A stretch of DNA of 64,000 nucleotides from Epithemia pelagica (Eukaryota > Protista > Bacillariophyta). Under the pieces are notes generated by a model. It searched no databases. It was not told the origin of the DNA and was given only the letters and a program-made list of their open reading frames with translations. The stretch lies in NCBI GenBank assembly GCA_946965045.2, contig OX337236.1:2542001-2606000 (forward strand), given 5' to 3'. Made by a program: the position numbers and the translations under genes. How positions within the stretch are numbered: position 1 is the first letter of the stretch; every line of letters begins with the position of its first letter. This document shows positions 1 through 64,000 of this stretch, in pieces.

Positions 1-778
1 ATCCCTTACCGTGTGTGACATGGGTTTTACTGCCGTTGGCCTCTGGCCATCAAGCTTTCCCATGGCCCGCTCGAACTTCCTAGGTCCGACCAGGGAGAGG
101 TAGAGTGCGGTACCCGGACTCTGTCCCGCCACGACTCCACGTAAACATGACTCGATAGGTCCCTAGTTGAATCTTTGACACCGACGTTCTCAGAATTCAG
201 TCCGTCCTTGTCCCGTGTGCAGATGGCTTCTCTGGCCATCGCTCACTTTCCTAGCCTAATTCCTAAAGATCATAATTTTTACGTCCTACCATTATGCATG
301 GGTATGGCAAGGGAAGTGTACATTACAGAAGATGTTTTTGGGCGTATAGGTATGATCTGGCTATCTAAATCGTTCTAATCACTACTCCTAATAATCTACC
401 TCTAGCTAGAACTAGAGTAGTAGTAGAGATGAACTCTACCTGTGGTAGCAATGATTTTTTTCATTCCCGGGTAGTAGTATTGAATATGCGTTCTCGCTAA
501 GGCGTAAATCTCTGATTTCTCTACGACTCCGCGTCTATTTCCAGGTATGAATTTTAGCTAATGGCGTAGTGAGTCATATCCTTTCAGTCACGGAATTCAT
601 ATCGCGCTGAGAGTTAATCAAGAAGTTTTGGCCGGGAATCCAACTCCTTGCGGGGGTGAGGCTAAACACAATTACACAGTCGTAGCTTCCCCCGATAGGG
701 CGTGTCAGGGAGACGTGCCAAAACGGCGCCCTGAGTCACTTTTCTTAGAAACCGGAAGTGCGAACACAAAGAAAAAAA

Positions 779-2593
779 ATGAAGGCAAAGATATCTTACA
801 TTACAATCTCATTTGTCTTTACCCGCCAGGCAACATCGTTCTTGAGGACGTTCCCATTGAGACAACAAGGTGCACATTCACGTGGCTTTTCGATCGCAAC
901 AGCCGCCGAATCATCACCATATAAGAATTTCCAACGTTCTCGTTCAGGTTTTGTCAATCGCAACAAGCTTACCCGAAAAATGAGTGCCACCGCCGAGGAA
1001 ACGAAGCAGGCCACTGAAACCAAGCCATCCCTCGAAGATGTGTCCGACGCCTACAAGTCTCTGGTTTCCAAGCTCACGACCCTTGGTCTGTTGCAACGTG
1101 TGAGTGGTTTGTTGAATTACGATCAAATGGTATTCATGCCGGCCAAGGCTGCCCCCGAACGTGGAGCGCAAATGTCGGCCATGGCCGGTTTGGTGCACGA
1201 AAAGTCTACCGATCCAGAACTACTGACATTGATGGAAAAGGCCCAAAGTGACCTTTCTGCGACAGGGAATGACAAGGACTTTAAGGACGAAGCTCGACTC
1301 TTGGAATTGGAACACAAGGACTTTATCCAGAATGCGCGAGTGTCCAAAGAATTGGCCTCGGAAAAGGCGGCACTCAAGGCATCCGCCCATGCCGCCTGGG
1401 CCAAGGCACGCGAACAAAAAGATTTCAGTGTGTTTGAGCCATTGCTCAAAAAATGCTTCGATCTAGTCAAGCAAGAAGCCGAGGCCAAGCTGGGAGATAA
1501 CCCTGACAACATTTCTCACTACACACACATGTTGGATCAATACGAAATGGGCATGGCCCCTGAAAGATTGGACGACATCTTTGATCAAATCCAACAGGCG
1601 TTGGTTCCCTTGATTGCCAAAGTGTGGGGTGAGACTGCCACCCCACCTTCGACGGATCCCATCAAATCCAAGCAGCCCTTTGATGAAGAAAAGCAAAAGG
1701 AACTGAGTCGCAAGATCGTGACACAGTTGGGCTACAATGTGGATTGTGGTCGCATTGATAAGGCTGTACATCCATTCACCATGTCTGTCTCACCCAGTGA
1801 TGTGCGCATTACGAGTCGATACTTGCCCGACAACTGGTACAATGGATTGGCGGCGAGTATTCACGAATCGGGTCATGCCATGTACGAACAGAATCTTCCC
1901 TCTCAAGCCAACGGAGGTGCCAAGAATGGCCCGCTCCAAGTCGATGCGGCCCTGTCACTGGGAATGCATGAATCGCAATCTCTCTTTTGGGAACGTCACA
2001 TTAGTTTGTCTAAGCCATTCTGGGTCTGGGCAACCCCCCTCGTGAAGGAGGTCTTTCCTGATTTTGACTACACGCCGGAAGAAGTTTACAAGGCTGTCAA
2101 TGCGGTTCGGAAGAGCTTGATCCGAGTTGAAGCCGATGAATTGGCCTATCCCTTACATGTTATTTTGCGATACCGTATGGAACGTGAGGTGGTTTCAGGA
2201 AAATTGGAGGTCGCCGATATCCCTGCTCGTTGGAATGCGCAAATGAAGGAACTTCTCGGTATTGACGAAATTCCATCGGATGCCGTTGGCTGCCTTCAAG
2301 ATATTCATTGGAGTATGATGGCGATTGGATACTTCCCCACCTATTTAGTGGGATCTTCTACGGCCGCCCAACTTGCGTACTATTGTAAGAATGACATTGC
2401 CAATTTTGATGAACTCGTCGCCAAAGGAGAGTTTAGTGAAATCAAGGCCTGGTTGACGAAGAAAGTACACCGTCATGGCAAACGATACAGGTCCTTGGAT
2501 GACTTGCTCGAGTCCGAATTGGGGGAACCACTGAACCCGAAATACTTCATTGACTACCTCACGGAAAAATATACGGACATTTACCAGTGCTAG
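779..2593 (+). CDS. Metallocarboxypeptidase, peptidase family M32 (carboxypeptidase Taq-like), with probable N-terminal presequence
   Basis: HEXXH motif (IHESGH) plus M32 motifs GRID..VHPF, GMHESQSLFWE, IRVEADE, GCLQDIHW and GYFPTY. First in-frame ATG at 779 (the ORF track starts at a GTG, 758); alternative ATG at 980. Confidence 0.93.
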   Translation: MKAKISYITISFVFTRQATSFLRTFPLRQQGAHSRGFSIATAAESSPYKNFQRSRSGFVNRNKLTRKMSATAEETKQATETKPSLEDVSDAYKSLVSKLTTLGLLQRVSGLLNYDQMVFMPAKAAPERGAQMSAMAGLVHEKSTDPELLTLMEKAQSDLSATGNDKDFKDEARLLELEHKDFIQNARVSKELASEKAALKASAHAAWAKAREQKDFSVFEPLLKKCFDLVKQEAEAKLGDNPDNISHYTHMLDQYEMGMAPERLDDIFDQIQQALVPLIAKVWGETATPPSTDPIKSKQPFDEEKQKELSRKIVTQLGYNVDCGRIDKAVHPFTMSVSPSDVRITSRYLPDNWYNGLAASIHESGHAMYEQNLPSQANGGAKNGPLQVDAALSLGMHESQSLFWERHISLSKPFWVWATPLVKEVFPDFDYTPEEVYKAVNAVRKSLIRVEADELAYPLHVILRYRMEREVVSGKLEVADIPARWNAQMKELLGIDEIPSDAVGCLQDIHWSMMAIGYFPTYLVGSSTAAQLAYYCKNDIANFDELVAKGEFSEIKAWLTKKVHRHGKRYRSLDDLLESELGEPLNPKYFIDYLTEKYTDIYQC

Positions 2594-3033
2594 AGTTTGA
2601 GATGCACCTTGTCCAGAACCAAATCAACCGCGATATGTGGCAACTTCTTCCGGTGGTAGACTTCTCTTTAACAGGGTTCTATCCCTTTCTTATTAAAGTA
2701 CCTTGGTACCTATTCTCTACACCATATAAACCGTAAGAGTCAAACGAAACTTTACTTGTACAGACTTGCTGGCTCTTCCGCCTCCTTGCCATTCCGTGAA
2801 TAAGCATCTTCCAAAATGCCGAGGTTGCTATGCCTAAAACTTCTTCAATAGCTTGTTGTTGCTTGTGTTGTGTCAAGTGTTAATGACGTTTTTCTCCGTC
2901 TTCTTTTCTCACGGGTGCTCCTTTCCAAAATAGCTCTTTCTCGCCCTTACTTACTCCTACACTCACAGTTTCTATCCTCAGACGACGAAGATATGAAAAT
3001 TCTTGTGAATCCATTTACTCCTTCAATGCTTTC

Positions 3034-4479
3034 TTATGCAAAAGAAACTAGCTTGCAGTCGTCATTGGACATGGATATCAATTTTCTCGATGATGACCTC
3101 TTGCGGAGCTTGCCAGGCGATGACGATCGCTTGCTTGGTGACTTGGACCGCCGAGAGGACATGCGTCCATCTGTGGCAATACTGGTACGACGTTGGCGAG
3201 GCGGTCGCCCCGTCCCATCATCACTTCTTTTCTTCCTTCCAGTACCTTCGCTTGTGTGAGACGCTTGAGACACTTGCAATTCGTCCTTCTTTTTCTTTTT
3301 CTTCTTGCCATCCGCAGATTCCGACGTCTCGTCACCAAAGGAAAACGCCTTGAAAGGTTCGTCAAATCCCAGATCCGCTTTCTTCTTTCTGCGGTGTTTG
3401 CTACCCTGAGGACTTGACGGGCACTCGTCGCCCGTGCTCTTGCTTACCAAGTTGTCCATGGTTGATGAATCAAGACTCTTTGATTTTTTCTTGCTGCTGC
3501 TACTACTCTTCTTTTTCTTCTTTTCTTCTCCATCTTGCGAACTTAGTGTGCTGTCTTCCCTCATCATAGGGCTACTTTTTGTTCTCGACAAACCGCCTTT
3601 TCTCACACAACTTTTCCTTGTCAGGCCACGCTCCCGTTTGCTCTCTTCCCTTGTCAGACCACGCTCCCGTTTGCTCTCTTCTCTTGTCAAACCACTTCGT
3701 TGTTTTCTCATACTGCCGTCCTCTTTCACAGGGTCCTCTTTCACAGGGTCCTCTTTTGCAGGGTCCTCTTTTGCAGGGTCTTTCATGAAGGTACTAAAGT
3801 CTGCTGAAAACGGGGGAGGATTTTGTTCTTTTGTATCGGATTTTGTTTTCTTCTTATCCATCGAAAATGATGCCGGTGTTTCCGTGATACCTAGGTTTGA
3901 ACTATCAAAATTGGTCGCAAAGTTGGTATCAAAGTTGGCTTCAAACGAAGAATTTGCCACTTTCAAGGCGGAAACGTCTTCAAGGGGAGCTGCAGCTGAG
4001 AAATCTGGAGCTTCCAAGGGTCGGAAGAGGGGCTCCTGTTGCTTTGGTCGTGATTCGAAGCTTCCTCCGCCACCAATGTTTTTCATCTTCTGTTCATGTT
4101 TGGCCCTAATGCGTGCCATGACATCTCCGGCCTTTGATTCTTCGTAGGATAATCGCTCCTGTTGAGACATGTTCGCCACTCTCTTTTTCTCTTTATCCTT
4201 CCGATCTTGTTCGGCCATGAATGACATATCATCGTCCATTCCCAACTGGTCTCTCAACTCCAGTAGCTTCTTCATCTTTTCGGCCACAGTGTTGTCATCG
4301 TCTTCCTCAAATGCATCAAAATCACCAAGTTGTTTCTGTCGTTTCTTTTCCATCTTTTCCTCTTGCTTATTCATAAAGCCTGCAAGAGCACCGGGGGCTT
4401 CGTCACGTTCGTTGCGGACTTCCTCGTCTTCCGAAGAAGAGGCGTCCGAGGAGTCATCGCTGTCATCGTCGTGCGGCAT
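3034..4479 (-). CDS. Hypothetical low-complexity charged protein (acidic N-terminus, Lys/Ser/Arg-rich C-terminus)
   Basis: Long open frame, first ATG at 4479; internal KEDP and GLTREESKRER repeats; no recognised domain. Confidence 0.7.
   Translation of the reverse strand: MPHDDDSDDSSDASSSEDEEVRNERDEAPGALAGFMNKQEEKMEKKRQKQLGDFDAFEEDDDNTVAEKMKKLLELRDQLGMDDDMSFMAEQDRKDKEKKRVANMSQQERLSYEESKAGDVMARIRAKHEQKMKNIGGGGSFESRPKQQEPLFRPLEAPDFSAAAPLEDVSALKVANSSFEANFDTNFATNFDSSNLGITETPASFSMDKKKTKSDTKEQNPPPFSADFSTFMKDPAKEDPAKEDPVKEDPVKEDGSMRKQRSGLTREESKRERGLTREESKRERGLTRKSCVRKGGLSRTKSSPMMREDSTLSSQDGEEKKKKKSSSSSKKKSKSLDSSTMDNLVSKSTGDECPSSPQGSKHRRKKKADLGFDEPFKAFSFGDETSESADGKKKKKKKDELQVSQASHTSEGTGRKKRSDDGTGRPPRQRRTSIATDGRMSSRRSKSPSKRSSSPGKLRKRSSSRKLISMSNDDCKLVSFA
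3617..3780. repeat. Coding tandem repeats: 33-bp unit x~2 and 15-bp unit x4
   Basis: CTTGTCAG(G/A)CCACGCTCCCGTTTGCTCTCTT twice (3617-3693); CCTCTTT(CA/TG)CAGGGT four times (3720-3780). Confidence 0.9.
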
Positions 4480-5471
4480 TGTACAAGAGAGAGAGTGAAA
4501 GTCGTTTGTTCCCAACCCGGTCTAGTGTTGGAAATCCAATCCTTTTATGGAGGATGTCGAGTTCGTTTGTCGTCGAAATGTGCTGAAAAAGTGACTGCAC
4601 GGCACGGCAACGGTACGAATAATCCCCCTACCACAATTAAGAGGCAGCACAACAACTAAGCCTCTATGTCCGCCCGCATCACAGTTGATGATTGATGACT
4701 CCATTGGGATCTACTCCTCAGTACTCCAAAACATATTATATTCTTGATTGTTTAGGAAAGTCATATCAAGCACTATGAGGAGTACCTTGTATGGGAAGCA
4801 TCTTTCCCATGAAGCTACTACTAATACTCCCAACTCCCAAAACCGAGATGTCATGCCATATTTCGGTATTAAATGTTTGTCGATCTAGTAAAAATGCTAA
4901 ACACGAGAGAGTAATAATATTACCCAGACGATTGATACCCAACCAAAAGCCGAATAAAGTACCCCCCATGTTTCAATTTGTGGACAGGACGCGATATTTC
5001 AAACGTGGCTAGCAAGGAGAGGAGTACTCATAGGTACTCCTAGTTAAAACCATCGGTGATGTACCTAGGAGTAGGTAGTAAGGCGTAGGAAACCAATGAG
5101 AAGCTGACCTTGACAAAGCATAGATGAAAAAGCAAACTCTTTTTTTCTATCGATTCTGGTATAGCGCCGTCTATTGCTATGTTAACCAAGGAGTTACAAG
5201 TTACAATCATGTGTCGACAGGGTGAGTGACTTGAACGAGCCTTTTGCCAGGACATTGAGAAATCGTTTCTTGAAAAAATGTCCCTTCAACCAATGTTTTT
5301 CAAGTGAATAATCGAATCATTGCATGATCCAAAATCCAAACCTCTATCAGGCATTCATCGTTACATGATCAATCGACTCATAGGAGGAACTCATTGGGAA
5401 TGAAGGAAATGGTTTCATCAACTGATGTCATCGGAACCGAACATGATTCCCTGTTAGCAGCGGTTGACAAC

Positions 5472-6509
5472 CTAGTTCTGTCCTGGTGGGTCCTTCTGCA
5501 ATTCTCGATCTACCACGTGACAAGAGGTGACGTAATCCAACAAGGGGAATTTTTCTTTCAATTCGGCATGACTCGAGTTGTGATTGTGCAACCATTGTTG
5601 CGACGGTCCCTGTTCACCGTATCCATAGTAAATCTTATCCAAGGTGGCAAAGGAATGAGTTCCTACCAATTCTCCCCATGGCACTTCCCACGGTGATCCA
5701 CCACCCAAGCCACGATCATGGTCGAGGGCCACAAACAATTGATTGGATCGTGTATTGGGTCCACCTCCCGCATATGACATGTAGCCCTTTTGAAATCTCT
5801 GGACACCAAGGTCATTGACTCGATTCGTCGGACCAGTGGGCAACCATTGCGGGTCGTCTTTGAGCAAGGTACGAAACTCGTTGGAAAGGTGGCCATTCAA
5901 ACCAAATTGACACAAGAAATTTTTAATACAACGCATCAAGGGCACGCCCTGAGGTGTTTTGGAAAAGTAATGGGACCGTACCATATCCAAGAATCGTTTC
6001 GATCCAAGGGGGGCCCAAGTTTCGTGCACTAGAATGTTCCACGGTCCTTTAGTGGTTTGGCAACAAACCAAATCAACCCAGCCACCAAGAGGTGGATCCA
6101 CAATATGTCGATGAGGTCCAGCTTTGGGATAGCGTTCTTCACTTGTCAGGTCATTCATGGATTGATAAGGACAAACTGAAGAAGATTCCATGACACCATA
6201 ACTTGAAACTGAAGTGGATTTCTTTTTTATATTTCCATTGTCATTTGGTGGTTTCTTCGAATCAATAGTTTTTCGTAGCGATTTCTCTTGACTGCTTGCA
6301 GCCTTGGTGTGTGTTTTTACACCGGTACCTTCTTGCTCGATAGCAGAAGTCAACCACAGTGCAACGGCGATCCACACCACCAAACCACTGGCAACAGTGA
6401 CAATGACACCCGTAAACAGAATTCTAGGTGACCAACCCGACGATCCGGCCATGCGTTTCGACCTTCGCTTGGCCGCATTCGTTGTTGTGTCCGTAGTGAT
6501 TGCCACCAT
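5472..6509 (-). CDS. Cyclophilin-type peptidyl-prolyl isomerase-like protein with N-terminal transmembrane anchor
   Basis: TTKGPWNILVHETWAPLGSKRFLDMV, LCQFG, LKDDP, GYMSYAGGGPNTRSNQLF and YGYGE match the cyclophilin fold; hydrophobic segment ILFTGVIVTVASGLVVWIAVALWL. Start ATG uncertain. Confidence 0.8.
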   Translation of the reverse strand: MVAITTDTTTNAAKRRSKRMAGSSGWSPRILFTGVIVTVASGLVVWIAVALWLTSAIEQEGTGVKTHTKAASSQEKSLRKTIDSKKPPNDNGNIKKKSTSVSSYGVMESSSVCPYQSMNDLTSEERYPKAGPHRHIVDPPLGGWVDLVCCQTTKGPWNILVHETWAPLGSKRFLDMVRSHYFSKTPQGVPLMRCIKNFLCQFGLNGHLSNEFRTLLKDDPQWLPTGPTNRVNDLGVQRFQKGYMSYAGGGPNTRSNQLFVALDHDRGLGGGSPWEVPWGELVGTHSFATLDKIYYGYGEQGPSQQWLHNHNSSHAELKEKFPLLDYVTSCHVVDRELQKDPPGQN

Positions 6510-6756
6510 GAGAGAAAAGAACCACACAAGTAGGAGTAATGGGGAGCACAAGAAAAGAAGAATCTTTGAAGCGGCGCAGCACTACCTACAGCCCATTGCC
6601 AATCTCCTAAAAAATGACAAATCCGGGATCCGGGACCGGAGTCACGAATCCTTTAAGTCACGCTTGAAGATGATGGTAGGTCGATCTTGTGCCGCAGTCG
6701 GATTCACGAGACGTCACCCCACGCTCAATAAAATCCACCGTACACAAGAATCCACC

Positions 6757-7488
6757 ATGATGAAGACGGTTGCCGCTCTTGTTTGTCTCTTTGCCTCGGC
6801 TTCGGCCTTTGCTCCTTCGCAACAAGGTGTTGCTACCAACACTGCCGTGAAAGCCACTGCCGAACTTGAGGGCATGGTTGGTGTTGGACCCGAAACTGGA
6901 AACAAGATTGTGAGTGTTCCAAGATGAGAGGCATTGTTTCAGCAGAAAGGCAGTGTCTTGTAGAACATGAGTCTAATATACCGTCGTCTCTTTCTGATAT
7001 CTCTTGATTGATCTGTTGTGGCTTTTTTGTTGAAACTATTCCAGTTCGACCCTGCTGGTTTGTCTCAGTGGGCCCCTGCCGACTTCTTGCGAAAGGCTGA
7101 ACTTGCGAACGGGCGCTCGGCTATGTTGGCCGTTGTGGGATGGGAAGTGCCCAAGCTTTTCATGTTTGACAGCACCGATGTAACCGATCCTGATCCGATC
7201 AAAGCTATTTTGGACTCGGATCCTCAATGGTGGGCCCAATTCATTATTCTTTGCGGAACCATCGAAGCCGTGAAGTACCGTGGTGAATTGAACGGAAAAT
7301 CCTACACCGGCGATGGACCAGCCGTCATTGACTGGACCAACACATGGGCTACCTTGAGCGATGCCGAAAAAGAAACAATGCGAATGAAGGAATTGAAGAA
7401 TGCCCGTTTGGCAATGTTGGGCATTGCTTCCTTTGTCTCCGAATACTTCATCCCTGGATCTGTCCCTGGTCTTCCGGCTGGACACTAA
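6757..7488 (+). CDS. Light-harvesting fucoxanthin-chlorophyll a/c protein (LHC family), 2 exons (6757-6909, 7045-7488)
   Basis: Signal peptide with ASAFAP motif; GTGAGT...CCAG intron 6910-7044 joins in frame (GNKI|FDPAG); LHC helices AELANGRSAMLA and KELKNARLAMLG. Confidence 0.95.
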
Positions 7489-7969
7489 ATTTTGGTTGCG
7501 CTGCAACCGTGCTCTGCATGGGTCAAGGAGGATGAACCCACAACACTCTCTTGGTCCTTCATAACCTCTTCTGGCTTGCACAAGTCCTTGCGTACTTGGA
7601 ACTTACGCAGCTCGTCTTCTAGCTAGCTAACATGCTTAATTTTGGGTTTGTTGGCGCGGTGTGTTGTTGTTATTTTGCTGTTCCTTTGATAATGGAATAG
7701 GATTCATCAACAGAACGAATCGAAATAGCGGAGACGATCATGGTATATAGCATTTGTCCAGGCGACCAGTCCACGACTGATCCGCGGTGTGTTGCATCGT
7801 TCGTACTACAAACGGCACTCAATGGTCAACAATGCCCATCACGAGAGTAAATGGAACATCCACTTTGTCGTTTTGCGCTGTAAGGTACGGATTGACTCAT
7901 TCTCATCGGACACTTTGTCAAGCCCCTGTAAGAGCGATTTGCTCACTTGTATTGCGCCGGTGAGCAACC

Positions 7970-8845
7970 ATGATAAAAATCGCAATGAAGAACCGTTCTT
8001 CCTTGTTTGGATGGAAGCAAGTTTTGGTTTCCTGGATGCAGCTCTTGGTGCTGATGTTTCATGGTGGACATGCGTTCCGTTCAATGCACAGATCACCGAG
8101 AAGGCAAGGACCTTCTCCTCCATTGCACACGCAACTGAATCAACAACAACCAAAGTTCTATGCAGTGCCAGAAATGTTCCAGAAAACACGAAAATGCCTC
8201 TCAACAATCCCCTTATGGTCCGCAACAACCGATGCATCTTCCCAACCATCATTGTCCCCCTCAGCTACAATATTGGGGCAACCGATATGCGACTATCAAC
8301 AAGTCACGATACCAACCTCGGACAAGGGCCCTCCACGGCAAGCCATTTCGGTCCAAGATTTGACGCCCATCATTCAAGAACGCTTGGAGGAATGCGGTAT
8401 GCAACAGGGAGTAGTCAACGTGATTAGCCGTCATACCACGACTGCCATTACGATTAATGAACGAGAAAGTCGATTGGCCCGCGATATGGAAGAGACTTGC
8501 TTGGCCCTTTTTCCTCCCGACGAACGATCGGAATCGGTGCAAGCACAGGAAGGGACACGATATCAACACAATGATATTGATCAACGACCGGAATCGGAAG
8601 AAGAAGCCCAACGGTGTCGTGAGAATGGATGGGATATTGACAAACCAGAAGTATTGCAGGCATGGAGAAACCAAGAGCCAATTAATGCACATTCTCATTT
8701 GATTAGTATGTTGCTGGGATCTTCCGAAAGTATACCAGTTGTGGATGGAGCGATGGTGATTGGACAATGGCAGTCTGTTCTACTCGTAGATTTGGATGGG
8801 CCTCGCGATCGAACTGTGGGAATCCAATTCATGGGATATAGGTGA
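7970..8845 (+). CDS. yjbQ: YjbQ/UPF0047 family protein, probable plastid presequence
   Basis: HTTTAITINE, NAHSHL and GQWQSVLLVDLDGPRDR motifs; alternative ATG at 8036 gives signal-like MQLLVLMFHGGHAF. Confidence 0.88.
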   Translation: MIKIAMKNRSSLFGWKQVLVSWMQLLVLMFHGGHAFRSMHRSPRRQGPSPPLHTQLNQQQPKFYAVPEMFQKTRKCLSTIPLWSATTDASSQPSLSPSATILGQPICDYQQVTIPTSDKGPPRQAISVQDLTPIIQERLEECGMQQGVVNVISRHTTTAITINERESRLARDMEETCLALFPPDERSESVQAQEGTRYQHNDIDQRPESEEEAQRCRENGWDIDKPEVLQAWRNQEPINAHSHLISMLLGSSESIPVVDGAMVIGQWQSVLLVDLDGPRDRTVGIQFMGYR

Positions 8846-9126
8846 GAGACGACACATTGACTGAACGACGAGCTTTTTTAGGACGAGGCACCCAGGAAGA
8901 AGGAGGTTCGAACTGAACTCTTTGTAGACTAGGCTCGATCGAACATCAGTCGTCGTTTTATGGCTAGATTGTACAAAGTTCATATTCTCTTGCCTCGTTC
9001 AGGTGACAGTTGATCCCCATCTCGTGGTGGTTGAGAGTTTATATGCCTTTTCTGGAATCGAAGCGGGGACAAAGAAGTGTATTGTTACTATTGTCCTTTT
9101 TGTCGTTGTCATCAGTATTGATCTTA

Positions 9127-10854
9127 TCATTGTGGTCGTTGACCCGTGACGAGGACCCATCCATTTCGTCGTTCCGCCACTTGGACTTGTTCCAAACCAG
9201 CTTGGATATACGCATCCAGAACCGAGTTGATGGTCGACTCTTGGTCCAAGATGCCACTCATACCCAATACTCCTCCTGGTTCCAATTGCGCCACCAAAGT
9301 GGGTGCCAAGACCACCAACGGTCCCGCTAAGATATTGGCTACCACAATATGATACCGCTGATTGTGTAGGGACAGTGGTAAAAACAAGGACGATGACGTA
9401 TCATCAACATTGTCGTCTTGTTGTTGTTGTTGTTGCTGCTGCTGTTTCTGTTGTTCTCGATGGACAGCTTTGAGCAAGAGTGCCTTGGAATCCTGGTCCG
9501 TCTTTCCACTCGTCATTGGTGAGGAAGAGGAGGACGAAACGTCATCGGAAGACAGTAAAGGAGGCAAATAACTATGCATCGGCACTGGTCCATTGTGGAG
9601 CGCGTTTTCATTGGCAATGCGACATGCATCCACATCAATATCGATGCCAACTACACGGACCGGAAAGGCCTCCTCCCACAACCGGCACGCTGCCATGCCC
9701 AAAATACCCGAACCGGTACCATAATCCAAGACCCACAACGTGTGAGTGCTGTTTTCACCTTGGAAAAATTGTTGTGGTGCCACTTGAGCCAACCATTCCA
9801 AACACAATTGCGTCGTGGCATGCTCTCCTGTTCCAAAGGCAATACCACCCTGTAGCTGCAATTCTATCGTATTCGCATCATGATGAGCATCATTTGGATT
9901 GTGGTTGCTTTGATTCGCAATGGCGTGTTGCACGTGCTCGTCGGAATGCCACGGAAATCTCAAGACAAAGGTTGTCGTTGAAGTAGCCGTGGTGCTAGCA
10001 CTGTCAAAATTGATACGAGTGGACGTAGGACAGGATAAAACAATGGGATTCCACGAGCTTTGGACATGAACGACCCAATCTCGGTCGGGTACGGCTTCCA
10101 CTTCCACGGGTAAGGAGGAGGAAGCATCGACACCCCAAAAGGTTTGTTGCACCAACGTCCAAACCTCATCCAAATCGATCGAGGGTGGAAAGTGAGCCGT
10201 GACATTGCAGCGATTCCATAAGGGTGCAGCCCAATGCACCGAGTCATGCCAGAAATTGATATTGTCGGAGGAGATGCCTTCCCGAAACAAGGGAGATTCG
10301 TCCGGTGTTCCCGCATCGGCATCGGTGATACTAGTACTGCAGGCACCCAATTCCATCAAGAAATCACACAAGAGATTGGGATCCAAGGACAACAATGATT
10401 GTTGCTTGTCATCGTTGTTGTCGTCGTCGTCGTCGTCCCTGGTCTTGGGCAAATTGGCAAAGGTCACGGACCGCAGTTGAAACAAAGAAGAGGACGATGA
10501 CTCGTCTGAGTCGTCCAACGATGGCACATTGACAATATCTTCCGAACTATCTACGCTGTTGCGTAAGATCAACGAAGAGAGTGGACATGAAAGATATGTC
10601 GGGTACAGCCTTGAAGATGAGGATAATAGTGCCTGCCTTCCTTTTCCTAGGGACCTAAGCATCAGAGGTCGTAGCCCTACGAAGGTCGACGAGGGCTTCA
10701 TCCTCATCAAAGAGAAGGCCATGACTCCGGTATTGGAAGGACTGGGAGAGATTATTCTCCATCCTGAATGGCTTGTAAGAAGCATGATCGAGAGCACAAG
10801 AACAAGAAACTGTCCCCGAAAGACCGCACTGGTCCAATCTGTTCGAGTCATCAT
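9127..10854 (-). CDS. prmA: Ribosomal protein L11 methyltransferase (PrmA-like), organelle-targeted
   Basis: DWV..VQSSW, AFGTGEHATTQLCL, SAM-binding motif VLDYGTGSGIL, GIDID, VVANILAGPL and GMSGIL; N-terminal signal-like segment; polyQ and polyS insertions. Confidence 0.92.
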   Translation of the reverse strand: MMTRTDWTSAVFRGQFLVLVLSIMLLTSHSGWRIISPSPSNTGVMAFSLMRMKPSSTFVGLRPLMLRSLGKGRQALLSSSSRLYPTYLSCPLSSLILRNSVDSSEDIVNVPSLDDSDESSSSSLFQLRSVTFANLPKTRDDDDDDNNDDKQQSLLSLDPNLLCDFLMELGACSTSITDADAGTPDESPLFREGISSDNINFWHDSVHWAAPLWNRCNVTAHFPPSIDLDEVWTLVQQTFWGVDASSSLPVEVEAVPDRDWVVHVQSSWNPIVLSCPTSTRINFDSASTTATSTTTFVLRFPWHSDEHVQHAIANQSNHNPNDAHHDANTIELQLQGGIAFGTGEHATTQLCLEWLAQVAPQQFFQGENSTHTLWVLDYGTGSGILGMAACRLWEEAFPVRVVGIDIDVDACRIANENALHNGPVPMHSYLPPLLSSDDVSSSSSSPMTSGKTDQDSKALLLKAVHREQQKQQQQQQQQQDDNVDDTSSSLFLPLSLHNQRYHIVVANILAGPLVVLAPTLVAQLEPGGVLGMSGILDQESTINSVLDAYIQAGLEQVQVAERRNGWVLVTGQRPQ

Positions 10855-11279
10855 GGCTTTTCACTTCCCTTTATGGTGGGCCTCCTTGTTGTGTTTTCAA
10901 AGGATCGTTTCAATGAGTCGATATGCTCTCAAAGCAATTGGATGAGCCGCACTTCTCAGAAACAGGTCCAAAGATACGCCGAAATGTCCATCCATCATCG
11001 TGGGCAAAAAGATCCATTCCCCCTCTTTGGGGGAAATCTATCAATCTTTCCCTTCCTGTCACCCCCACTTCTTTCTGCGATATAACAGCGACTTAAAAGC
11101 GACTTGTATTTTCATCATGGGTTGGCGGCAAGTGCAAGTGAGGTGTTTTGGTGATCTTCAAGATCGACCCCATCGACCGATCTTCTTCTTAGGGAGCCTT
11201 GATGCTTATGGATCGACGGACGACCACGATCTAGTAGTTAAAGTCTTTCTCATCTCTTCCTCGCCATCATACAACAATT

Positions 11280-12428
11280 ATGGTGTCGCCCTTTCTTTCT
11301 CTTTCTCTTCTGCTTTCAGCGGTGTGCTTTGGACGAGCCTTTGTCGTGACAACGACGCCAAGAGTCCCTGAATCGGTGGCGTTCCAGCGAACGACATATA
11401 CATTCTTGGCTTCAGCACCGTCGTCTTCGACCAGTACTGCTCCCAGTGGACCCACAGAATTGCCTGATTCTCTGTTGGATGCTGCCGAACGGGCCGCACA
11501 AGCCACAGCCTCGTATGTGGAACAAGCCGGGCCCATGGCTGTACGATGCAGGGTCGATTTTGATACATCCGTTGGTGACGAAACCTTTCCTCTGCTCAAG
11601 ACCAGTGCCGAATTTATGCAACAATTTGTGTCCGCCTGTTGTTATGCCATGATTCCAGGCTTGCAACAAGAACGTCAGGACGAAATGACGCGCGTCATTC
11701 AAGCCAAGGCCCAATTGAAACAGTTGCAGCAGGAAACACAACAAACGGACGAAGAAATGGAGGAAAATCCACAAGTTCAAGAATTGGCGGCGCTGATTCG
11801 CCGACAAGGTCGAGAAACCGAAAACTACGAATGGAAGGGTCCCAAATGTCGAGTCTACCTTCCCGACGAAGGTAATGCTGCCTTGGCTCGTCGTGATTGG
11901 TTGGATGAGACCAATCCCAAAGTGCCACCCTGTGTCGAATTCAGTTCCTGTTCCGGAGTTCAGTTGGCTGATATTTCTAAGGATTCCCTCGTCTTCTTCT
12001 TTTGTCCCAAGGCCTCGGAAGCCGAGGCTGTGGAACGCTTGTTGGAAGCAGCTGAAGAGTCCTGTGTCAATTTGCAAATGACTTGCCTCGTCAATCCTAA
12101 TTTGGTCGATATGGGTGTCACGGGCTTTGGAATGGCTGGACGATTGTTGCGGGAACGCTTGATTGACCGATTGGTCTGCACATATTACTTGCGTACCCTG
12201 GCATGGGGTGCCTTGACCCGCAAATGGCCCCAAAAGTACAGTGTCTGGCAAGAAGATGAAGCTGCCGATGGTGGATATCGGTTGTTGCAAGCGCTGGACT
12301 CCCTTCCGTCCAATCCAGACGTGGAAGATATTTACGATTTGGCCAATAGTGGGAATGCCAATGGCGAAGGAGGTGGCAATGTGTTGAGTCAATTGGGAGA
12401 CTTTATGCAAGGCATGATGCGGTTATGA
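11280..12428 (+). CDS. DUF1995 (LPA3-like) domain protein, plastid-targeted
   Basis: Signal peptide ending GRA-FV; C-terminal [32 protein letters not shown] and GGYRLL resemble DUF1995. Confidence 0.75.
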
Positions 12429-12977
12429 AACCAAACAGGAAGTATGCACCACATAAAGCAGAAACAAACATGGATTAAGCAAGCAGGTAGTCTTGCTGTA
12501 GCGCAAGTGCTTCTTTACAACGAAACCCTCTAGTCGGCAATCTGTAGACTTGTCGCAGCAAATTCTTTTGTTCGTTGCCTTGCTTTTGTGCTTTCTGAAT
12601 ACATTTTCAACGTTAGTTTATGGGTTGAGAGGAGTGACAATCCGACTTTGTAGATTCGAAGCTCAGCCTCTCGATCGGATGGATTCCTTGACACGACTAT
12701 CGCCATCACTGAACAAATCATCCTTGCGTCAGAGTTCCTTTCATGATACCCAAGAGAAGAACAAGACCACATCAACTGATGTCATGCATGTTCACTAGAT
12801 GTTAAACTACATGAGATGCAAGCTAGACTTTCACCAATAGCGCTGTCTGCTTGATATAAAACAAAACGATTTGCTCCATCAGTTTACGGTCCACTTCGAA
12901 GACATTGAGGTCATGGGTCACCAGGTGTATCATCTTTATGTTCATAGGAGAGTCAATTGGTCAGGAACGGCAATGAT

Positions 12978-14124
12978 TCAAACTCCGGCTAATTCAATGA
13001 CTGCGATGCAGTTTCCCGCCAACATGGACAAAAAGAGAAGCGCCACTCCCAGTGACGGAAGGGTCACAAGCCAATACCACCAGGTTATACACAAGAAAAA
13101 TGTGTACAAGACCGACTTCCATACGATGGATCCTGGAGTGCTTGCCAAACTAACAAGAAGCGCATAAACCCATAAAAACAGGCCCGCCAAACGCGCCGTC
13201 AAGGGTTGATGAGGTTCCGCCAAAGATCCTACAGATTGAGCGCACCACACAACTTGTTCTTTCCAAACGACATCCAAGGCCAAACCAGTGCGTCGGCTTC
13301 CCCACACAATAGTTTGACTCAGTTCCACCACTGCCGTCCAAGCCGTACCGACCAGAATGTAGGACATCCACAAGGACAATAGCGAATTGTGAGTGGGCCA
13401 CAAAAAGGAACGCAGTACATCAATGGGAATCATAGGAACAAATCCTTCCGCCGTCAGAGAAATTCTTTCAATAAGAGTCGCGTACGCGATCAACAGTGCC
13501 TCAGGCAAGGCAAAAATGGATCCAGGCGTGGCAGTCAAGGGCTCTTGCCGTGCCCACCATGCTTGGTCTACTCTTGTATTGGCCAAGCGACGCAAGTATG
13601 CCTGACGAGATTCGGAGGCAGCCGCACAAAGAAGTGGAATGGCGGCTAAACCTCTTGGTTGTTCACCGCCGTTGTTCGAATTGCTGTTGTTGGTAGTGCC
13701 ATTTTCAATCGCAGGTGTGTTCTCCGGAGTTTGTCCGACCGAAGATTGTTGCGTTCCATAGACACGAAGCTGGCGATCACTTTCATGAATGTACGACCGC
13801 ATGGCTTCCGGTTTCGACACCCCCGACTTTGCTTGCCAAGCTTGATACTTGGCTCGTTCGGCTGCCGACGAAGTAGACAAGGAAGTGGGTGCATCACCCG
13901 AAACTGCCTGTTTGTGCAATGCATACAGTTCCAACTTGTCACGATTCTGGTGGAAAAAGCAAAAGGATTTACTGGTGAGGTACCATTTGTTCGGATATTC
14001 GCTACAACAGGAAGACGAATGGACTCACGGACGGTACACTTCCAGGCTTCCAATTTCGCATTTCATTCGTTTTCTGTCGAAAGGACGACACTAATTCTGT
14101 TTCGCTGTTCCCGGAATCGACCAT
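12978..14124 (-). CDS. ACBP: Acyl-CoA-binding domain protein with hydrophobic C-terminal region, 2 exons (14124-14029, 13946-12978)
   Basis: Splicing GTGAGT...CCAG gives PS|NRDKLELYALHKQA..GD and AKYQAW....G.SK.EAM..YI, the ACBP signature; C-terminus has several hydrophobic segments. Confidence 0.85.
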
Positions 14125-14451
14125 GATGGTAGATAGCGATCAATCAAGACAGTGCAAACAGGTAAGAGTAGGGGTCTTTGGGAATTGGGAACACAACAAC
14201 AAGAACAGGATCACTTGAGGCAGAAGGAGAAGGACCCAGAATCTTATATCCAAGATAGATGATCGCCATCGTCGTGCACGAAAGAGACGTCATCTGTCAC
14301 TATACAATGTAGTGTAGCGCTAAATACACGACGCGAGGGCGAATGTGCGCGCTGAAGGTTGGTCCCGGGGGACTCGAAAAGACATCCAGAACTGGAGGCA
14401 AATCTTTTTCTCTGCGGAAGGTTTTTGGGAGACATCAAGATCAAGGTGACC

Positions 14452-15863
14452 ATGACATTCATCCGAATGATTTGCATCTTTGTTGTCGCACTATGCTTCT
14501 GTTTATTGGGCACCGTGGAAGCATCCTTGGGAAATATGGGTTTCATGAAGCTCAAGCAAGTGCAAGGGGGCTTCAATGGGGATGTAATTGAGGTGCCGCT
14601 AGTTCTAGCCAAACCGAACAGAAGAATCCTGCCCAAGCCTTCTTCTTCCACGAAGTCTCGTGCATCACCCGTCGCACCGGTTGTGCCTTTGCCAGATCCG
14701 ATTCAGCCGAAGACAACGACTACGACCGAAACAGTGCCGGTTAAGCCAGTATGGACGCAGGAGGTTTCATTCAGCAACCGACCCCTCTACCGATTTGACG
14801 CCATTGTGGTGGGTGCAAACTTTGTTGGCCTTCTTTTCAGCATGTTTCTTCGAGGAACGTCGCGTCATTATCATGTTGATCTTTTTGGATCCGGGGCCTT
14901 TGCGCTTGCAGCAGCTCCATTCTTGCTCCAGGCACAGAAAGAGCTAGATTCCACCACCTCACAACGCACGCAAACCGCAACCACCATTGCGGCACAGCAA
15001 AATGCTCAACGCATAAAACTAACGTCGGTTGCCGTTCTTGGCTGGTCTGTCAGACTGGCAACGTATTTGTTCGTCAGAGTGGTGGAGCAAGGAGGAGATG
15101 GTCGCCTGGATGCGATTATGCAGAATCCGTTATATGCTGCTGGATTTTGGGCCTTTTCATCCCTCTGGGGCATGATATGTGGCTTACCCTATTCCATGGG
15201 ATTGACCTCGTCGAGTGTAGGGACCGCCAACAAAAAGGTCTTTCAAACGGGCATGGGTATATTTGCTGCCGGGTGGCTGATTGAGACTGTCGCCGATTAT
15301 CAAAAATGGATCTTTAAGCATACTCCTGCGGATGGTGCAGGTGTCGAGTTTTGCAATGTGGGTTTGTGGGGCTTGTCACAACATCCAAATTGGTTTGGTG
15401 ACTTACTCGTATGGAGTGGATTGTGGATTGCGAATGCACCCTCCTTGATTGAGAAGCCAAAAAAGAAGGGATTTTGGCACAAGGTGTGGTCCTTTCGTCG
15501 ACTGGCTGTGGCAGCCTTGGGGCCCTTTTTCCTGTGGAGATTGTTTGATCAACAATCGACGGGACGCATGTTAACAGACACCTTTACGGCGAAACGCAAA
15601 ACCCATGGATATGGAAGCAATCCGGATTATACCAAGTACATTGATCGTAAGTCTTGTTGTTGTTGTTCTTTGCGAAGCGGAATTCAAATTCGGTCCGTCT
15701 TGGATCTAATCTCCCTTTCTCAATCTCTCTCTGCCTTTCATCACTCCTGTTGCTCTGGTGTGGTCTATTGGTTCTTTTTGCTTTCTTTATGAATGAAATA
15801 GACACACCCTTGATTGTGCCCAAAGTGTTTCAGATCAAATCGATTTCCATCAGCTACGCATGA
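14452..15863 (+). CDS. DUF1295 / steroid 5-alpha-reductase-like membrane protein, probable intron 15647-15801
   Basis: WSVRLATYLF.R, GGDGRLD, ETVADYQK and GLWGLSQHPNWFGD motifs; GTAAGT donor at 15647 and acceptor AG at 15800-15801 give YID|HTPLIVPK. 3' end uncertain. Confidence 0.85.
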
Positions 15864-17160
15864 TGATGATCTCTGGATGAAGAATGAACGACTTTGGTGG
15901 TTGAAAACTTACTTGTGTCCACGGATTCCTAAGGAGCCAACTTTTTTTTGTCCTGAGGTGTTGAAAGTGTTGAAAAATTGTTACCTATGTCAACAACAAC
16001 TAACTATCTAGGTGTTGAAAAATTCTTCTGTGTTTTTACGATTAAATCTTCGTGTCTCTTGTGTTGATTGCATGCACCATTCTGATTGCTTTCGATTACA
16101 CTACTTTGGTAGCAAGCCAGTTGTACTATTGTGATTTGAATGCACATTCGCTCGTCCTCTATGAGAGAACCTGAGACACCACAAAGCCATCATCCATCAT
16201 ACGGACCGACAGCCCCGGCGTTTCGACAAAGCAAGACGACCAAATATACAAACAAAAACGGCGGCACTCACAATCACTACTGGAGGAATCGAACCTTGGG
16301 CCCAACGAGAGTCAAGAGCCAACTGACCCAGACTGGTCAAACCTTGGGGACCTCCCACCCTACTACGACGCAGTCAAGAGCCGACCCAGACTGACAGTGA
16401 GTGTCATCATCATTCATATCGCCCAATAAACCCGGGCAGAAAAAGGACCTCTCCTCACTCGTTCGGTGGAAACGCGCAAGTAGGTGTTCCAAGTCGCGCT
16501 GATACACCATCAGCTTCTTTTACTAGGGCTTTTAATCTCACATGATTTTCTATTCCACACATATTGCTTTATCAACACGCAACAAAACCCTACTACCTAG
16601 TTAGCTTTATGTGTCAATGGCTTCTACGAACTCCGTCTACCGCCCACTCCGGCGTCTATTAGGACTTAGCACAGGTAGATGTTGATTGCTTTTCGCTTTC
16701 TCCCCACACAGCCGGATACCACGTACTTGGTCTTTCGGCAGGCCTAAAATTGTTCACGATTTACAGTGATCCTACGGCACGCTTTCAAATTTTCACAACG
16801 ATTTACAGTGGTTTTTTGTATGCTGATGAGTACGATACTGTACTCTTTCATAGTCAATAATTCATCTACTCTTCTCCTGTGATTGTTTTTTATGTGGACG
16901 AGGGATGGAAGGTATGAAAGTATTGATGCAGAGCCATTGTGCACGGTTCGCTCGTTTCTCCGCCTAAAACATGAATTGAGTGGATCTGGATTGGAAGCTC
17001 TCTACTATCGAGTCTTTCCTTTGATCCCCTTGATACCCTGTTTAACATATCGATTCAGACGCTCTTCTCCGTTCCACAGAGTGTGCTTCTGGTTCTGTGT
17101 ATAGACAAAGAAAATGTATCTTGTAGTTTGTGAATCGAAGAGAATCCTTAGTAGCAAATA

Positions 17161-17281
17161 ATGAAGCCGTGGTAGAAATCCCACAATTGCTACTTACTAG
17201 CAAATGAAGCCGTGGTAGAAATCCCACAATTGCTACTTACTAGCAAATGAAGCCGTGGTAGAAATCCCACAATTGCTACTT
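17161..17281. repeat. 43-bp head-to-tail tandem repeat, ~2.8 copies
   Basis: ATGAAGCCGTGGTAGAAATCCCACAATTGCTACTTACTAGCAA at 17161, 17204 and 17247 (partial). Confidence 0.95.
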
Positions 17282-18314
17282 GGGACTACGAAACCTATCA
17301 CTCTATTTTGGTCGTGTTTCGTTTCCGTAAAATCAATGAGTACCTACCTAGTTGCCTTCAGTTCCACTTTTAAAAAAGAGATCGTGTATTGAGACTTGAG
17401 ATGCTGTCCTGACTGAGCTGAAATAACAGCTTTATGTCGGTGAGATGAAGAAACAACATTACTTGTGGTTGAAAGTTTGTTTATTGTTGTACAATAATAA
17501 TACCTACAGAACCCTCGTCACAGACAAGAGCTACGGTTCGGCTCTTATTTCCGATCACGTCCTTTCCCGTGTGATCGATCACGTTCATTCCTCCTTCATT
17601 CTACGTGTTCCATTCTTTTGTTCCTGTATTTCCATCGACTTGCCATCGCGGAACTGCTTATTCGGCTAGCTGAAGCTTTCTTCATGCTCACAGGACATTT
17701 TGACATTCCTTGGTTTTTTCCTATAGAAGTTCTTCCCTTGTGAACAAATACACGATTCATTCTCTTAGCCTTCCTTGATGTGGGCATCTAAGTCCTCGAG
17801 TTGCAAACTGTAAGAAAGTAGCTGATACATCCAAATCGGAGCAAGATCGCTTTATGTATATCGTGTGCTAATCAATCAAATAAATAAAGTCACCTTGCGA
17901 ACAATCACAGCAGTACTTCTTCTGAGCAAGGAATGATAGCAAATTATTGACGTCCGTTAAGCAGACAAAGATGCACGCTCGTGATGCGTTCGACAAGAAA
18001 TTGTAGGCGCGAAACTGGGGATTATACCAAAAGTGACTTCTCATTTTCAGCCATACCAACAGAGATTCTGTTCGATTAAAGATTGCCTCTTCTTGAGCCG
18101 CTTAGATTGAAATTGGACATTTCGAATGCCATGGAAATTCAAGTCTAAGCATAGTTGAATCAATGCAGGAAGCAGTTTGCTAATGCATTTTTGAACGCTA
18201 TGTCACCGTAAAAGTAGCATCATTAATTCATCTATTTCAGACCGAACCTGCGGTTCAAACACTCCGAAAGCATAATGATAGGTACGGATCAATCGCTCCT
18301 GGAAGTAGCCTACA

Positions 18315-18695
18315 ACAGAACTTTTAAACCATAATACTCAATTTAGCCTACAGAGTGTTAAGATGAATCTACGTCTAAAGTGACTATCTTTCTTTATAGA
18401 CGATCCAAATGATTTTCAGTTTCATCCCATCGGATGAAGGTGCTTTACAGAAGTTTTAAACCATAATACTCGATGTAACCTACATAATGTAAAGGTGAAT
18501 CTACATTTAAAGTTACTATCTTCATTTATAGACTAGCTGAATAGTTTTCTTGACATTGCTCAGCTTTGTCGTAACCTGTAACTCAAAAATAGAGCTTCCT
18601 TACAAGTAAGATAAATGGGAAAGAGAACAAAATGAGGCAAGATCTGCTTTCCAGTTTTGTCGTAACCTGTAACTCAACCATAGAGCTTCCTTACA
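18315..18695. repeat. Two pairs of diverged local duplications (87 bp: 18315-18401 / 18447-18533; 44 bp: 18561-18604 / 18652-18695)
   Basis: Aligned by eye: ACAGAA(C/G)TTTTAAACCATAATACTC...TTTATAGAC and CAG(C/T)TTTGTCGTAACCTGTAACTCAA...AGAGCTTCCTTACA. Confidence 0.85.
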
Positions 18696-18728
18696 TTATG
18701 CCAATGCTAAGGTTTTTTTCGAACGCAA

Positions 18729-18950
18729 TTGACGCAATTGAAAAAGAAGTGGAATCAAGGACACAATCGATATTTGGCGGGCATTACGGCTCACAATATG
18801 GCCGTGGTCCATACCTTGGCCGTCTTGCAAGACGACCAGGCCGACTACGAAGAAAAGCACCATGACAATGAAGATCCCGTGGACTTGTTTCGACAAGCCA
18901 TTCAGATAAAGGAATTGGCCTTTGGGTCCTGTCATTTTGAACAGTTTTGA
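18729..18950 (+). pseudogene. Possible decayed TPR (kinesin-light-chain-like) gene remnant
   Basis: HTLAVLQDDQADYEE...LFRQAIQIKELAFGSCH resembles a TPR unit; short and surrounded by stop codons. Confidence 0.35.
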
Positions 18951-20100
18951 GGTAGGCTTTGAAAAAATGAGTTTCGAGTTTTAGGTTTCAATAATATTGT
19001 ACTCCCATGACTTTCCCCACCACATGAACTATGGAAATGCACGCCGTTGAGTAATCGTAATATTATATTGCATAAGCGGAGAAGGGAATGGAGGCTTCGT
19101 TCCGTGAGCCTGTTGTCTTGGAAGTGGTTACCAAAAGCCATATTCTTAGAATCTGATTACTTATATATCCTCTAGAATGATGGACAACATAAAAGCGTGT
19201 GGGGCTCCTGGCAAAATCTCGAAACTAGATTCTCTGTTGGGTTGAAGAGGGCCAGTCTTCACACCTTTGCTGTTTCGGTTCTTCGATCATAACCTAATGG
19301 CTGTTCAACTCGATTTTCATAGCTCGATGGACAAGAGCCGTGGAAATAAATCCTTTCCTTTCAAGCTGCTGCTACTTGTTTCTGTCTCATTTATATCATC
19401 AATAGTCTAATCTCACGCTCATAAGAAAAGTAGACGAGTGGGCTATAAGCTAACAGGTTTCGGATGGATTGGAGTTTTGACGCACAGAGGACTGTCCTCG
19501 ATGGTACATGACGGGTTTTTAAAGTGTCTATGAATTGAGCTTTGCATTCTTTGTATGGTGTTCGCAATAAATGTTCAATCCAGGTATTGTGTAAGATCAC
19601 GTTCAGGTTTCGTTCCAAACTTATGCTGCACTTTTTAGGAATCAACAAGCGAAAGTACAAGGCTGGCAGAACCTTGGCAAATGTTGGCGGGGAAAGTCTC
19701 GGACATAGGTAGTACTAAAATGACGGATATTTCTTGACCTTAAGTTGCCCAGCGGCCATCGACGACAAGGAGTTATGCACAGAGTGCCGAAGGGAAAGAA
19801 AGGTAAGGGATGCTAGCATTTGGAGGGTAGCGGCTTGCATTGTGAAATGGTGCACTGCTTATGGGACAGAAAATACTTCAGAGATGAAGAAACCCTTAGA
19901 AGATACTGTGCGGAGATCGGCGATGGCAACAAAGCTACATGGATTTATTTCCTTTGAGTAATCCATATAGAACCACCCATTCCCGGGTGCTGCGATAATT
20001 TGCAGGTATTCTCTACCACGTAGACAGAACTGGCGCGCTAATTAAGCACTGAATCTTTTCCGTACGAAACACTACAAGCGAGATTAACTTCATTTAGCTA

Positions 20101-20286
20101 GAACTCGACCCTACGGCAACATGTAGATGCTCAAACTTTTTCTTTAAGAAATCTCTGTCACCATTGGATTACCCCATGACACCCATCTATGACAAATCAC
20201 ATTGGATTCCACAGGCTATATCATTAAGGATGTGTGTTAAGGAAAAAGTTTGAGCATCTTCATGTTGGTTGGATATTGTCGAGTTC
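20101..20286. mobile_element. Putative MITE (186 bp), imperfect terminal inverted repeats, flanked by TA
   Basis: Outer arms GAACTCGAC / GTCGAGTTC; inner 31-bp arms 20117-20147 and 20237-20267 with 2 mismatches; no coding capacity. Confidence 0.6.
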
Positions 20287-20370
20287 TATCTAGTTGAAAC
20301 TATATGTCCAACGGTACATTTTCGCCCGTCATGGGCATACCCGGAGAGAAGGCACTCTAGGCGTGATAGG

Positions 20371-20660
20371 CATATTCGTCTAAAATTTCTGTTTTTGTTG
20401 TCTTACGTGGCTGTTTATCCAAATACTCCTTCGTCTCGCGATGGACTTTCTCACCTATGGTTGTTTGGACGTGTCATCTTAGTTGGTCGGTCATGTAGCT
20501 GTTGGCGTAAACTACGCATGAAGGGGGAAGATAGATATAGATATTGCCGTGAATGTTGTTGAGTGATGGAGGGTGTTCGAAAGTCACAAGCATATATCTC
20601 TCTCTATATATTATTCGTCTAAAATCTCTTTTTTTGTTGTCTTACGTGATGAGCTGTTTC
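20371..20660. repeat. ~240-bp tandem (satellite-like) repeat, left part, interrupted by Copia B
   Basis: TATTCGTCTAAAAT recurs ~240 bp apart; the unit continues at 47321-47750 and is duplicated at ~29294-29583. Confidence 0.85.
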
Positions 20661-20794
20661 TGTTGTGGCAAGATCAGGAAACGGTAGGACTCGACCAAAA
20701 GGCGACTGGCGAGAAGGCGAAAGAAGATGCAGATTGGATCTTGGTGAAGCGACGTGGCCAAAGAAAAGCAACGCAAACGAAACAAGAAGAAGCT
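20661..20794 (+). repeat. Duplicated left half of Copia B 5' LTR
   Basis: Matches 47111-47244; preceded by TSD GTTTC. Confidence 0.92.
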
Positions 20795-21200
20795 TTACCC
20801 CCAAAAAACTTTATATTCTCGATCTAATTTATTACTGCACTCTCCTAGGCCACATAATTTCCTTCACAAGAATGTGATTTCCAGATCAGCAAACTCGGGG
20901 CTGTGTAGTGTTTGCAACGCCTCCGCGCTATAAAATTTCCAAACTTGCTTTTTTGGTTCCCACCGTCCCCCCTGTAATTTGAGCACTTGTCGATGGCGGT
21001 AGGTATTTCCCGAAACGAAAAAAACTCCAGACGTATCGGCATCTTTTGCTGCATTCCCTGCCTTTTCGGGTGCAGATTTTATAACATTCTCCTGTTCTTT
21101 GAATTCTTTGTTTGGTTGCAGCGCAGATGTACCTCAAGCATCCCCAGAAAAACATATTATTTTATCTTAGCATGATACATTACCCCGACAGCGCCCGTGG

Positions 21201-22235
21201 CTAAATAGTTTCCAACGTGCGCCGATATATAGTCCACTGTTTCTCGGTGTCATCTCCCTTCCATTGAACAAATTCCGCGAATTCCGCCTTGTTTTTGACG
21301 TACACAGTCGTTTGCCATGTCGTGTTGTCAATTTTGGTGGCCCCCACTCGCGGCTGGAAGGCAGCGGCATCCACTGAGTTGAAGAATTCAAGCTTGACCA
21401 CAATGGCGTATCGATTGTCCTGGCTGGAAATGGTATAATCTGACATAGACGTCACAGATAGTTTCACAACGGACATATTGTCTGTATGGTTAAGACCATC
21501 TAACATTTGGTGAAGAGGCCATGAAGCTGCAACAATATTGTTTTCATTTCTTGCGACAGACTTGAACTTGGCTTTGTCTTTCAGATGACACTTGTACGGT
21601 TTATTCCTACCAACACACACATCAAGTGATTGATATATTGCAATCGGATCGTTGAAATCTACAGCCTCGGTGATGGGATTGCTGAGACGGTATGATTCCA
21701 GTTGATCAAGACCGTCGCAAGGAGACTCCGAGTCTGTTGGTTCGTAGTCCTGCAGGATGAACCGAGTAAGATCAGGCGGTTGGGACACTGGCAAAGGATC
21801 CCGAGGACTGATTTCGATTCCATCGAGATTCACCAAATGTCTGTGGATTTCCCAACCGTTCAAAGCCGTCTGAAACTCCGTGGCTGCCCTTCTATCATCG
21901 AAGTATGCCTTGACGGTTAGATCGTTGCCGTCGTAAACGACTTGCTTCGACTCTGCTGCAGAATAGCGAGCTCCATATTTTTCCAATAGCTTGTAGACAT
22001 TTCCCCTTGCTCCATGGGAATTCAAGGCATTCATAACTCGAGCAGTTACCTGATACACCGGCGGCCTCTGCAACTCGCGGATTTTTCGACGGAGTGTTCC
22101 TCTAATAGCCAACGTATTCTGTAGTCCGCAATACTCAATCAATTCCCTCTCATCGTTCTCCGTCCTCACATCGATAAGATCAATACCCAACTCCTCAGCT
22201 CCTCGTTTTAGACTGTTCAAGGTTCTGTCTCCCAT
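21201..22235 (-). CDS. 344-aa Crinkler/CR-effector-like protein with putative HNH-type nuclease C-terminus, copy 1
   Basis: Intact ORF with ACCACCATGG start context; QDY.PTDSESP, YQSLD, CH..DK and NENNI..ASW.LHQMLDGLN resemble Crinkler C-terminal HNH-like domains (from recall, not searched). Confidence 0.6.
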   Translation of the reverse strand: MGDRTLNSLKRGAEELGIDLIDVRTENDERELIEYCGLQNTLAIRGTLRRKIRELQRPPVYQVTARVMNALNSHGARGNVYKLLEKYGARYSAAESKQVVYDGNDLTVKAYFDDRRAATEFQTALNGWEIHRHLVNLDGIEISPRDPLPVSQPPDLTRFILQDYEPTDSESPCDGLDQLESYRLSNPITEAVDFNDPIAIYQSLDVCVGRNKPYKCHLKDKAKFKSVARNENNIVAASWPLHQMLDGLNHTDNMSVVKLSVTSMSDYTISSQDNRYAIVVKLEFFNSVDAAAFQPRVGATKIDNTTWQTTVYVKNKAEFAEFVQWKGDDTEKQWTIYRRTLETI

Positions 22236-22574
22236 GGTGGTTGCAACAATTGACTTTGAGGTGTAGACGCGTCTCTGTTGACGAAGCTTTTTCAGTGCTA
22301 GAATGAAAACAGAACAATTGGTATCGGACGATGGCCAGACGGATTTTCATAACCCGAACCCCAATGAAAAAATGCAACTCGCTGGGACAGCCAGTCAAGC
22401 TTCTCAGGACCAAGTCGCGTTGATGCTCGTGCACTCCAAGGCGAGACTGGGAAGCCGTGACCCTTAAGTCTAGTTTTGGAGGGTCGGTTCGGCTCCTATT
22501 CAGTCTGATTGGTGTTTAAAAAAAAAAAAAAGTAGTGTGGAACATTATTATTTTACGCGTCTCTCTAAAATGCC

Positions 22575-23339
22575 TTAAACATTCAGCTCTTCTAGCCACC
22601 GCGCCAATTCCTCAACCGTTTCGTCTGCTTGATTGTATAAGAGTTGCTCTTTGGCAGCATCAACTCCCAGTATTGTCTCCGCCTCGTTAGCCAGCTCGGG
22701 AGGCGGGGCAATGAGCGGAGCCGCATGCCAACCTTCCAGGGTAATTCGTTTCACGTCAGTTTCAACCATGGGTCGCTTCATACGGATGACTTGTCCCGCT
22801 GCTTTGAGCAATTCTTCAATATCTTCAGATTCGTCAAAGGGATCGTCCTTATACTGTATCAGCAACGTACTTCTAGCTCTATAGGCACGTCGAGCAGCCG
22901 TATTCACTTCCTGCGGTGGAGGCATGAAATCTCGGGCACCATCGGCAACTTCCTCAATCAGCATTGGAATTTGGTTTATCGCATCCAGCACTTCAGTTGT
23001 TATTGGGATCACTTCAGAATTGGACATCATTACGTCTCTCGCTGGAGCGATTGCGGCTGTTATGGCATCACGAAGTGCCGTTGGAATGGACAATCCGCCA
23101 GCCTTGTCAAAATCCAACACGGACGGAATTATGAGCTTGGAAGCCTTGGAAAGTAAATCATCTGGCGGCACTTCTCCTCTTGCCGCTACTTTGGCAAGTT
23201 CCACGCACACTGGTATCACGTCACTCGCGCCCTTCCTGTTGGGGTCGCCGCGAGCCGCCGCGTAGGTAAAAAAGGGGGCAAAAAATTCTTCAAAAAAGGG
23301 CACGGCTTCCGAAACGGGTTTGTTGTTGTACGAAATGAG
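22575..23339 (-). pseudogene. 5'-truncated DUF1350 (alpha/beta-hydrolase-like) gene fragment, copy 1
   Basis: LISYNNKPVSEAVPFFEEFF, F.PPPQEV, RAYRARSTLLIQYKDDPFDES and LEGWHAAPL; N-terminal half absent. Confidence 0.7.
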
Positions 23340-23401
23340 TAGGGTGGTCGGTTCTCTTCTCTCTTCATGATATATGATATATTCTTCATATTTATGTAGA
23401 G

Positions 23402-23756
23402 TGTTGAAGCACGAGGACCGACGGACGAACGATTCGGAAGCTTGTCATTCGGAAGCAATGCCGATTACGACTAAGACTAAACTTGTCCACCAGGGAGACA
23501 AGAAGTCAGACTGGAACGGCAGTAGCAATACAGATGGGGACACGAGTCAACCACAAGATAACAAGAAAGGAAAAGACATGGCCGGATCAGACGCCGGTGT
23601 TAATGCCTTTGGAATGACCACGACAAGAAGTTACAGGGACATTCTAATCGGAGAAGGTCGTGGAAGATCAAACTAAGACTAGATTAACGACGAGCTGAGA
23701 GAGCTCACTCTATAGCGAAAACAAAGTTTGTAAGGAGAAACAAGCGTGCCATTGCA
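23402..23756 (+). repeat. Copia A 5' LTR
   Basis: TGTTGAAGC...CCATTGCA, repeated at 28567-28921. Confidence 0.97.
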
Positions 23757-23803
23757 TAGGCTGAAGGCTGAGCAATTGGTTTCAACATTTTCGCTATAGA
23801 GCG

Positions 23804-24952
23804 ATGTCGAGTGACAGTAATGCTCCCTCTCCCCCAAGAGATGGTGGAAGCAGTGGCCGTGGAAATGGCCGTCCACGCTCCGGCCGAGGTGGCAGAGGTA
23901 ACCACTTCCGTACAGGCCGAAGAAATAATCAGTTTCAGAGAAGTCGCTTTGAAGGACGGGAGAAGGCGTTGGCGGGCCACATCTACGACTACAACGGGGA
24001 GAGAACCCCCGATAAGTACATACGTACTACCAAGGAGATTGCGAACTACGTTGGAAGAACGTTTACGAAATACCCAGGTGACTTCACAGCAGCGATAGAA
24101 ACGCTAGAACTCGATGACCCAGATGAACCAAATGATCCTGACCCAAATGATCAGGTGGCACTTGAACATTGGAAGTTGAACATCAAGGATCATCGTACCA
24201 AGATGCAAGAGTATGCAAACTTTCGAGCAAGTCTGTACAGCCTTGTGTTCGGACAATGTACAGACGCGATGCAAGAACGGCTTAAGTCGCATGAAGACTT
24301 TGAAGCCGCGAGCCAGGATGGGATTGCTCTACTGGTTATTGTGAGATCCCTCATCCATACGTTTGAGGAGAAGAGAAACCTAGCTGACTCGTTATGTGAC
24401 GTAAAAGAGAGCTTTTACAAACTTAGACAAGGTAAACACATGTCACTGGAGAAATATCACGAATTGTTCGTTGCTCAAGTCGCAGTCCTAGACGAGGTGG
24501 GCATTACCGTGTGGGATCAAGCACTGGTTGATAACATAGCTGAGAGCAATGGACGAGGTGATGAACCTGAAGAAGAGGACTATGAAGAAGCCAAACAACG
24601 CGCCTTGGCTATCCGGTTTATCCGGGGAACAAATGAGAACCACAAGGGTTATATTAAACATCTGCGGAACAGCCACTTGGACAATCACGACAACTACCCA
24701 AAGACAGTATCCGATGCTTTCAATATTCTTCAAAGGCGTGATGAAGACACAGTTGCCATCATTCCTGAGAATGATGGAGTGGCATTTGCGCAAACCTCGA
24801 CAAATGGGAGAGACATGAGCCAAGTCATCTGTTACAACTGCGGAGGAACAGGTCATTACGCAAGAGACTGTCCACACCAGCAGGGTCAAGAAGGAAACGG
24901 TAACAACAACAATGATGACAACAACAACAACGACGTGGATCCTTCTGGATAG
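23804..24952 (+). CDS. gag: Copia A Gag
   Basis: CCHC zinc knuckle CYNCGGTGHYARDC; CoDi-like LYSLVFGQCTDAMQERL. Confidence 0.92.
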   Translation: MSSDSNAPSPPRDGGSSGRGNGRPRSGRGGRGNHFRTGRRNNQFQRSRFEGREKALAGHIYDYNGERTPDKYIRTTKEIANYVGRTFTKYPGDFTAAIETLELDDPDEPNDPDPNDQVALEHWKLNIKDHRTKMQEYANFRASLYSLVFGQCTDAMQERLKSHEDFEAASQDGIALLVIVRSLIHTFEEKRNLADSLCDVKESFYKLRQGKHMSLEKYHELFVAQVAVLDEVGITVWDQALVDNIAESNGRGDEPEEEDYEEAKQRALAIRFIRGTNENHKGYIKHLRNSHLDNHDNYPKTVSDAFNILQRRDEDTVAIIPENDGVAFAQTSTNGRDMSQVICYNCGGTGHYARDCPHQQGQEGNGNNNNDDNNNNDVDPSG

Positions 24953-27900
24953 TCAGTCGACAGTGGATTGTTTCAGTAACAGAGCCTTGCTCAAGAATAT
25001 ACGTAAGACAGATATGAAGATTAATATATATTGCAATGCAGGAAGACGCACAATCGACATGGTTGGAGACTTGCAAGGATATGGTGAGGTGTGGCACGAC
25101 CCAAAAGGAATTGCAAATGTGCTGAGTCTCAGTCGGATCGGAAAGAAATATGGAAGGGTGGACTATGTGGCCAAGAAAAGCGGGGGCGAGTTCACTGTTT
25201 ATAAGCCAGACGGAAAAAGGCATATTTTCAAGGAAGCCGAGTCGGGACTACACTACCTAGACACTTCAAGCCCAAATGATGAGATGCATGATGATGGACA
25301 TATGTTGGTGGTGAATACAGTCAGGGACAATAAATCTAAATACACCAACAACGACTACATGAGAGCCCTTAGAGCACGAGAACTTCAAATCAAGATTGGA
25401 CGACCAAGTACAAGGGACTACATTAAAATTGTGGAAGGAAATTCCCTACCAAACTGTCCAGTCACAAGGGCCAATATATTGGCTGCAGAACATATTTTTG
25501 GGCCTGACATTGGAGCCCTGAAAGGAAAGACGACTCGAAGGCGACCGCCTATTGTGGACTCACCTGTAACACCTGTCCCGAATGTTATTCTGGAGAAGTA
25601 CAGACGTGTGACCATCTGTGTGGACGTGCTACATATCAACAACATCCCAATGCTAGCTAGCATTTCAAGAAACATCAAGTTTGGTACAGTTGAAGCCATG
25701 GCGAGTTTGAAAGAAGGCCCAATGTTGGAAGCAATCAAACACATCTGCCAGGTATATCGAAGAGCCGGCTTCAAGGTGGAATCGTCACTGATGGATGGCG
25801 CTTTCTCGTATTTGAAGGGCGCTCTAGCCGACATGGGGATCGCACTCAATGATACTTCAAGAGACGAACACGTTGGAGACGTGGAAAGATACATCAGGAC
25901 GATGAAGGAGCGGATTCGGGCAACTTACAATACACTACCGTTCAAGAAAATACCTGGGAGACTAGTTATCGAAATGGCAAAGTCGGCTGTGTTCTGGCTG
26001 AACGGGTTTCCTATTGCAAGTGGCGTATCTCAAGAGGCAAGTCCCAGAATGATCATTACAGGACAAAAGCTAGATTATAGCCGCCACTGCAAGTATCAAT
26101 TCGGGGAATACTGCCAAACACACGAAGAGCACGACAACTCTATGAACCCAAGGACGATTGGGGCACTCGCACTACGACCAACTGGAAACGCCCAAGGAAG
26201 TTATTATTTTCTCAGTCTTTCAACGGGACGAGTAATTAATCGACTACACGCAACTGCTCTACCTATGCCTGACGGTGTTATCGATCGGGTGCACAGGATG
26301 GCACGGCAACAAAAGGCAAACCCGGGTCTTGTGTTCGGGGACAGAAATAACCTGGCAAACATTCTTGATTTGGATGATGACGACGAAGACGATGACGACT
26401 TTTACCCCAACGAGATGGACGAAATAGTCGATGACGACGAGTATGACGATCCAGAGGATGAGATTGCTGACAATGAGGATGAAAACCAAGGAGTGTTGCC
26501 CGTGGTGGAGGAAGAGGAAAACCAAGGAGTGTTGCCCGTAATGGATGTAGCGGAAAATGAAGGAGTGCCACCAGTTGTCATGGAACTGGAGCCGGAGAAT
26601 GATGCTATGGACCCTATCGATGATGATGCCGACGTGGATGACGTGCCGATTGAAGAAGAACAGGAAGAGTGGTCCGTGAGCAATACGGACGAAAATAATG
26701 ACCCAGTGATGGCAGCGGCTGAAGAAGGTGATAACCAGTCTCATCATGATGAGGAGGAAAGTGGCAACCGTGAGAATGAAGGAAGATACAGCTTACGAAG
26801 CTGCAGAACACGAGACTATAGTTACAGATACAATCCTGAGGAGTTTGACACAAACGACCGAGAAAATGAGGACGAGGATGGTGCAGTCATGGCTGAAGTG
26901 GCAGGAGTTGAAGATACCGTGGAAACTCCCCAAATGTCCTTGAAGTTGGGGTTGAAAAAGTTCGGCGAAGAAGGATTGGACGCTGTTCGGAAAGAGATGA
27001 GACAGCTGCATGACAGAAAGGTTATGAGGCCGGTTGCGCGGTATAGCTTAACACCAAAACAACGAAGAGATGCGCTGGCCTATCTTATGTTCCTGAAAAG
27101 GAAGAGAACAGGCAAAGTAAAGGGTCGCGGATGCGCGGATGGGCGCAAACAGCGCGATTATATACCCAAAGAGGATTCGACGTCACCTACAGTAAAAACA
27201 GAGTCGGTTTTACTAACAGCCGCTATCGATGCCAAAGAAAAACGAGACGTTGCAGTGGTAGATGTCCCCGGGGCTTTTATGCAGGCAGATATGGACGACA
27301 TTGTTCACATCAGATTTACTGGGGAAATGCTAGAGATGTTACTGGAAATTGACCCATGCTATGCCCGCTACATCTGCTATGAACGAGGGGAGAAAGCGTT
27401 GTACGTGGTGTTGGACAAGGCCCTCTACGGTACTCTAAAGGCAGCTCGGCTATTTTGGGAGATGCTAAGCAAGCAACTGGTTGAATGGGGTTTTGTTGTG
27501 AACCCATACGACGAGTGTGTGGCGAATAAGGAGTGCAGTGGTGGCCAATTGACAGTCACCTGGCATGTGGACGATATCAAGGTTTCCCACAAGTCCAGCA
27601 CAGTCGTAGATCAGTTCATTCAACAAATGGAAGAAACCTTTGGGAAAGAAGGACCCCTAACCATATCACGAGGAAAAGTGCACGACTATCTTGGTATGAT
27701 ACTTGACTTTTCAGTGGAGGGGTCAGTGATTATCAGAATGGAGAGCTACATCAACAATATGATCAATGACATGCCCGAGGACATGATAGGAGTGGCATCA
27801 ACTCCAGCTTCCAGCAGTTTGTTCAAGGTGAACACGAATGGTACACCAACTTTAAATCCCAAGAAGAAGGAAATTTTTGTACACCTTGTAATGCAAGCCC

Positions 27901-28841
27901 TATATCTCAGTCAGAGGGGTTGTCCTGATATCCGTACAGCAGTGTCGTTTCTGTGCGTGCGACTAACTTGCCCTGACGAAGATGATTACAGTAAACTCAG
28001 TCGAATGATGAAGTATCTACAAGGAACCCGGTCGCTTCCTCTAACTCTACGGGTAGAGGATGATGGAAAACTGCAATGGTGGATTGATGCTTCATATGCA
28101 GTGCACCCCAACATGAGAGGTCACACAGGAGCAACGATGTCTATGGGTAAAGGATCAGTTTTCAGTGGATCCTGGAAACAAAAGATGGTGACTCGTAGCT
28201 CGACTGAAAGTGAGGTTGTCGGCGTGCACGATGTTCTTCCACAGATATTGTGGACCAAAATGTTCTTAGAAGCGCAAGGGTTTTCCATCGCTGCAAATGT
28301 GCTGTACCAAGACAACTTAAGTGCTATACTTCTTGAGAAGAATGGACGTCAATCAAGCACGAAACGAACCAAACACATGCACTTACGTTATTTTTATATC
28401 ACCGACCAAGTAAAAAAAGGGGAAATATCAATCGAACACTGTCCCACCAAGGACATGATAGCGGATTTCTTTACAAAGCCTCTTCAAGGACACCTGTTTC
28501 ACAAGTTGCGGAACCTCGTAATGGGAATGGATCCACCAACTGACCAGATGGAGGACCCAAGGAGTGTGTTGAAGCACGAGGACCGACGGACGAACGATTC
28601 GGAAGCTGGTCATTCGGAAGCAATGCCGATTACGACTAAGACTAAACTTGTCCACCAGGGAGACAAGAAGTCATACTGGAACGGCAGTAGCAATACAGAT
28701 GGGGACACGAGTCAACCACAAGATAACAAGAAAGGAAAAGACATGGCCGGATCAGACGCCGGTGTTAATGCCTTTGGAATGACCACGACAAGAAGTTACA
28801 GGGACATTCTAATCGGAGAAGGTCGTGGAAGATCAAACTAA
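24912..28841 (+). CDS. pol: Copia A Pol (protease, integrase, RT, RNase H), +1 frame relative to Gag
   Basis: PR LLDSQST; IN DDE (CVDVLH, MDGAF, HVGDVERYIR); RT KGRGCADG and WHVDD; RH DASYA, STESE and QDN. Reads into the 3' LTR. Confidence 0.96.
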   Translation: MMTTTTTTWILLDSQSTVDCFSNRALLKNIRKTDMKINIYCNAGRRTIDMVGDLQGYGEVWHDPKGIANVLSLSRIGKKYGRVDYVAKKSGGEFTVYKPDGKRHIFKEAESGLHYLDTSSPNDEMHDDGHMLVVNTVRDNKSKYTNNDYMRALRARELQIKIGRPSTRDYIKIVEGNSLPNCPVTRANILAAEHIFGPDIGALKGKTTRRRPPIVDSPVTPVPNVILEKYRRVTICVDVLHINNIPMLASISRNIKFGTVEAMASLKEGPMLEAIKHICQVYRRAGFKVESSLMDGAFSYLKGALADMGIALNDTSRDEHVGDVERYIRTMKERIRATYNTLPFKKIPGRLVIEMAKSAVFWLNGFPIASGVSQEASPRMIITGQKLDYSRHCKYQFGEYCQTHEEHDNSMNPRTIGALALRPTGNAQGSYYFLSLSTGRVINRLHATALPMPDGVIDRVHRMARQQKANPGLVFGDRNNLANILDLDDDDEDDDDFYPNEMDEIVDDDEYDDPEDEIADNEDENQGVLPVVEEEENQGVLPVMDVAENEGVPPVVMELEPENDAMDPIDDDADVDDVPIEEEQEEWSVSNTDENNDPVMAAAEEGDNQSHHDEEESGNRENEGRYSLRSCRTRDYSYRYNPEEFDTNDRENEDEDGAVMAEVAGVEDTVETPQMSLKLGLKKFGEEGLDAVRKEMRQLHDRKVMRPVARYSLTPKQRRDALAYLMFLKRKRTGKVKGRGCADGRKQRDYIPKEDSTSPTVKTESVLLTAAIDAKEKRDVAVVDVPGAFMQADMDDIVHIRFTGEMLEMLLEIDPCYARYICYERGEKALYVVLDKALYGTLKAARLFWEMLSKQLVEWGFVVNPYDECVANKECSGGQLTVTWHVDDIKVSHKSSTVVDQFIQQMEETFGKEGPLTISRGKVHDYLGMILDFSVEGSVIIRMESYINNMINDMPEDMIGVASTPASSSLFKVNTNGTPTLNPKKKEIFVHLVMQALYLSQRGCPDIRTAVSFLCVRLTCPDEDDYSKLSRMMKYLQGTRSLPLTLRVEDDGKLQWWIDASYAVHPNMRGHTGATMSMGKGSVFSGSWKQKMVTRSSTESEVVGVHDVLPQILWTKMFLEAQGFSIAANVLYQDNLSAILLEKNGRQSSTKRTKHMHLRYFYITDQVKKGEISIEHCPTKDMIADFFTKPLQGHLFHKLRNLVMGMDPPTDQMEDPRSVLKHEDRRTNDSEAGHSEAMPITTKTKLVHQGDKKSYWNGSSNTDGDTSQPQDNKKGKDMAGSDAGVNAFGMTTTRSYRDILIGEGRGRSN

Positions 28842-28921
28842 GACTAGATTAACGACGAGCTGAGAGAGCTCACTCTATAGCGAAAACGAAGTTTGTAAGG
28901 AGAAACAAGCGTGCCATTGCA
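28567..28921 (+). repeat. Copia A 3' LTR
   Basis: Matches 23402-23756. Confidence 0.97.
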
Positions 28922-29023
28922 TACCCATTCCCGGGTGCTGCGATAATTTGCAGGTATTCTCTACCAAAGCACTGAATCTTTTCCGTACGAAACACTACAA
29001 GCGAGATTAACTTCATTTAGCTA

Positions 29024-29209
29024 GAACTCGACCCTACGGCAACATGTAGATGCTCAAACTTTTTCTTTAAGAAATCTCTGTCACCATTGGATTACCCCAT
29101 GACACCCATCTATGACAAATCACATTGGATTCCACAGGCTATATCATTAAGGATGTGTGTTAAGGAAAAAGTTTGAGCATCTTCATGTTGGTTGGATATT
29201 GTCGAGTTC
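29024..29209. mobile_element. Putative MITE, duplicated copy
   Basis: Same sequence as 20101-20286. Confidence 0.6.
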
Positions 29210-30113
29210 TATCTAGTTGAAACTATATGTCCAACGGTACATTTTCGCCCGTCATGGGCATACCCGGAGAGAAGGCACTCTAGGCGTGATAGGCATATTC
29301 GTCTAAAATTTCTGTTTTTGTTGTCTTACGTGGCTGTTTATCCAAATACTCCTTCGTCTCGCGATGGACTTTCTCACCTATGGTTGTTTGGACGTGTCAT
29401 CTTAGTTGGTCGGTCATGTAGCTGTTGGCGTAAACTACGCATGAAGGGGGAAGATAGATATAGATATTGCCGTGAATGTTGTTGAGTGATGGAGGGTGTT
29501 CGAAAGTCACAAGCATATATCTCTCTCTATGTATTATTCGTCTAAAATCTCTTTTTTTGTTGTCTTACGTGATGAGCTGTTTCTGTTGTGGCAAGATCAG
29601 GAAACGGTAGGACTCGACCAAAAGGCGACTGGCGAGAAGGCGAAAGAAGATGCAGATTGGAGCGACGTGGCCAAAGAAAAGCAACGCAAACGAAACAAGA
29701 AGAAGCTTTACCCCCAAAAAACTTTATATTCTCGATCTAATTTATTACTGCACTCTCCTAGGCCACATAATTTCCTTCACAAGAATGTGATTTCCAGATC
29801 AGCAAACTCGGGGCTGTGTAGTGTTTGCAACGCCTCCGCGCTATAAAATTTCCAAACTTGCTTTTTTGGTTCCCACCGTCCCCCCTGTAATTTGAGCACT
29901 TGTCGATGGCGGTAGGTATTTCCCGAAACGAAAAAAACTCCAGACGTATCGGCATCTTTTGCTGCATTCCCTGCCTTTTCGGGTGCAGATTTTATAACAT
30001 TCTCCTGTTCTTTGAATTCTTTGTTTGGTTGCAGCGCAGATGTACCTCAAGCATCCCCAGAAAAACATATTATTTTATCTTAGCATGATACATTACCCCG
30101 ACAGCGCCCGTGG

Positions 30114-31148
30114 CTAAATAGTCTCCAACGTGCGCCGATATATAGTCCACTGTTTCTCGGTGTCATCTCCCTTCCATTGAACAAATTCCGCGAATTCCGC
30201 CTTGTTTTTGACGTACACAGTCGTTTGCCATGTCGTGTTGTCAATTTTGGTGGCCCCCACTCGCGGCTGGAAGGCAGCGGCATCCACTGAGTTGAAGAAT
30301 TCAAGCTTGACCACAATGGCGTATCGATTGTCCTGGCTGGAAATGGTATAATCTGACATAGACGTCACAGATAGTTTCACAACGGACATATTGTCTGTAT
30401 GGTTAAGACCATCTAACATTTGGTGAAGAGGCCATGAAGCTGCAACAATATTGTTTTCATTTCTTGCGACAGACTTGAACTTGGCTTTGTCTTTCAGATG
30501 ACACTTGTACGGTTTATTCCTACCAACACACACATCAAGTGATTGATATATTGCAATCGGATCGTTGAAATCTACAGCCTCGGTGATGGGATTGCTGAGA
30601 CGGTATGATTCCAGTTGATCAAGACCGTCGCAAGGAGACTCCGAGTCTGTTGGTTCGTAGTCCTGCAGGATGAACCGAGTAAGATCAGGCGGTTGGGACA
30701 CTGGCAAAGGATCCCGAGGACTGATTTCGATTCCATCGAGATTCACCAAATGTCTGTGGATTTCCCAACCGTTCAAAGCCGTCTGAAACTCCGTGGCTGC
30801 CCTTTCATCCTTGAAGTATGCCTTGACGGTTAGATCGTTGCCGTCGTAAACGACTTGCTTCGACTCTGCTGCAGAATAGCGAGCTCCATATTTTTCCAAT
30901 AGCTTGTAGACATTTCCCCTTGCTCCATGGGAATTCAAGGCATTCATAACTCGAGCAGTTACCTGATACACCGGCGGCCTCTGCAACTCGCGGATTTTTC
31001 GACGGAGTGTTCCTCTAATAGCCAACGTATTCTGTAGTCCGCAATACTCAATCAATTCCCTCTCATCGTTCTCCGTCCTCACATCGATAAGATCAATACC
31101 CAACTCCTCAGCTCCTCGTTTTAGACTGTTCAAGGTTCTGTCTCCCAT
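30114..31148 (-). CDS. 344-aa Crinkler/CR-effector-like protein with putative HNH-type nuclease C-terminus, copy 2
   Basis: Intact; differs from copy 1 at two residues (YFDDRR vs YFKDER). Confidence 0.6.
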   Translation of the reverse strand: MGDRTLNSLKRGAEELGIDLIDVRTENDERELIEYCGLQNTLAIRGTLRRKIRELQRPPVYQVTARVMNALNSHGARGNVYKLLEKYGARYSAAESKQVVYDGNDLTVKAYFKDERAATEFQTALNGWEIHRHLVNLDGIEISPRDPLPVSQPPDLTRFILQDYEPTDSESPCDGLDQLESYRLSNPITEAVDFNDPIAIYQSLDVCVGRNKPYKCHLKDKAKFKSVARNENNIVAASWPLHQMLDGLNHTDNMSVVKLSVTSMSDYTISSQDNRYAIVVKLEFFNSVDAAAFQPRVGATKIDNTTWQTTVYVKNKAEFAEFVQWKGDDTEKQWTIYRRTLETI

Positions 31149-31487
31149 GGTGGTTGCAACAATTGACTTTGAGGTGTAGACGCGTCTCTGTTGACGAAGC
31201 TTTTTCAGTGCTAGAATGAAAACAGAACAATTGGTATCGGACGATGGCCAGACGGATTTTCATAACCCGAACCCCAATGAAAAAATGCAACTCGCTGGGA
31301 CAGCCAGTCAAGCTTCTCAGGACCAAGTCGCGTTGATGCTCGTGCACTCCAAGGCGAGACTGGGAAGCCGTGACCCTTAAGTCTAGTTTTGGAGGGTCGG
31401 TTCGGCTCCTATTCAGTCTGATTGGTGTTTAAAAAAAAAAAAAAGTAGTGTGGAACATTATTATTTTACGCGTCTCTCTAAAATGCC

Positions 31488-32252
31488 TTAAACATTCAGC
31501 TCTTCTAGCCACCGCGCCAATTCCTCAACCGTTTCGTCTGCTTGTTTGTATAAGAGTTGCTCTTTGGCAGCATCAACTCCCAGTATTGTCTCCGCCTCGT
31601 TAGCCAGCTCGGGAGGCGGGGCAATGAGCGGAGCCGCATGCCAACCTTCCAGGGTAATTCGTTTCACGTCAGTTTCAACCATGGGTCGCTTCATACGGAT
31701 GACTTGTCCCGCTGCTTTGAGCAATTCTTCAACATCTTCAGATTTGTCAAAGGGATCGTCCTTATACTGTATCAGCAACGTACTTCTAGCTCTATAGGCA
31801 CGTCGAGCAGCCGTATTCACTTCCTGCGGTGGAGGCATGAAATCTCGGGCACCATCGGCAACTTCCTCAATCAGCATTGGAATTTGGTTTATCGCATCCA
31901 GCACTTCAGTTGTTATTGGGATCACTTCAGAATTGGACATCATTACGTCTCTCGCTGGAGCGATTGCGGCTGTTATGGCATCACGAAGTGCCGTTGGAAT
32001 GGACAATCCGCCAGCCTTGTCAAAATCCAACACGGACGGAATTATGAGCTTGGAAGCCTTCAAAAGTAAATCATCTGGCAGCACTTCTCCTCTTGCCGCT
32101 ACTTTGGCAAGTTCCACGCACACTGGTATCACGTCACTCGCGCCCTTCCTGTTGGGGTCGCCGCGAGCCGCCGCGTAGGTAAAAAAGGGGGCAAAAAATT
32201 CTTCAAAAAAGGGCACGGCTTCCGAAACGGGTTTGTTGTTGTACGAAATGAG
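31488..32252 (-). pseudogene. 5'-truncated DUF1350 gene fragment, copy 2
   Basis: As copy 1, with 5 amino-acid differences. Confidence 0.7.
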
Positions 32253-32397
32253 TAGGGTGGTCGATTCTCTTCTCTCTTCATGATATATGATATATTCTTC
32301 ATATTTATGTAGAGGGCGCTGAATCCATTTTTTTGTTTTTTGAGGGCTGTGCCCTCGCATTGATCCTAACATAAAATAAAGGTAACTTATGGTATGT

Positions 32398-32974
32398 TCA
32401 CATATGCTCACTATCTAGCAAGTCAGAAGTAAATTGTTTCCAAGCCTCGATAATGGATTCATCGTTGACAGATCCATTTGCTTCCCCCATAGACCACTCA
32501 AAAAAGCATCTATACCCACCTGGATACTCTGCCGCTCCTCTGATACGAGTAAATATTTTTAACCCTAATTTTTCGTACACTCCGTCCCTCACATTTTCGC
32601 AGCAAGTCTCTGACTTCTTTAGATAGACGTGGATCATATTGGTCTCTGGTACGGTTGGATTGAACGTCCCAACTTTAGAAAAGAGGGTTTCGGCTTTTAT
32701 CCTATATGTTATACGCTTCAGTTTGTCAAACCTATCTTGGAAGCTCATTATTGACCCTCCATGGCCGTGTACATGAATACGATACCGATGCCAACCTAAA
32801 GCTGCATATGGCAGTTTTGTATATAAATTTCCTCCAAATCTTGTGAGCCATGTACGTGCTTGGTTGCAAAATTCCTTTTCCCCCATTAGCATTGCTCCCG
32901 GGATTGAGCCCAGTCCTTTGTAAAACGATATATAAATAGAATCAAATGGACTAGCAAGTTCTGATAAGCTCTTG
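32398..32974 (-). pseudogene. 5'-truncated low-specificity L-threonine aldolase (PLP enzyme) fragment
   Basis: FDSIYISFYKGLG (PLP lysine), GAML.G..EF..QAR.WL.RFGGNL and ETNMIHVY; preceded by an intron-like pyrimidine tract and CAG; N-terminal half absent. Confidence 0.8.
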
Positions 32975-33162
32975 CTGCGCGTCAAAAAAGAGATGTTGAT
33001 ATTGAAATACAAGTGGCCGCCAAAAATTAGTCAATTTGAGAATACGTAGTTCGATAAGCCTATAAAGAGTTGCTTTTACGGCACGGCTTGTTTGAGTTTC
33101 AACATATTCTCCTTAGAAAATAACCATTACACTCACTCATCTTTTGCCGTGAACTACACTGC

Positions 33163-33831
33163 ATGAGCGAAGAGTCAGTAAGTCCAAGAGTAAAGAATAT
33201 ACTAACTCAACTGGCCGAACTCGCTATTGCCGAACAAGACAGTTTACGTGCGGTTGAAGTTCGTTACCAAGAGAATCACCGTCGTAAGGAACGTCAGCAC
33301 CGCGAAGCGGTCGCTGCTCTGGAACAGCAGTGGGAGATTACCAGGGATAACGATTACGACGAGTGCGAGATCCGGAAGCAGATCATCTTCGAAGATACGC
33401 AGGCAAAACGAGAACGTTTACTGGCTGAAGCGAAGCAAGCCGAAGAAACACAGCTTCCAAGCACTTGTGTGGCCACCTATCCTGAACCCAGTGAGGCAGC
33501 GAATCCTGAAGAACCGGACCCGAGAGCTGCTGCACCAGTCGAGACGCCACAGAGTGAGATTCCTGTTGCCCTTGTGGACGTAATTAGAGAAACCGCAGAC
33601 GGTCAAATCGAGACTGAAACCAACTACCCAAGGATCCCTTCGCAACGGGGAGTATCCCCAAAGTGGATTCTGAAAGGAACACGCGTGTGGATCCTCAATC
33701 AGTTAAAGCTCAAGGACGCTATCCCCCGGACCCATTTACAAGGCACTGTCTCTCGTCACGGGTCATTTTACCACTTCGTGAAGATCTGGAACCCAGTGAC
33801 AAAGCGCCACGAGGCATCGAAGGCACCGTGA
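33163..33831 (+). CDS. Copia B extra upstream ORF (ORF0, 222 aa), function unknown
   Basis: ATG-initiated intact ORF between the 5' LTR and gag; coiled-coil N-terminus and basic beta-rich C-terminus. Confidence 0.6.
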   Translation: MSEESVSPRVKNILTQLAELAIAEQDSLRAVEVRYQENHRRKERQHREAVAALEQQWEITRDNDYDECEIRKQIIFEDTQAKRERLLAEAKQAEETQLPSTCVATYPEPSEAANPEEPDPRAAAPVETPQSEIPVALVDVIRETADGQIETETNYPRIPSQRGVSPKWILKGTRVWILNQLKLKDAIPRTHLQGTVSRHGSFYHFVKIWNPVTKRHEASKAP

Positions 33832-33852
33832 GAGCTTAGCCATCATTGAATA

Positions 33853-34707
33853 ATGTCTTCGTCGCAAGCAGGATCTCAAGCGCGGCCCGACACCGTTGGA
33901 TCCAATTCCCACAACAGTAGTCAAGGTAGTCAGGGAGGACGTGGCCGTGGGAGAGGTGGACGAGGAGGACCTTCACAACACAGCCAAAACACCGGCCAAC
34001 AATCAAACAAGTTCCACGGGCAAGAGCCCAGCCTCAAGGAGTGTACGTTTGATTACACAGAAGATCCGCAATCGCGGCGATATTTGAGGAACGTGGAACT
34101 CCTCATTGGTTATGTCGGCAACACCTTCACCCAACATAATCGACAGTACCAACAAGCCCTTGAGGACCTGGAGTTGAAGGACCCAGACAAGCCAAAAACC
34201 CCTAAGGATACCAAGGACATCATTCAAGTCGAAGAATGGAAAATGGCGTCCAAGGCAAGAGAAGAACAGGTGATGGCCTACGAGAACTTCAGGGCAGCTT
34301 TATACAGCGTCATATGGGGCCAGTGTGCGCCCCTGATGAAGGACAAATTACAGGCCAAGGAATCCTACAACACCATCAAGAGCAGCCGAGACGGCATTGC
34401 CTTACTTAGTCTGATCAAGGAGACTACATTCACGTTTGATTCGGGTAGAATCAACAAGCTGGTTGGACGCGATAAGCTGAAAGAGGACTTCTACTCCTTA
34501 AAGCGTCGCAACAATCAAAGTATGCATAGCTACTACGAAGTCTTCCGAGCAAAAGTCAAAGTGCTACAAGAGGCCGGTGTGAAACTCTATGACACGGACC
34601 TGGTCAAGTACATTGCCAAAGGGCACAAACGCGAAGACGCACCTACAGCCGAAGACATCGAGGAAGCACAAGAACGCTGCATTGCAATTCGCTTCATTCG
34701 TTCCTGT
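33853..34707 (+). pseudogene. gag: Copia B Gag, N-terminal part (cut by element C)
   Basis: YENFRAALYSVIWGQC aligns with Copia A Gag; removing C restores ...IRFIRSC|GNKEYEAHL in frame. Confidence 0.9.
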
Positions 34708-35459
34708 TGATAAACTTCTCTCGATTCAACAGGGTTTAGACAGATAGTTAGGATAGGTAAAAGGCTCGCTGAGCCGACAATCGAATCACCAACCGATACA
34801 ACAATCCTCCACGGGTCAGAGAAGAGTTGCAAGTCGAAGTCCGCCGTGGGTGGGGGCAGTCGGTCCACTGATAAGAGGTAAGTCTTAAGATGAGTGTTAA
34901 AATGGTGATATTAATGATTGTGAGACGATTACTAACTAAGGTGGTTGACGGTGCCGAAGTCCTGGCTCTTGCATACGGCCATGGATCTGGTGTGATAGGT
35001 CCTCACTGGTTGGAGTAGACCGGCATTGGTGTATATTGAATGTATAGGGTGATGGATAACATGTATGGGATGCAACAGCTCTTGCTTTGTCGTGGTATAA
35101 GTCTTGTCCTGGGCGCGTTGCTGTTTGCATTCTTGGATTTGTGGGAACAGAGATATGGTCTCGCGTGATCGTGATTCGTGCTTTGATTACATAGACCGTT
35201 AGGTCGAATCGTGGATGCGCGTACTCGGATAGTAGAGGCGCGCACTTGATAGTTTTGGGCGCGCACGTGTTGGGCCATAGTTAATATCCGAGCGGTCGCC
35301 GATAACGCGTGCACTGCGAGCATGCCGTGGCCAAATTTATAGTTTCGCGAGCATGCCGACATTCTTTTCTCACTTTTAGGAAAATGTCATCGGATGCCAT
35401 AAAATACTAGCATCATTCGATGAGTTGTAGGTTTCGCCACCTAGTTTTCGGTGAGAATC

Positions 35460-38400
35460 CTAACACTCCCCACAATTCGTCGAATGAGGATTGTCAATTC
35501 CCTCATCACTTTCCTGGATTTTTCCTCTCCAGAATAACAAAGATCTGAGCATGGGCCAAACTGCGGCGAATTCCCAATGTTTACTGAGGATATCAGCTGG
35601 GTTTGTCTTTCCATCTTTCCAGTAGAATGCGACGTACTTTGCAGCGATAGCTTCACGGACTCGGTGATAGGATAGGAGATGGTGCCTCTTGGAGATGATT
35701 GAGTGTGGTGTGGTGCTATTGATAACGACAGAGCGGTTATCTCCAAACATGTAACTCTTCTCTCGCAGAGGGACTCCCAAGTATCGGAGTGTAAGGCGTA
35801 GCTCCGTGATCTGATCAACTGCAGTCCTTGCGGCAACAAATTCAGATCCATACGTGGCTGTTTCCACTGTGGCTTGTCGCTTACTGTACCAGTCCACGGG
35901 TGTACCATTTACAAAATGCAGGATGGCTGTAACTGCTTTCCCAGTAACAATATCATGCATGAGATTTGCGTCGACATAATGTATAGTTGTCACAAAACGC
36001 CCAAGTGGGGTTGGACAGTCCTCAGGGATACGTTCCTTGGCGTCCATGTATACAGTACGACTCCAATCGTATTCTTGGATAGGTAAAGCTGATAAATCTG
36101 GCTCCCCAGTGCGGAATCTGATAGACCCATCAGGAAATGACATGAGGTATCCATAGATGCGCTTAGCTCGCTTCAAATGACCAATCCTTGGAGCAGCTCT
36201 GAACCTTGATAGAGTCATGGTAGCAGGAAAGACATCAAAACGGCCAATGGTAATTAGCCATTGCAGTTGTCCAATAAGAGTCTGGAAATGCTGGGTCCCT
36301 TCTTCATCTAAGAGCTCAGAGTCATCGAGTTCAGGATGATCGTTAGCAATGACTGGCGGCTTTGCTTTCTTGGGTTTCTCATTGAACAATCGTTCATAGG
36401 TATCCATCATCTTCTCGATGTACCTTCGTGGGTCAGACACAAGTGTACCGTCTGGATCTTTGGTATAACGACACCCCAAATGATACTCGATAGGTCCGAC
36501 TCCTTTGAGTTTGAAGTTGTATTTTTCTGTAAAGATCTTGCAGACAGCTTCAGGGTCCATGGCAACGATAGCTAAGTCATCAACATATACAGCGATATAT
36601 TCATAACAGTCTTCTCCAGGAGCTTTCTTCATCCAAATATCAGGGTCAGCCTTGCTTGGAGAAAATCCCATATCAATGAGAACATCAAACAGTTTGTCAT
36701 GCCAGCGAGCACCTGAGGATTTGAGACCATATAATGCCTTGTAGATGATCAAGATATGTCCTTCTAACTCCTTGAACTCTGGTCCTGCAATGATGAAAAT
36801 CTTCTCTCCTGTCAATGCTTCTAGGTATGCGTTCCCAATATCTGCTCCCCATATTTCCATGTCGTTCATGGTTCCAAGAAATATGGCAATGCAAAGGTTG
36901 CGAATGGAGACAACCCCTGAATAGATGGTCTCAACGGGTTCCTTGGTGAGATGTCCATCTGCGACAAGTCGTGCCTTGTGCCTTCCGTCATGCTTGACAT
37001 CAAAGACCAGATGTACTCTTATCTTATGATATCCTTCTGGTACATTGGCCAATTTCCCATTAATGAACTTGGCTTTTCAATGGTTCTTGAAAGTGTTATA
37101 CGATTGGAACTGTGAGAGTTCCAATTCTGTTGCGTCTTGCCATTTCGTGTTCCCAAACTGCTTGTCTAGTTCCACTGCTTCTTCATAGGTGCGAGGTACT
37201 TGGAAACCAAACTTGTACTTGATAGAGCGACGAACTTGTTTGATCCTGGATTGTTTAGCTGCTCGAATGAGTCTTTTGCTTGTCTTGACGTATCGCTTGA
37301 GATGTTTCCATCCAGGTAGATCCAGCAAACCATTTTTCTTGGCATAGATGGCGACTGTGATGGGGTCATCATTTGCAATAAGAGATAGAGGTTCGTATGT
37401 CGTCTCCCCAGTCTCCCAATCAACAAGGACATTATATTTACTCCCTTTATAGTCTGGGTCGCTTGAGTTCAAAGGTCCTTGGTGTGCAATAACGTCTCTG
37501 AATCGGAAGAGACTATCCCCTGTCGTTTGGGCTTGATTATCCCTTTCAATGTATTCCATGAGCTGGTTGTAGGAGATCATCTCATCAACATTGGAGTTAG
37601 ACTTGCGAAAGATGTATTTGAGTCGATCTTCTTGTTTGGTTGCATCTTGTTCCAGGTCGACAACTCGTTTGATTACTCGTGCTCGGTGGCGCTCCCCATT
37701 CTCTTCAGTGTCACAAAGGAATGTGCGTCCAACTAAATCGTCATAGTCAATTGTTGGCATAGGTGTGGATGGGTCTTCACTTCTGCTGCGAATAAAGACA
37801 GTGTCACCTTGCTTGTCAGTGGGTTTATGCGGCGACTCCTCCCCTGAAGAGATATCCACACGAAGGTTGGGGGTAGTGGAGGCAACGCGACGGACAGCGG
37901 AACGGTAGATGATGACGTTGTCGGCAGTGAGGATCTTCCAAGTAAAGGCATCACCAACATTGTGGGCAAAACCAACCCAGTGGCCAAGCTTCTCGTCGGG
38001 AGACGAAGGGTAAGAACCGGAGGTAGGTTCAGAAGGGTCGACACGATAGTAGACCTCATCCCAGAAAGGAAAGAAAAGGAGATGGGTAATGTCGGGTGGG
38101 GTACCGTTAAGAGCCTCAAGAGGGGTGCGGCCAGAGTGGGTGGGAGAGGAAGTGTGATTGAGGAGGTCACACACATATTCTAAACAAAGTAACCATGCAG
38201 AAGCAGGGCAACCAGAGGCATTCATGATAGCGTTGGTCATACGCTTAACGGTCTGGTAGCGGTTCTCAGCTTTGTTCTGGTGTTGATGATAGGGCTCGGA
38301 ACGGTATTCACCAATCAGAAGGGTGCGAAGAATATCCTTGACCTTGTGGGAAATAAGTGACGAACCACCATCACTGATCAAAGTCTCCATGACACCACGT

Positions 38401-41141
38401 GTACGAATGTTATCCTGGAGGGTATTGACGAATTGCTTGGTAGACTTGATACCATAAATGTCAGTAACCAAAGTATCACGACCAACAAAAATCTGAGCAA
38501 TCTTGCCACCATGGTTAACAGCCGGGGTGTCGGAGAAGATGGAGTCAGTGGCAACGGGTTCATGCCGTCGTGGTAAGTTAAGGATAGGATTCCGGGCCTT
38601 AAAATGTTTCTTCAAGGTATCCTGGTCAAAGGAAATGTGTCCATGACGAGTTGTATGCTTGAACGTATCTGCGATTACATCTTCCGATTGCCACCCAAAG
38701 AAAGGGCGAAATTTCTTCCAGTCGTATTGTTCCTTGTAGAGCTTGTGGACAGACGCATGAAGTGTGGGGTCGTTGCCATCTTGATCAGCATAGATGGAAA
38801 AGAAGGAAGGTGTATCGGGGCCATGATCATATGGGAGATCAAGGAGGAGATTCAAAGTGCATACAATGCGATCGGTATACTCCCCATATTGGTCATAGGG
38901 GTACGTTTCCATACTACCATCAGTCTCCACAGATGTCCAGTTCGGTGCAGGGTCTTGATGGGGGTCTGGATGGGTATGGTCAAGTACAGAAGGATCCCAG
39001 ATATGGGGTGAAGTGAACACAATATGCGGATATCTATCCATATCGTCATCAGAAGGGATTCCCAGAGATTGGATGTATGCAAGGCCATCCTTGATTCGTA
39101 AGGGCAATGCACGTCCATCAAGGGTAGTAATGCGTTGTTTGCCATCAACCTTGACGGATCGTTCGTCGACAGATAGGCCGAAATGTTCAAATTGCGCTGG
39201 GGCATGGATAGATAAACCCTTTCCATAGTGGGCATACTCATTGAAGATACCAATAATGGGTCCATCACTTGTATCAAACTTGGCAGCACAGGTAACAACT
39301 GGAAGGCCAGTCAATTCATGATTGTCAATACCTACGATGGTAATATGACGTCCGGTTTTGGCAAGGATGCGCATGTCAGATCCTGCAAGGCCTCCATTGG
39401 CACCTCGATCGATGAGTTGGTTACCAGAAAAGGTGGATTTGCGGGAGAATAGATACCGTGACATATGGACCTTTTGCTTGTGATCGGCAGAAGACTTGAA
39501 CTTGACTTTAGGACTTGACTTTGTCGTAGAAGTTGACAAGATGTTGCTGAGGTCAGATGCTGGATGATTGATATCTGTCGATGCAATAGCCTGGTGTACG
39601 AACTGGGTAACCGGATCAGAGGATGTATCGAATGGATCTTGTTCTGGTGCATCTTGATGGATATCACCAACGTTGTTGGCATCAGGATCAGGGTCCGGTT
39701 CAGGATCAATGTCAAGAGAATGTGTTTGGACCTTGCGTGGAGTTGTCGGGGAATCTTGGACGGATTTATTGAAGTCGACAATGATTTGCCGATCCTCTTC
39801 AGAGAGTTTAAACCATACATCTCTTGGAAGGCTGATTTTCGACGAAGTTGGGGACTTTTCAGATTGGATATTCGTGTTGTTGATCTGGTAGTCAGGGGGC
39901 TCCACTGGTTCAAAAGGTTCATCCAACTGAAATTCATGTTGCTTTACATGACGACGACGGTTAGACGCAGAAGTTCGGGTAGCTTGGTCATGGTCAAAAG
40001 CAGCATCAAGAAGCAGGCGGAAATATGATTGATAACAGAGAGACTTGGCTCCAGATTTTGTGTTGACAACGTTATCCAAGATCTTGACTCGTCTTAAATC
40101 AGGTACTTTTTCAACAGCTTGCATAAGGAAGGTCATCCTTGTATGGTCATGGATACGATCCGACAGTGGTACAAGGTTATCCAGAAGTCGTAGCTGTTCT
40201 TGGAAATGTAGGAGAAACTGACGAGTTGTACCACGCCAAGAGTCATCCAGTCGAAGATTCGAAATGTAGCTTGTTAGGCGTAACACTTCTCGCTTAGCTA
40301 GATCAGATTCAGTGTGTAGAACATGGAGTTTCTTCAAGACGGCTCTTGCATCTTCATCATGTTCATGTTCTCGAACGTATGCTCTTCCTTGGTCGGTTTG
40401 GATAATACGTACAAGTACAGAATAGACAAAGACTTGTTGTTCTCGGAAGAGTAACTCTGCGCATTCGTCATCCTTGGGTACCTTGTAATTGAAATCAAGA
40501 ACATTCGACAATCCTTGTGCTTTCGCAGTTGATTTGAATACACGCCAAAACGAATCAAAGTATCGTTCGTCTTTGAATGATTCAAATGCTGTTGCATCTC
40601 TTTTGGTTCCTTTCTTGAAAGCAGAGAGATCTAACATGGATTGAGATGTTGTAGAGGATGTAGTGGGAGATCGGGATGATACGGAGTGTGCAGGTGATTT
40701 CAGAGGAGAAACTAGGTCTTGGTTCATACCAGACTTGGTAAAGTCGGTGTTGATCCTCCAATCGTCATATTGGTCCCTCGTGAGGTTCATCCATGTAGCA
40801 CGGGGTAGTTTTCCATGTTGGAGTTGCCGTTGTTGTAGTAACCAATATGCCATTAGTTTGAGTTGTAATCTTGTACTTGTCTGTAGGTCGTTGACTTGCT
40901 TTCCAACCTTGTATTGCATGAGATCCTTGAGTGTCTCCTCAGGATCAGTTGCAACATGGTCGAGGACATGAAGGATATGTTCAAAACCATGATGTCGCAT
41001 CCACTTTTGAAGTGATTGGGCTCGTTCATCATTACAACCAAAGATGCCTTTAGTTATATGGTCGAAGAGATCTTGGTCGGTTATATGACTTGACTTGTCC
41101 TCAGGAGGAGTAAACGGTGTCTTGGGAGGTGTCGCTTCCAT
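35460..41141 (-). pseudogene. gag-pol: Copia C Gag-Pol, single frame with one internal TGA (37077-37079)
   Basis: PR IDRGANG; IN ATDSIF, ISDGG and QNKAENRY; chromodomain-like tail; RT KARLVADG and VYVDD; RH DANL, TYGSE and GDN. The 1354-aa and 530-aa ORFs are in frame (24 nt apart). Confidence 0.93.
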
Positions 41142-41475
41142 GATGTTATTTGGTTGGTTCGATGTTTATTTAATGTGCGGTGTGATGTGGTTTATTTAAT
41201 GTGTGATGTGATGTGAACCCGGATGTACCACGTGTGCCACGTATGTACCACGTATATGATACCCGGATGTGTGTTGTGATGTGCGACTCCTGGAAATTTC
41301 CGTTGATTCCGACAAAATTTCGCCGAGTTTCAACAAATTTTCGCCGAATTTTCGCGATTTGACGGGAATGTGTGGCGTGTTGTGCGACCAAGGGTACCCG
41401 GATGTGCGTTGAGTTTAAGTCTTGGACGGAACTCGGTCTTGTGTCTGGTTTGGTGTAGAAACTACGTAAAGTTAC

Positions 41476-42231
41476 TTATTCTTGGTCACTTTCGGCTCGG
41501 TACTGAAGACGAGATGCGGAATCGGTCACTGTAGTGGCTAGTTCTTCAACGTCGTCGTCTTCCAACAAGTGGTTCACGTGTTGAGTGAAGAGAGGGTAGA
41601 TAGTCGCACGAAAATCCTGGCAGAGATGGATCTCGTGAACAAAGGAGACGTACTCGTCGAGACGAGTAGTCGGAGTAGGTAGCGGATTCGTCGTCGAGTT
41701 GACGATCCAGATGGTGTGGAAGTAGTTGGTTGGACGTTCAAAGGAGATGAATCGAATACGGATGGGTTCCACAGGGTTGCCCAACAGGGCTTGGACAATG
41801 AAACGGCGTCTCGAGCACTGGTTCAAGAGGTCGAGAAGTCGTTGGATGTCCTCAAGGTCAGTCACGGGTTGGACGGACTGGAAATCGATCTCGCGTTCGG
41901 TTGTGGAACGGATCACGTCGGGGTCGGTAGTCGACTCAGTCGGCTCGCGGAAGTGTCGGATATGCGCAGTAAGAAGACGGCTCGTACGTCGGGTGCGAGT
42001 AGGGTTCAAACGGCGAGGCGGAGTCGAAGGTTGAGTCGGGATCGAAGGAGGCTGGACCACTTGGTCCGGGGTCTGGAAGGGATTCGGAGCACTGGCCTGA
42101 GTCGGGGTCGGTTTCGGAGTTTCAATCAAGGGCTCGCCCGGATGGGCCACGGGTGGATGGAGTTCCTCCCCGCTTTGTTGGAAGGAATGAAAGATGTGTC
42201 GAATAGAGAGGTTGGAATCGTCGTGTGACAT
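41476..42231 (-). CDS. Copia C extra upstream ORF (ORF0, ~251 aa), Pro/Thr-rich, function unknown
   Basis: Intact ORF between the PBS and gag, first ATG at 42231. Confidence 0.55.
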   Translation of the reverse strand: MSHDDSNLSIRHIFHSFQQSGEELHPPVAHPGEPLIETPKPTPTQASAPNPFQTPDQVVQPPSIPTQPSTPPRRLNPTRTRRTSRLLTAHIRHFREPTESTTDPDVIRSTTEREIDFQSVQPVTDLEDIQRLLDLLNQCSRRRFIVQALLGNPVEPIRIRFISFERPTNYFHTIWIVNSTTNPLPTPTTRLDEYVSFVHEIHLCQDFRATIYPLFTQHVNHLLEDDDVEELATTVTDSASRLQYRAESDQE

Positions 42232-43032
42232 CGAAAGCTTCTCGGAAATAAACGATGAGACTGTTAATCTGATAAACTTCTCTCGATTCAACAGGGGTTA
42301 GACAGATAGTTAGGATAGGTAAAAGGCTCGCTGAGCCGACAATCGAATCACCAACCGATACAACAATCCTCCACGGGTCAGAGAAGAGTTGCAAGTCGAA
42401 GTCCGCCGTGGGTGGGGGCAGTCGGTCCACTGATAAGAGGTAAGTCTTAAGATGAGTGTTAAAATGGTGATATTAATGATTGTGAGACGATTACTAACTA
42501 AGGTGGTTGACGGTGCCGAAGTCCTGGCTCTTGCATACGGCCATGGATCTGGTGTGATAGGTCCTCACTGGTTGGAGTAGACCGGCATTGGTGTATATTG
42601 AATGTATAGGGTGATGGATAACATGTATGGGATGCAACAGCTCTTGCTTTGTCGTGGTATAAGTCTTGTCCTGGGCGCGTTGCTGTTTGCATTCTTGGAT
42701 TTGTGGGAACAGAGATATGGTCTCGCGTGATCGTGATTCGTGCTTTGATTACATAGACCGTTAGGTCGAATCGTGGATGCGCGTACTCGGATAGTAGAGG
42801 CGCGCACTTGATAGTTTTGGGCGCGCACGTGTTGGGCCATAGTTAATATCCGAGCGGTCGCCGATAACGCGTGCACTGCGAGCATGCCGTGGCCAAATTT
42901 ATAGTTTCGCGAGCATGCCGACATTCTTTTCTCACTTTTAGGAAAATGTCATCGGATGCCATAAAATACTAGCATCATTCGATGAGTTGTAGGTTTTGCC
43001 ACCTAGTTTTCGGTGAGAATCCTAACACCTGT

Positions 43033-46000
43033 GGGAACAAAGAGTACGAAGCTCATTTGCAGAACATGTTTTTGGATGGGCATGCAGCATATCCAGCGTC
43101 CTTAGCTGATGCTCGCGCCATAATCGACAATCGAATGACGAGCAAAAACAAGCAAGGTCCTACACCACAAGGACAACAACCTGATAATGCAACCGGAGTA
43201 GCATACGCCACTCATGAAGCTGCCACGACCGACAGTACCACGTCTACGATCACAAACAGTCAAGATGGGGTCAGCCAAAATAACGGTAACAGTAATGGAG
43301 GTGGGAACAATAAGCAGACAGATGATGCAGGATATGTTCATGAAACCTCACCCGAATGTGTTTTCTCTTCTCATTCCCAGGCTAGCACCATCCCAACGGA
43401 TTGGTTGTTGCTCGACAACCAGTCAACTGTAGACATCATTCACGACAAAGAACTCTTAAAAAACATCCACACCTCCGACAAGCCAATCACCATTCAGAGC
43501 CACGCTGGAACTCGTAAATTGAAGCAACAAGGACTACTCCCCGGATATGGGATAGTCTGGTTCGATGAGCAGTGTCCAGCGAACATCCTTTCCTTAAACA
43601 AAACCAAAACACGCTTCCAAGTCAAATTTAACAGTGACCATGGCAATAACTTTACATTACACGACCGGTCATCAGGTAGACTGAAACACAAATTCAACGC
43701 CAGTCCTGAAGGCCTCTACTACATGAAATCTGGGAGTCTCCAAGGTAGCTTCTTAACTACGGTTAGTGAAAACGAAGCCCGTTATTCCCAAGCAGAGATT
43801 GATCGTGCAAAAGCAGCTAGATCTTTGTTAGCAAAAATAGGACGGCCGTCGACGAGAGACTACATCAAGATTCTCAAAGGGAACATGTTGCCCAATGCAA
43901 CAGTCACTGTCAACGACGTGAAACGTGCCGAACTACTGTACGGTCCGGATCTTGGTACACTGAAAGGAAAGACAACAAGGCGAAAGGCTCCATACGTTGA
44001 CACAAGTGATGTTGTGCCGCCCTCTATTGCAGAAGAGCACAAGGAAGTTACCATCGCCATCGACGTACTGCACGTGAATAACATTGCGTTCTTGGCTACT
44101 ACCTCACGCAAGATACACTTTGGAACCATTGCTGCCTTGTTGAACACCGATGATATCAACATCCTCCAAGCATTAAAGAACACCATAGCCATCTACCGTT
44201 GTGGCGGCCTGCGACCAAGACTGGTCTTGGCAGATGGAGCATTCACAAGCGATCACATGAAAGCCAGTCTACAGATGCTTGGAGTCTTACTCAACCCAAC
44301 AGCACGAGACGAACACGTAGGCGATATCGAGCGATACATCCGAACAATCAAAGAGAGGATGAGGTGTGTGTATAACACGTTGCCCTTTGATCAGATTCCT
44401 AAGGCCATGTTGATTGAAATGGCTAAGTTCGCAGTGTTCTGGCTCAACAGTTTCCCTCACCCATTGGGAATCTCTCAAACTGAGAGTCCACGACGCCTTG
44501 TAACTGGAGAAAACATCAACTACAATAAACATTGTCGCTATGAGTTCGGACAGTACGTGCAGTGCCATGAGCAACATGACAACACTATGGCACCAAGAAC
44601 TGTGGGTGCCATAGCTCTACGTCCAACCGGGAACAGGCAAGGTAGCTACTATTTCTTGAGTCTCAACAGCGGTCGCATTATCACCAGAAACCATGCAACC
44701 CCTCTGCCCATGCCTCAAGAGGTCCTTACGAGAGTTGAGAATCTGGCAATGGCACAGCAGATGCAGCCTGGGTTGGTGTTCGGGAACCGAGATAACAGGA
44801 TCCTGTTCATGGATCCTGATAATCCGATATATGATGAAGCCGATGATGAATCATATATGGATGAGGACGATCCTGATGAAGACCTACGTTATGATGACGA
44901 CCTCATTGCAGAAGAACTGGAACAACCAAACCAACAGGCCCCAGAACAAGAGTTCGATCAAGAGCCAGATCCAGAACCAGAACCACCTGTCAACCAACCA
45001 GTACCGGACGACATTGAATGGTTGGTGAATCAACTGCCTGTCCCAGTTGATCAACGGGAGAACAACGAAGCCATGGAAATCCAAGGAGTGGACGACATGG
45101 AAATCCAAGGAGTGGAAGCAGGTGAGAACCTAGCCGATCCGATGCCCGAGGAACCAGGGATCATGGAAGAGGAGGAGGAAATTGTGGATGATGAGAATTC
45201 AGTAGGAGAGGAGCTAGCCGGAGGAGAGGAACAAGAGGATTTGGAGGATGAAGAGGCATCAGAGGACTTGGAGCACGAAGACATCGCCACCGATCAAGAT
45301 AACAACAATCAAAACCCACGCTACAATCTAAGACCAAACAGGGAGCGTAGCTACAAACACCGCTACGAACAATCCTTTGCATGCCTTGATACTTTACCAC
45401 GTGGCCGATATGACGGTTACCTGCTTGACGGGGTGTTATTTCTCATCAATTCTGAAGTAAACGTGGCTACCCCCCAAATGTCCATGAAAAAGGGGATTAA
45501 ACTATTTGGAGACAAAGGTGTTGCTGCCGTCAAGAAAGAAATACAACAACTACATGATTGAGGAGTACTACGGGCAGTACACAAGTCTGATCTCACCTGG
45601 GATCAAATCAAAGAAGCCCTTGGATATCTTATGTTTTTAAAACGCAAACGTTGTGGTAAAATCAAGGGCCGTGGTTGCGCAGATGGCCGAAAACAACGAT
45701 CATACATCAACAAGGAACAGTCAGCCTCGCCTACAGTGGCATCGGAATCTGTTTTCATCACAGCGATCATTGATGCGCTTGAGAGGCGAGTCGTTGTGGT
45801 GGCCGACATTCCGGGTGCCTTCATGCACTCGGACATGGATCCGGAAGTGTACATGAGATTGGACGGCCTTATGGCAGAACTACTATTAGAAGTTGATCGG
45901 GCAGCTTATGAACCCTACCTAACCTACGAGAAGGGACAGCCCGTAATTTATGTCGAAATGTTGAAGGCACTCTACGGCACCTTGCGAGCCGCTCGATTAT

Positions 46001-47265
46001 TTTGGGAAAAGCTGTCAAGTGTGCTCAAGAGTTGGGGGTTTGAAATCAACCCGTATGATTCCTGTGTGGCGAATAAAACGGTAAAAGGCGAGCAACTAAC
46101 GGTCACATGGCACATAGATGATCTTAAGATCTCTCACGTGGACCAAGCTGTCGTGGACCAGTTTGTTAATGATCTCAAGGCCGAGTTTGGACAGTTGGGA
46201 GAGATATCTGTATCGGAAGGAAAACGACATGACTACCTTGGCATGTTCCTCGATTACAATGAGGATGGAGTAGTGCAAGTGGATATGCGATCCTACCTCT
46301 CCACTATCTTGGATGATTTGCCCAAGGAGTTCAAAGGCAAGGCACGATCACCGGCTGCAAAACACCTTTATCACACAGATGAGAGCACACGGAAACTGGA
46401 GCCGGAAAAAGCTGACCGGTATCATAGTATCACAATGCAATTGGCCTATCTGGCACAACGTGGAAGGCCCGATATACGGATGGCAGTTAATTTCCTCAGC
46501 ACACGAGTGGCACAGCCCGACGAGGACGATTACCGTAAACTTGGCAGAGTGTTGAAATACCTCCAATCCACATATGACTTGATCCTGCGTCTGGAAGGCG
46601 ACCAGGATGGGAAGGTCCTGTGATGGGCGGATGCATCCTACGCCACCCACCCCGATATGAAGGGACAAACAGGAGGATGCATGACCATGGGCAAAGGAGC
46701 CGTCATTACAGCATCCAACAAACAGAAGCTGGTGGCTCGCACTTCGACTGAGTGCGAGCTCATAGGAGTACATGACGTGTTGCCATCCATCATTTGGAGT
46801 AAGAATTTCTTGGAGGCACAAGGGTACCCATTGACCGATGTCATTTTACACCAAGATAACCAAAGTAGTATACTCCTGGAAAAGAACGGAAGACTATCAA
46901 GCTAAAAACGAACCAAACACATCAACCTGCGATACTTCTATGTGACAGATTGCATAAAGCGCAAAGAACTACAGGTTCAATTCTGTCCGACTGAGGACAT
47001 GATTGCCGATTTTTTTACCAAACCGCTACAAGGTCAAGCATTCTACCGTCTACGTGATGCCATCATGAATGTGCTTCCGAGTGATCCCTTTCACTCATCG
47101 CAAAGGAGTGTGTTGTGGCAAGATCAGGAAACGGTAGGACTCGACCAAAAGGCGACTGGCGAGAAGGCGAAAGAAGATGCAGATTGGATCTTGGTGAAGC
47201 GACGTGGCCAAAGAAAAGCAACGCAAACGAAACAAGAAGAAGCTCATTCTAAGGAGAATACGTAG
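43033..47265 (+). pseudogene. pol: Copia B Gag C-terminus and Pol, three in-frame stops
   Basis: LLDNQST, IDVLHVN, ADGAF, GDIERYIR, KGRGCADG, WHIDD and DASYA; stops at 45559, 46621 and 46903; all pieces share one frame. Confidence 0.94.
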
Positions 47266-47320
47266 TTCGATAAGCCTATAAAGAGTTGCTTTTACGGCAC
47301 GGCTTGTTTGAGTTTCAACA
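47111..47320 (+). repeat. Copia B 3' LTR (intact)
   Basis: TGTTGTGG...TTTCAACA followed by TSD GTTTC. Confidence 0.95.
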
Positions 47321-47750
47321 GTTTCTTCGTCACTTTCTCACCTATGGTTGTTTGGACGTGTGATTCTTAGTTGGTCGGCCATGTAGCTCTTGGCGTAAAC
47401 TACATTCTTAGTTGGTCGGTCATGTAGCTCTTGGCGTAAACTACGCATGAAGGGGGAATCTTGTCGTGAATGTTGTTGAGTGATGGAGGGTGGTGTTTAA
47501 AAGTCACAAGCATATATATATCATCTATATATTCGTCTAGAATTTCTGTTTTTGTTGTCTTACGTGATGAGCTGTTTATCCAAAGCCTCCTTCGTCTCGC
47601 AATGGACTTTCTCACCTATGGTTGTTTGGACGTGTCATTCTTAGTTGGTCGGTCATGTAGCTCCTGGCGTAAACTACGCATGAAGGGGGAAGATAGATAG
47701 ATCTATTCGTGAATGTTGTTGAGTGATGGAGGTTGGTTGAAAGTCACAAA
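47321..47750. repeat. ~240-bp tandem repeat, right part (~1.8 units, with an internal ~41-bp duplication)
   Basis: CTTTCTCACCTATGGTTGTTTGGACGTGT...AAAGTCACAA occurs twice and matches 20440-20590. Confidence 0.88.
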
Positions 47751-47925
47751 CAATAAGGATTCGGTTTTCCGCCTGCATGCAGCTCATGCATATATATATT
47801 TTTTGCAAAGAAAACTCTTGAGTGCTCCGTCAGAGTGAGTGCAAAGGGCGATTTCGGAATCAAGTTGTTTGTTGGTGATCCGTGTAGTTTGCTTCGAAGG
47901 CCAATGTCTCTGCGGGAGAGCTCGA

Positions 47926-49860
47926 TTATTGATTGTCATTGCTCTGCTCATTATTGGATTGGCCATCATTGTGGTGGATAGCTGTTTCCGGTTTTTGGAC
48001 AGTGGAAAGCGATGGAGGAGTCCTACTTTTGGGTGTTGCTTCCTCCGATGGAGCGGTCAAGTCGGCGGTTGGTGGTTCAGCTGGTAACGTCAGTCCTGGC
48101 TCCGGTGACTCTTTGCTGATCGCAAGAAGCATGTCATTGTTGTCTGTAACAAGGGCGTCTTTTATTTGATTGTCTTGTGCCGTAGATTCGTCCTTGCTGA
48201 TCGTAAGAGCCTCGTGGTTGTCTTTGCAGTTACAGTCCTTCTCGTCCTGCGTAGAGTTTCGAGCCGTGTGGTTGATACTGTTACTGGTTGTGGTTTGTCT
48301 GGGCCTCGTCCCCTTTTGTTGAGTTGAGTTGGATGATGAACCAGGTTCTCGCGGACGCAACAAGGTCAAGGTACAACACCACTTGTTTTCCTCCTTGTCA
48401 GTGACCGTGCTGTTGATGCGGCTGTCCTGGTTGGCAGGTAAGGACACTGGCACGGCTAGATCGTCTGGTTCGCTAGCAGTAGAAGAGGCCAACGTGGCCG
48501 CGGTATCATTGGAATCAGTGCGGTGATGATGATACAAGGAAGCTGCTTGATGTTTTTGTTGATATTGCTGAATGTATTTGGATACTTGTGTGGCCGTCAT
48601 GTGTTTAACGGACTGTTGATTGATTTGAATGAGAAAGTCACCCACTTGAACACCTTGCGACCGCAACAAGGACGACTCCTTGAGAGCATGAACGACGGGG
48701 AATTGCTGCAGCCACAGGAGGGACGGCGATGCGCTCTGTGATACGGTAGGTTTGGTAGAGGACCGCAAACGCTTGCGATTGTGTGGTGTGTTTCGGCCAT
48801 TCTCGGCAAAGGAAGAGAACACCATTGGGTCTGTTGACGACGAGACCAATGCTGTTGGGGATGCGGCTTGCACACTTTGATGTGGTTTGGTAGGTCGTCG
48901 TGCAAAGACGGACCATTGACTGCGTCGCCCCTGCGGAGAGGACGACGAAACCACCAATGAATTGGGGCGATCATGGTTAGAATCAATAGAGGGACTGGGG
49001 TGCATGGTGGTAGTCGTATCCGCACTGGTAATTACCATTCCAAGCTTTTGGTGAGCCGGAATCTGGACGACAAAAGTGTGGTGTTCCCGAATATAATAGT
49101 CATCCATGTTATCTTCTGTGTTCATGGAAGCACGTTGAGCTTGTTTCTGCTGCTTTCTCTTGTTGTTGAACTGTGCGCTTGTCTGTGGAGTGTTACGTTC
49201 TTGCGAAATGGTCGATTTCAATGACTTAACAACATCCTCTGAAGGAGGTAGAGATTGAAAACCGAGGGCTGTTGCACGATGGTTATAGGGACTGACATAG
49301 TCTGTCACATCAGGATTCGTAGGAAGTTCGTGACTTTGTCTGGGTGGTTGGTCCATGTCTTCTTCCCGTGTGTGATTGTCGCCATGTGTTCCACCAACAG
49401 ACGAACCAATTGAGCCTCCTTGGTTTTTGTGTCCTTCTTGTTCCTCCCCATGTTTATTATATTTGCCTCGCTTTCTGTTCTGTTGTTGCTTGGATTGCGA
49501 TGGTTTGGCAACTTTTGGATAATCGTAATCTATCGTAGAGTAGCTGCTTTGTTCCAAACTGCTTTCCATACTGCCTCCTCCTGCATCGTCTCCACCACCC
49601 AGGCTACTGACACCATCGCCACAGCTGCCGCCATTATTTCCCAGTTCTTCGTCCTGTCTGAGCGTCCTCTTACTCTGATTGTTTCTCTCTGTGCCAACCA
49701 AAAAGCCCAGAGGACGATGGTGTCTGTTGTTATGTTTTTTGTTGACGGCTGCTGTTTGGGTTGCTGATGGTTTGGGTTGTTTTGCGCGAATCAACCAAAT
49801 TAAGGCGAGTAAGGTGACGAGAATCACCACGACGGCAGTCACAATGATGGCCACCCACAT
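47926..49860 (-). CDS. Single-pass membrane protein with PDZ-like domain and long disordered regions
   Basis: N-terminal TM segment; KLGMVITS, then VVHALKESS...VQVGDFLIQINQQSV.HMT..QV. Confidence 0.75.
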   Translation of the reverse strand: MWVAIIVTAVVVILVTLLALIWLIRAKQPKPSATQTAAVNKKHNNRHHRPLGFLVGTERNNQSKRTLRQDEELGNNGGSCGDGVSSLGGGDDAGGGSMESSLEQSSYSTIDYDYPKVAKPSQSKQQQNRKRGKYNKHGEEQEGHKNQGGSIGSSVGGTHGDNHTREEDMDQPPRQSHELPTNPDVTDYVSPYNHRATALGFQSLPPSEDVVKSLKSTISQERNTPQTSAQFNNKRKQQKQAQRASMNTEDNMDDYYIREHHTFVVQIPAHQKLGMVITSADTTTTMHPSPSIDSNHDRPNSLVVSSSSPQGRRSQWSVFARRPTKPHQSVQAASPTALVSSSTDPMVFSSFAENGRNTPHNRKRLRSSTKPTVSQSASPSLLWLQQFPVVHALKESSLLRSQGVQVGDFLIQINQQSVKHMTATQVSKYIQQYQQKHQAASLYHHHRTDSNDTAATLASSTASEPDDLAVPVSLPANQDSRINSTVTDKEENKWCCTLTLLRPREPGSSSNSTQQKGTRPRQTTTSNSINHTARNSTQDEKDCNCKDNHEALTISKDESTAQDNQIKDALVTDNNDMLLAISKESPEPGLTLPAEPPTADLTAPSEEATPKSRTPPSLSTVQKPETAIHHNDGQSNNEQSNDNQ

Positions 49861-50914
49861 GGCATGAACGATGGACCGCTAAAGATAAGTACAGATACGG
49901 CGTACAGTTCAGGAACTCGAAAGTGGTGGAATCCTCTTGAATGGATGAGCCTGGAAAAGAAGTTTCAGATCAATCGAACGCAGGAGGACTCTTGTTGATG
50001 GTAATGTTAATGTTGATGATCACGACTTTTCGTGTCCCTTGAATGTTCGTGCTTTTGTATGATGATGACTGAGCGTAGACCTCTAGAAGTAGGCAGGGCA
50101 CAATGTCTCAAACTCGTCTTTGGTTTTTGTTGTTTGTTTTTATGAGACTTTTCTGGTTGTTCATGACCTGAACTTGCCTTGTTCTCTGCGGCAACCAATT
50201 CTCTGCATCCAAGAGCAAAGATTGGAGGATAAGAAGTGGATTCCATCTTGCTGGATCGCCTTCTCACTTCTCACCTCTCACAACAAAGGAAGCAACGTGT
50301 ACCTCCGGCGATCCTCTTGCGCCTTGGTCGCTCCCCACAATGGCCCCCATTCCCAACCAATACGGCCCCCATGGTCAAACCCGGCATGCTTCTTGGGACT
50401 CACGCAATACCGTTTCTCGTAAAATGGGACTCATCTTATTCGTGTTTCATTATGTCTTGGTCTTGATGATGTCGGCGAGACGCACACCCGTACCTGGCAT
50501 GCGCGCGAGCCTCCTTCACACTGACTGACTGTTTCTCGTAGTAGTTATAAGGACGTGGTGGAACCATAGAAAATAGAAAGACTCCAAATTTTCTCCCCCC
50601 CAGAACAGCTATTTTACAATAGCGAAAACAGACCCCCCGGGAAATTCTGGCAGAGGCAAGAACGCTTGCCACATTGCTGGCGTAACGGGAAAGAAAAGTT
50701 TGCAGGAAAGAGATGAATTTTTTGAATATCGTGTCGCAATTATCCGGGTTTCCACTGAAATCCTGTAAAACCAGGATTACCCGGTATTTTTGATTATCTA
50801 GCGGGAACTACGGACTACGGAGAGACTGCCTCCACCCCCAATCAGTCCGTGATCATGGTCCTCGAGAAAACTCCACGTGGAATACCCCGAGTCAGAGCAC
50901 ATTCGCCATTACAA

Positions 50915-51871
50915 ATGACAATGTCATCTTCGTCGTGTTTGTTGGGAGCGGCCGCCGTGAGAGCCATACCGCAGATACCTTCCACTTTTACTTCCCGAAC
51001 GATGATGAGGACAAGCAGCAGAATTGGGATGGGTGCAGCTTCCATTATCAATGCCACTCATTCTCGTCAAAGAATCACATCGAGAATGATGACCACATTC
51101 ACTGCAGTTACCACACGATACGGTCCCCATTCTAGTTTGGATAAGGAGGAGGATGATTCGCGACGAATGAATCATGGCCAATATCGTCTTACCAGTTGTC
51201 GCAATGCTGGTTCATCACCAGCATCATGGATTCATCCAACACAGCAACAGCAACGACCATTTTCTACTGTTCTGGCCAGACCAAATATCAGCAGCAACCA
51301 CACAACGTTGTTGCTTGGATTGGGTGGTGTGACGTCCACGACACTTCAAGGGTCCCCCCGCTTCCATCCTCCAAATCAACAAGAAACACAAACGACTTTT
51401 ATTCGTTCCTACACGCCCATGACCAAGGAGGAAGAAACCAGTGAAAAATTTCGAGTCTCGTCGTTATCAGAGGCTGCTCGGGAAGAAGAATTGCGCACCT
51501 TGAATCGAGAAATTGCTCGCTTGGAGCGATTGCGTGCCATTAATACGGGAGACGCCTTTACCTGGTCCGGTCGGTACAAATTGCTGGCCCGCAACTACGG
51601 CTTTCCATTCATGGTCTATTATTGGGGAGTTTGGGCCGGCATGTTGATGACTTCCTATCTTGCCATGGAATATGGCAATGTCAATGTCATGGCCTTGTTG
51701 CACCAATTGGATGGCTGGACGGGCTACAACTTTTCCGGCAATGTGAGACCGGAATATGGCAAGATTGGATTGGCTCTCGTCTTGAATGAAGTTTTGGAAG
51801 TCGTCCGATTGCCCTTTGTCATTGTCACGGTCAAACCGCTCATGGATCAATTGTTTCCTCCCAAGTACTAA
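50915..51871 (+). CDS. FAM210/DUF1279 family protein, probably mitochondrial
   Basis: Ser/Arg-rich presequence; YKLLARNYG..FMVYYWGVW and GKIGLALVLNEVLEVVRLP..I.TV. Start ATG uncertain. Confidence 0.8.
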   Translation: MTMSSSSCLLGAAAVRAIPQIPSTFTSRTMMRTSSRIGMGAASIINATHSRQRITSRMMTTFTAVTTRYGPHSSLDKEEDDSRRMNHGQYRLTSCRNAGSSPASWIHPTQQQQRPFSTVLARPNISSNHTTLLLGLGGVTSTTLQGSPRFHPPNQQETQTTFIRSYTPMTKEEETSEKFRVSSLSEAAREEELRTLNREIARLERLRAINTGDAFTWSGRYKLLARNYGFPFMVYYWGVWAGMLMTSYLAMEYGNVNVMALLHQLDGWTGYNFSGNVRPEYGKIGLALVLNEVLEVVRLPFVIVTVKPLMDQLFPPKY

Positions 51872-52224
51872 TCATGAATGAATGCGTGTTTTGGATAGCA
51901 GTGAAACTACGAACACTAGTATGAAATGCCGTTATCGACATGAAAGGGGGAGCACAAGAAAAAGGCTCGCGCTCAACCAGTGAGCCTTACTGGTTGCCGT
52001 GATGATGAAGATGCGATTCATTTCGGATACGGGAATTTTCATGGAGCGGCAACTGAACTCGATAGAACAAGAGAACCACTGGAACAGTCCCGTAAAGTTA
52101 GGAATCAAGTCTTGTCGTTTTCATCTGTCCTCCAGCTAGTTTGTGCTGTTGGTCCATTTTCAGCTTCAGGAACCACAGCCACTGGACAAGTAGCAGGTGG
52201 ATGCTGGATCGCGAGGAGGCAAAA

Positions 52225-53493
52225 TCACGAAGCGTCTTGACAATCCACACTCGAACCTCTATCTTCTTCCTCATCATGTCCCACTATTTCGGGAATGCTT
52301 TCCAACAATAGTAACGACGACGATGATGATAAGGATGATCGAATACTGCTTGTCAGGTTACTCTTGCCGTCACTGCAGCTGGATGACGATGCGTCTTGCC
52401 TTTGTTCTTCTTTTTCTTCTTCCCCAGAACTACCACAAGTGTTGTGGGTGCGGAACTTGACCATATTCGTGCGGCCAAGAGAGCGACCACCAAAGACCAA
52501 TCTTCTCGTACGAGTAGTAGTATTATCCGGTTGGTGCGACTGTTCCAAAGTCGGGCCATCCATACTCTTTGTTTCTTCTTCTTCTTGATGCTGTCGTTGT
52601 CGATGTTTTTGCTGCCGCTGTTGTTGCTTGAGCAAGACTTGTCTCCGAAGGGCCATATCTTGTTGGCATCGAGCTTGATATTCCATTTCCCGCCGCAACA
52701 GCCATTCCTGTTGCTTCCGTTCTTGTTCCATTTTCCGTCGGTAGATTGTTTCTGCTTGAAATGCCTGGAAACTGGTGCTGCGTGGCTTTTTGTTGTTGTT
52801 GACCGTTTTGTCATGAGTAGTGAGGCCATAATGGCGAGAACTGCTGCTCGAAAGAGCCAAATGGGAGTCTTGCTCATCTGCTTGTTTTCGAGATGGATTT
52901 CCCTCCCCCAGCAAGGCCGCACGCAAGGCTTGCTCTCGTTGATACTTCTGATACTGCTCTCGATCTACCTCTTTTCTTGCTTCTGTCCGAAGATTAGAAG
53001 TACTCTTGCTCTTGCGGGTTGCCACGTAACTCAAATGGTCATCGTTGGTTGTAATGATCCATTCAGGACAGGAAGACCGAAAAAGTTGTTCTTGTTGCTG
53101 CTGCATTTGGCGTTGACGTTGACCCCGTCGCGTATTACGTGAGATATAATTCCTCGCAGGTTCCTCATTGTCGTCCTGGTTGGAATCCACGTCGTGGTTC
53201 GTGGACCATGACAGAATTGTCGTGTCGCTGCGGTTACCATGGCTGTTGCTTCTTTTCGTGGAAAAAGAAGACGATGATAAACTGGATGTGTCCTCGGTGA
53301 GATCATCCGTAGGCAGGAAGCTGCTGGATGAAGAGTCCTCCATCTCAAAGAAGACAGCAGGATCATCCCATATGGTAAGTTCCTTTATCTTTTGCTTTTG
53401 TTTTCGTTGCTTCCCAGTCTTTTTATCTCCTGACAACTCGCGGCTTTTCGTTTTGCTATTGCCAAGGTGATTCCGAAGGAGTCTAAGATTCAT
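52225..53493 (-). CDS. Hypothetical low-complexity protein (Ser-, Gln- and Arg-rich)
   Basis: Long open frame with polyQ/polyS tracts; first ATG at 53493; no recognised domain. Confidence 0.65.
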   Translation of the reverse strand: MNLRLLRNHLGNSKTKSRELSGDKKTGKQRKQKQKIKELTIWDDPAVFFEMEDSSSSSFLPTDDLTEDTSSLSSSSFSTKRSNSHGNRSDTTILSWSTNHDVDSNQDDNEEPARNYISRNTRRGQRQRQMQQQQEQLFRSSCPEWIITTNDDHLSYVATRKSKSTSNLRTEARKEVDREQYQKYQREQALRAALLGEGNPSRKQADEQDSHLALSSSSSRHYGLTTHDKTVNNNKKPRSTSFQAFQAETIYRRKMEQERKQQEWLLRREMEYQARCQQDMALRRQVLLKQQQRQQKHRQRQHQEEEETKSMDGPTLEQSHQPDNTTTRTRRLVFGGRSLGRTNMVKFRTHNTCGSSGEEEKEEQRQDASSSSCSDGKSNLTSSIRSSLSSSSSLLLLESIPEIVGHDEEEDRGSSVDCQDAS

Positions 53494-54106
53494 AGAGCGT
53501 CGCCAGCTAGAGGACAAGAAGTGTCTCCTAGCAATCGAGGCTATGTGTCCCCAACTACGAAGTTCCGAGTGTTCCAGAACCAAGACAAAACACAACACAA
53601 TCCGCGGTCGAAATCTCGAATCTCAGATTCGAGTCGATTGGCCGTTGCTATGGCGTCCCCCCTAAATACTATCCGCAACACCAGGAACGGCAACGGGCCC
53701 CTTGAGCATGGAATCGGTGAAATGATCCGTTTCCGAAACGAGTGGGAGTGGTGCGGGGTCCACCGATTTGGGTTTGGGGGCCACCTGTGCCTCGCTCTTA
53801 GGGGCTCTTTATTTATGTATTGAGTATTTGCTCGATAGGGGGAGGAAAAATAATAGTTCGAGGTAACCGGCTCGAATGGAAACAGGATGCTTGTCCCACG
53901 CTTTTCAATCTTCACAGGACAAAGCGCACGATGTCAATATCCGTATACAAGTGCACGACCATTTCATCTAAAATAGAGCTTATTTTGCATAGTTCCCGTA
54001 TTGTCTCACTTTGGAACTAGTCGTGATAATTTTTGTCCCCTTGTGTCGGACTTTCCTTGTTCTCATGTCACCCATCGATGACTGTAGTCCATTGGTTAAA
54101 AGTCTC

Positions 54107-57100
54107 TTAGTTGCCCATTTGAGACTGTTTACGTGGTGGTGTTCTGCGCAAAGATGAAATTTGCTGCCGCAACATATTCTCGTGTTGTTCTTTCTCCCGC
54201 AAAGCTCTGTCAATAGTCGGACTTCGTGTGGACCTGAGCTTCCTGGAACTGCCTTGGAACGCCCGAGGTGGTGTCACATTTGAACTTCCATCTGTTGTAT
54301 AGGAATTACCTCGAGGTGGTGTATGAGGAGGAGTCCGTGCCCCTGCGCCAACCATAACCGACGATCCTGTGTTAAACGAAGAGAGGCTGGCTGTAGTAGA
54401 GTCTGTACCCTTGTTCATATGTAGGCGCTCCAATTCCAGCTTCAATGTTGTCATTTCTGTTTTCAGGCCCTGCATTTCTTGCTCGCGCTCCCATGTTCGT
54501 TTCTCGGCCCGATCAACCTCGGCCATGGCTGCCGTGTTTCTCATCACAAGCTCGCGTTTTTCATCATTCAATGATGCGATGGTGTCCTCATATTCCTGAC
54601 GCAGTTGAGTTATTGTGCTTCCCCTGTCCCTACGTGAAGAAGATTCCATAACGGTACTCGGTCCGTGCTGCTTGGACCGAACCTCTCGTCTTAGCTTTCG
54701 GTTTTCTTCGACAACAGTTTGATACTCTTTCTGCAGTTTCTCGAACTGTTGCGTTCGTCCATTGAATCCGGCGCCCCCTCCGGTCAACTGACGTCTATAG
54801 CGATCGTTGTCATCTTGCAGTTTGTCCCTTGCAACCTTTATCGCCTTGACTTGATCTTGAAGATCATCGGCTTCTTGAGTCAAATCGTTGACTCTCAGTG
54901 TACTTTGTTGCAGCCTTGTTTCTAAGGACGTCACAGTCTTCCTCATTTCCTCCTCGCAGCTTGCTAACTTTTCTCTTTCCTCATGAAGTTGATCTTCCAA
55001 GCTCTGATTTTCCATGTCTAATCTGGTGATTTCTTCTTTCGCGTTTTTCTTGCACTCATTTATCAATGCCTTTCCTTTACGTATCATGTTGTTCATTTTT
55101 TCTTCCCCATCCCCTTTCACCCTCGCAATTTCTTCTTCCAATGCGGATATGCTTTCTTTATGGTCTTCCTTCAACTTGGTAGTTCTGTCTTCGTGTTCCA
55201 CTTGCGATTGTTCGAGTTTTTGTGTCAGTCGGTCCTCCAAATCACTTTTTTCTTTCTGCAGACTTTCGATGGTTTCTGAGGACGATTTCTTGAGACTCTC
55301 GTGATCGCCACGTTCTTCATCCAGCAAGCGATTGAGTTGCGTTGCTTGGTCATCAAGTTGCTGCCGGTACCGTCGCGTCAAAATTTCTTTTGTCGCCTCG
55401 AGGGCTTTGGCGTTTGACTGACTTTCTTCTTCAAAGCGGTCGTCCAAATCACGGTTGTGTTCATGTGCACGCTCTAGTTTTTCTTCAAGCTGTACGACCG
55501 TTTGTTTTGATACGTCCAATTCTTTTCTCGCCATAGATAGCTCCTCGTGTAGCTCATGTATCTCTTCCTGAGTTTTGACCACTTCCTCTTCCATGGCTTT
55601 TGCATTCTGCTCCCAAGAATCCGAGGTTTCTTGTAGATCGGAACACGTTTTCTCGGACACAATAAGCTTTTCCTCGGTCTTTTGCAATTTCTCTCTTATC
55701 TCAGCTACCTCTTTCTTGAATTTTTCAACAAGTTGTGTTTCTTGCTGCAAATGCTTGGTCATCTGCTTTATTTTCTGCTCCATATCGTTATTCTGTTCGG
55801 TGCAATCGGCAAGTGATTCTTTTGTTTTATCCAGTTCCGCATTCGACTTCTCCAATTGCTCAGTTAGAAACAAAATTCTCGATTCGCGTTCCCTTACTTG
55901 CCTGTGTAGCTCGTCGATTTGTTTTGTCGTCTCCTTCCGAAGTTTCGTCAGTTCAGCTTGGGTGCCTTGAAGGTTATCTTTCGTGTTGAGGTATTCTTCT
56001 TTGTACTTATCGGCAAGGCGACGGCTATCGTCCAGTTTGGACTCGAGCTGTTCAACAGCATCGTCTTGACGCTTCGCAGCAAAAGCCCGAAGCTGCAAGT
56101 TCTCGTTCCGTAGCCGCGTCAATTCCGATTTGACTTGTGGGTTTAGTTCCGTCAGCCCCTCGCCCAGGACTGTCCCCTGCGTAGTGGTTTGAATGCTGCG
56201 TTGCGTCTCTTCGTGTATGCGATTAACCATTTCTTGCAACTGCTCTTTCTGCATGATTGACTCTTTTGACAAGCTATTTTTCAAGTCATCAGCGTCCATG
56301 AGTTCAAGTTCTAGACGCTTGAGACTCTCTTGGCACTCCACCAATTTTACTTCGGATTCAATAGCTCGTGTTTTGTACTCTTCTAGCTGTCGTCGAGCTT
56401 GTTGCAGGCCCTTGGCTTCGTTCTCGAGTCGCACTACGTCCTCAAGAGCCCTAGCGTGTGCGTCTTGTTCTTGGTTCAAAGCCTCCCTGACGTCTTGAAA
56501 CTCTTCCAATCGTTCCCGATACATGCGCACGCGTTCCTGGGCCTCAGCAAGGTCTCTATGCGAGGAATTGGAAATATCCAACTCCTCTTGTAATCGCTTC
56601 AATTCCTGCTCTGTTGCGGCATGCCGTTCGCGCTCTGCTTCGTAGCGCTCTAGCTTTCTTTGTATTTCCGTCATTTGAGCCTTGTGATCTTCCTCGGTAT
56701 CGTGCTGTTGGTTAATGTAAGACGATTCGAGTTTCATCATTTCTTGGAAGTGTTCTCCTTGCTTCCGTTGCAAGGTGTTCTCTCTCTCACGCATCTCCTT
56801 TATCTCCGCCTGCAATTCTTGGTTCTGTTTTTGCAGCTGCTGTATCCATCGTTGCGCTGTTTCTGGGGAATCAATTGCTGCGGTCGGAGACATTATATCC
56901 AACGGTAGAGTGCTGCTTACCGGCGTCATGGACGAAAAAGTCGTACTTCTCGTATCGGATGCCTTACCAGAAGAATGCTTCGGAGTCGAAGAGAGATTGC
57001 GTGTGGGGCTCTTATCTTCTTTGGATGCAGTAAAAGGGTTCGGACCATCCGGACTGCTCCAGGTTGTGGATGGCGAATGACCCCGTCTTCGTCTTCGGTT

Positions 57101-58140
57101 CGGAGTCAATATTGAAGGCGTTGCCGTTCCCGTCGATTGTTTGGATTTTGAATAATGGACTTGACTATCGTCGCTTTCACTGCTACTTGGTGCAAGATCC
57201 GCGGAATGACAACTACTGCGTTTATTGGAATTGGGACTGGGACGGCGCAAAATGGGCCGCGGCGCTGTCTTTGGACTGAGAGACGTACTGCTGCGGTCTC
57301 CTCCAGTCAAATTGCCGTTGACTTCATCGTTTGATTGATTTTCCTTCTTTGATGAACTTGAAGCGTTACGACGACGCTCAAGCATTTTCATCAATCTTCG
57401 TTGTGTACGTGTGGGGAGTTGGATAATCCGAGAAACGTATTTGCGACGTTCTTCCATGTCGGAATGATATGAGGCACAATCGCACAAGTTAGCCAAAACA
57501 CGGACTTTGACGACCAGTTGTCTCGTCGATTCTGAAGCTTCCGGTGAGACGACCACATGATCTGGACTTGCTCGAGCTTTAGAAGCTTCAAGCAACGTAT
57601 TCCAGGGCATGTGCTCTTGCAGCAATGAGGTCGCCAGAGACGCGAGTTGGGAGGAGGGATTGTTATTGTCACTATCACTTTTGATACCAGAAAGGATCTC
57701 GGCTGCAATACGACCGACTCCACTGATATTGAATTGTTCCAAAGCAAACGGACAACAATTTATCCGGCGTGAGATGCAATTTATCGCGGAACAATCCATA
57801 TGCCCTTTCACAAGAGCAAAAGATCAGCTTACCTCAAATACTGTGGTTGATCGAGCGACTGCAGCATGTCTAGAAAATTGGCATTTTCATTGTCTTCATG
57901 TTCCCCCAGTAGGATATTCTCTCCAAATGATGGAAACGTTTCAATCCAGGCAATTAGAGCCATGACGTCTCTTCGTTGCAGGACATCCATTTCATTGAAC
58001 GTCGTCTTATTCTCACCAATGACGACATTCTTTTTGGTACTGTTGCTGAAACTGCTACTCCGTCTATGGCTTTTGCGACCAGAGTCCGTCCGTTTTCTAT
58101 TTGGGTCGTTGGCCGAAGAAGGAAGTTTCGTTGGCGTCAT
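54107..58140 (-). CDS. Hook-family-like coiled-coil protein, 2 exons (58140-57833, 57722-54107)
   Basis: N-terminal ALIAWIETF (Hook CH-like); GEGLTELNPQVKSELTRLRNEN and long heptad repeats; GTAAG...ATCAG intron 57832-57723 joins in frame (YLS|GVG). Confidence 0.75.
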
Positions 58141-59114
58141 GGTGTGTCAATTGGAAACCAATTTACAAAGGACAAAAGAGGACCGTCAGCACCAAAAATC
58201 CTAAAGCACGTAGTGTTTGACTTTTCGATGGGCTGATTTGGGCTGGTTTTATGGAGAGAGAACGATACTCTGACGAAGAAGGCGAGACGGTCTTGGTGGG
58301 AAGGAGGAAAGTGAAAACCGTGTGTTCCCGTGTCTATCAGGAAGATTGTCAAGAAAGACCGCTCACGATTTCAATCGGTATGGAATGGACTTGATATTTC
58401 CGTTGATTTATATGGTTTGGCCCACTCCCAGCTGTAATTTTGTTTGGATGCTGAATAGCTGATCCTGAATGCGAGATCTCTTCCTTTCTTGCTTCTTGTG
58501 TTTTCTCTCCGTCTCTTGTGGATGTTCGCCACTTTGTCGCAAATTGTATGGACTGAAAGGTCGGTATGCGTGCATGGGGACTTTCACGCAAGCCGGTGAG
58601 GTATCTGTTATCATTGATGTGCCGGCGCGCACTCGTTGATGATTTCAAATAAAAACGGTCACACTTTTTGCTTTACGTGTTTGCTGTTTGCATCTATCTT
58701 GGAGCAGTCGATCAACGACCGACAAACGACAACCTTTTCTCCCACATTGTAGACAAGAATCGCTCTGCTTCTCTATTGGTCGTTTTCTCGTTGAAGCGTC
58801 AACATCCAATCATTACGTGTCTGTCAAAGCGGGTAATCTGCGGCTTTCAGGTGGAACATCGCCATTGATTTGCACGGCGGAGGGAATCTTCACCTCCTAA
58901 CCTTCTGTGTCACACCTGGAAAATTGAGATTAAAAGTGGGTGCCCCATCTTCCTTCTGATTCATCAGGATCGAAAGAGAAAGTGCTTCATTATATTCCGT
59001 TGGTGGGAAATCTCAGGTTGGAAGCGTCTCGCTTTTTGTGCCAACTATCATTTGATAATTGGAAACCTGTTGCTGCTTCCTTCCTGTTCCTAAACATCTA
59101 TTTTCTACCTAGCC

Positions 59115-61973
59115 ATGATGGATCATCACCATTTGGCTTTCATGTCAAAAATGTTTCCCAAGACAACCAAGAATCAAGACGGGGAAACTGGTAAGGACAA
59201 TCATGCTCGCGGCAGCAGTGCCACAGACGGAGGGGTGGACGTGGCCATTCGAAGTTTCGATACAAATGGAAGCCAGGATCAATCCTGGAACTCTGAAAGC
59301 ACTTCGGCTGTCATTGACAGTTTTTCCGGCGTTCTTCTCCAAAGCAAATTCCATCAGGCTGCTACGAAAACGGATACAGGCGCTAAACCCAATTTGACGA
59401 TTGCAACAACAGGCACGGGAATCGAGGGTAAACCAAGCGCATCAAGAACTCCCGTCACAGAAGCTTCCACTCCTTCCACACTTGGCACCCTCCATCCTGC
59501 TATTGAAGAGGATGAACATGAACCGCCGGTGACGAATGCTGTCGCATCCCATACAGACTCACCTGAAAATGGCACGCAGCGGCTACCGGACTCTAAGGAT
59601 GCGAGCCCTCTTCCTTCCACTACGGCCATGCCTGCTAAGCTGCTTGCTACTCACTGCTCTCCGAATCAAGATGTAACGACTCCAACTGGGAAGGGTGGCA
59701 CATCGACAGGAACAGATGAAGATGATGGGGACAAATCCCCGTCATGCTCGTCGCGTCTATTTCAGGGAAGCGGCAAAGCCAAGGCAAGTAGTGAACTGTC
59801 TTCCAACAAAGAGGTTGTGTCTCAAGGAACATCATCCATCTCGGCGAGACGCTCCACATCCATTTCTCCCAGCAAGGCCAGTCGCATGAAAAACCGCAAG
59901 AAGCCTCCGCGCACTTCCCATCCACCTAAACCTAATAATACAGGAGCCACAGCACCTCCGACATCCACTGCGAATACAAGTCCTCGTCGAGGCATAATGC
60001 GTCGAGTGTCATTGGGAGGTCGCCGATCGCGGTCCATATCGGCACCACGTGCCGGTCGAGATGAAACGAAGGACCGTGGTCCTTCGAACTCAACTGTGAA
60101 TAGCAAGAATGGTCAGGTCCTCGAAACTCGGCCAGGGCCGCGTTCGTCGATAGACAACAGTACCATCACCATGGAAGAATTTGTTCACAAATCTAGCCGC
60201 ATGCAATCTTTTTTGGGACATGCCTGGCAGCATGTCAAGCATGCAACTGTGAACAGCAATCGTGAGGAAGCCACAATGGCAAATCCACGAGGCAGCAAGG
60301 CTCTGAAGAAGAAACGCCGACGCCGTGGAAGTCTTACGGCCGCCAAGGCAACTTCAGCCGCAAGTGTGGTTCCGGAACCTGGGCAACGCTCTGAAGTCAT
60401 GGTCCAAGAACCTGCCAATCAAGGTGCAGACAGTGAAGGTGGAGCCTCGCGTTTCATTCGTGAACAAACGACCGAAATATGGCGCCTCAAACAGCAGTTG
60501 GAACAAGCTCAAGAAGAGGTCACATCGCTGAAAAGCACTCACGACAATTTACGCATTGAATTCCAAGCCAGTCAGAACCGGGCCCAGCGTGCTCAGACAG
60601 CACTTCGTCTAGCTCAGGATTCGGTCCGTTCGGCACGAGCCGAAGCTGACGCAGCCGAGACCACGGCGGCGCATCTGGCACAACAACTGCAAGATTTGCA
60701 TACTGTTGTGGAAGAAACCAAAAAGGCCAGTCTCCTTTTGCAACAGGAACAAGAGATGGTGGAGAAAAAGGTCAACCGAGCTGAAACAGCGTTGCATCAT
60801 AAAGGATTAGAATTGTCACGAGCCCACAACAAGCTCACGCAACATCAGAAGCAAGATGAATTGTTCCACTCAGCGCAAAATGCTTGGGACCGACAACAGG
60901 AAACTTTGCAAGCTCAGTTGACGGAAAAAATGAAATTGTTACACACCTTGGAACAGCAGCACCATGAGTCCAATGCCTTGGCAGAGGCTCGATTGGAGCG
61001 GTTGCAAAAAATGCAAGACGAATGGCAGCAAGCCCAGTCACTCCTGGAAGAAGCCACTCAAAGCAAGTTGGAAACGCAACAAACCGTTGTTCAACTGTCG
61101 GAAGCCATTGAACAGTTGCAATTGGCAAATGGTACTCTGCACAAACAATTGGAGTCTGCACAGTCGAGTAACCATGAACAAAAGACCATTCAACAAGAGG
61201 CGCTCTACAAGGCGGAACGGGCCACCTTGCAGGCCAGGATTCAGCAGGAGGCGTTGGAGGAAGAATTGACGCGTCTTCAACATCAAATCAAGCAACAACA
61301 ACAACAACATCAGCAGATCCAACGTCGAGCGGCCCGCAGCTCAGTTCTTTCCACTAAAAACGATTCTGCCGACCATGTGGTTCCTCGTTTCTCATTGCCT
61401 CCTCTCTCGTCATCGTCATCGGTTCAGAATAAAGGTGTTCGTGACAACAATGATGACGACAAGGAGAATGGGGCACCCGCCACACCTGCTGGACCTCGAC
61501 GTGAATCTATGACTGCTACTCCATTGGCGAGCAATAAGAATGTGGAGAATCGAAAGAGTGCTAACGACATTGCTGATGTGATGGCAACACCGACCACAAG
61601 CAATTGTACCAAAAGGCCAGTGGAAATGAACGATGCGGCGAGCGAAACTGGCTCAACGGTGTCTCGTGCCAGTGTCGGTGCTGTCAACAACGCTTCCAAG
61701 GTAGAGACTTGTACCATTTGCGGTGGCATGGCGTATGGGTTGATGAAACGTTGTCAGTGTGGGCGTGTCTCTTGTTCGTTCCGTGCCCACTTGTCGTGTG
61801 CCAACCAATTGCCCTTGTCGAGCAAGGCGAGTTTGTCTCATCCGGGAGCCCCTACGGTGCGCACGGCCTTGGTCCTCTGCCAAGCAGTTCCGGACAGTGG
61901 TAGCTGCAATATCGAAAAGACAGACAAAACCGCGTCTCCGGTGGAAGCCTCCGGCAGTTCGGTCCCGCCGTAA
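59115..61973 (+). CDS. Large disordered/coiled-coil protein with C-terminal Cys/His zinc finger
   Basis: 952-aa ORF; heptads in the middle third; CTICGG...CQCGRVSCSFRAHLSC (PHD/RING-variant-like). Confidence 0.8.
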   Translation: MMDHHHLAFMSKMFPKTTKNQDGETGKDNHARGSSATDGGVDVAIRSFDTNGSQDQSWNSESTSAVIDSFSGVLLQSKFHQAATKTDTGAKPNLTIATTGTGIEGKPSASRTPVTEASTPSTLGTLHPAIEEDEHEPPVTNAVASHTDSPENGTQRLPDSKDASPLPSTTAMPAKLLATHCSPNQDVTTPTGKGGTSTGTDEDDGDKSPSCSSRLFQGSGKAKASSELSSNKEVVSQGTSSISARRSTSISPSKASRMKNRKKPPRTSHPPKPNNTGATAPPTSTANTSPRRGIMRRVSLGGRRSRSISAPRAGRDETKDRGPSNSTVNSKNGQVLETRPGPRSSIDNSTITMEEFVHKSSRMQSFLGHAWQHVKHATVNSNREEATMANPRGSKALKKKRRRRGSLTAAKATSAASVVPEPGQRSEVMVQEPANQGADSEGGASRFIREQTTEIWRLKQQLEQAQEEVTSLKSTHDNLRIEFQASQNRAQRAQTALRLAQDSVRSARAEADAAETTAAHLAQQLQDLHTVVEETKKASLLLQQEQEMVEKKVNRAETALHHKGLELSRAHNKLTQHQKQDELFHSAQNAWDRQQETLQAQLTEKMKLLHTLEQQHHESNALAEARLERLQKMQDEWQQAQSLLEEATQSKLETQQTVVQLSEAIEQLQLANGTLHKQLESAQSSNHEQKTIQQEALYKAERATLQARIQQEALEEELTRLQHQIKQQQQQHQQIQRRAARSSVLSTKNDSADHVVPRFSLPPLSSSSSVQNKGVRDNNDDDKENGAPATPAGPRRESMTATPLASNKNVENRKSANDIADVMATPTTSNCTKRPVEMNDAASETGSTVSRASVGAVNNASKVETCTICGGMAYGLMKRCQCGRVSCSFRAHLSCANQLPLSSKASLSHPGAPTVRTALVLCQAVPDSGSCNIEKTDKTASPVEASGSSVPP

Positions 61974-62604
61974 AAGAGACCCTTTGTCCTTAGTGTGCAG
62001 ACATTTCGTGAAAGTCTACATATTAGAATGAGTAGTTTGTGTTTTGTCTTTCACATGATACGGATAGGAGAAATGAATTCTTCTTGGTCAGAGGAGGAAG
62101 GACACATACTCTTGCAAGACAAAGCGTTAGCTAATCCTGGTCAATGCAGTCAATAGGGTGATAGCTCTCATTCTCATAGCTGATAGAGTCGCTTGAAAAT
62201 CTCATCTTTCAAAATCGTGATCGCGCGCCAGGCATCCGATATAGTTACTATTTACAACAGTGAATCTGAGTTTGATTTTAAGTAATAGCACGCATGCGGA
62301 CGCAATGGCACGCATGCGGACGCGTGGAGGATATGGCGATGGATTCAGACCTCCACAATTTCGGCAAATCCTCACGAACGCACACAAGAAAGAGACGAGA
62401 CATCAGCTCTTTGCCGCGATGCTCTTTTCGTTTACTCTCACATATTGCTTGTTTGGAGTCTCCACTTTCAAAGACCAGACAAGATTTGACAGTTTTGCAA
62501 AGAGATCCCCTGGTGTTTCCACATGCATTTTTTGTCAGCTTTGTTGAGACAACACTGCTATTCAAACCTACAAAAAAGTGTCTCTGGAAAAATTAGAACC
62601 CACC

Positions 62605-63504
62605 ATGTCGACAACCAGCGCCCATTCCTCGTCTGGTTCTACCAACGTGGCGACTCCAGAAATGGTCGTTGTTGTGACCGATCCCTCCGAAACGAGTAGT
62701 GTTCCGACCATCACCACCACCACTCCCACTGGGACGTTCCTTCCCTCCTCCTTTTCCAGTTCTGGCTCAGTGCTTTCGCCGTCCGAAACGTCAGTATCAT
62801 CATCATCGTCGTCGTCATCCTCATCTTCTGTGTCAATGACCATGCCAACCGTTTCCAACGTCAACAACAAGCGACAATGGCAAGAAAAGTTTCAGGGATG
62901 GTCTTCTTCCTCAACCTTGCGTTCCTGGGTTGGTACTACCGGTAGTGAGATATCACCAACTCACTCGAGTACAACCTCGCCGACTGCAGCCTCAGTGTCG
63001 TCGTCATCGTCGTCCAGTTCACCAACGTCGAGTAGTACTTCCCCGGTGTCGACCAATGCAACGTCCCCCACTTCGTTGGCATCGACTCCTACTTCTGTGG
63101 CATCGACGACGACAACGACACGTACTAGCTTTTACAAGTATTCTTCCATGACAACGGCATGGTTGCGCGCTCAGGCCAAACAACGTCACTCCCACTCTCG
63201 CGAGAAGGAGAACGAGCAGGAGCGCCAACACCAACACTTGATGCATCAAGTCCAGCAAGTGGTAGTAGACCATGTCGTGTTGCAAGAATTGCAAGCGTGC
63301 TTGCGTCACGAACACGCCGTGACCAATGCCCGATTGCAGTGTACCGTGCCGCACAAATTGGTGGAAATTTATCAGCGACGACAACAAGAGGCGGCACTGT
63401 CTTCAACACGACAAGACGAAAAAGAAGAACTCATCACATTCAACAGCGGTAACCTTGCTCCATCGGCCCTGGACTCCCACCGGTCCATTGCCGTGGCTCC
63501 TTAA
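62605..63504 (+). CDS. Hypothetical Ser/Thr-rich protein
   Basis: Open frame from CACCATG at 62605; low complexity; may be spliced further. Confidence 0.55.
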   Translation: MSTTSAHSSSGSTNVATPEMVVVVTDPSETSSVPTITTTTPTGTFLPSSFSSSGSVLSPSETSVSSSSSSSSSSSVSMTMPTVSNVNNKRQWQEKFQGWSSSSTLRSWVGTTGSEISPTHSSTTSPTAASVSSSSSSSSPTSSSTSPVSTNATSPTSLASTPTSVASTTTTTRTSFYKYSSMTTAWLRAQAKQRHSHSREKENEQERQHQHLMHQVQQVVVDHVVLQELQACLRHEHAVTNARLQCTVPHKLVEIYQRRQQEAALSSTRQDEKEELITFNSGNLAPSALDSHRSIAVAP

Positions 63505-63744
63505 GTGGAGTGTGTGCAGTGGAGCGCTTCCTTCCGAAAGACAACACGTCTGTTTGAAACAGCACGCGTATGTTACTTTTTGGACCGCGTTTCCAAGTGA
63601 CGGTAGAGTTTGCTTTTTTCTAAAAAAACTAGTTTAGCAGACATGTTTTCCATTGCCGGTTGCGTCCAGTGTATCATTGAGAAACGGGAGTCCTGATGAG
63701 GCCACCCGAGTCAAGTCCAATTCACGCCGGTGCAGGCTGTAGTA

Positions 63745-63999
63745 TTACACGGTCACTAGCATCACTTTGGATGACGAAGTGTCTGCTGTGTTGCCTGGAT
63801 CCGTCTCTTGGAACGAGGAGGACGCTGTGTAAGATGGCGACACGGTCACAGAAGGAGGGCGAGTTGTAGACGTTTCCTTAAGGAGAGTCATGGATTCTCG
63901 ACCTTCTTGTTTGGATGCTCTCTTTTGTTGTTGTTGATTCGATTGATTCAGATCCGAAAGGCGTTGGGCCAAGGCTTGTTGTTGTGCAATTTGATGGCG
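63745..63999 (-). CDS. 3' end of a gene that begins beyond the window
   Basis: Frame open from the window edge (RHQIAQQQALAQRL...) to the stop at 63745. Confidence 0.5.
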   Translation of the reverse strand, partial: RHQIAQQQALAQRLSDLNQSNQQQQKRASKQEGRESMTLLKETSTTRPPSVTVSPSYTASSSFQETDPGNTADTSSSKVMLVTV

Positions 64000-64000
64000 A

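Follow-up and report, generated by a model that had tools for sequence, protein, structure and literature searches.

A 3,330-bp piece of DNA carrying parts of two genes and one whole gene lies inside the 5' LTR of an integrated retrotransposon (Copia B) in the window, i.e., the whole 64,000-nucleotide stretch of DNA that was analysed (coordinates are positions within the window, with the strand in brackets where one applies). It probably got there in a single event, when genomic DNA from elsewhere was inserted during the repair of a break, after which a second, non-homologous rearrangement took place at the same locus. The features that define the host element and the target are:

29584–47320 (+): Copia B, the LTR retrotransposon that hosts the insert
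29579–29583: left copy of the Copia B target-site duplication (TSD) GTTTC, read directly (right copy at 47321–47325)
47111–47320 (+): whole 3' LTR of Copia B (210 bp, TG...CA), the 'empty site' reference for the target
29584–29707 (+): left part of the 5' LTR, LTR positions 1–134 with a private 10-bp deletion
33038–33104 (+): right part of the 5' LTR, LTR positions 144–210, 100% identical to the last 67 nt of the 3' LTR
34708–43027 (−): LTR element C, nested inside Copia B, with 758-bp LTRs and TSD CCTGT

Copia B has a pair of LTRs with TG...CA ends, a 5-bp TSD, and gag and RVT_2 pol between the LTRs. GTTTC immediately precedes 29584 and immediately follows 47320, and the two flanks together make up one reconstructed unit of a local repeat; Copia B is thus one true integration. 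Without the insert and the nested element C (whose LTRs differ at 2 of ~759 positions), Copia B measures 6,082 bp, and an intact copy of the same family on C5 measures ~6,093 bp. As seen by comparison with the intact 3' LTR, the 5' LTR is split as the initial annotation described it, with 9 nt lost and 3.33 kb in between: 29584–29707 corresponds to the first 134 nt of the 3' LTR apart from the 10-bp deletion, the interruption falls at 29707/33038, and the nucleotides CATTCTAAG (47245–47253 in the 3' LTR) are missing from the 5' LTR at the split. The same annotation placed the arrival of the insert after the integration of Copia B, and we agree, because the TSD GTTTC flanks the element and its 3' LTR, like the LTRs elsewhere in the family, is whole. 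Since those other B-family LTRs are unbroken and none has such an insert, the site is not recurrent, and we ruled out recurrent capture at the U3/R region of the LTR.

The insert itself contains the following (all three genes are on the minus strand, antisense to Copia B):

29708–30113 (−): left end of the insert, a 406-bp flank on the downstream side of the 344-aa gene, unique in the genome except for the local duplicate
30114–31148 (−): intact 344-aa gene (N-terminal helices, ferredoxin-like middle domain, candidate HNH-like C-terminal domain)
31149–31487: 339-bp spacer from the DUF1350 stop to the ATG of the 344-aa gene, with an A15 run on the + strand
31488–32280 (−): 3' part of a DUF1350 gene, approximately residues 298–556 of the full-length relative P0216, in an open, stop-free frame
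32281–32327: AT-rich junction stretch between the two gene pieces, which holds 32314/32315 (end of the duplication and left end of Copia A)
32328–32397 (−): DNA just 3' of the aldolase stop, with an A-rich run (minus strand) at 32328–32341
32398–32973 (−): last exon of a threonine-aldolase-like (Beta_elim_lyase) gene, residues 245–435 of the 436-aa relative P0255
32974–33037 (−): candidate intron remnant ending in the acceptor-like CTCTTTTTTGACGCGCAG; right end of the insert

Open reading frames and Pfam matches agree with the initial annotation on the gene contents (an aldolase 3' fragment, a DUF1350 3' fragment and an intact gene, all co-oriented). The ORF at 32398–33012(−) matches Beta_elim_lyase (profile positions 182–286 of 288, E-value 2.6e-6) and includes the SFYKG lysine motif; its aldolase homology begins at residue 14 (~32973). 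On the minus strand the acceptor-like motif CTCTTTTTTGACGCGCAG directly precedes that start, which makes the proposed intron remnant plausible. The ORF at 31488–32411(−) matches DUF1350 (E-value 1.8e-10), and homology to full-length DUF1350 proteins does not set in before about residue 45 of the ORF (near 32280), i.e., in mid-exon. The breakpoints thus fall at arbitrary places, one within a DUF1350 exon and the other in an apparent aldolase intron. For the 40 nt at 32275–32314, which do not encode the N-terminus of a DUF1350 parent, only the two local copies were found in the whole genome. The spacer looks like a normal intergenic region, which suggests that the DUF1350 gene and the 344-aa gene were neighbours in the donor; no tRNA or Rfam family (hidden RNA gene or SINE) was matched at its A15 run.

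The intron-like remnant together with this intergenic spacer argues for DNA rather than spliced mRNA as the source, which bears on a role for reverse transcriptase. The enzyme could have left U3/R during plus-strand strong-stop DNA synthesis, used packaged cellular RNAs as templates starting at their 3' ends, and then returned, leaving the insert in the 5' LTR only, where it is indeed confined. Such copying would fit three genes that are antisense to Copia B, with pieces that extend from a gene's 3' end, or close to it, toward its 5' end. It would also fit the A-rich run ~55 nt past the aldolase stop, and a break within a 14-nt LTR stretch complementary to Copia B's primer-binding position. 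However, the hallmarks of capture by reverse transcription (spliced cDNA, poly(A) traces, propagation with the element) are absent from the insert: the aldolase piece starts with the intron-like remnant, the intergenic-looking spacer joins the DUF1350 piece to the 344-aa gene, the + strand carries no poly(A)-derived T run where the insert begins on the left, and at the 3' end of DUF1350 the polarity of the run is wrong (A15 on the + strand). The 9 missing LTR nucleotides and the absence of such an insert from the other B-family LTRs also speak against template switching, which we consider quite unlikely.

Mosaics of gene fragments are also carried by DNA transposons, and the initial annotation, while reporting no TIR, TSD or TC...CTRR ends, had raised the possibility that a nuclease gene forms the core of a mobile, gene-capturing unit not recognised before. 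Both insert ends confirm the lack of these features. No terminal inverted repeats were found (the best internal pairs, of 10–17 nt, are at chance level), and no TSD surrounds the insert; the target lost CATTCTAAG instead. Helitrons have 5'-TC and CTRR-3' termini and a 3' subterminal hairpin, and insert between A and T. The termini of the insert are TTACCCCC ... GTCAATTT on the + strand and AAATTGAC ... GGGGGTAA on the − strand, so neither strand has Helitron termini, and the TIR and TSD hallmarks of Pack-TIR elements (MULE, CACTA, hAT-derived) are lacking too. Searching the whole 60.5-Mb genome at the DNA level with the insert and its three non-coding parts, we found only the locus itself and an adjacent duplicate; the search for copies sharing both termini, which the annotation had proposed, returned nothing beyond this local duplicate, whereas Helitrons or Pack-TIR elements would be expected as several genomic copies with common termini.

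A non-autonomous gene-capturing transposon (Helitron-like, Pack-TIR-like or new), with the HNH-like gene as its core or as the agent of its movement, would account for the mix of truncated genes with one intact nuclease-like gene, and the family of the 344-aa gene has at least 14 loci in the genome, some of them 98–99% identical. We regard it as very unlikely: besides the missing termini and the 9-nt target deletion, no second copy with matching ends exists in the genome, the closest paralogue of the 344-aa gene shares just the ORF ± 30 nt, and the local duplicate crosses the border of the insert. The recent copies in the family are 1.3–1.85-kb patches (98–99% identical) with different ends each time, a pattern typical of copied pieces of DNA rather than of an element with fixed termini. 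The mobile unit is accordingly not what the insert looks like, with its undefined termini, unique non-coding DNA, 9-nt loss and duplicate across the edge; the annotation's alternative, filler DNA from break repair, fits.

The 344-aa gene belongs to a diatom-only family, and its product has no Pfam match and nothing significant in PDB by sequence profile or Foldseek. An HNH (beta-beta-alpha-Me) domain is recognised by a His ... Asn ... His motif on a beta-hairpin and helix; H217, N233 and H242 do not vary among 37 members of the family, and the predicted model (pLDDT 85.6) places strands at 214–217 and 234–237 and a helix at 239–246. Two HNH restriction enzymes, VcaM4I (Z 7.5, 109 residues, rmsd 3.6) and TagI (Z 6.7), were the only structural matches found that span the C-terminal domain, and Z scores of this size can also arise by chance. 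The support for an HNH-type nuclease domain is modest. The Crinkler link made in the initial annotation is not: Crinklers (CRN) combine an N-terminal secretion/translocation header (LxLFLAK-type motif, ubiquitin-like header domain) with a C-terminal toxin module, while the first 56 residues here are predicted to be helical and lack an LFLAK-like motif, and the protein matches no Pfam family. The likeness is in layout only, the possible HNH module resembling one C-terminal type. A homing-like spread of the family via breaks cut by its own product, with the insert being a patch copied from a nuclease-bearing locus into the cut site, without fixed termini and with pieces of neighbouring genes dragged along, strikes us as highly improbable; if true, it would be a new mode of movement for a nuclear nuclease gene in a eukaryote.

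The gene pieces do not look like captured copies of resident genes. The initial annotation had proposed locating the intact parental aldolase and DUF1350 loci. Whole-genome DNA and six-frame protein searches (queried with the fragments as well as with P0216 and P0255, their full-length relatives) found no parent for any of the three genes in this assembly, only distant paralogues (the nearest have 47%, ~35–54% and 85% amino-acid identity), and the genome also lacks the missing 5' halves of DUF1350 and the aldolase. Other public data do contain near-identical sequences of both genes, including a full-length DUF1350 protein (~98% identical), and these probably come from close relatives. The aldolase was also said to be more AT-rich than resident genes, which holds (GC3 of 0.38 vs 0.47–0.53 in nine other ORFs, ~3 binomial SE on 192 codons) as a real but modest difference; as a hint of a different origin it is weak given these near-identical sequences.

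Simple copy-and-paste repair does not predict the absence of all three parents, and this counts against break repair by copying. The pieces may instead have been cut: a native aldolase–DUF1350–344-aa locus would have been shattered, with some pieces re-ligated into the broken LTR and the rest lost, as in a small chromothripsis-like insertional translocation. The missing parents and 5' halves would follow, the ~98% identical full-length DUF1350 protein is compatible with it, and co-orientation is compatible with a single source locus. But the emptied locus was not found in the genome, the parents could equally sit on an unassembled haplotype, and five metagenome-contig DUF1350 loci have neither a 344-aa gene nor an aldolase within 1.7–5.6 kb (these loci, at 51–60% identity to the fragment, are uninformative for close relatives, and synteny may have decayed). 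We consider a cut origin unlikely.

A feature absent from the initial annotation is a block that is present twice, with 14 substitutions and 2 indels between the copies (0.41% plus indels):

19975–23401: upstream copy U (Copia B flank, left LTR half, 344-aa gene, DUF1350 piece)
28923–32314: downstream copy U', which runs on into the aldolase piece
23402–28922 (+): Copia A, 5' end intact, exactly between U and U'

The block starts with ~0.7 kb of DNA upstream of Copia B, followed by the left half of the LTR and by 2,607 bp from the left side of the insert; in U the left LTR half is at 20661–20794 (100% identical to the 3' LTR) and the 344-aa gene at 21201–22235. Because the duplicate crosses the left edge of the insert into the LTR and flank, the 'cassette' did not move as a unit. 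The 3' LTR of Copia A (LTR of 386 bp) stops 29 nt short of its end, and the element has no TSD, while two clean copies in its family have 5-bp TSDs; its junction is clearly non-integrase. Unequal crossing-over between two Copia A insertions was judged unlikely to have caused the duplication (there are only about three close family copies, and the 3' LTR is truncated, not recombinant).

Joining of two haplotypes head to tail during assembly could also give an apparent duplication, and perhaps odd junctions: the difference between the copies is within the allelic range, and the junction between Copia A and the second copy lies inside a repeat (LTR), where contigs tend to end. We see only a slight chance of such an artefact, since the junction has no Ns, the left LTR/insert junction is in both copies, and the split LTR would be left unexplained. 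Both U-type and U'-type genes are present on a single 739-kb contig of another public assembly, which has amino-acid differences of its own, and the structure is therefore not peculiar to this assembly.

Break repair remains our preferred reading, and the insert has its hallmarks: no TSD, a small target deletion, a single copy and arbitrary breakpoints. We infer which repair pathway acted and how many donor loci contributed, whereas the anatomy, the order of events, the missing transposon hallmarks, the single-copy status and the lack of parents are shown by the sequence. With Copia B already integrated, a break would have occurred in the 5' LTR at LTR position 134/144, and non-homologous repair at the DNA level would have closed it with 3.33 kb of chromosomal DNA from elsewhere, at the cost of 9 nt. 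One stretch, ~2.57 kb of contiguous genomic DNA, would comprise the 406-bp flank, the 344-aa gene, the 339-bp spacer and the 3' 47% of DUF1350; another, of ~0.7 kb, the intron end, last exon and immediate downstream DNA of the threonine-aldolase-like gene, with ~47 nt of AT-rich filler connecting the two. Both may have come from one donor locus by copying with a skip. A later, second non-homologous event would have duplicated 3.39 kb (the Copia B flank, the left LTR half and the first stretch), with the 3'-truncated Copia A located at the duplication junction. PMC11372161 describes how mtDNA and retrotransposon cDNA become inserted at breaks through end joining.

Two further observations count against break repair. 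The three genes are co-oriented, antisense to Copia B, and each piece has a gene's 3' end, a pattern that also fits copying by reverse transcriptase. The left end of Copia A falls within the 47-nt junction zone, a coincidence of ~1–2% if sites were uniform, which the break-repair model puts down to chance or to a bias toward AT-rich sequence.

Filler DNA at repaired double-strand breaks, ectopic DNA that is captured or copied in from a template (genomic fragments, mitochondrial DNA or retrotransposon cDNA), is familiar from the older plant and yeast literature, and the insert resembles it in having no TSD, a small target deletion, arbitrary within-gene breakpoints, more than one source stretch with short filler, and a single copy. 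It differs in its large size (3.3 kb), the whole, still-open gene aboard and the absence of the donor from the genome. Helitrons, Pack-MULEs and Pack-CACTAs share with it the co-oriented mosaic of truncated host genes; the insert differs in lacking TC...CTRR, the 3' hairpin, TIRs and TSD, in the 9-nt loss and in being one copy. LTR retrotransposons can capture genes through template switching by reverse transcriptase, e.g., maize Bs1. Host gene pieces within an LTR retrotransposon, with orientation and 3'-end bias compatible with such copying, are likewise seen here, but in one LTR only, with an intron-like remnant and an intergenic spacer, no poly(A) where expected and no other copy in the family. 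In yeast, Ty1-associated rearrangements have retrotransposon cDNA or elements at chromosomal junctions, and similarly Copia A sits exactly at the junction of the 3.39-kb tandem-type duplication, with no TSD, one end eroded by 29 nt and the other intact. It may have arrived by bridging of free cDNA, by half-completed integration, or by joining of a break in an integrated copy to the homologue.

The insertion event is real and instructive, but of a known kind. For annotation, it warns that a gene-fragment mosaic does not always indicate a Helitron or Pack element. The fragments in such a patch need not copy resident genes: here the parents are absent from the genome, though one survives intact in data probably derived from a close relative. 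Kilobase patches with a whole, putatively working gene can relocate without transposon machinery, and a retrotransposon can occupy the junction of a tandem-type duplication without normal integration there. The intact 3' LTR shows the target as it was before the event, and the locus is a clean, datable record of non-homologous repair rebuilding a gene-poor transposon island in a diatom.

The window (G000:C9:2542001-2606000, in an assembly of 60.5 Mb and 23 contigs) contains a transposon island from 15.8 to 47.9 kb, with the last host genes before it near 15.8 kb (DUF1295, ACBP) and the next ones from 47.9 kb. Relatives of the proteins of the studied genes come almost only from pennate diatoms (a Bacillariaceae MAG, Nitzschia, Cylindrotheca, Synedropsis and Amphora). 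The initial annotation had proposed that a 3,330-bp cassette of gene fragments (29708-33037) entered the 5' LTR of an already integrated retrotransposon, Copia B (29584-47320), with a loss of 9 nt. Comparison with the 3' LTR bears out the split, and the missing 9 nt are CATTCTAAG:

29584-29707, left part of the Copia B 5' LTR, equal to the first 134 nt of the 3' LTR minus a private 10-bp deletion
33038-33104, right part of the 5' LTR, a perfect match to the last 67 nt of the 3' LTR
34708-43027 (-), element C, an LTR element nested in Copia B, target-site duplication (TSD) CCTGT
47111-47320, Copia B 3' LTR, whole, 210 bp, TG...CA

The TSD GTTTC is found before 29584 and after 47320, and the flanks of Copia B, when joined, restore one local repeat unit (an intact unit is also present at 47540-47640), so Copia B represents a single ordinary integration. 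Without the insert and element C it measures 6,082 bp, and an intact family copy on contig C5 measures ~6,093 bp. The 3' LTR is whole, as are all other Copia B-family LTRs found, which makes the insert younger than the integration, as had been suggested. The LTRs of element C have 2 differences in ~759 positions. Copia B landed in a local tandem repeat, within one of its ~274-bp units (47332-47755 and 20372-20660 / 29295-29583). The 14 nt directly 3' of the 5' LTR (33105-33118), TATTCTCCTTAGAA, are the reverse complement of LTR positions ~137-150, TTCTAAGGAGAATA (47246-47260), and the insert break point is in the middle of this LTR stretch, which is complementary to the Copia B primer-binding position.

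All three ORFs of the insert are on the minus strand, and no tRNA or Rfam features were found in it:

30114-31148 (-), intact ORF of 344 aa
31488-32411 (-), DUF1350 ORF, E 1.8e-10
32398-33012 (-), aldolase-like ORF, Beta_elim_lyase (profile positions 182-286 of 288)

The DUF1350 piece is the last 47% of its gene, with homology to full-length relatives starting abruptly at ORF residue ~45 (near 32280). P0216, a public full-length DUF1350 protein of 556 aa (ENA and Logan contigs) whose Pfam domain begins at residue 182, differs from the two DUF1350 copies in the window at only 3 and 4 of the ~255 shared residues, apart from one single-residue gap. Between these two copies, five of six substitutions change the amino acid (242 shared codons), as expected for a dead fragment. 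The aldolase piece matches residues 245-435 of the 436-aa relative P0255 (71% identity), in line with the proposed 3' fragment. Its homology begins at ORF residue K14, directly after CTCTTTTTTGACGCGCAG, which reads as a splice acceptor in the correct phase for the relative's Gly codon; the piece therefore looks like an intron end plus a terminal exon, with ~70 nt past the stop (A-rich run included), and the proposed intron remnant is plausible. P0245, a near-identical public fragment, seems to have a similar non-coding stretch before the same point. A stretch of 339 bp with the look of an ordinary short intergenic spacer separates the 344-aa gene from the DUF1350 piece, and ~47 nt of AT-rich sequence form the DUF1350-aldolase junction. 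A reverse-transcriptase origin of the insert deserves mention, as it alone predicts an insert in the 5' LTR only, with all genes antisense to Copia B and each entered 3' end first, and the break does fall within the 14 nt complementary to the primer-binding position. Against it are the intron-like remnant and the intergenic spacer, together with an A15 run of the wrong polarity and the 9-nt loss.

A search for parental aldolase and DUF1350 loci, a check suggested by the initial annotation, found only paralogues (best matches 47% on C5 for DUF1350 and ~35-54% on C10 for the aldolase), and the assembly lacks the 5' halves missing from the fragments, for the P0216-type as well as the P0255-type gene. 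The pieces do not derive from resident genes; given these two results, the parents would be on an unassembled haplotype, or lost, or themselves the moved material. The three pieces share one orientation, their spacing is tail-to-head and all three parents are absent together, for which reasons we favour a single donor locus that was copied, or re-ligated, with a skip. The neighbour genes are absent at distant metagenome DUF1350 loci, which says little on close relatives. The aldolase piece is indeed more AT-rich (GC3 0.38 vs 0.47-0.53), but this is thin evidence for the suggested different origin, since near-identical sequences exist in public data, probably from close relatives.

As had been noted, the insert lacks TIRs, a TSD and Helitron ends, all three of which were looked for. 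We saw no sign of the proposed gene-capturing mobile unit: the insert occurs once, without shared termini, and genome-wide no further copies of the whole or of each non-coding part were found, apart from one local duplicate. This sole extra copy spans the insert's left border, so the unit duplicated was not the cassette.

The duplication, missed by the initial annotation, was revealed by self-comparison of the window. Its upstream copy U (19975-23401) and downstream copy U' (28923-32314) are separated, over ~3.39 kb, by 14 substitutions and two indels (25 bp and 10 bp). Each contains ~0.7 kb of Copia B upstream flank and the left half of the LTR, together with the 344-aa gene and the DUF1350 piece; the block ends at 32314, within the 47-nt junction stretch. 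The LTR half in U (20661-20794) is 100% identical to the Copia B 3' LTR. Another public assembly encodes U-type and U'-type forms of both genes on one 739-kb contig, and P0001 has amino-acid differences of its own; the duplication is thus real and not peculiar to this assembly. Within the flank in the block, 20110-20356 and 29033-29279 are a fragment of a multicopy element with inverted repeats; genome-wide it is found as pairs in opposite orientations, which resemble the long terminal inverted repeats that a DNA transposon or MITE would have. Four substitutions in 8 nt (21892-21899 vs 30805-30812) set the two 344-aa copies apart (KDER vs DDRR); both states are found in the other public assembly too, and either a multi-nucleotide mutation or a small conversion tract could account for the cluster.

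A second retrotransposon, Copia A (23402-28922), sits exactly at the junction of this tandem-type duplication. In two clean family copies (G000:C5:961781-967368 and G000:C17:925296-930885), the LTRs measure 386 bp and the TSDs are 5 bp long (GATTC, AGAAC). Copia A is intact at its 5' end (23402), its 3' LTR adjoins U' without the last 29 nt, and it has no TSD (flanks TAGAG / TACCC mismatch); integrase therefore did not make the Copia A/U' junction. It could have arisen from free cDNA bridging two broken ends, from a half-completed integration, or from an integrated Copia A broken inside and then joined to a homologue without it, and Copia A is a candidate case of two breaks bridged by retrotransposon cDNA or by a half-integration. 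Recombination between two separate Copia A insertions is unlikely, as the family has only ~3 close copies. The Copia A pol frame (24912-28841) runs ~277 nt into the 3' LTR before its first stop codon.

We consider it fairly probable that the LTR break was closed by non-homologous repair taking up ectopic genomic DNA, and that a second non-homologous rearrangement, with Copia A, followed. Copia B integrated first, the insert came next, the Copia A-associated duplication third (0.41% divergence since) and small indels last, with element C entering at some point after the Copia B integration.

The 344-aa protein has no Pfam match. Its family is diatom-only, occupies at least 14 loci of the genome and has numerous relatives among diatom sequences, some of them MMETSP transcript ORFs. 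In the AlphaFold model of the protein (37 relatives, pLDDT 85.6), helices at the N-terminus precede a ferredoxin-like middle domain (residues 58-160), which is followed by a C-terminal domain. Only two structural matches that span the latter were found, both of them HNH restriction enzymes: VcaM4I (Z 7.5, rmsd 3.6 over 109 aligned residues) and TagI (Z 6.7). H217, N233 and H242, invariant across the family, are placed by the model on a strand-strand-helix unit. The HNH-like half of the earlier HNH/Crinkler-like label is thus reasonable but not proven, and a Crinkler header finds no support. The closest paralogue (C6) is 85% identical in amino acids, with DNA similarity restricted to the ORF +/- 30 nt. 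A second subfamily is dispersed over several chromosomes (C4:2117356-2118231, C6:687751-688629, C6:3568263-3569132, C5:1420656-1421528 and C16:1995249-1996121 in G000) in patches of 1.3-1.85 kb that are 98-99% identical, with ends that vary between copies. These patches indicate that short gene-bearing stretches of DNA have been copied repeatedly and recently, and their variable ends are what copied pieces of DNA would show, not an element whose termini are fixed.
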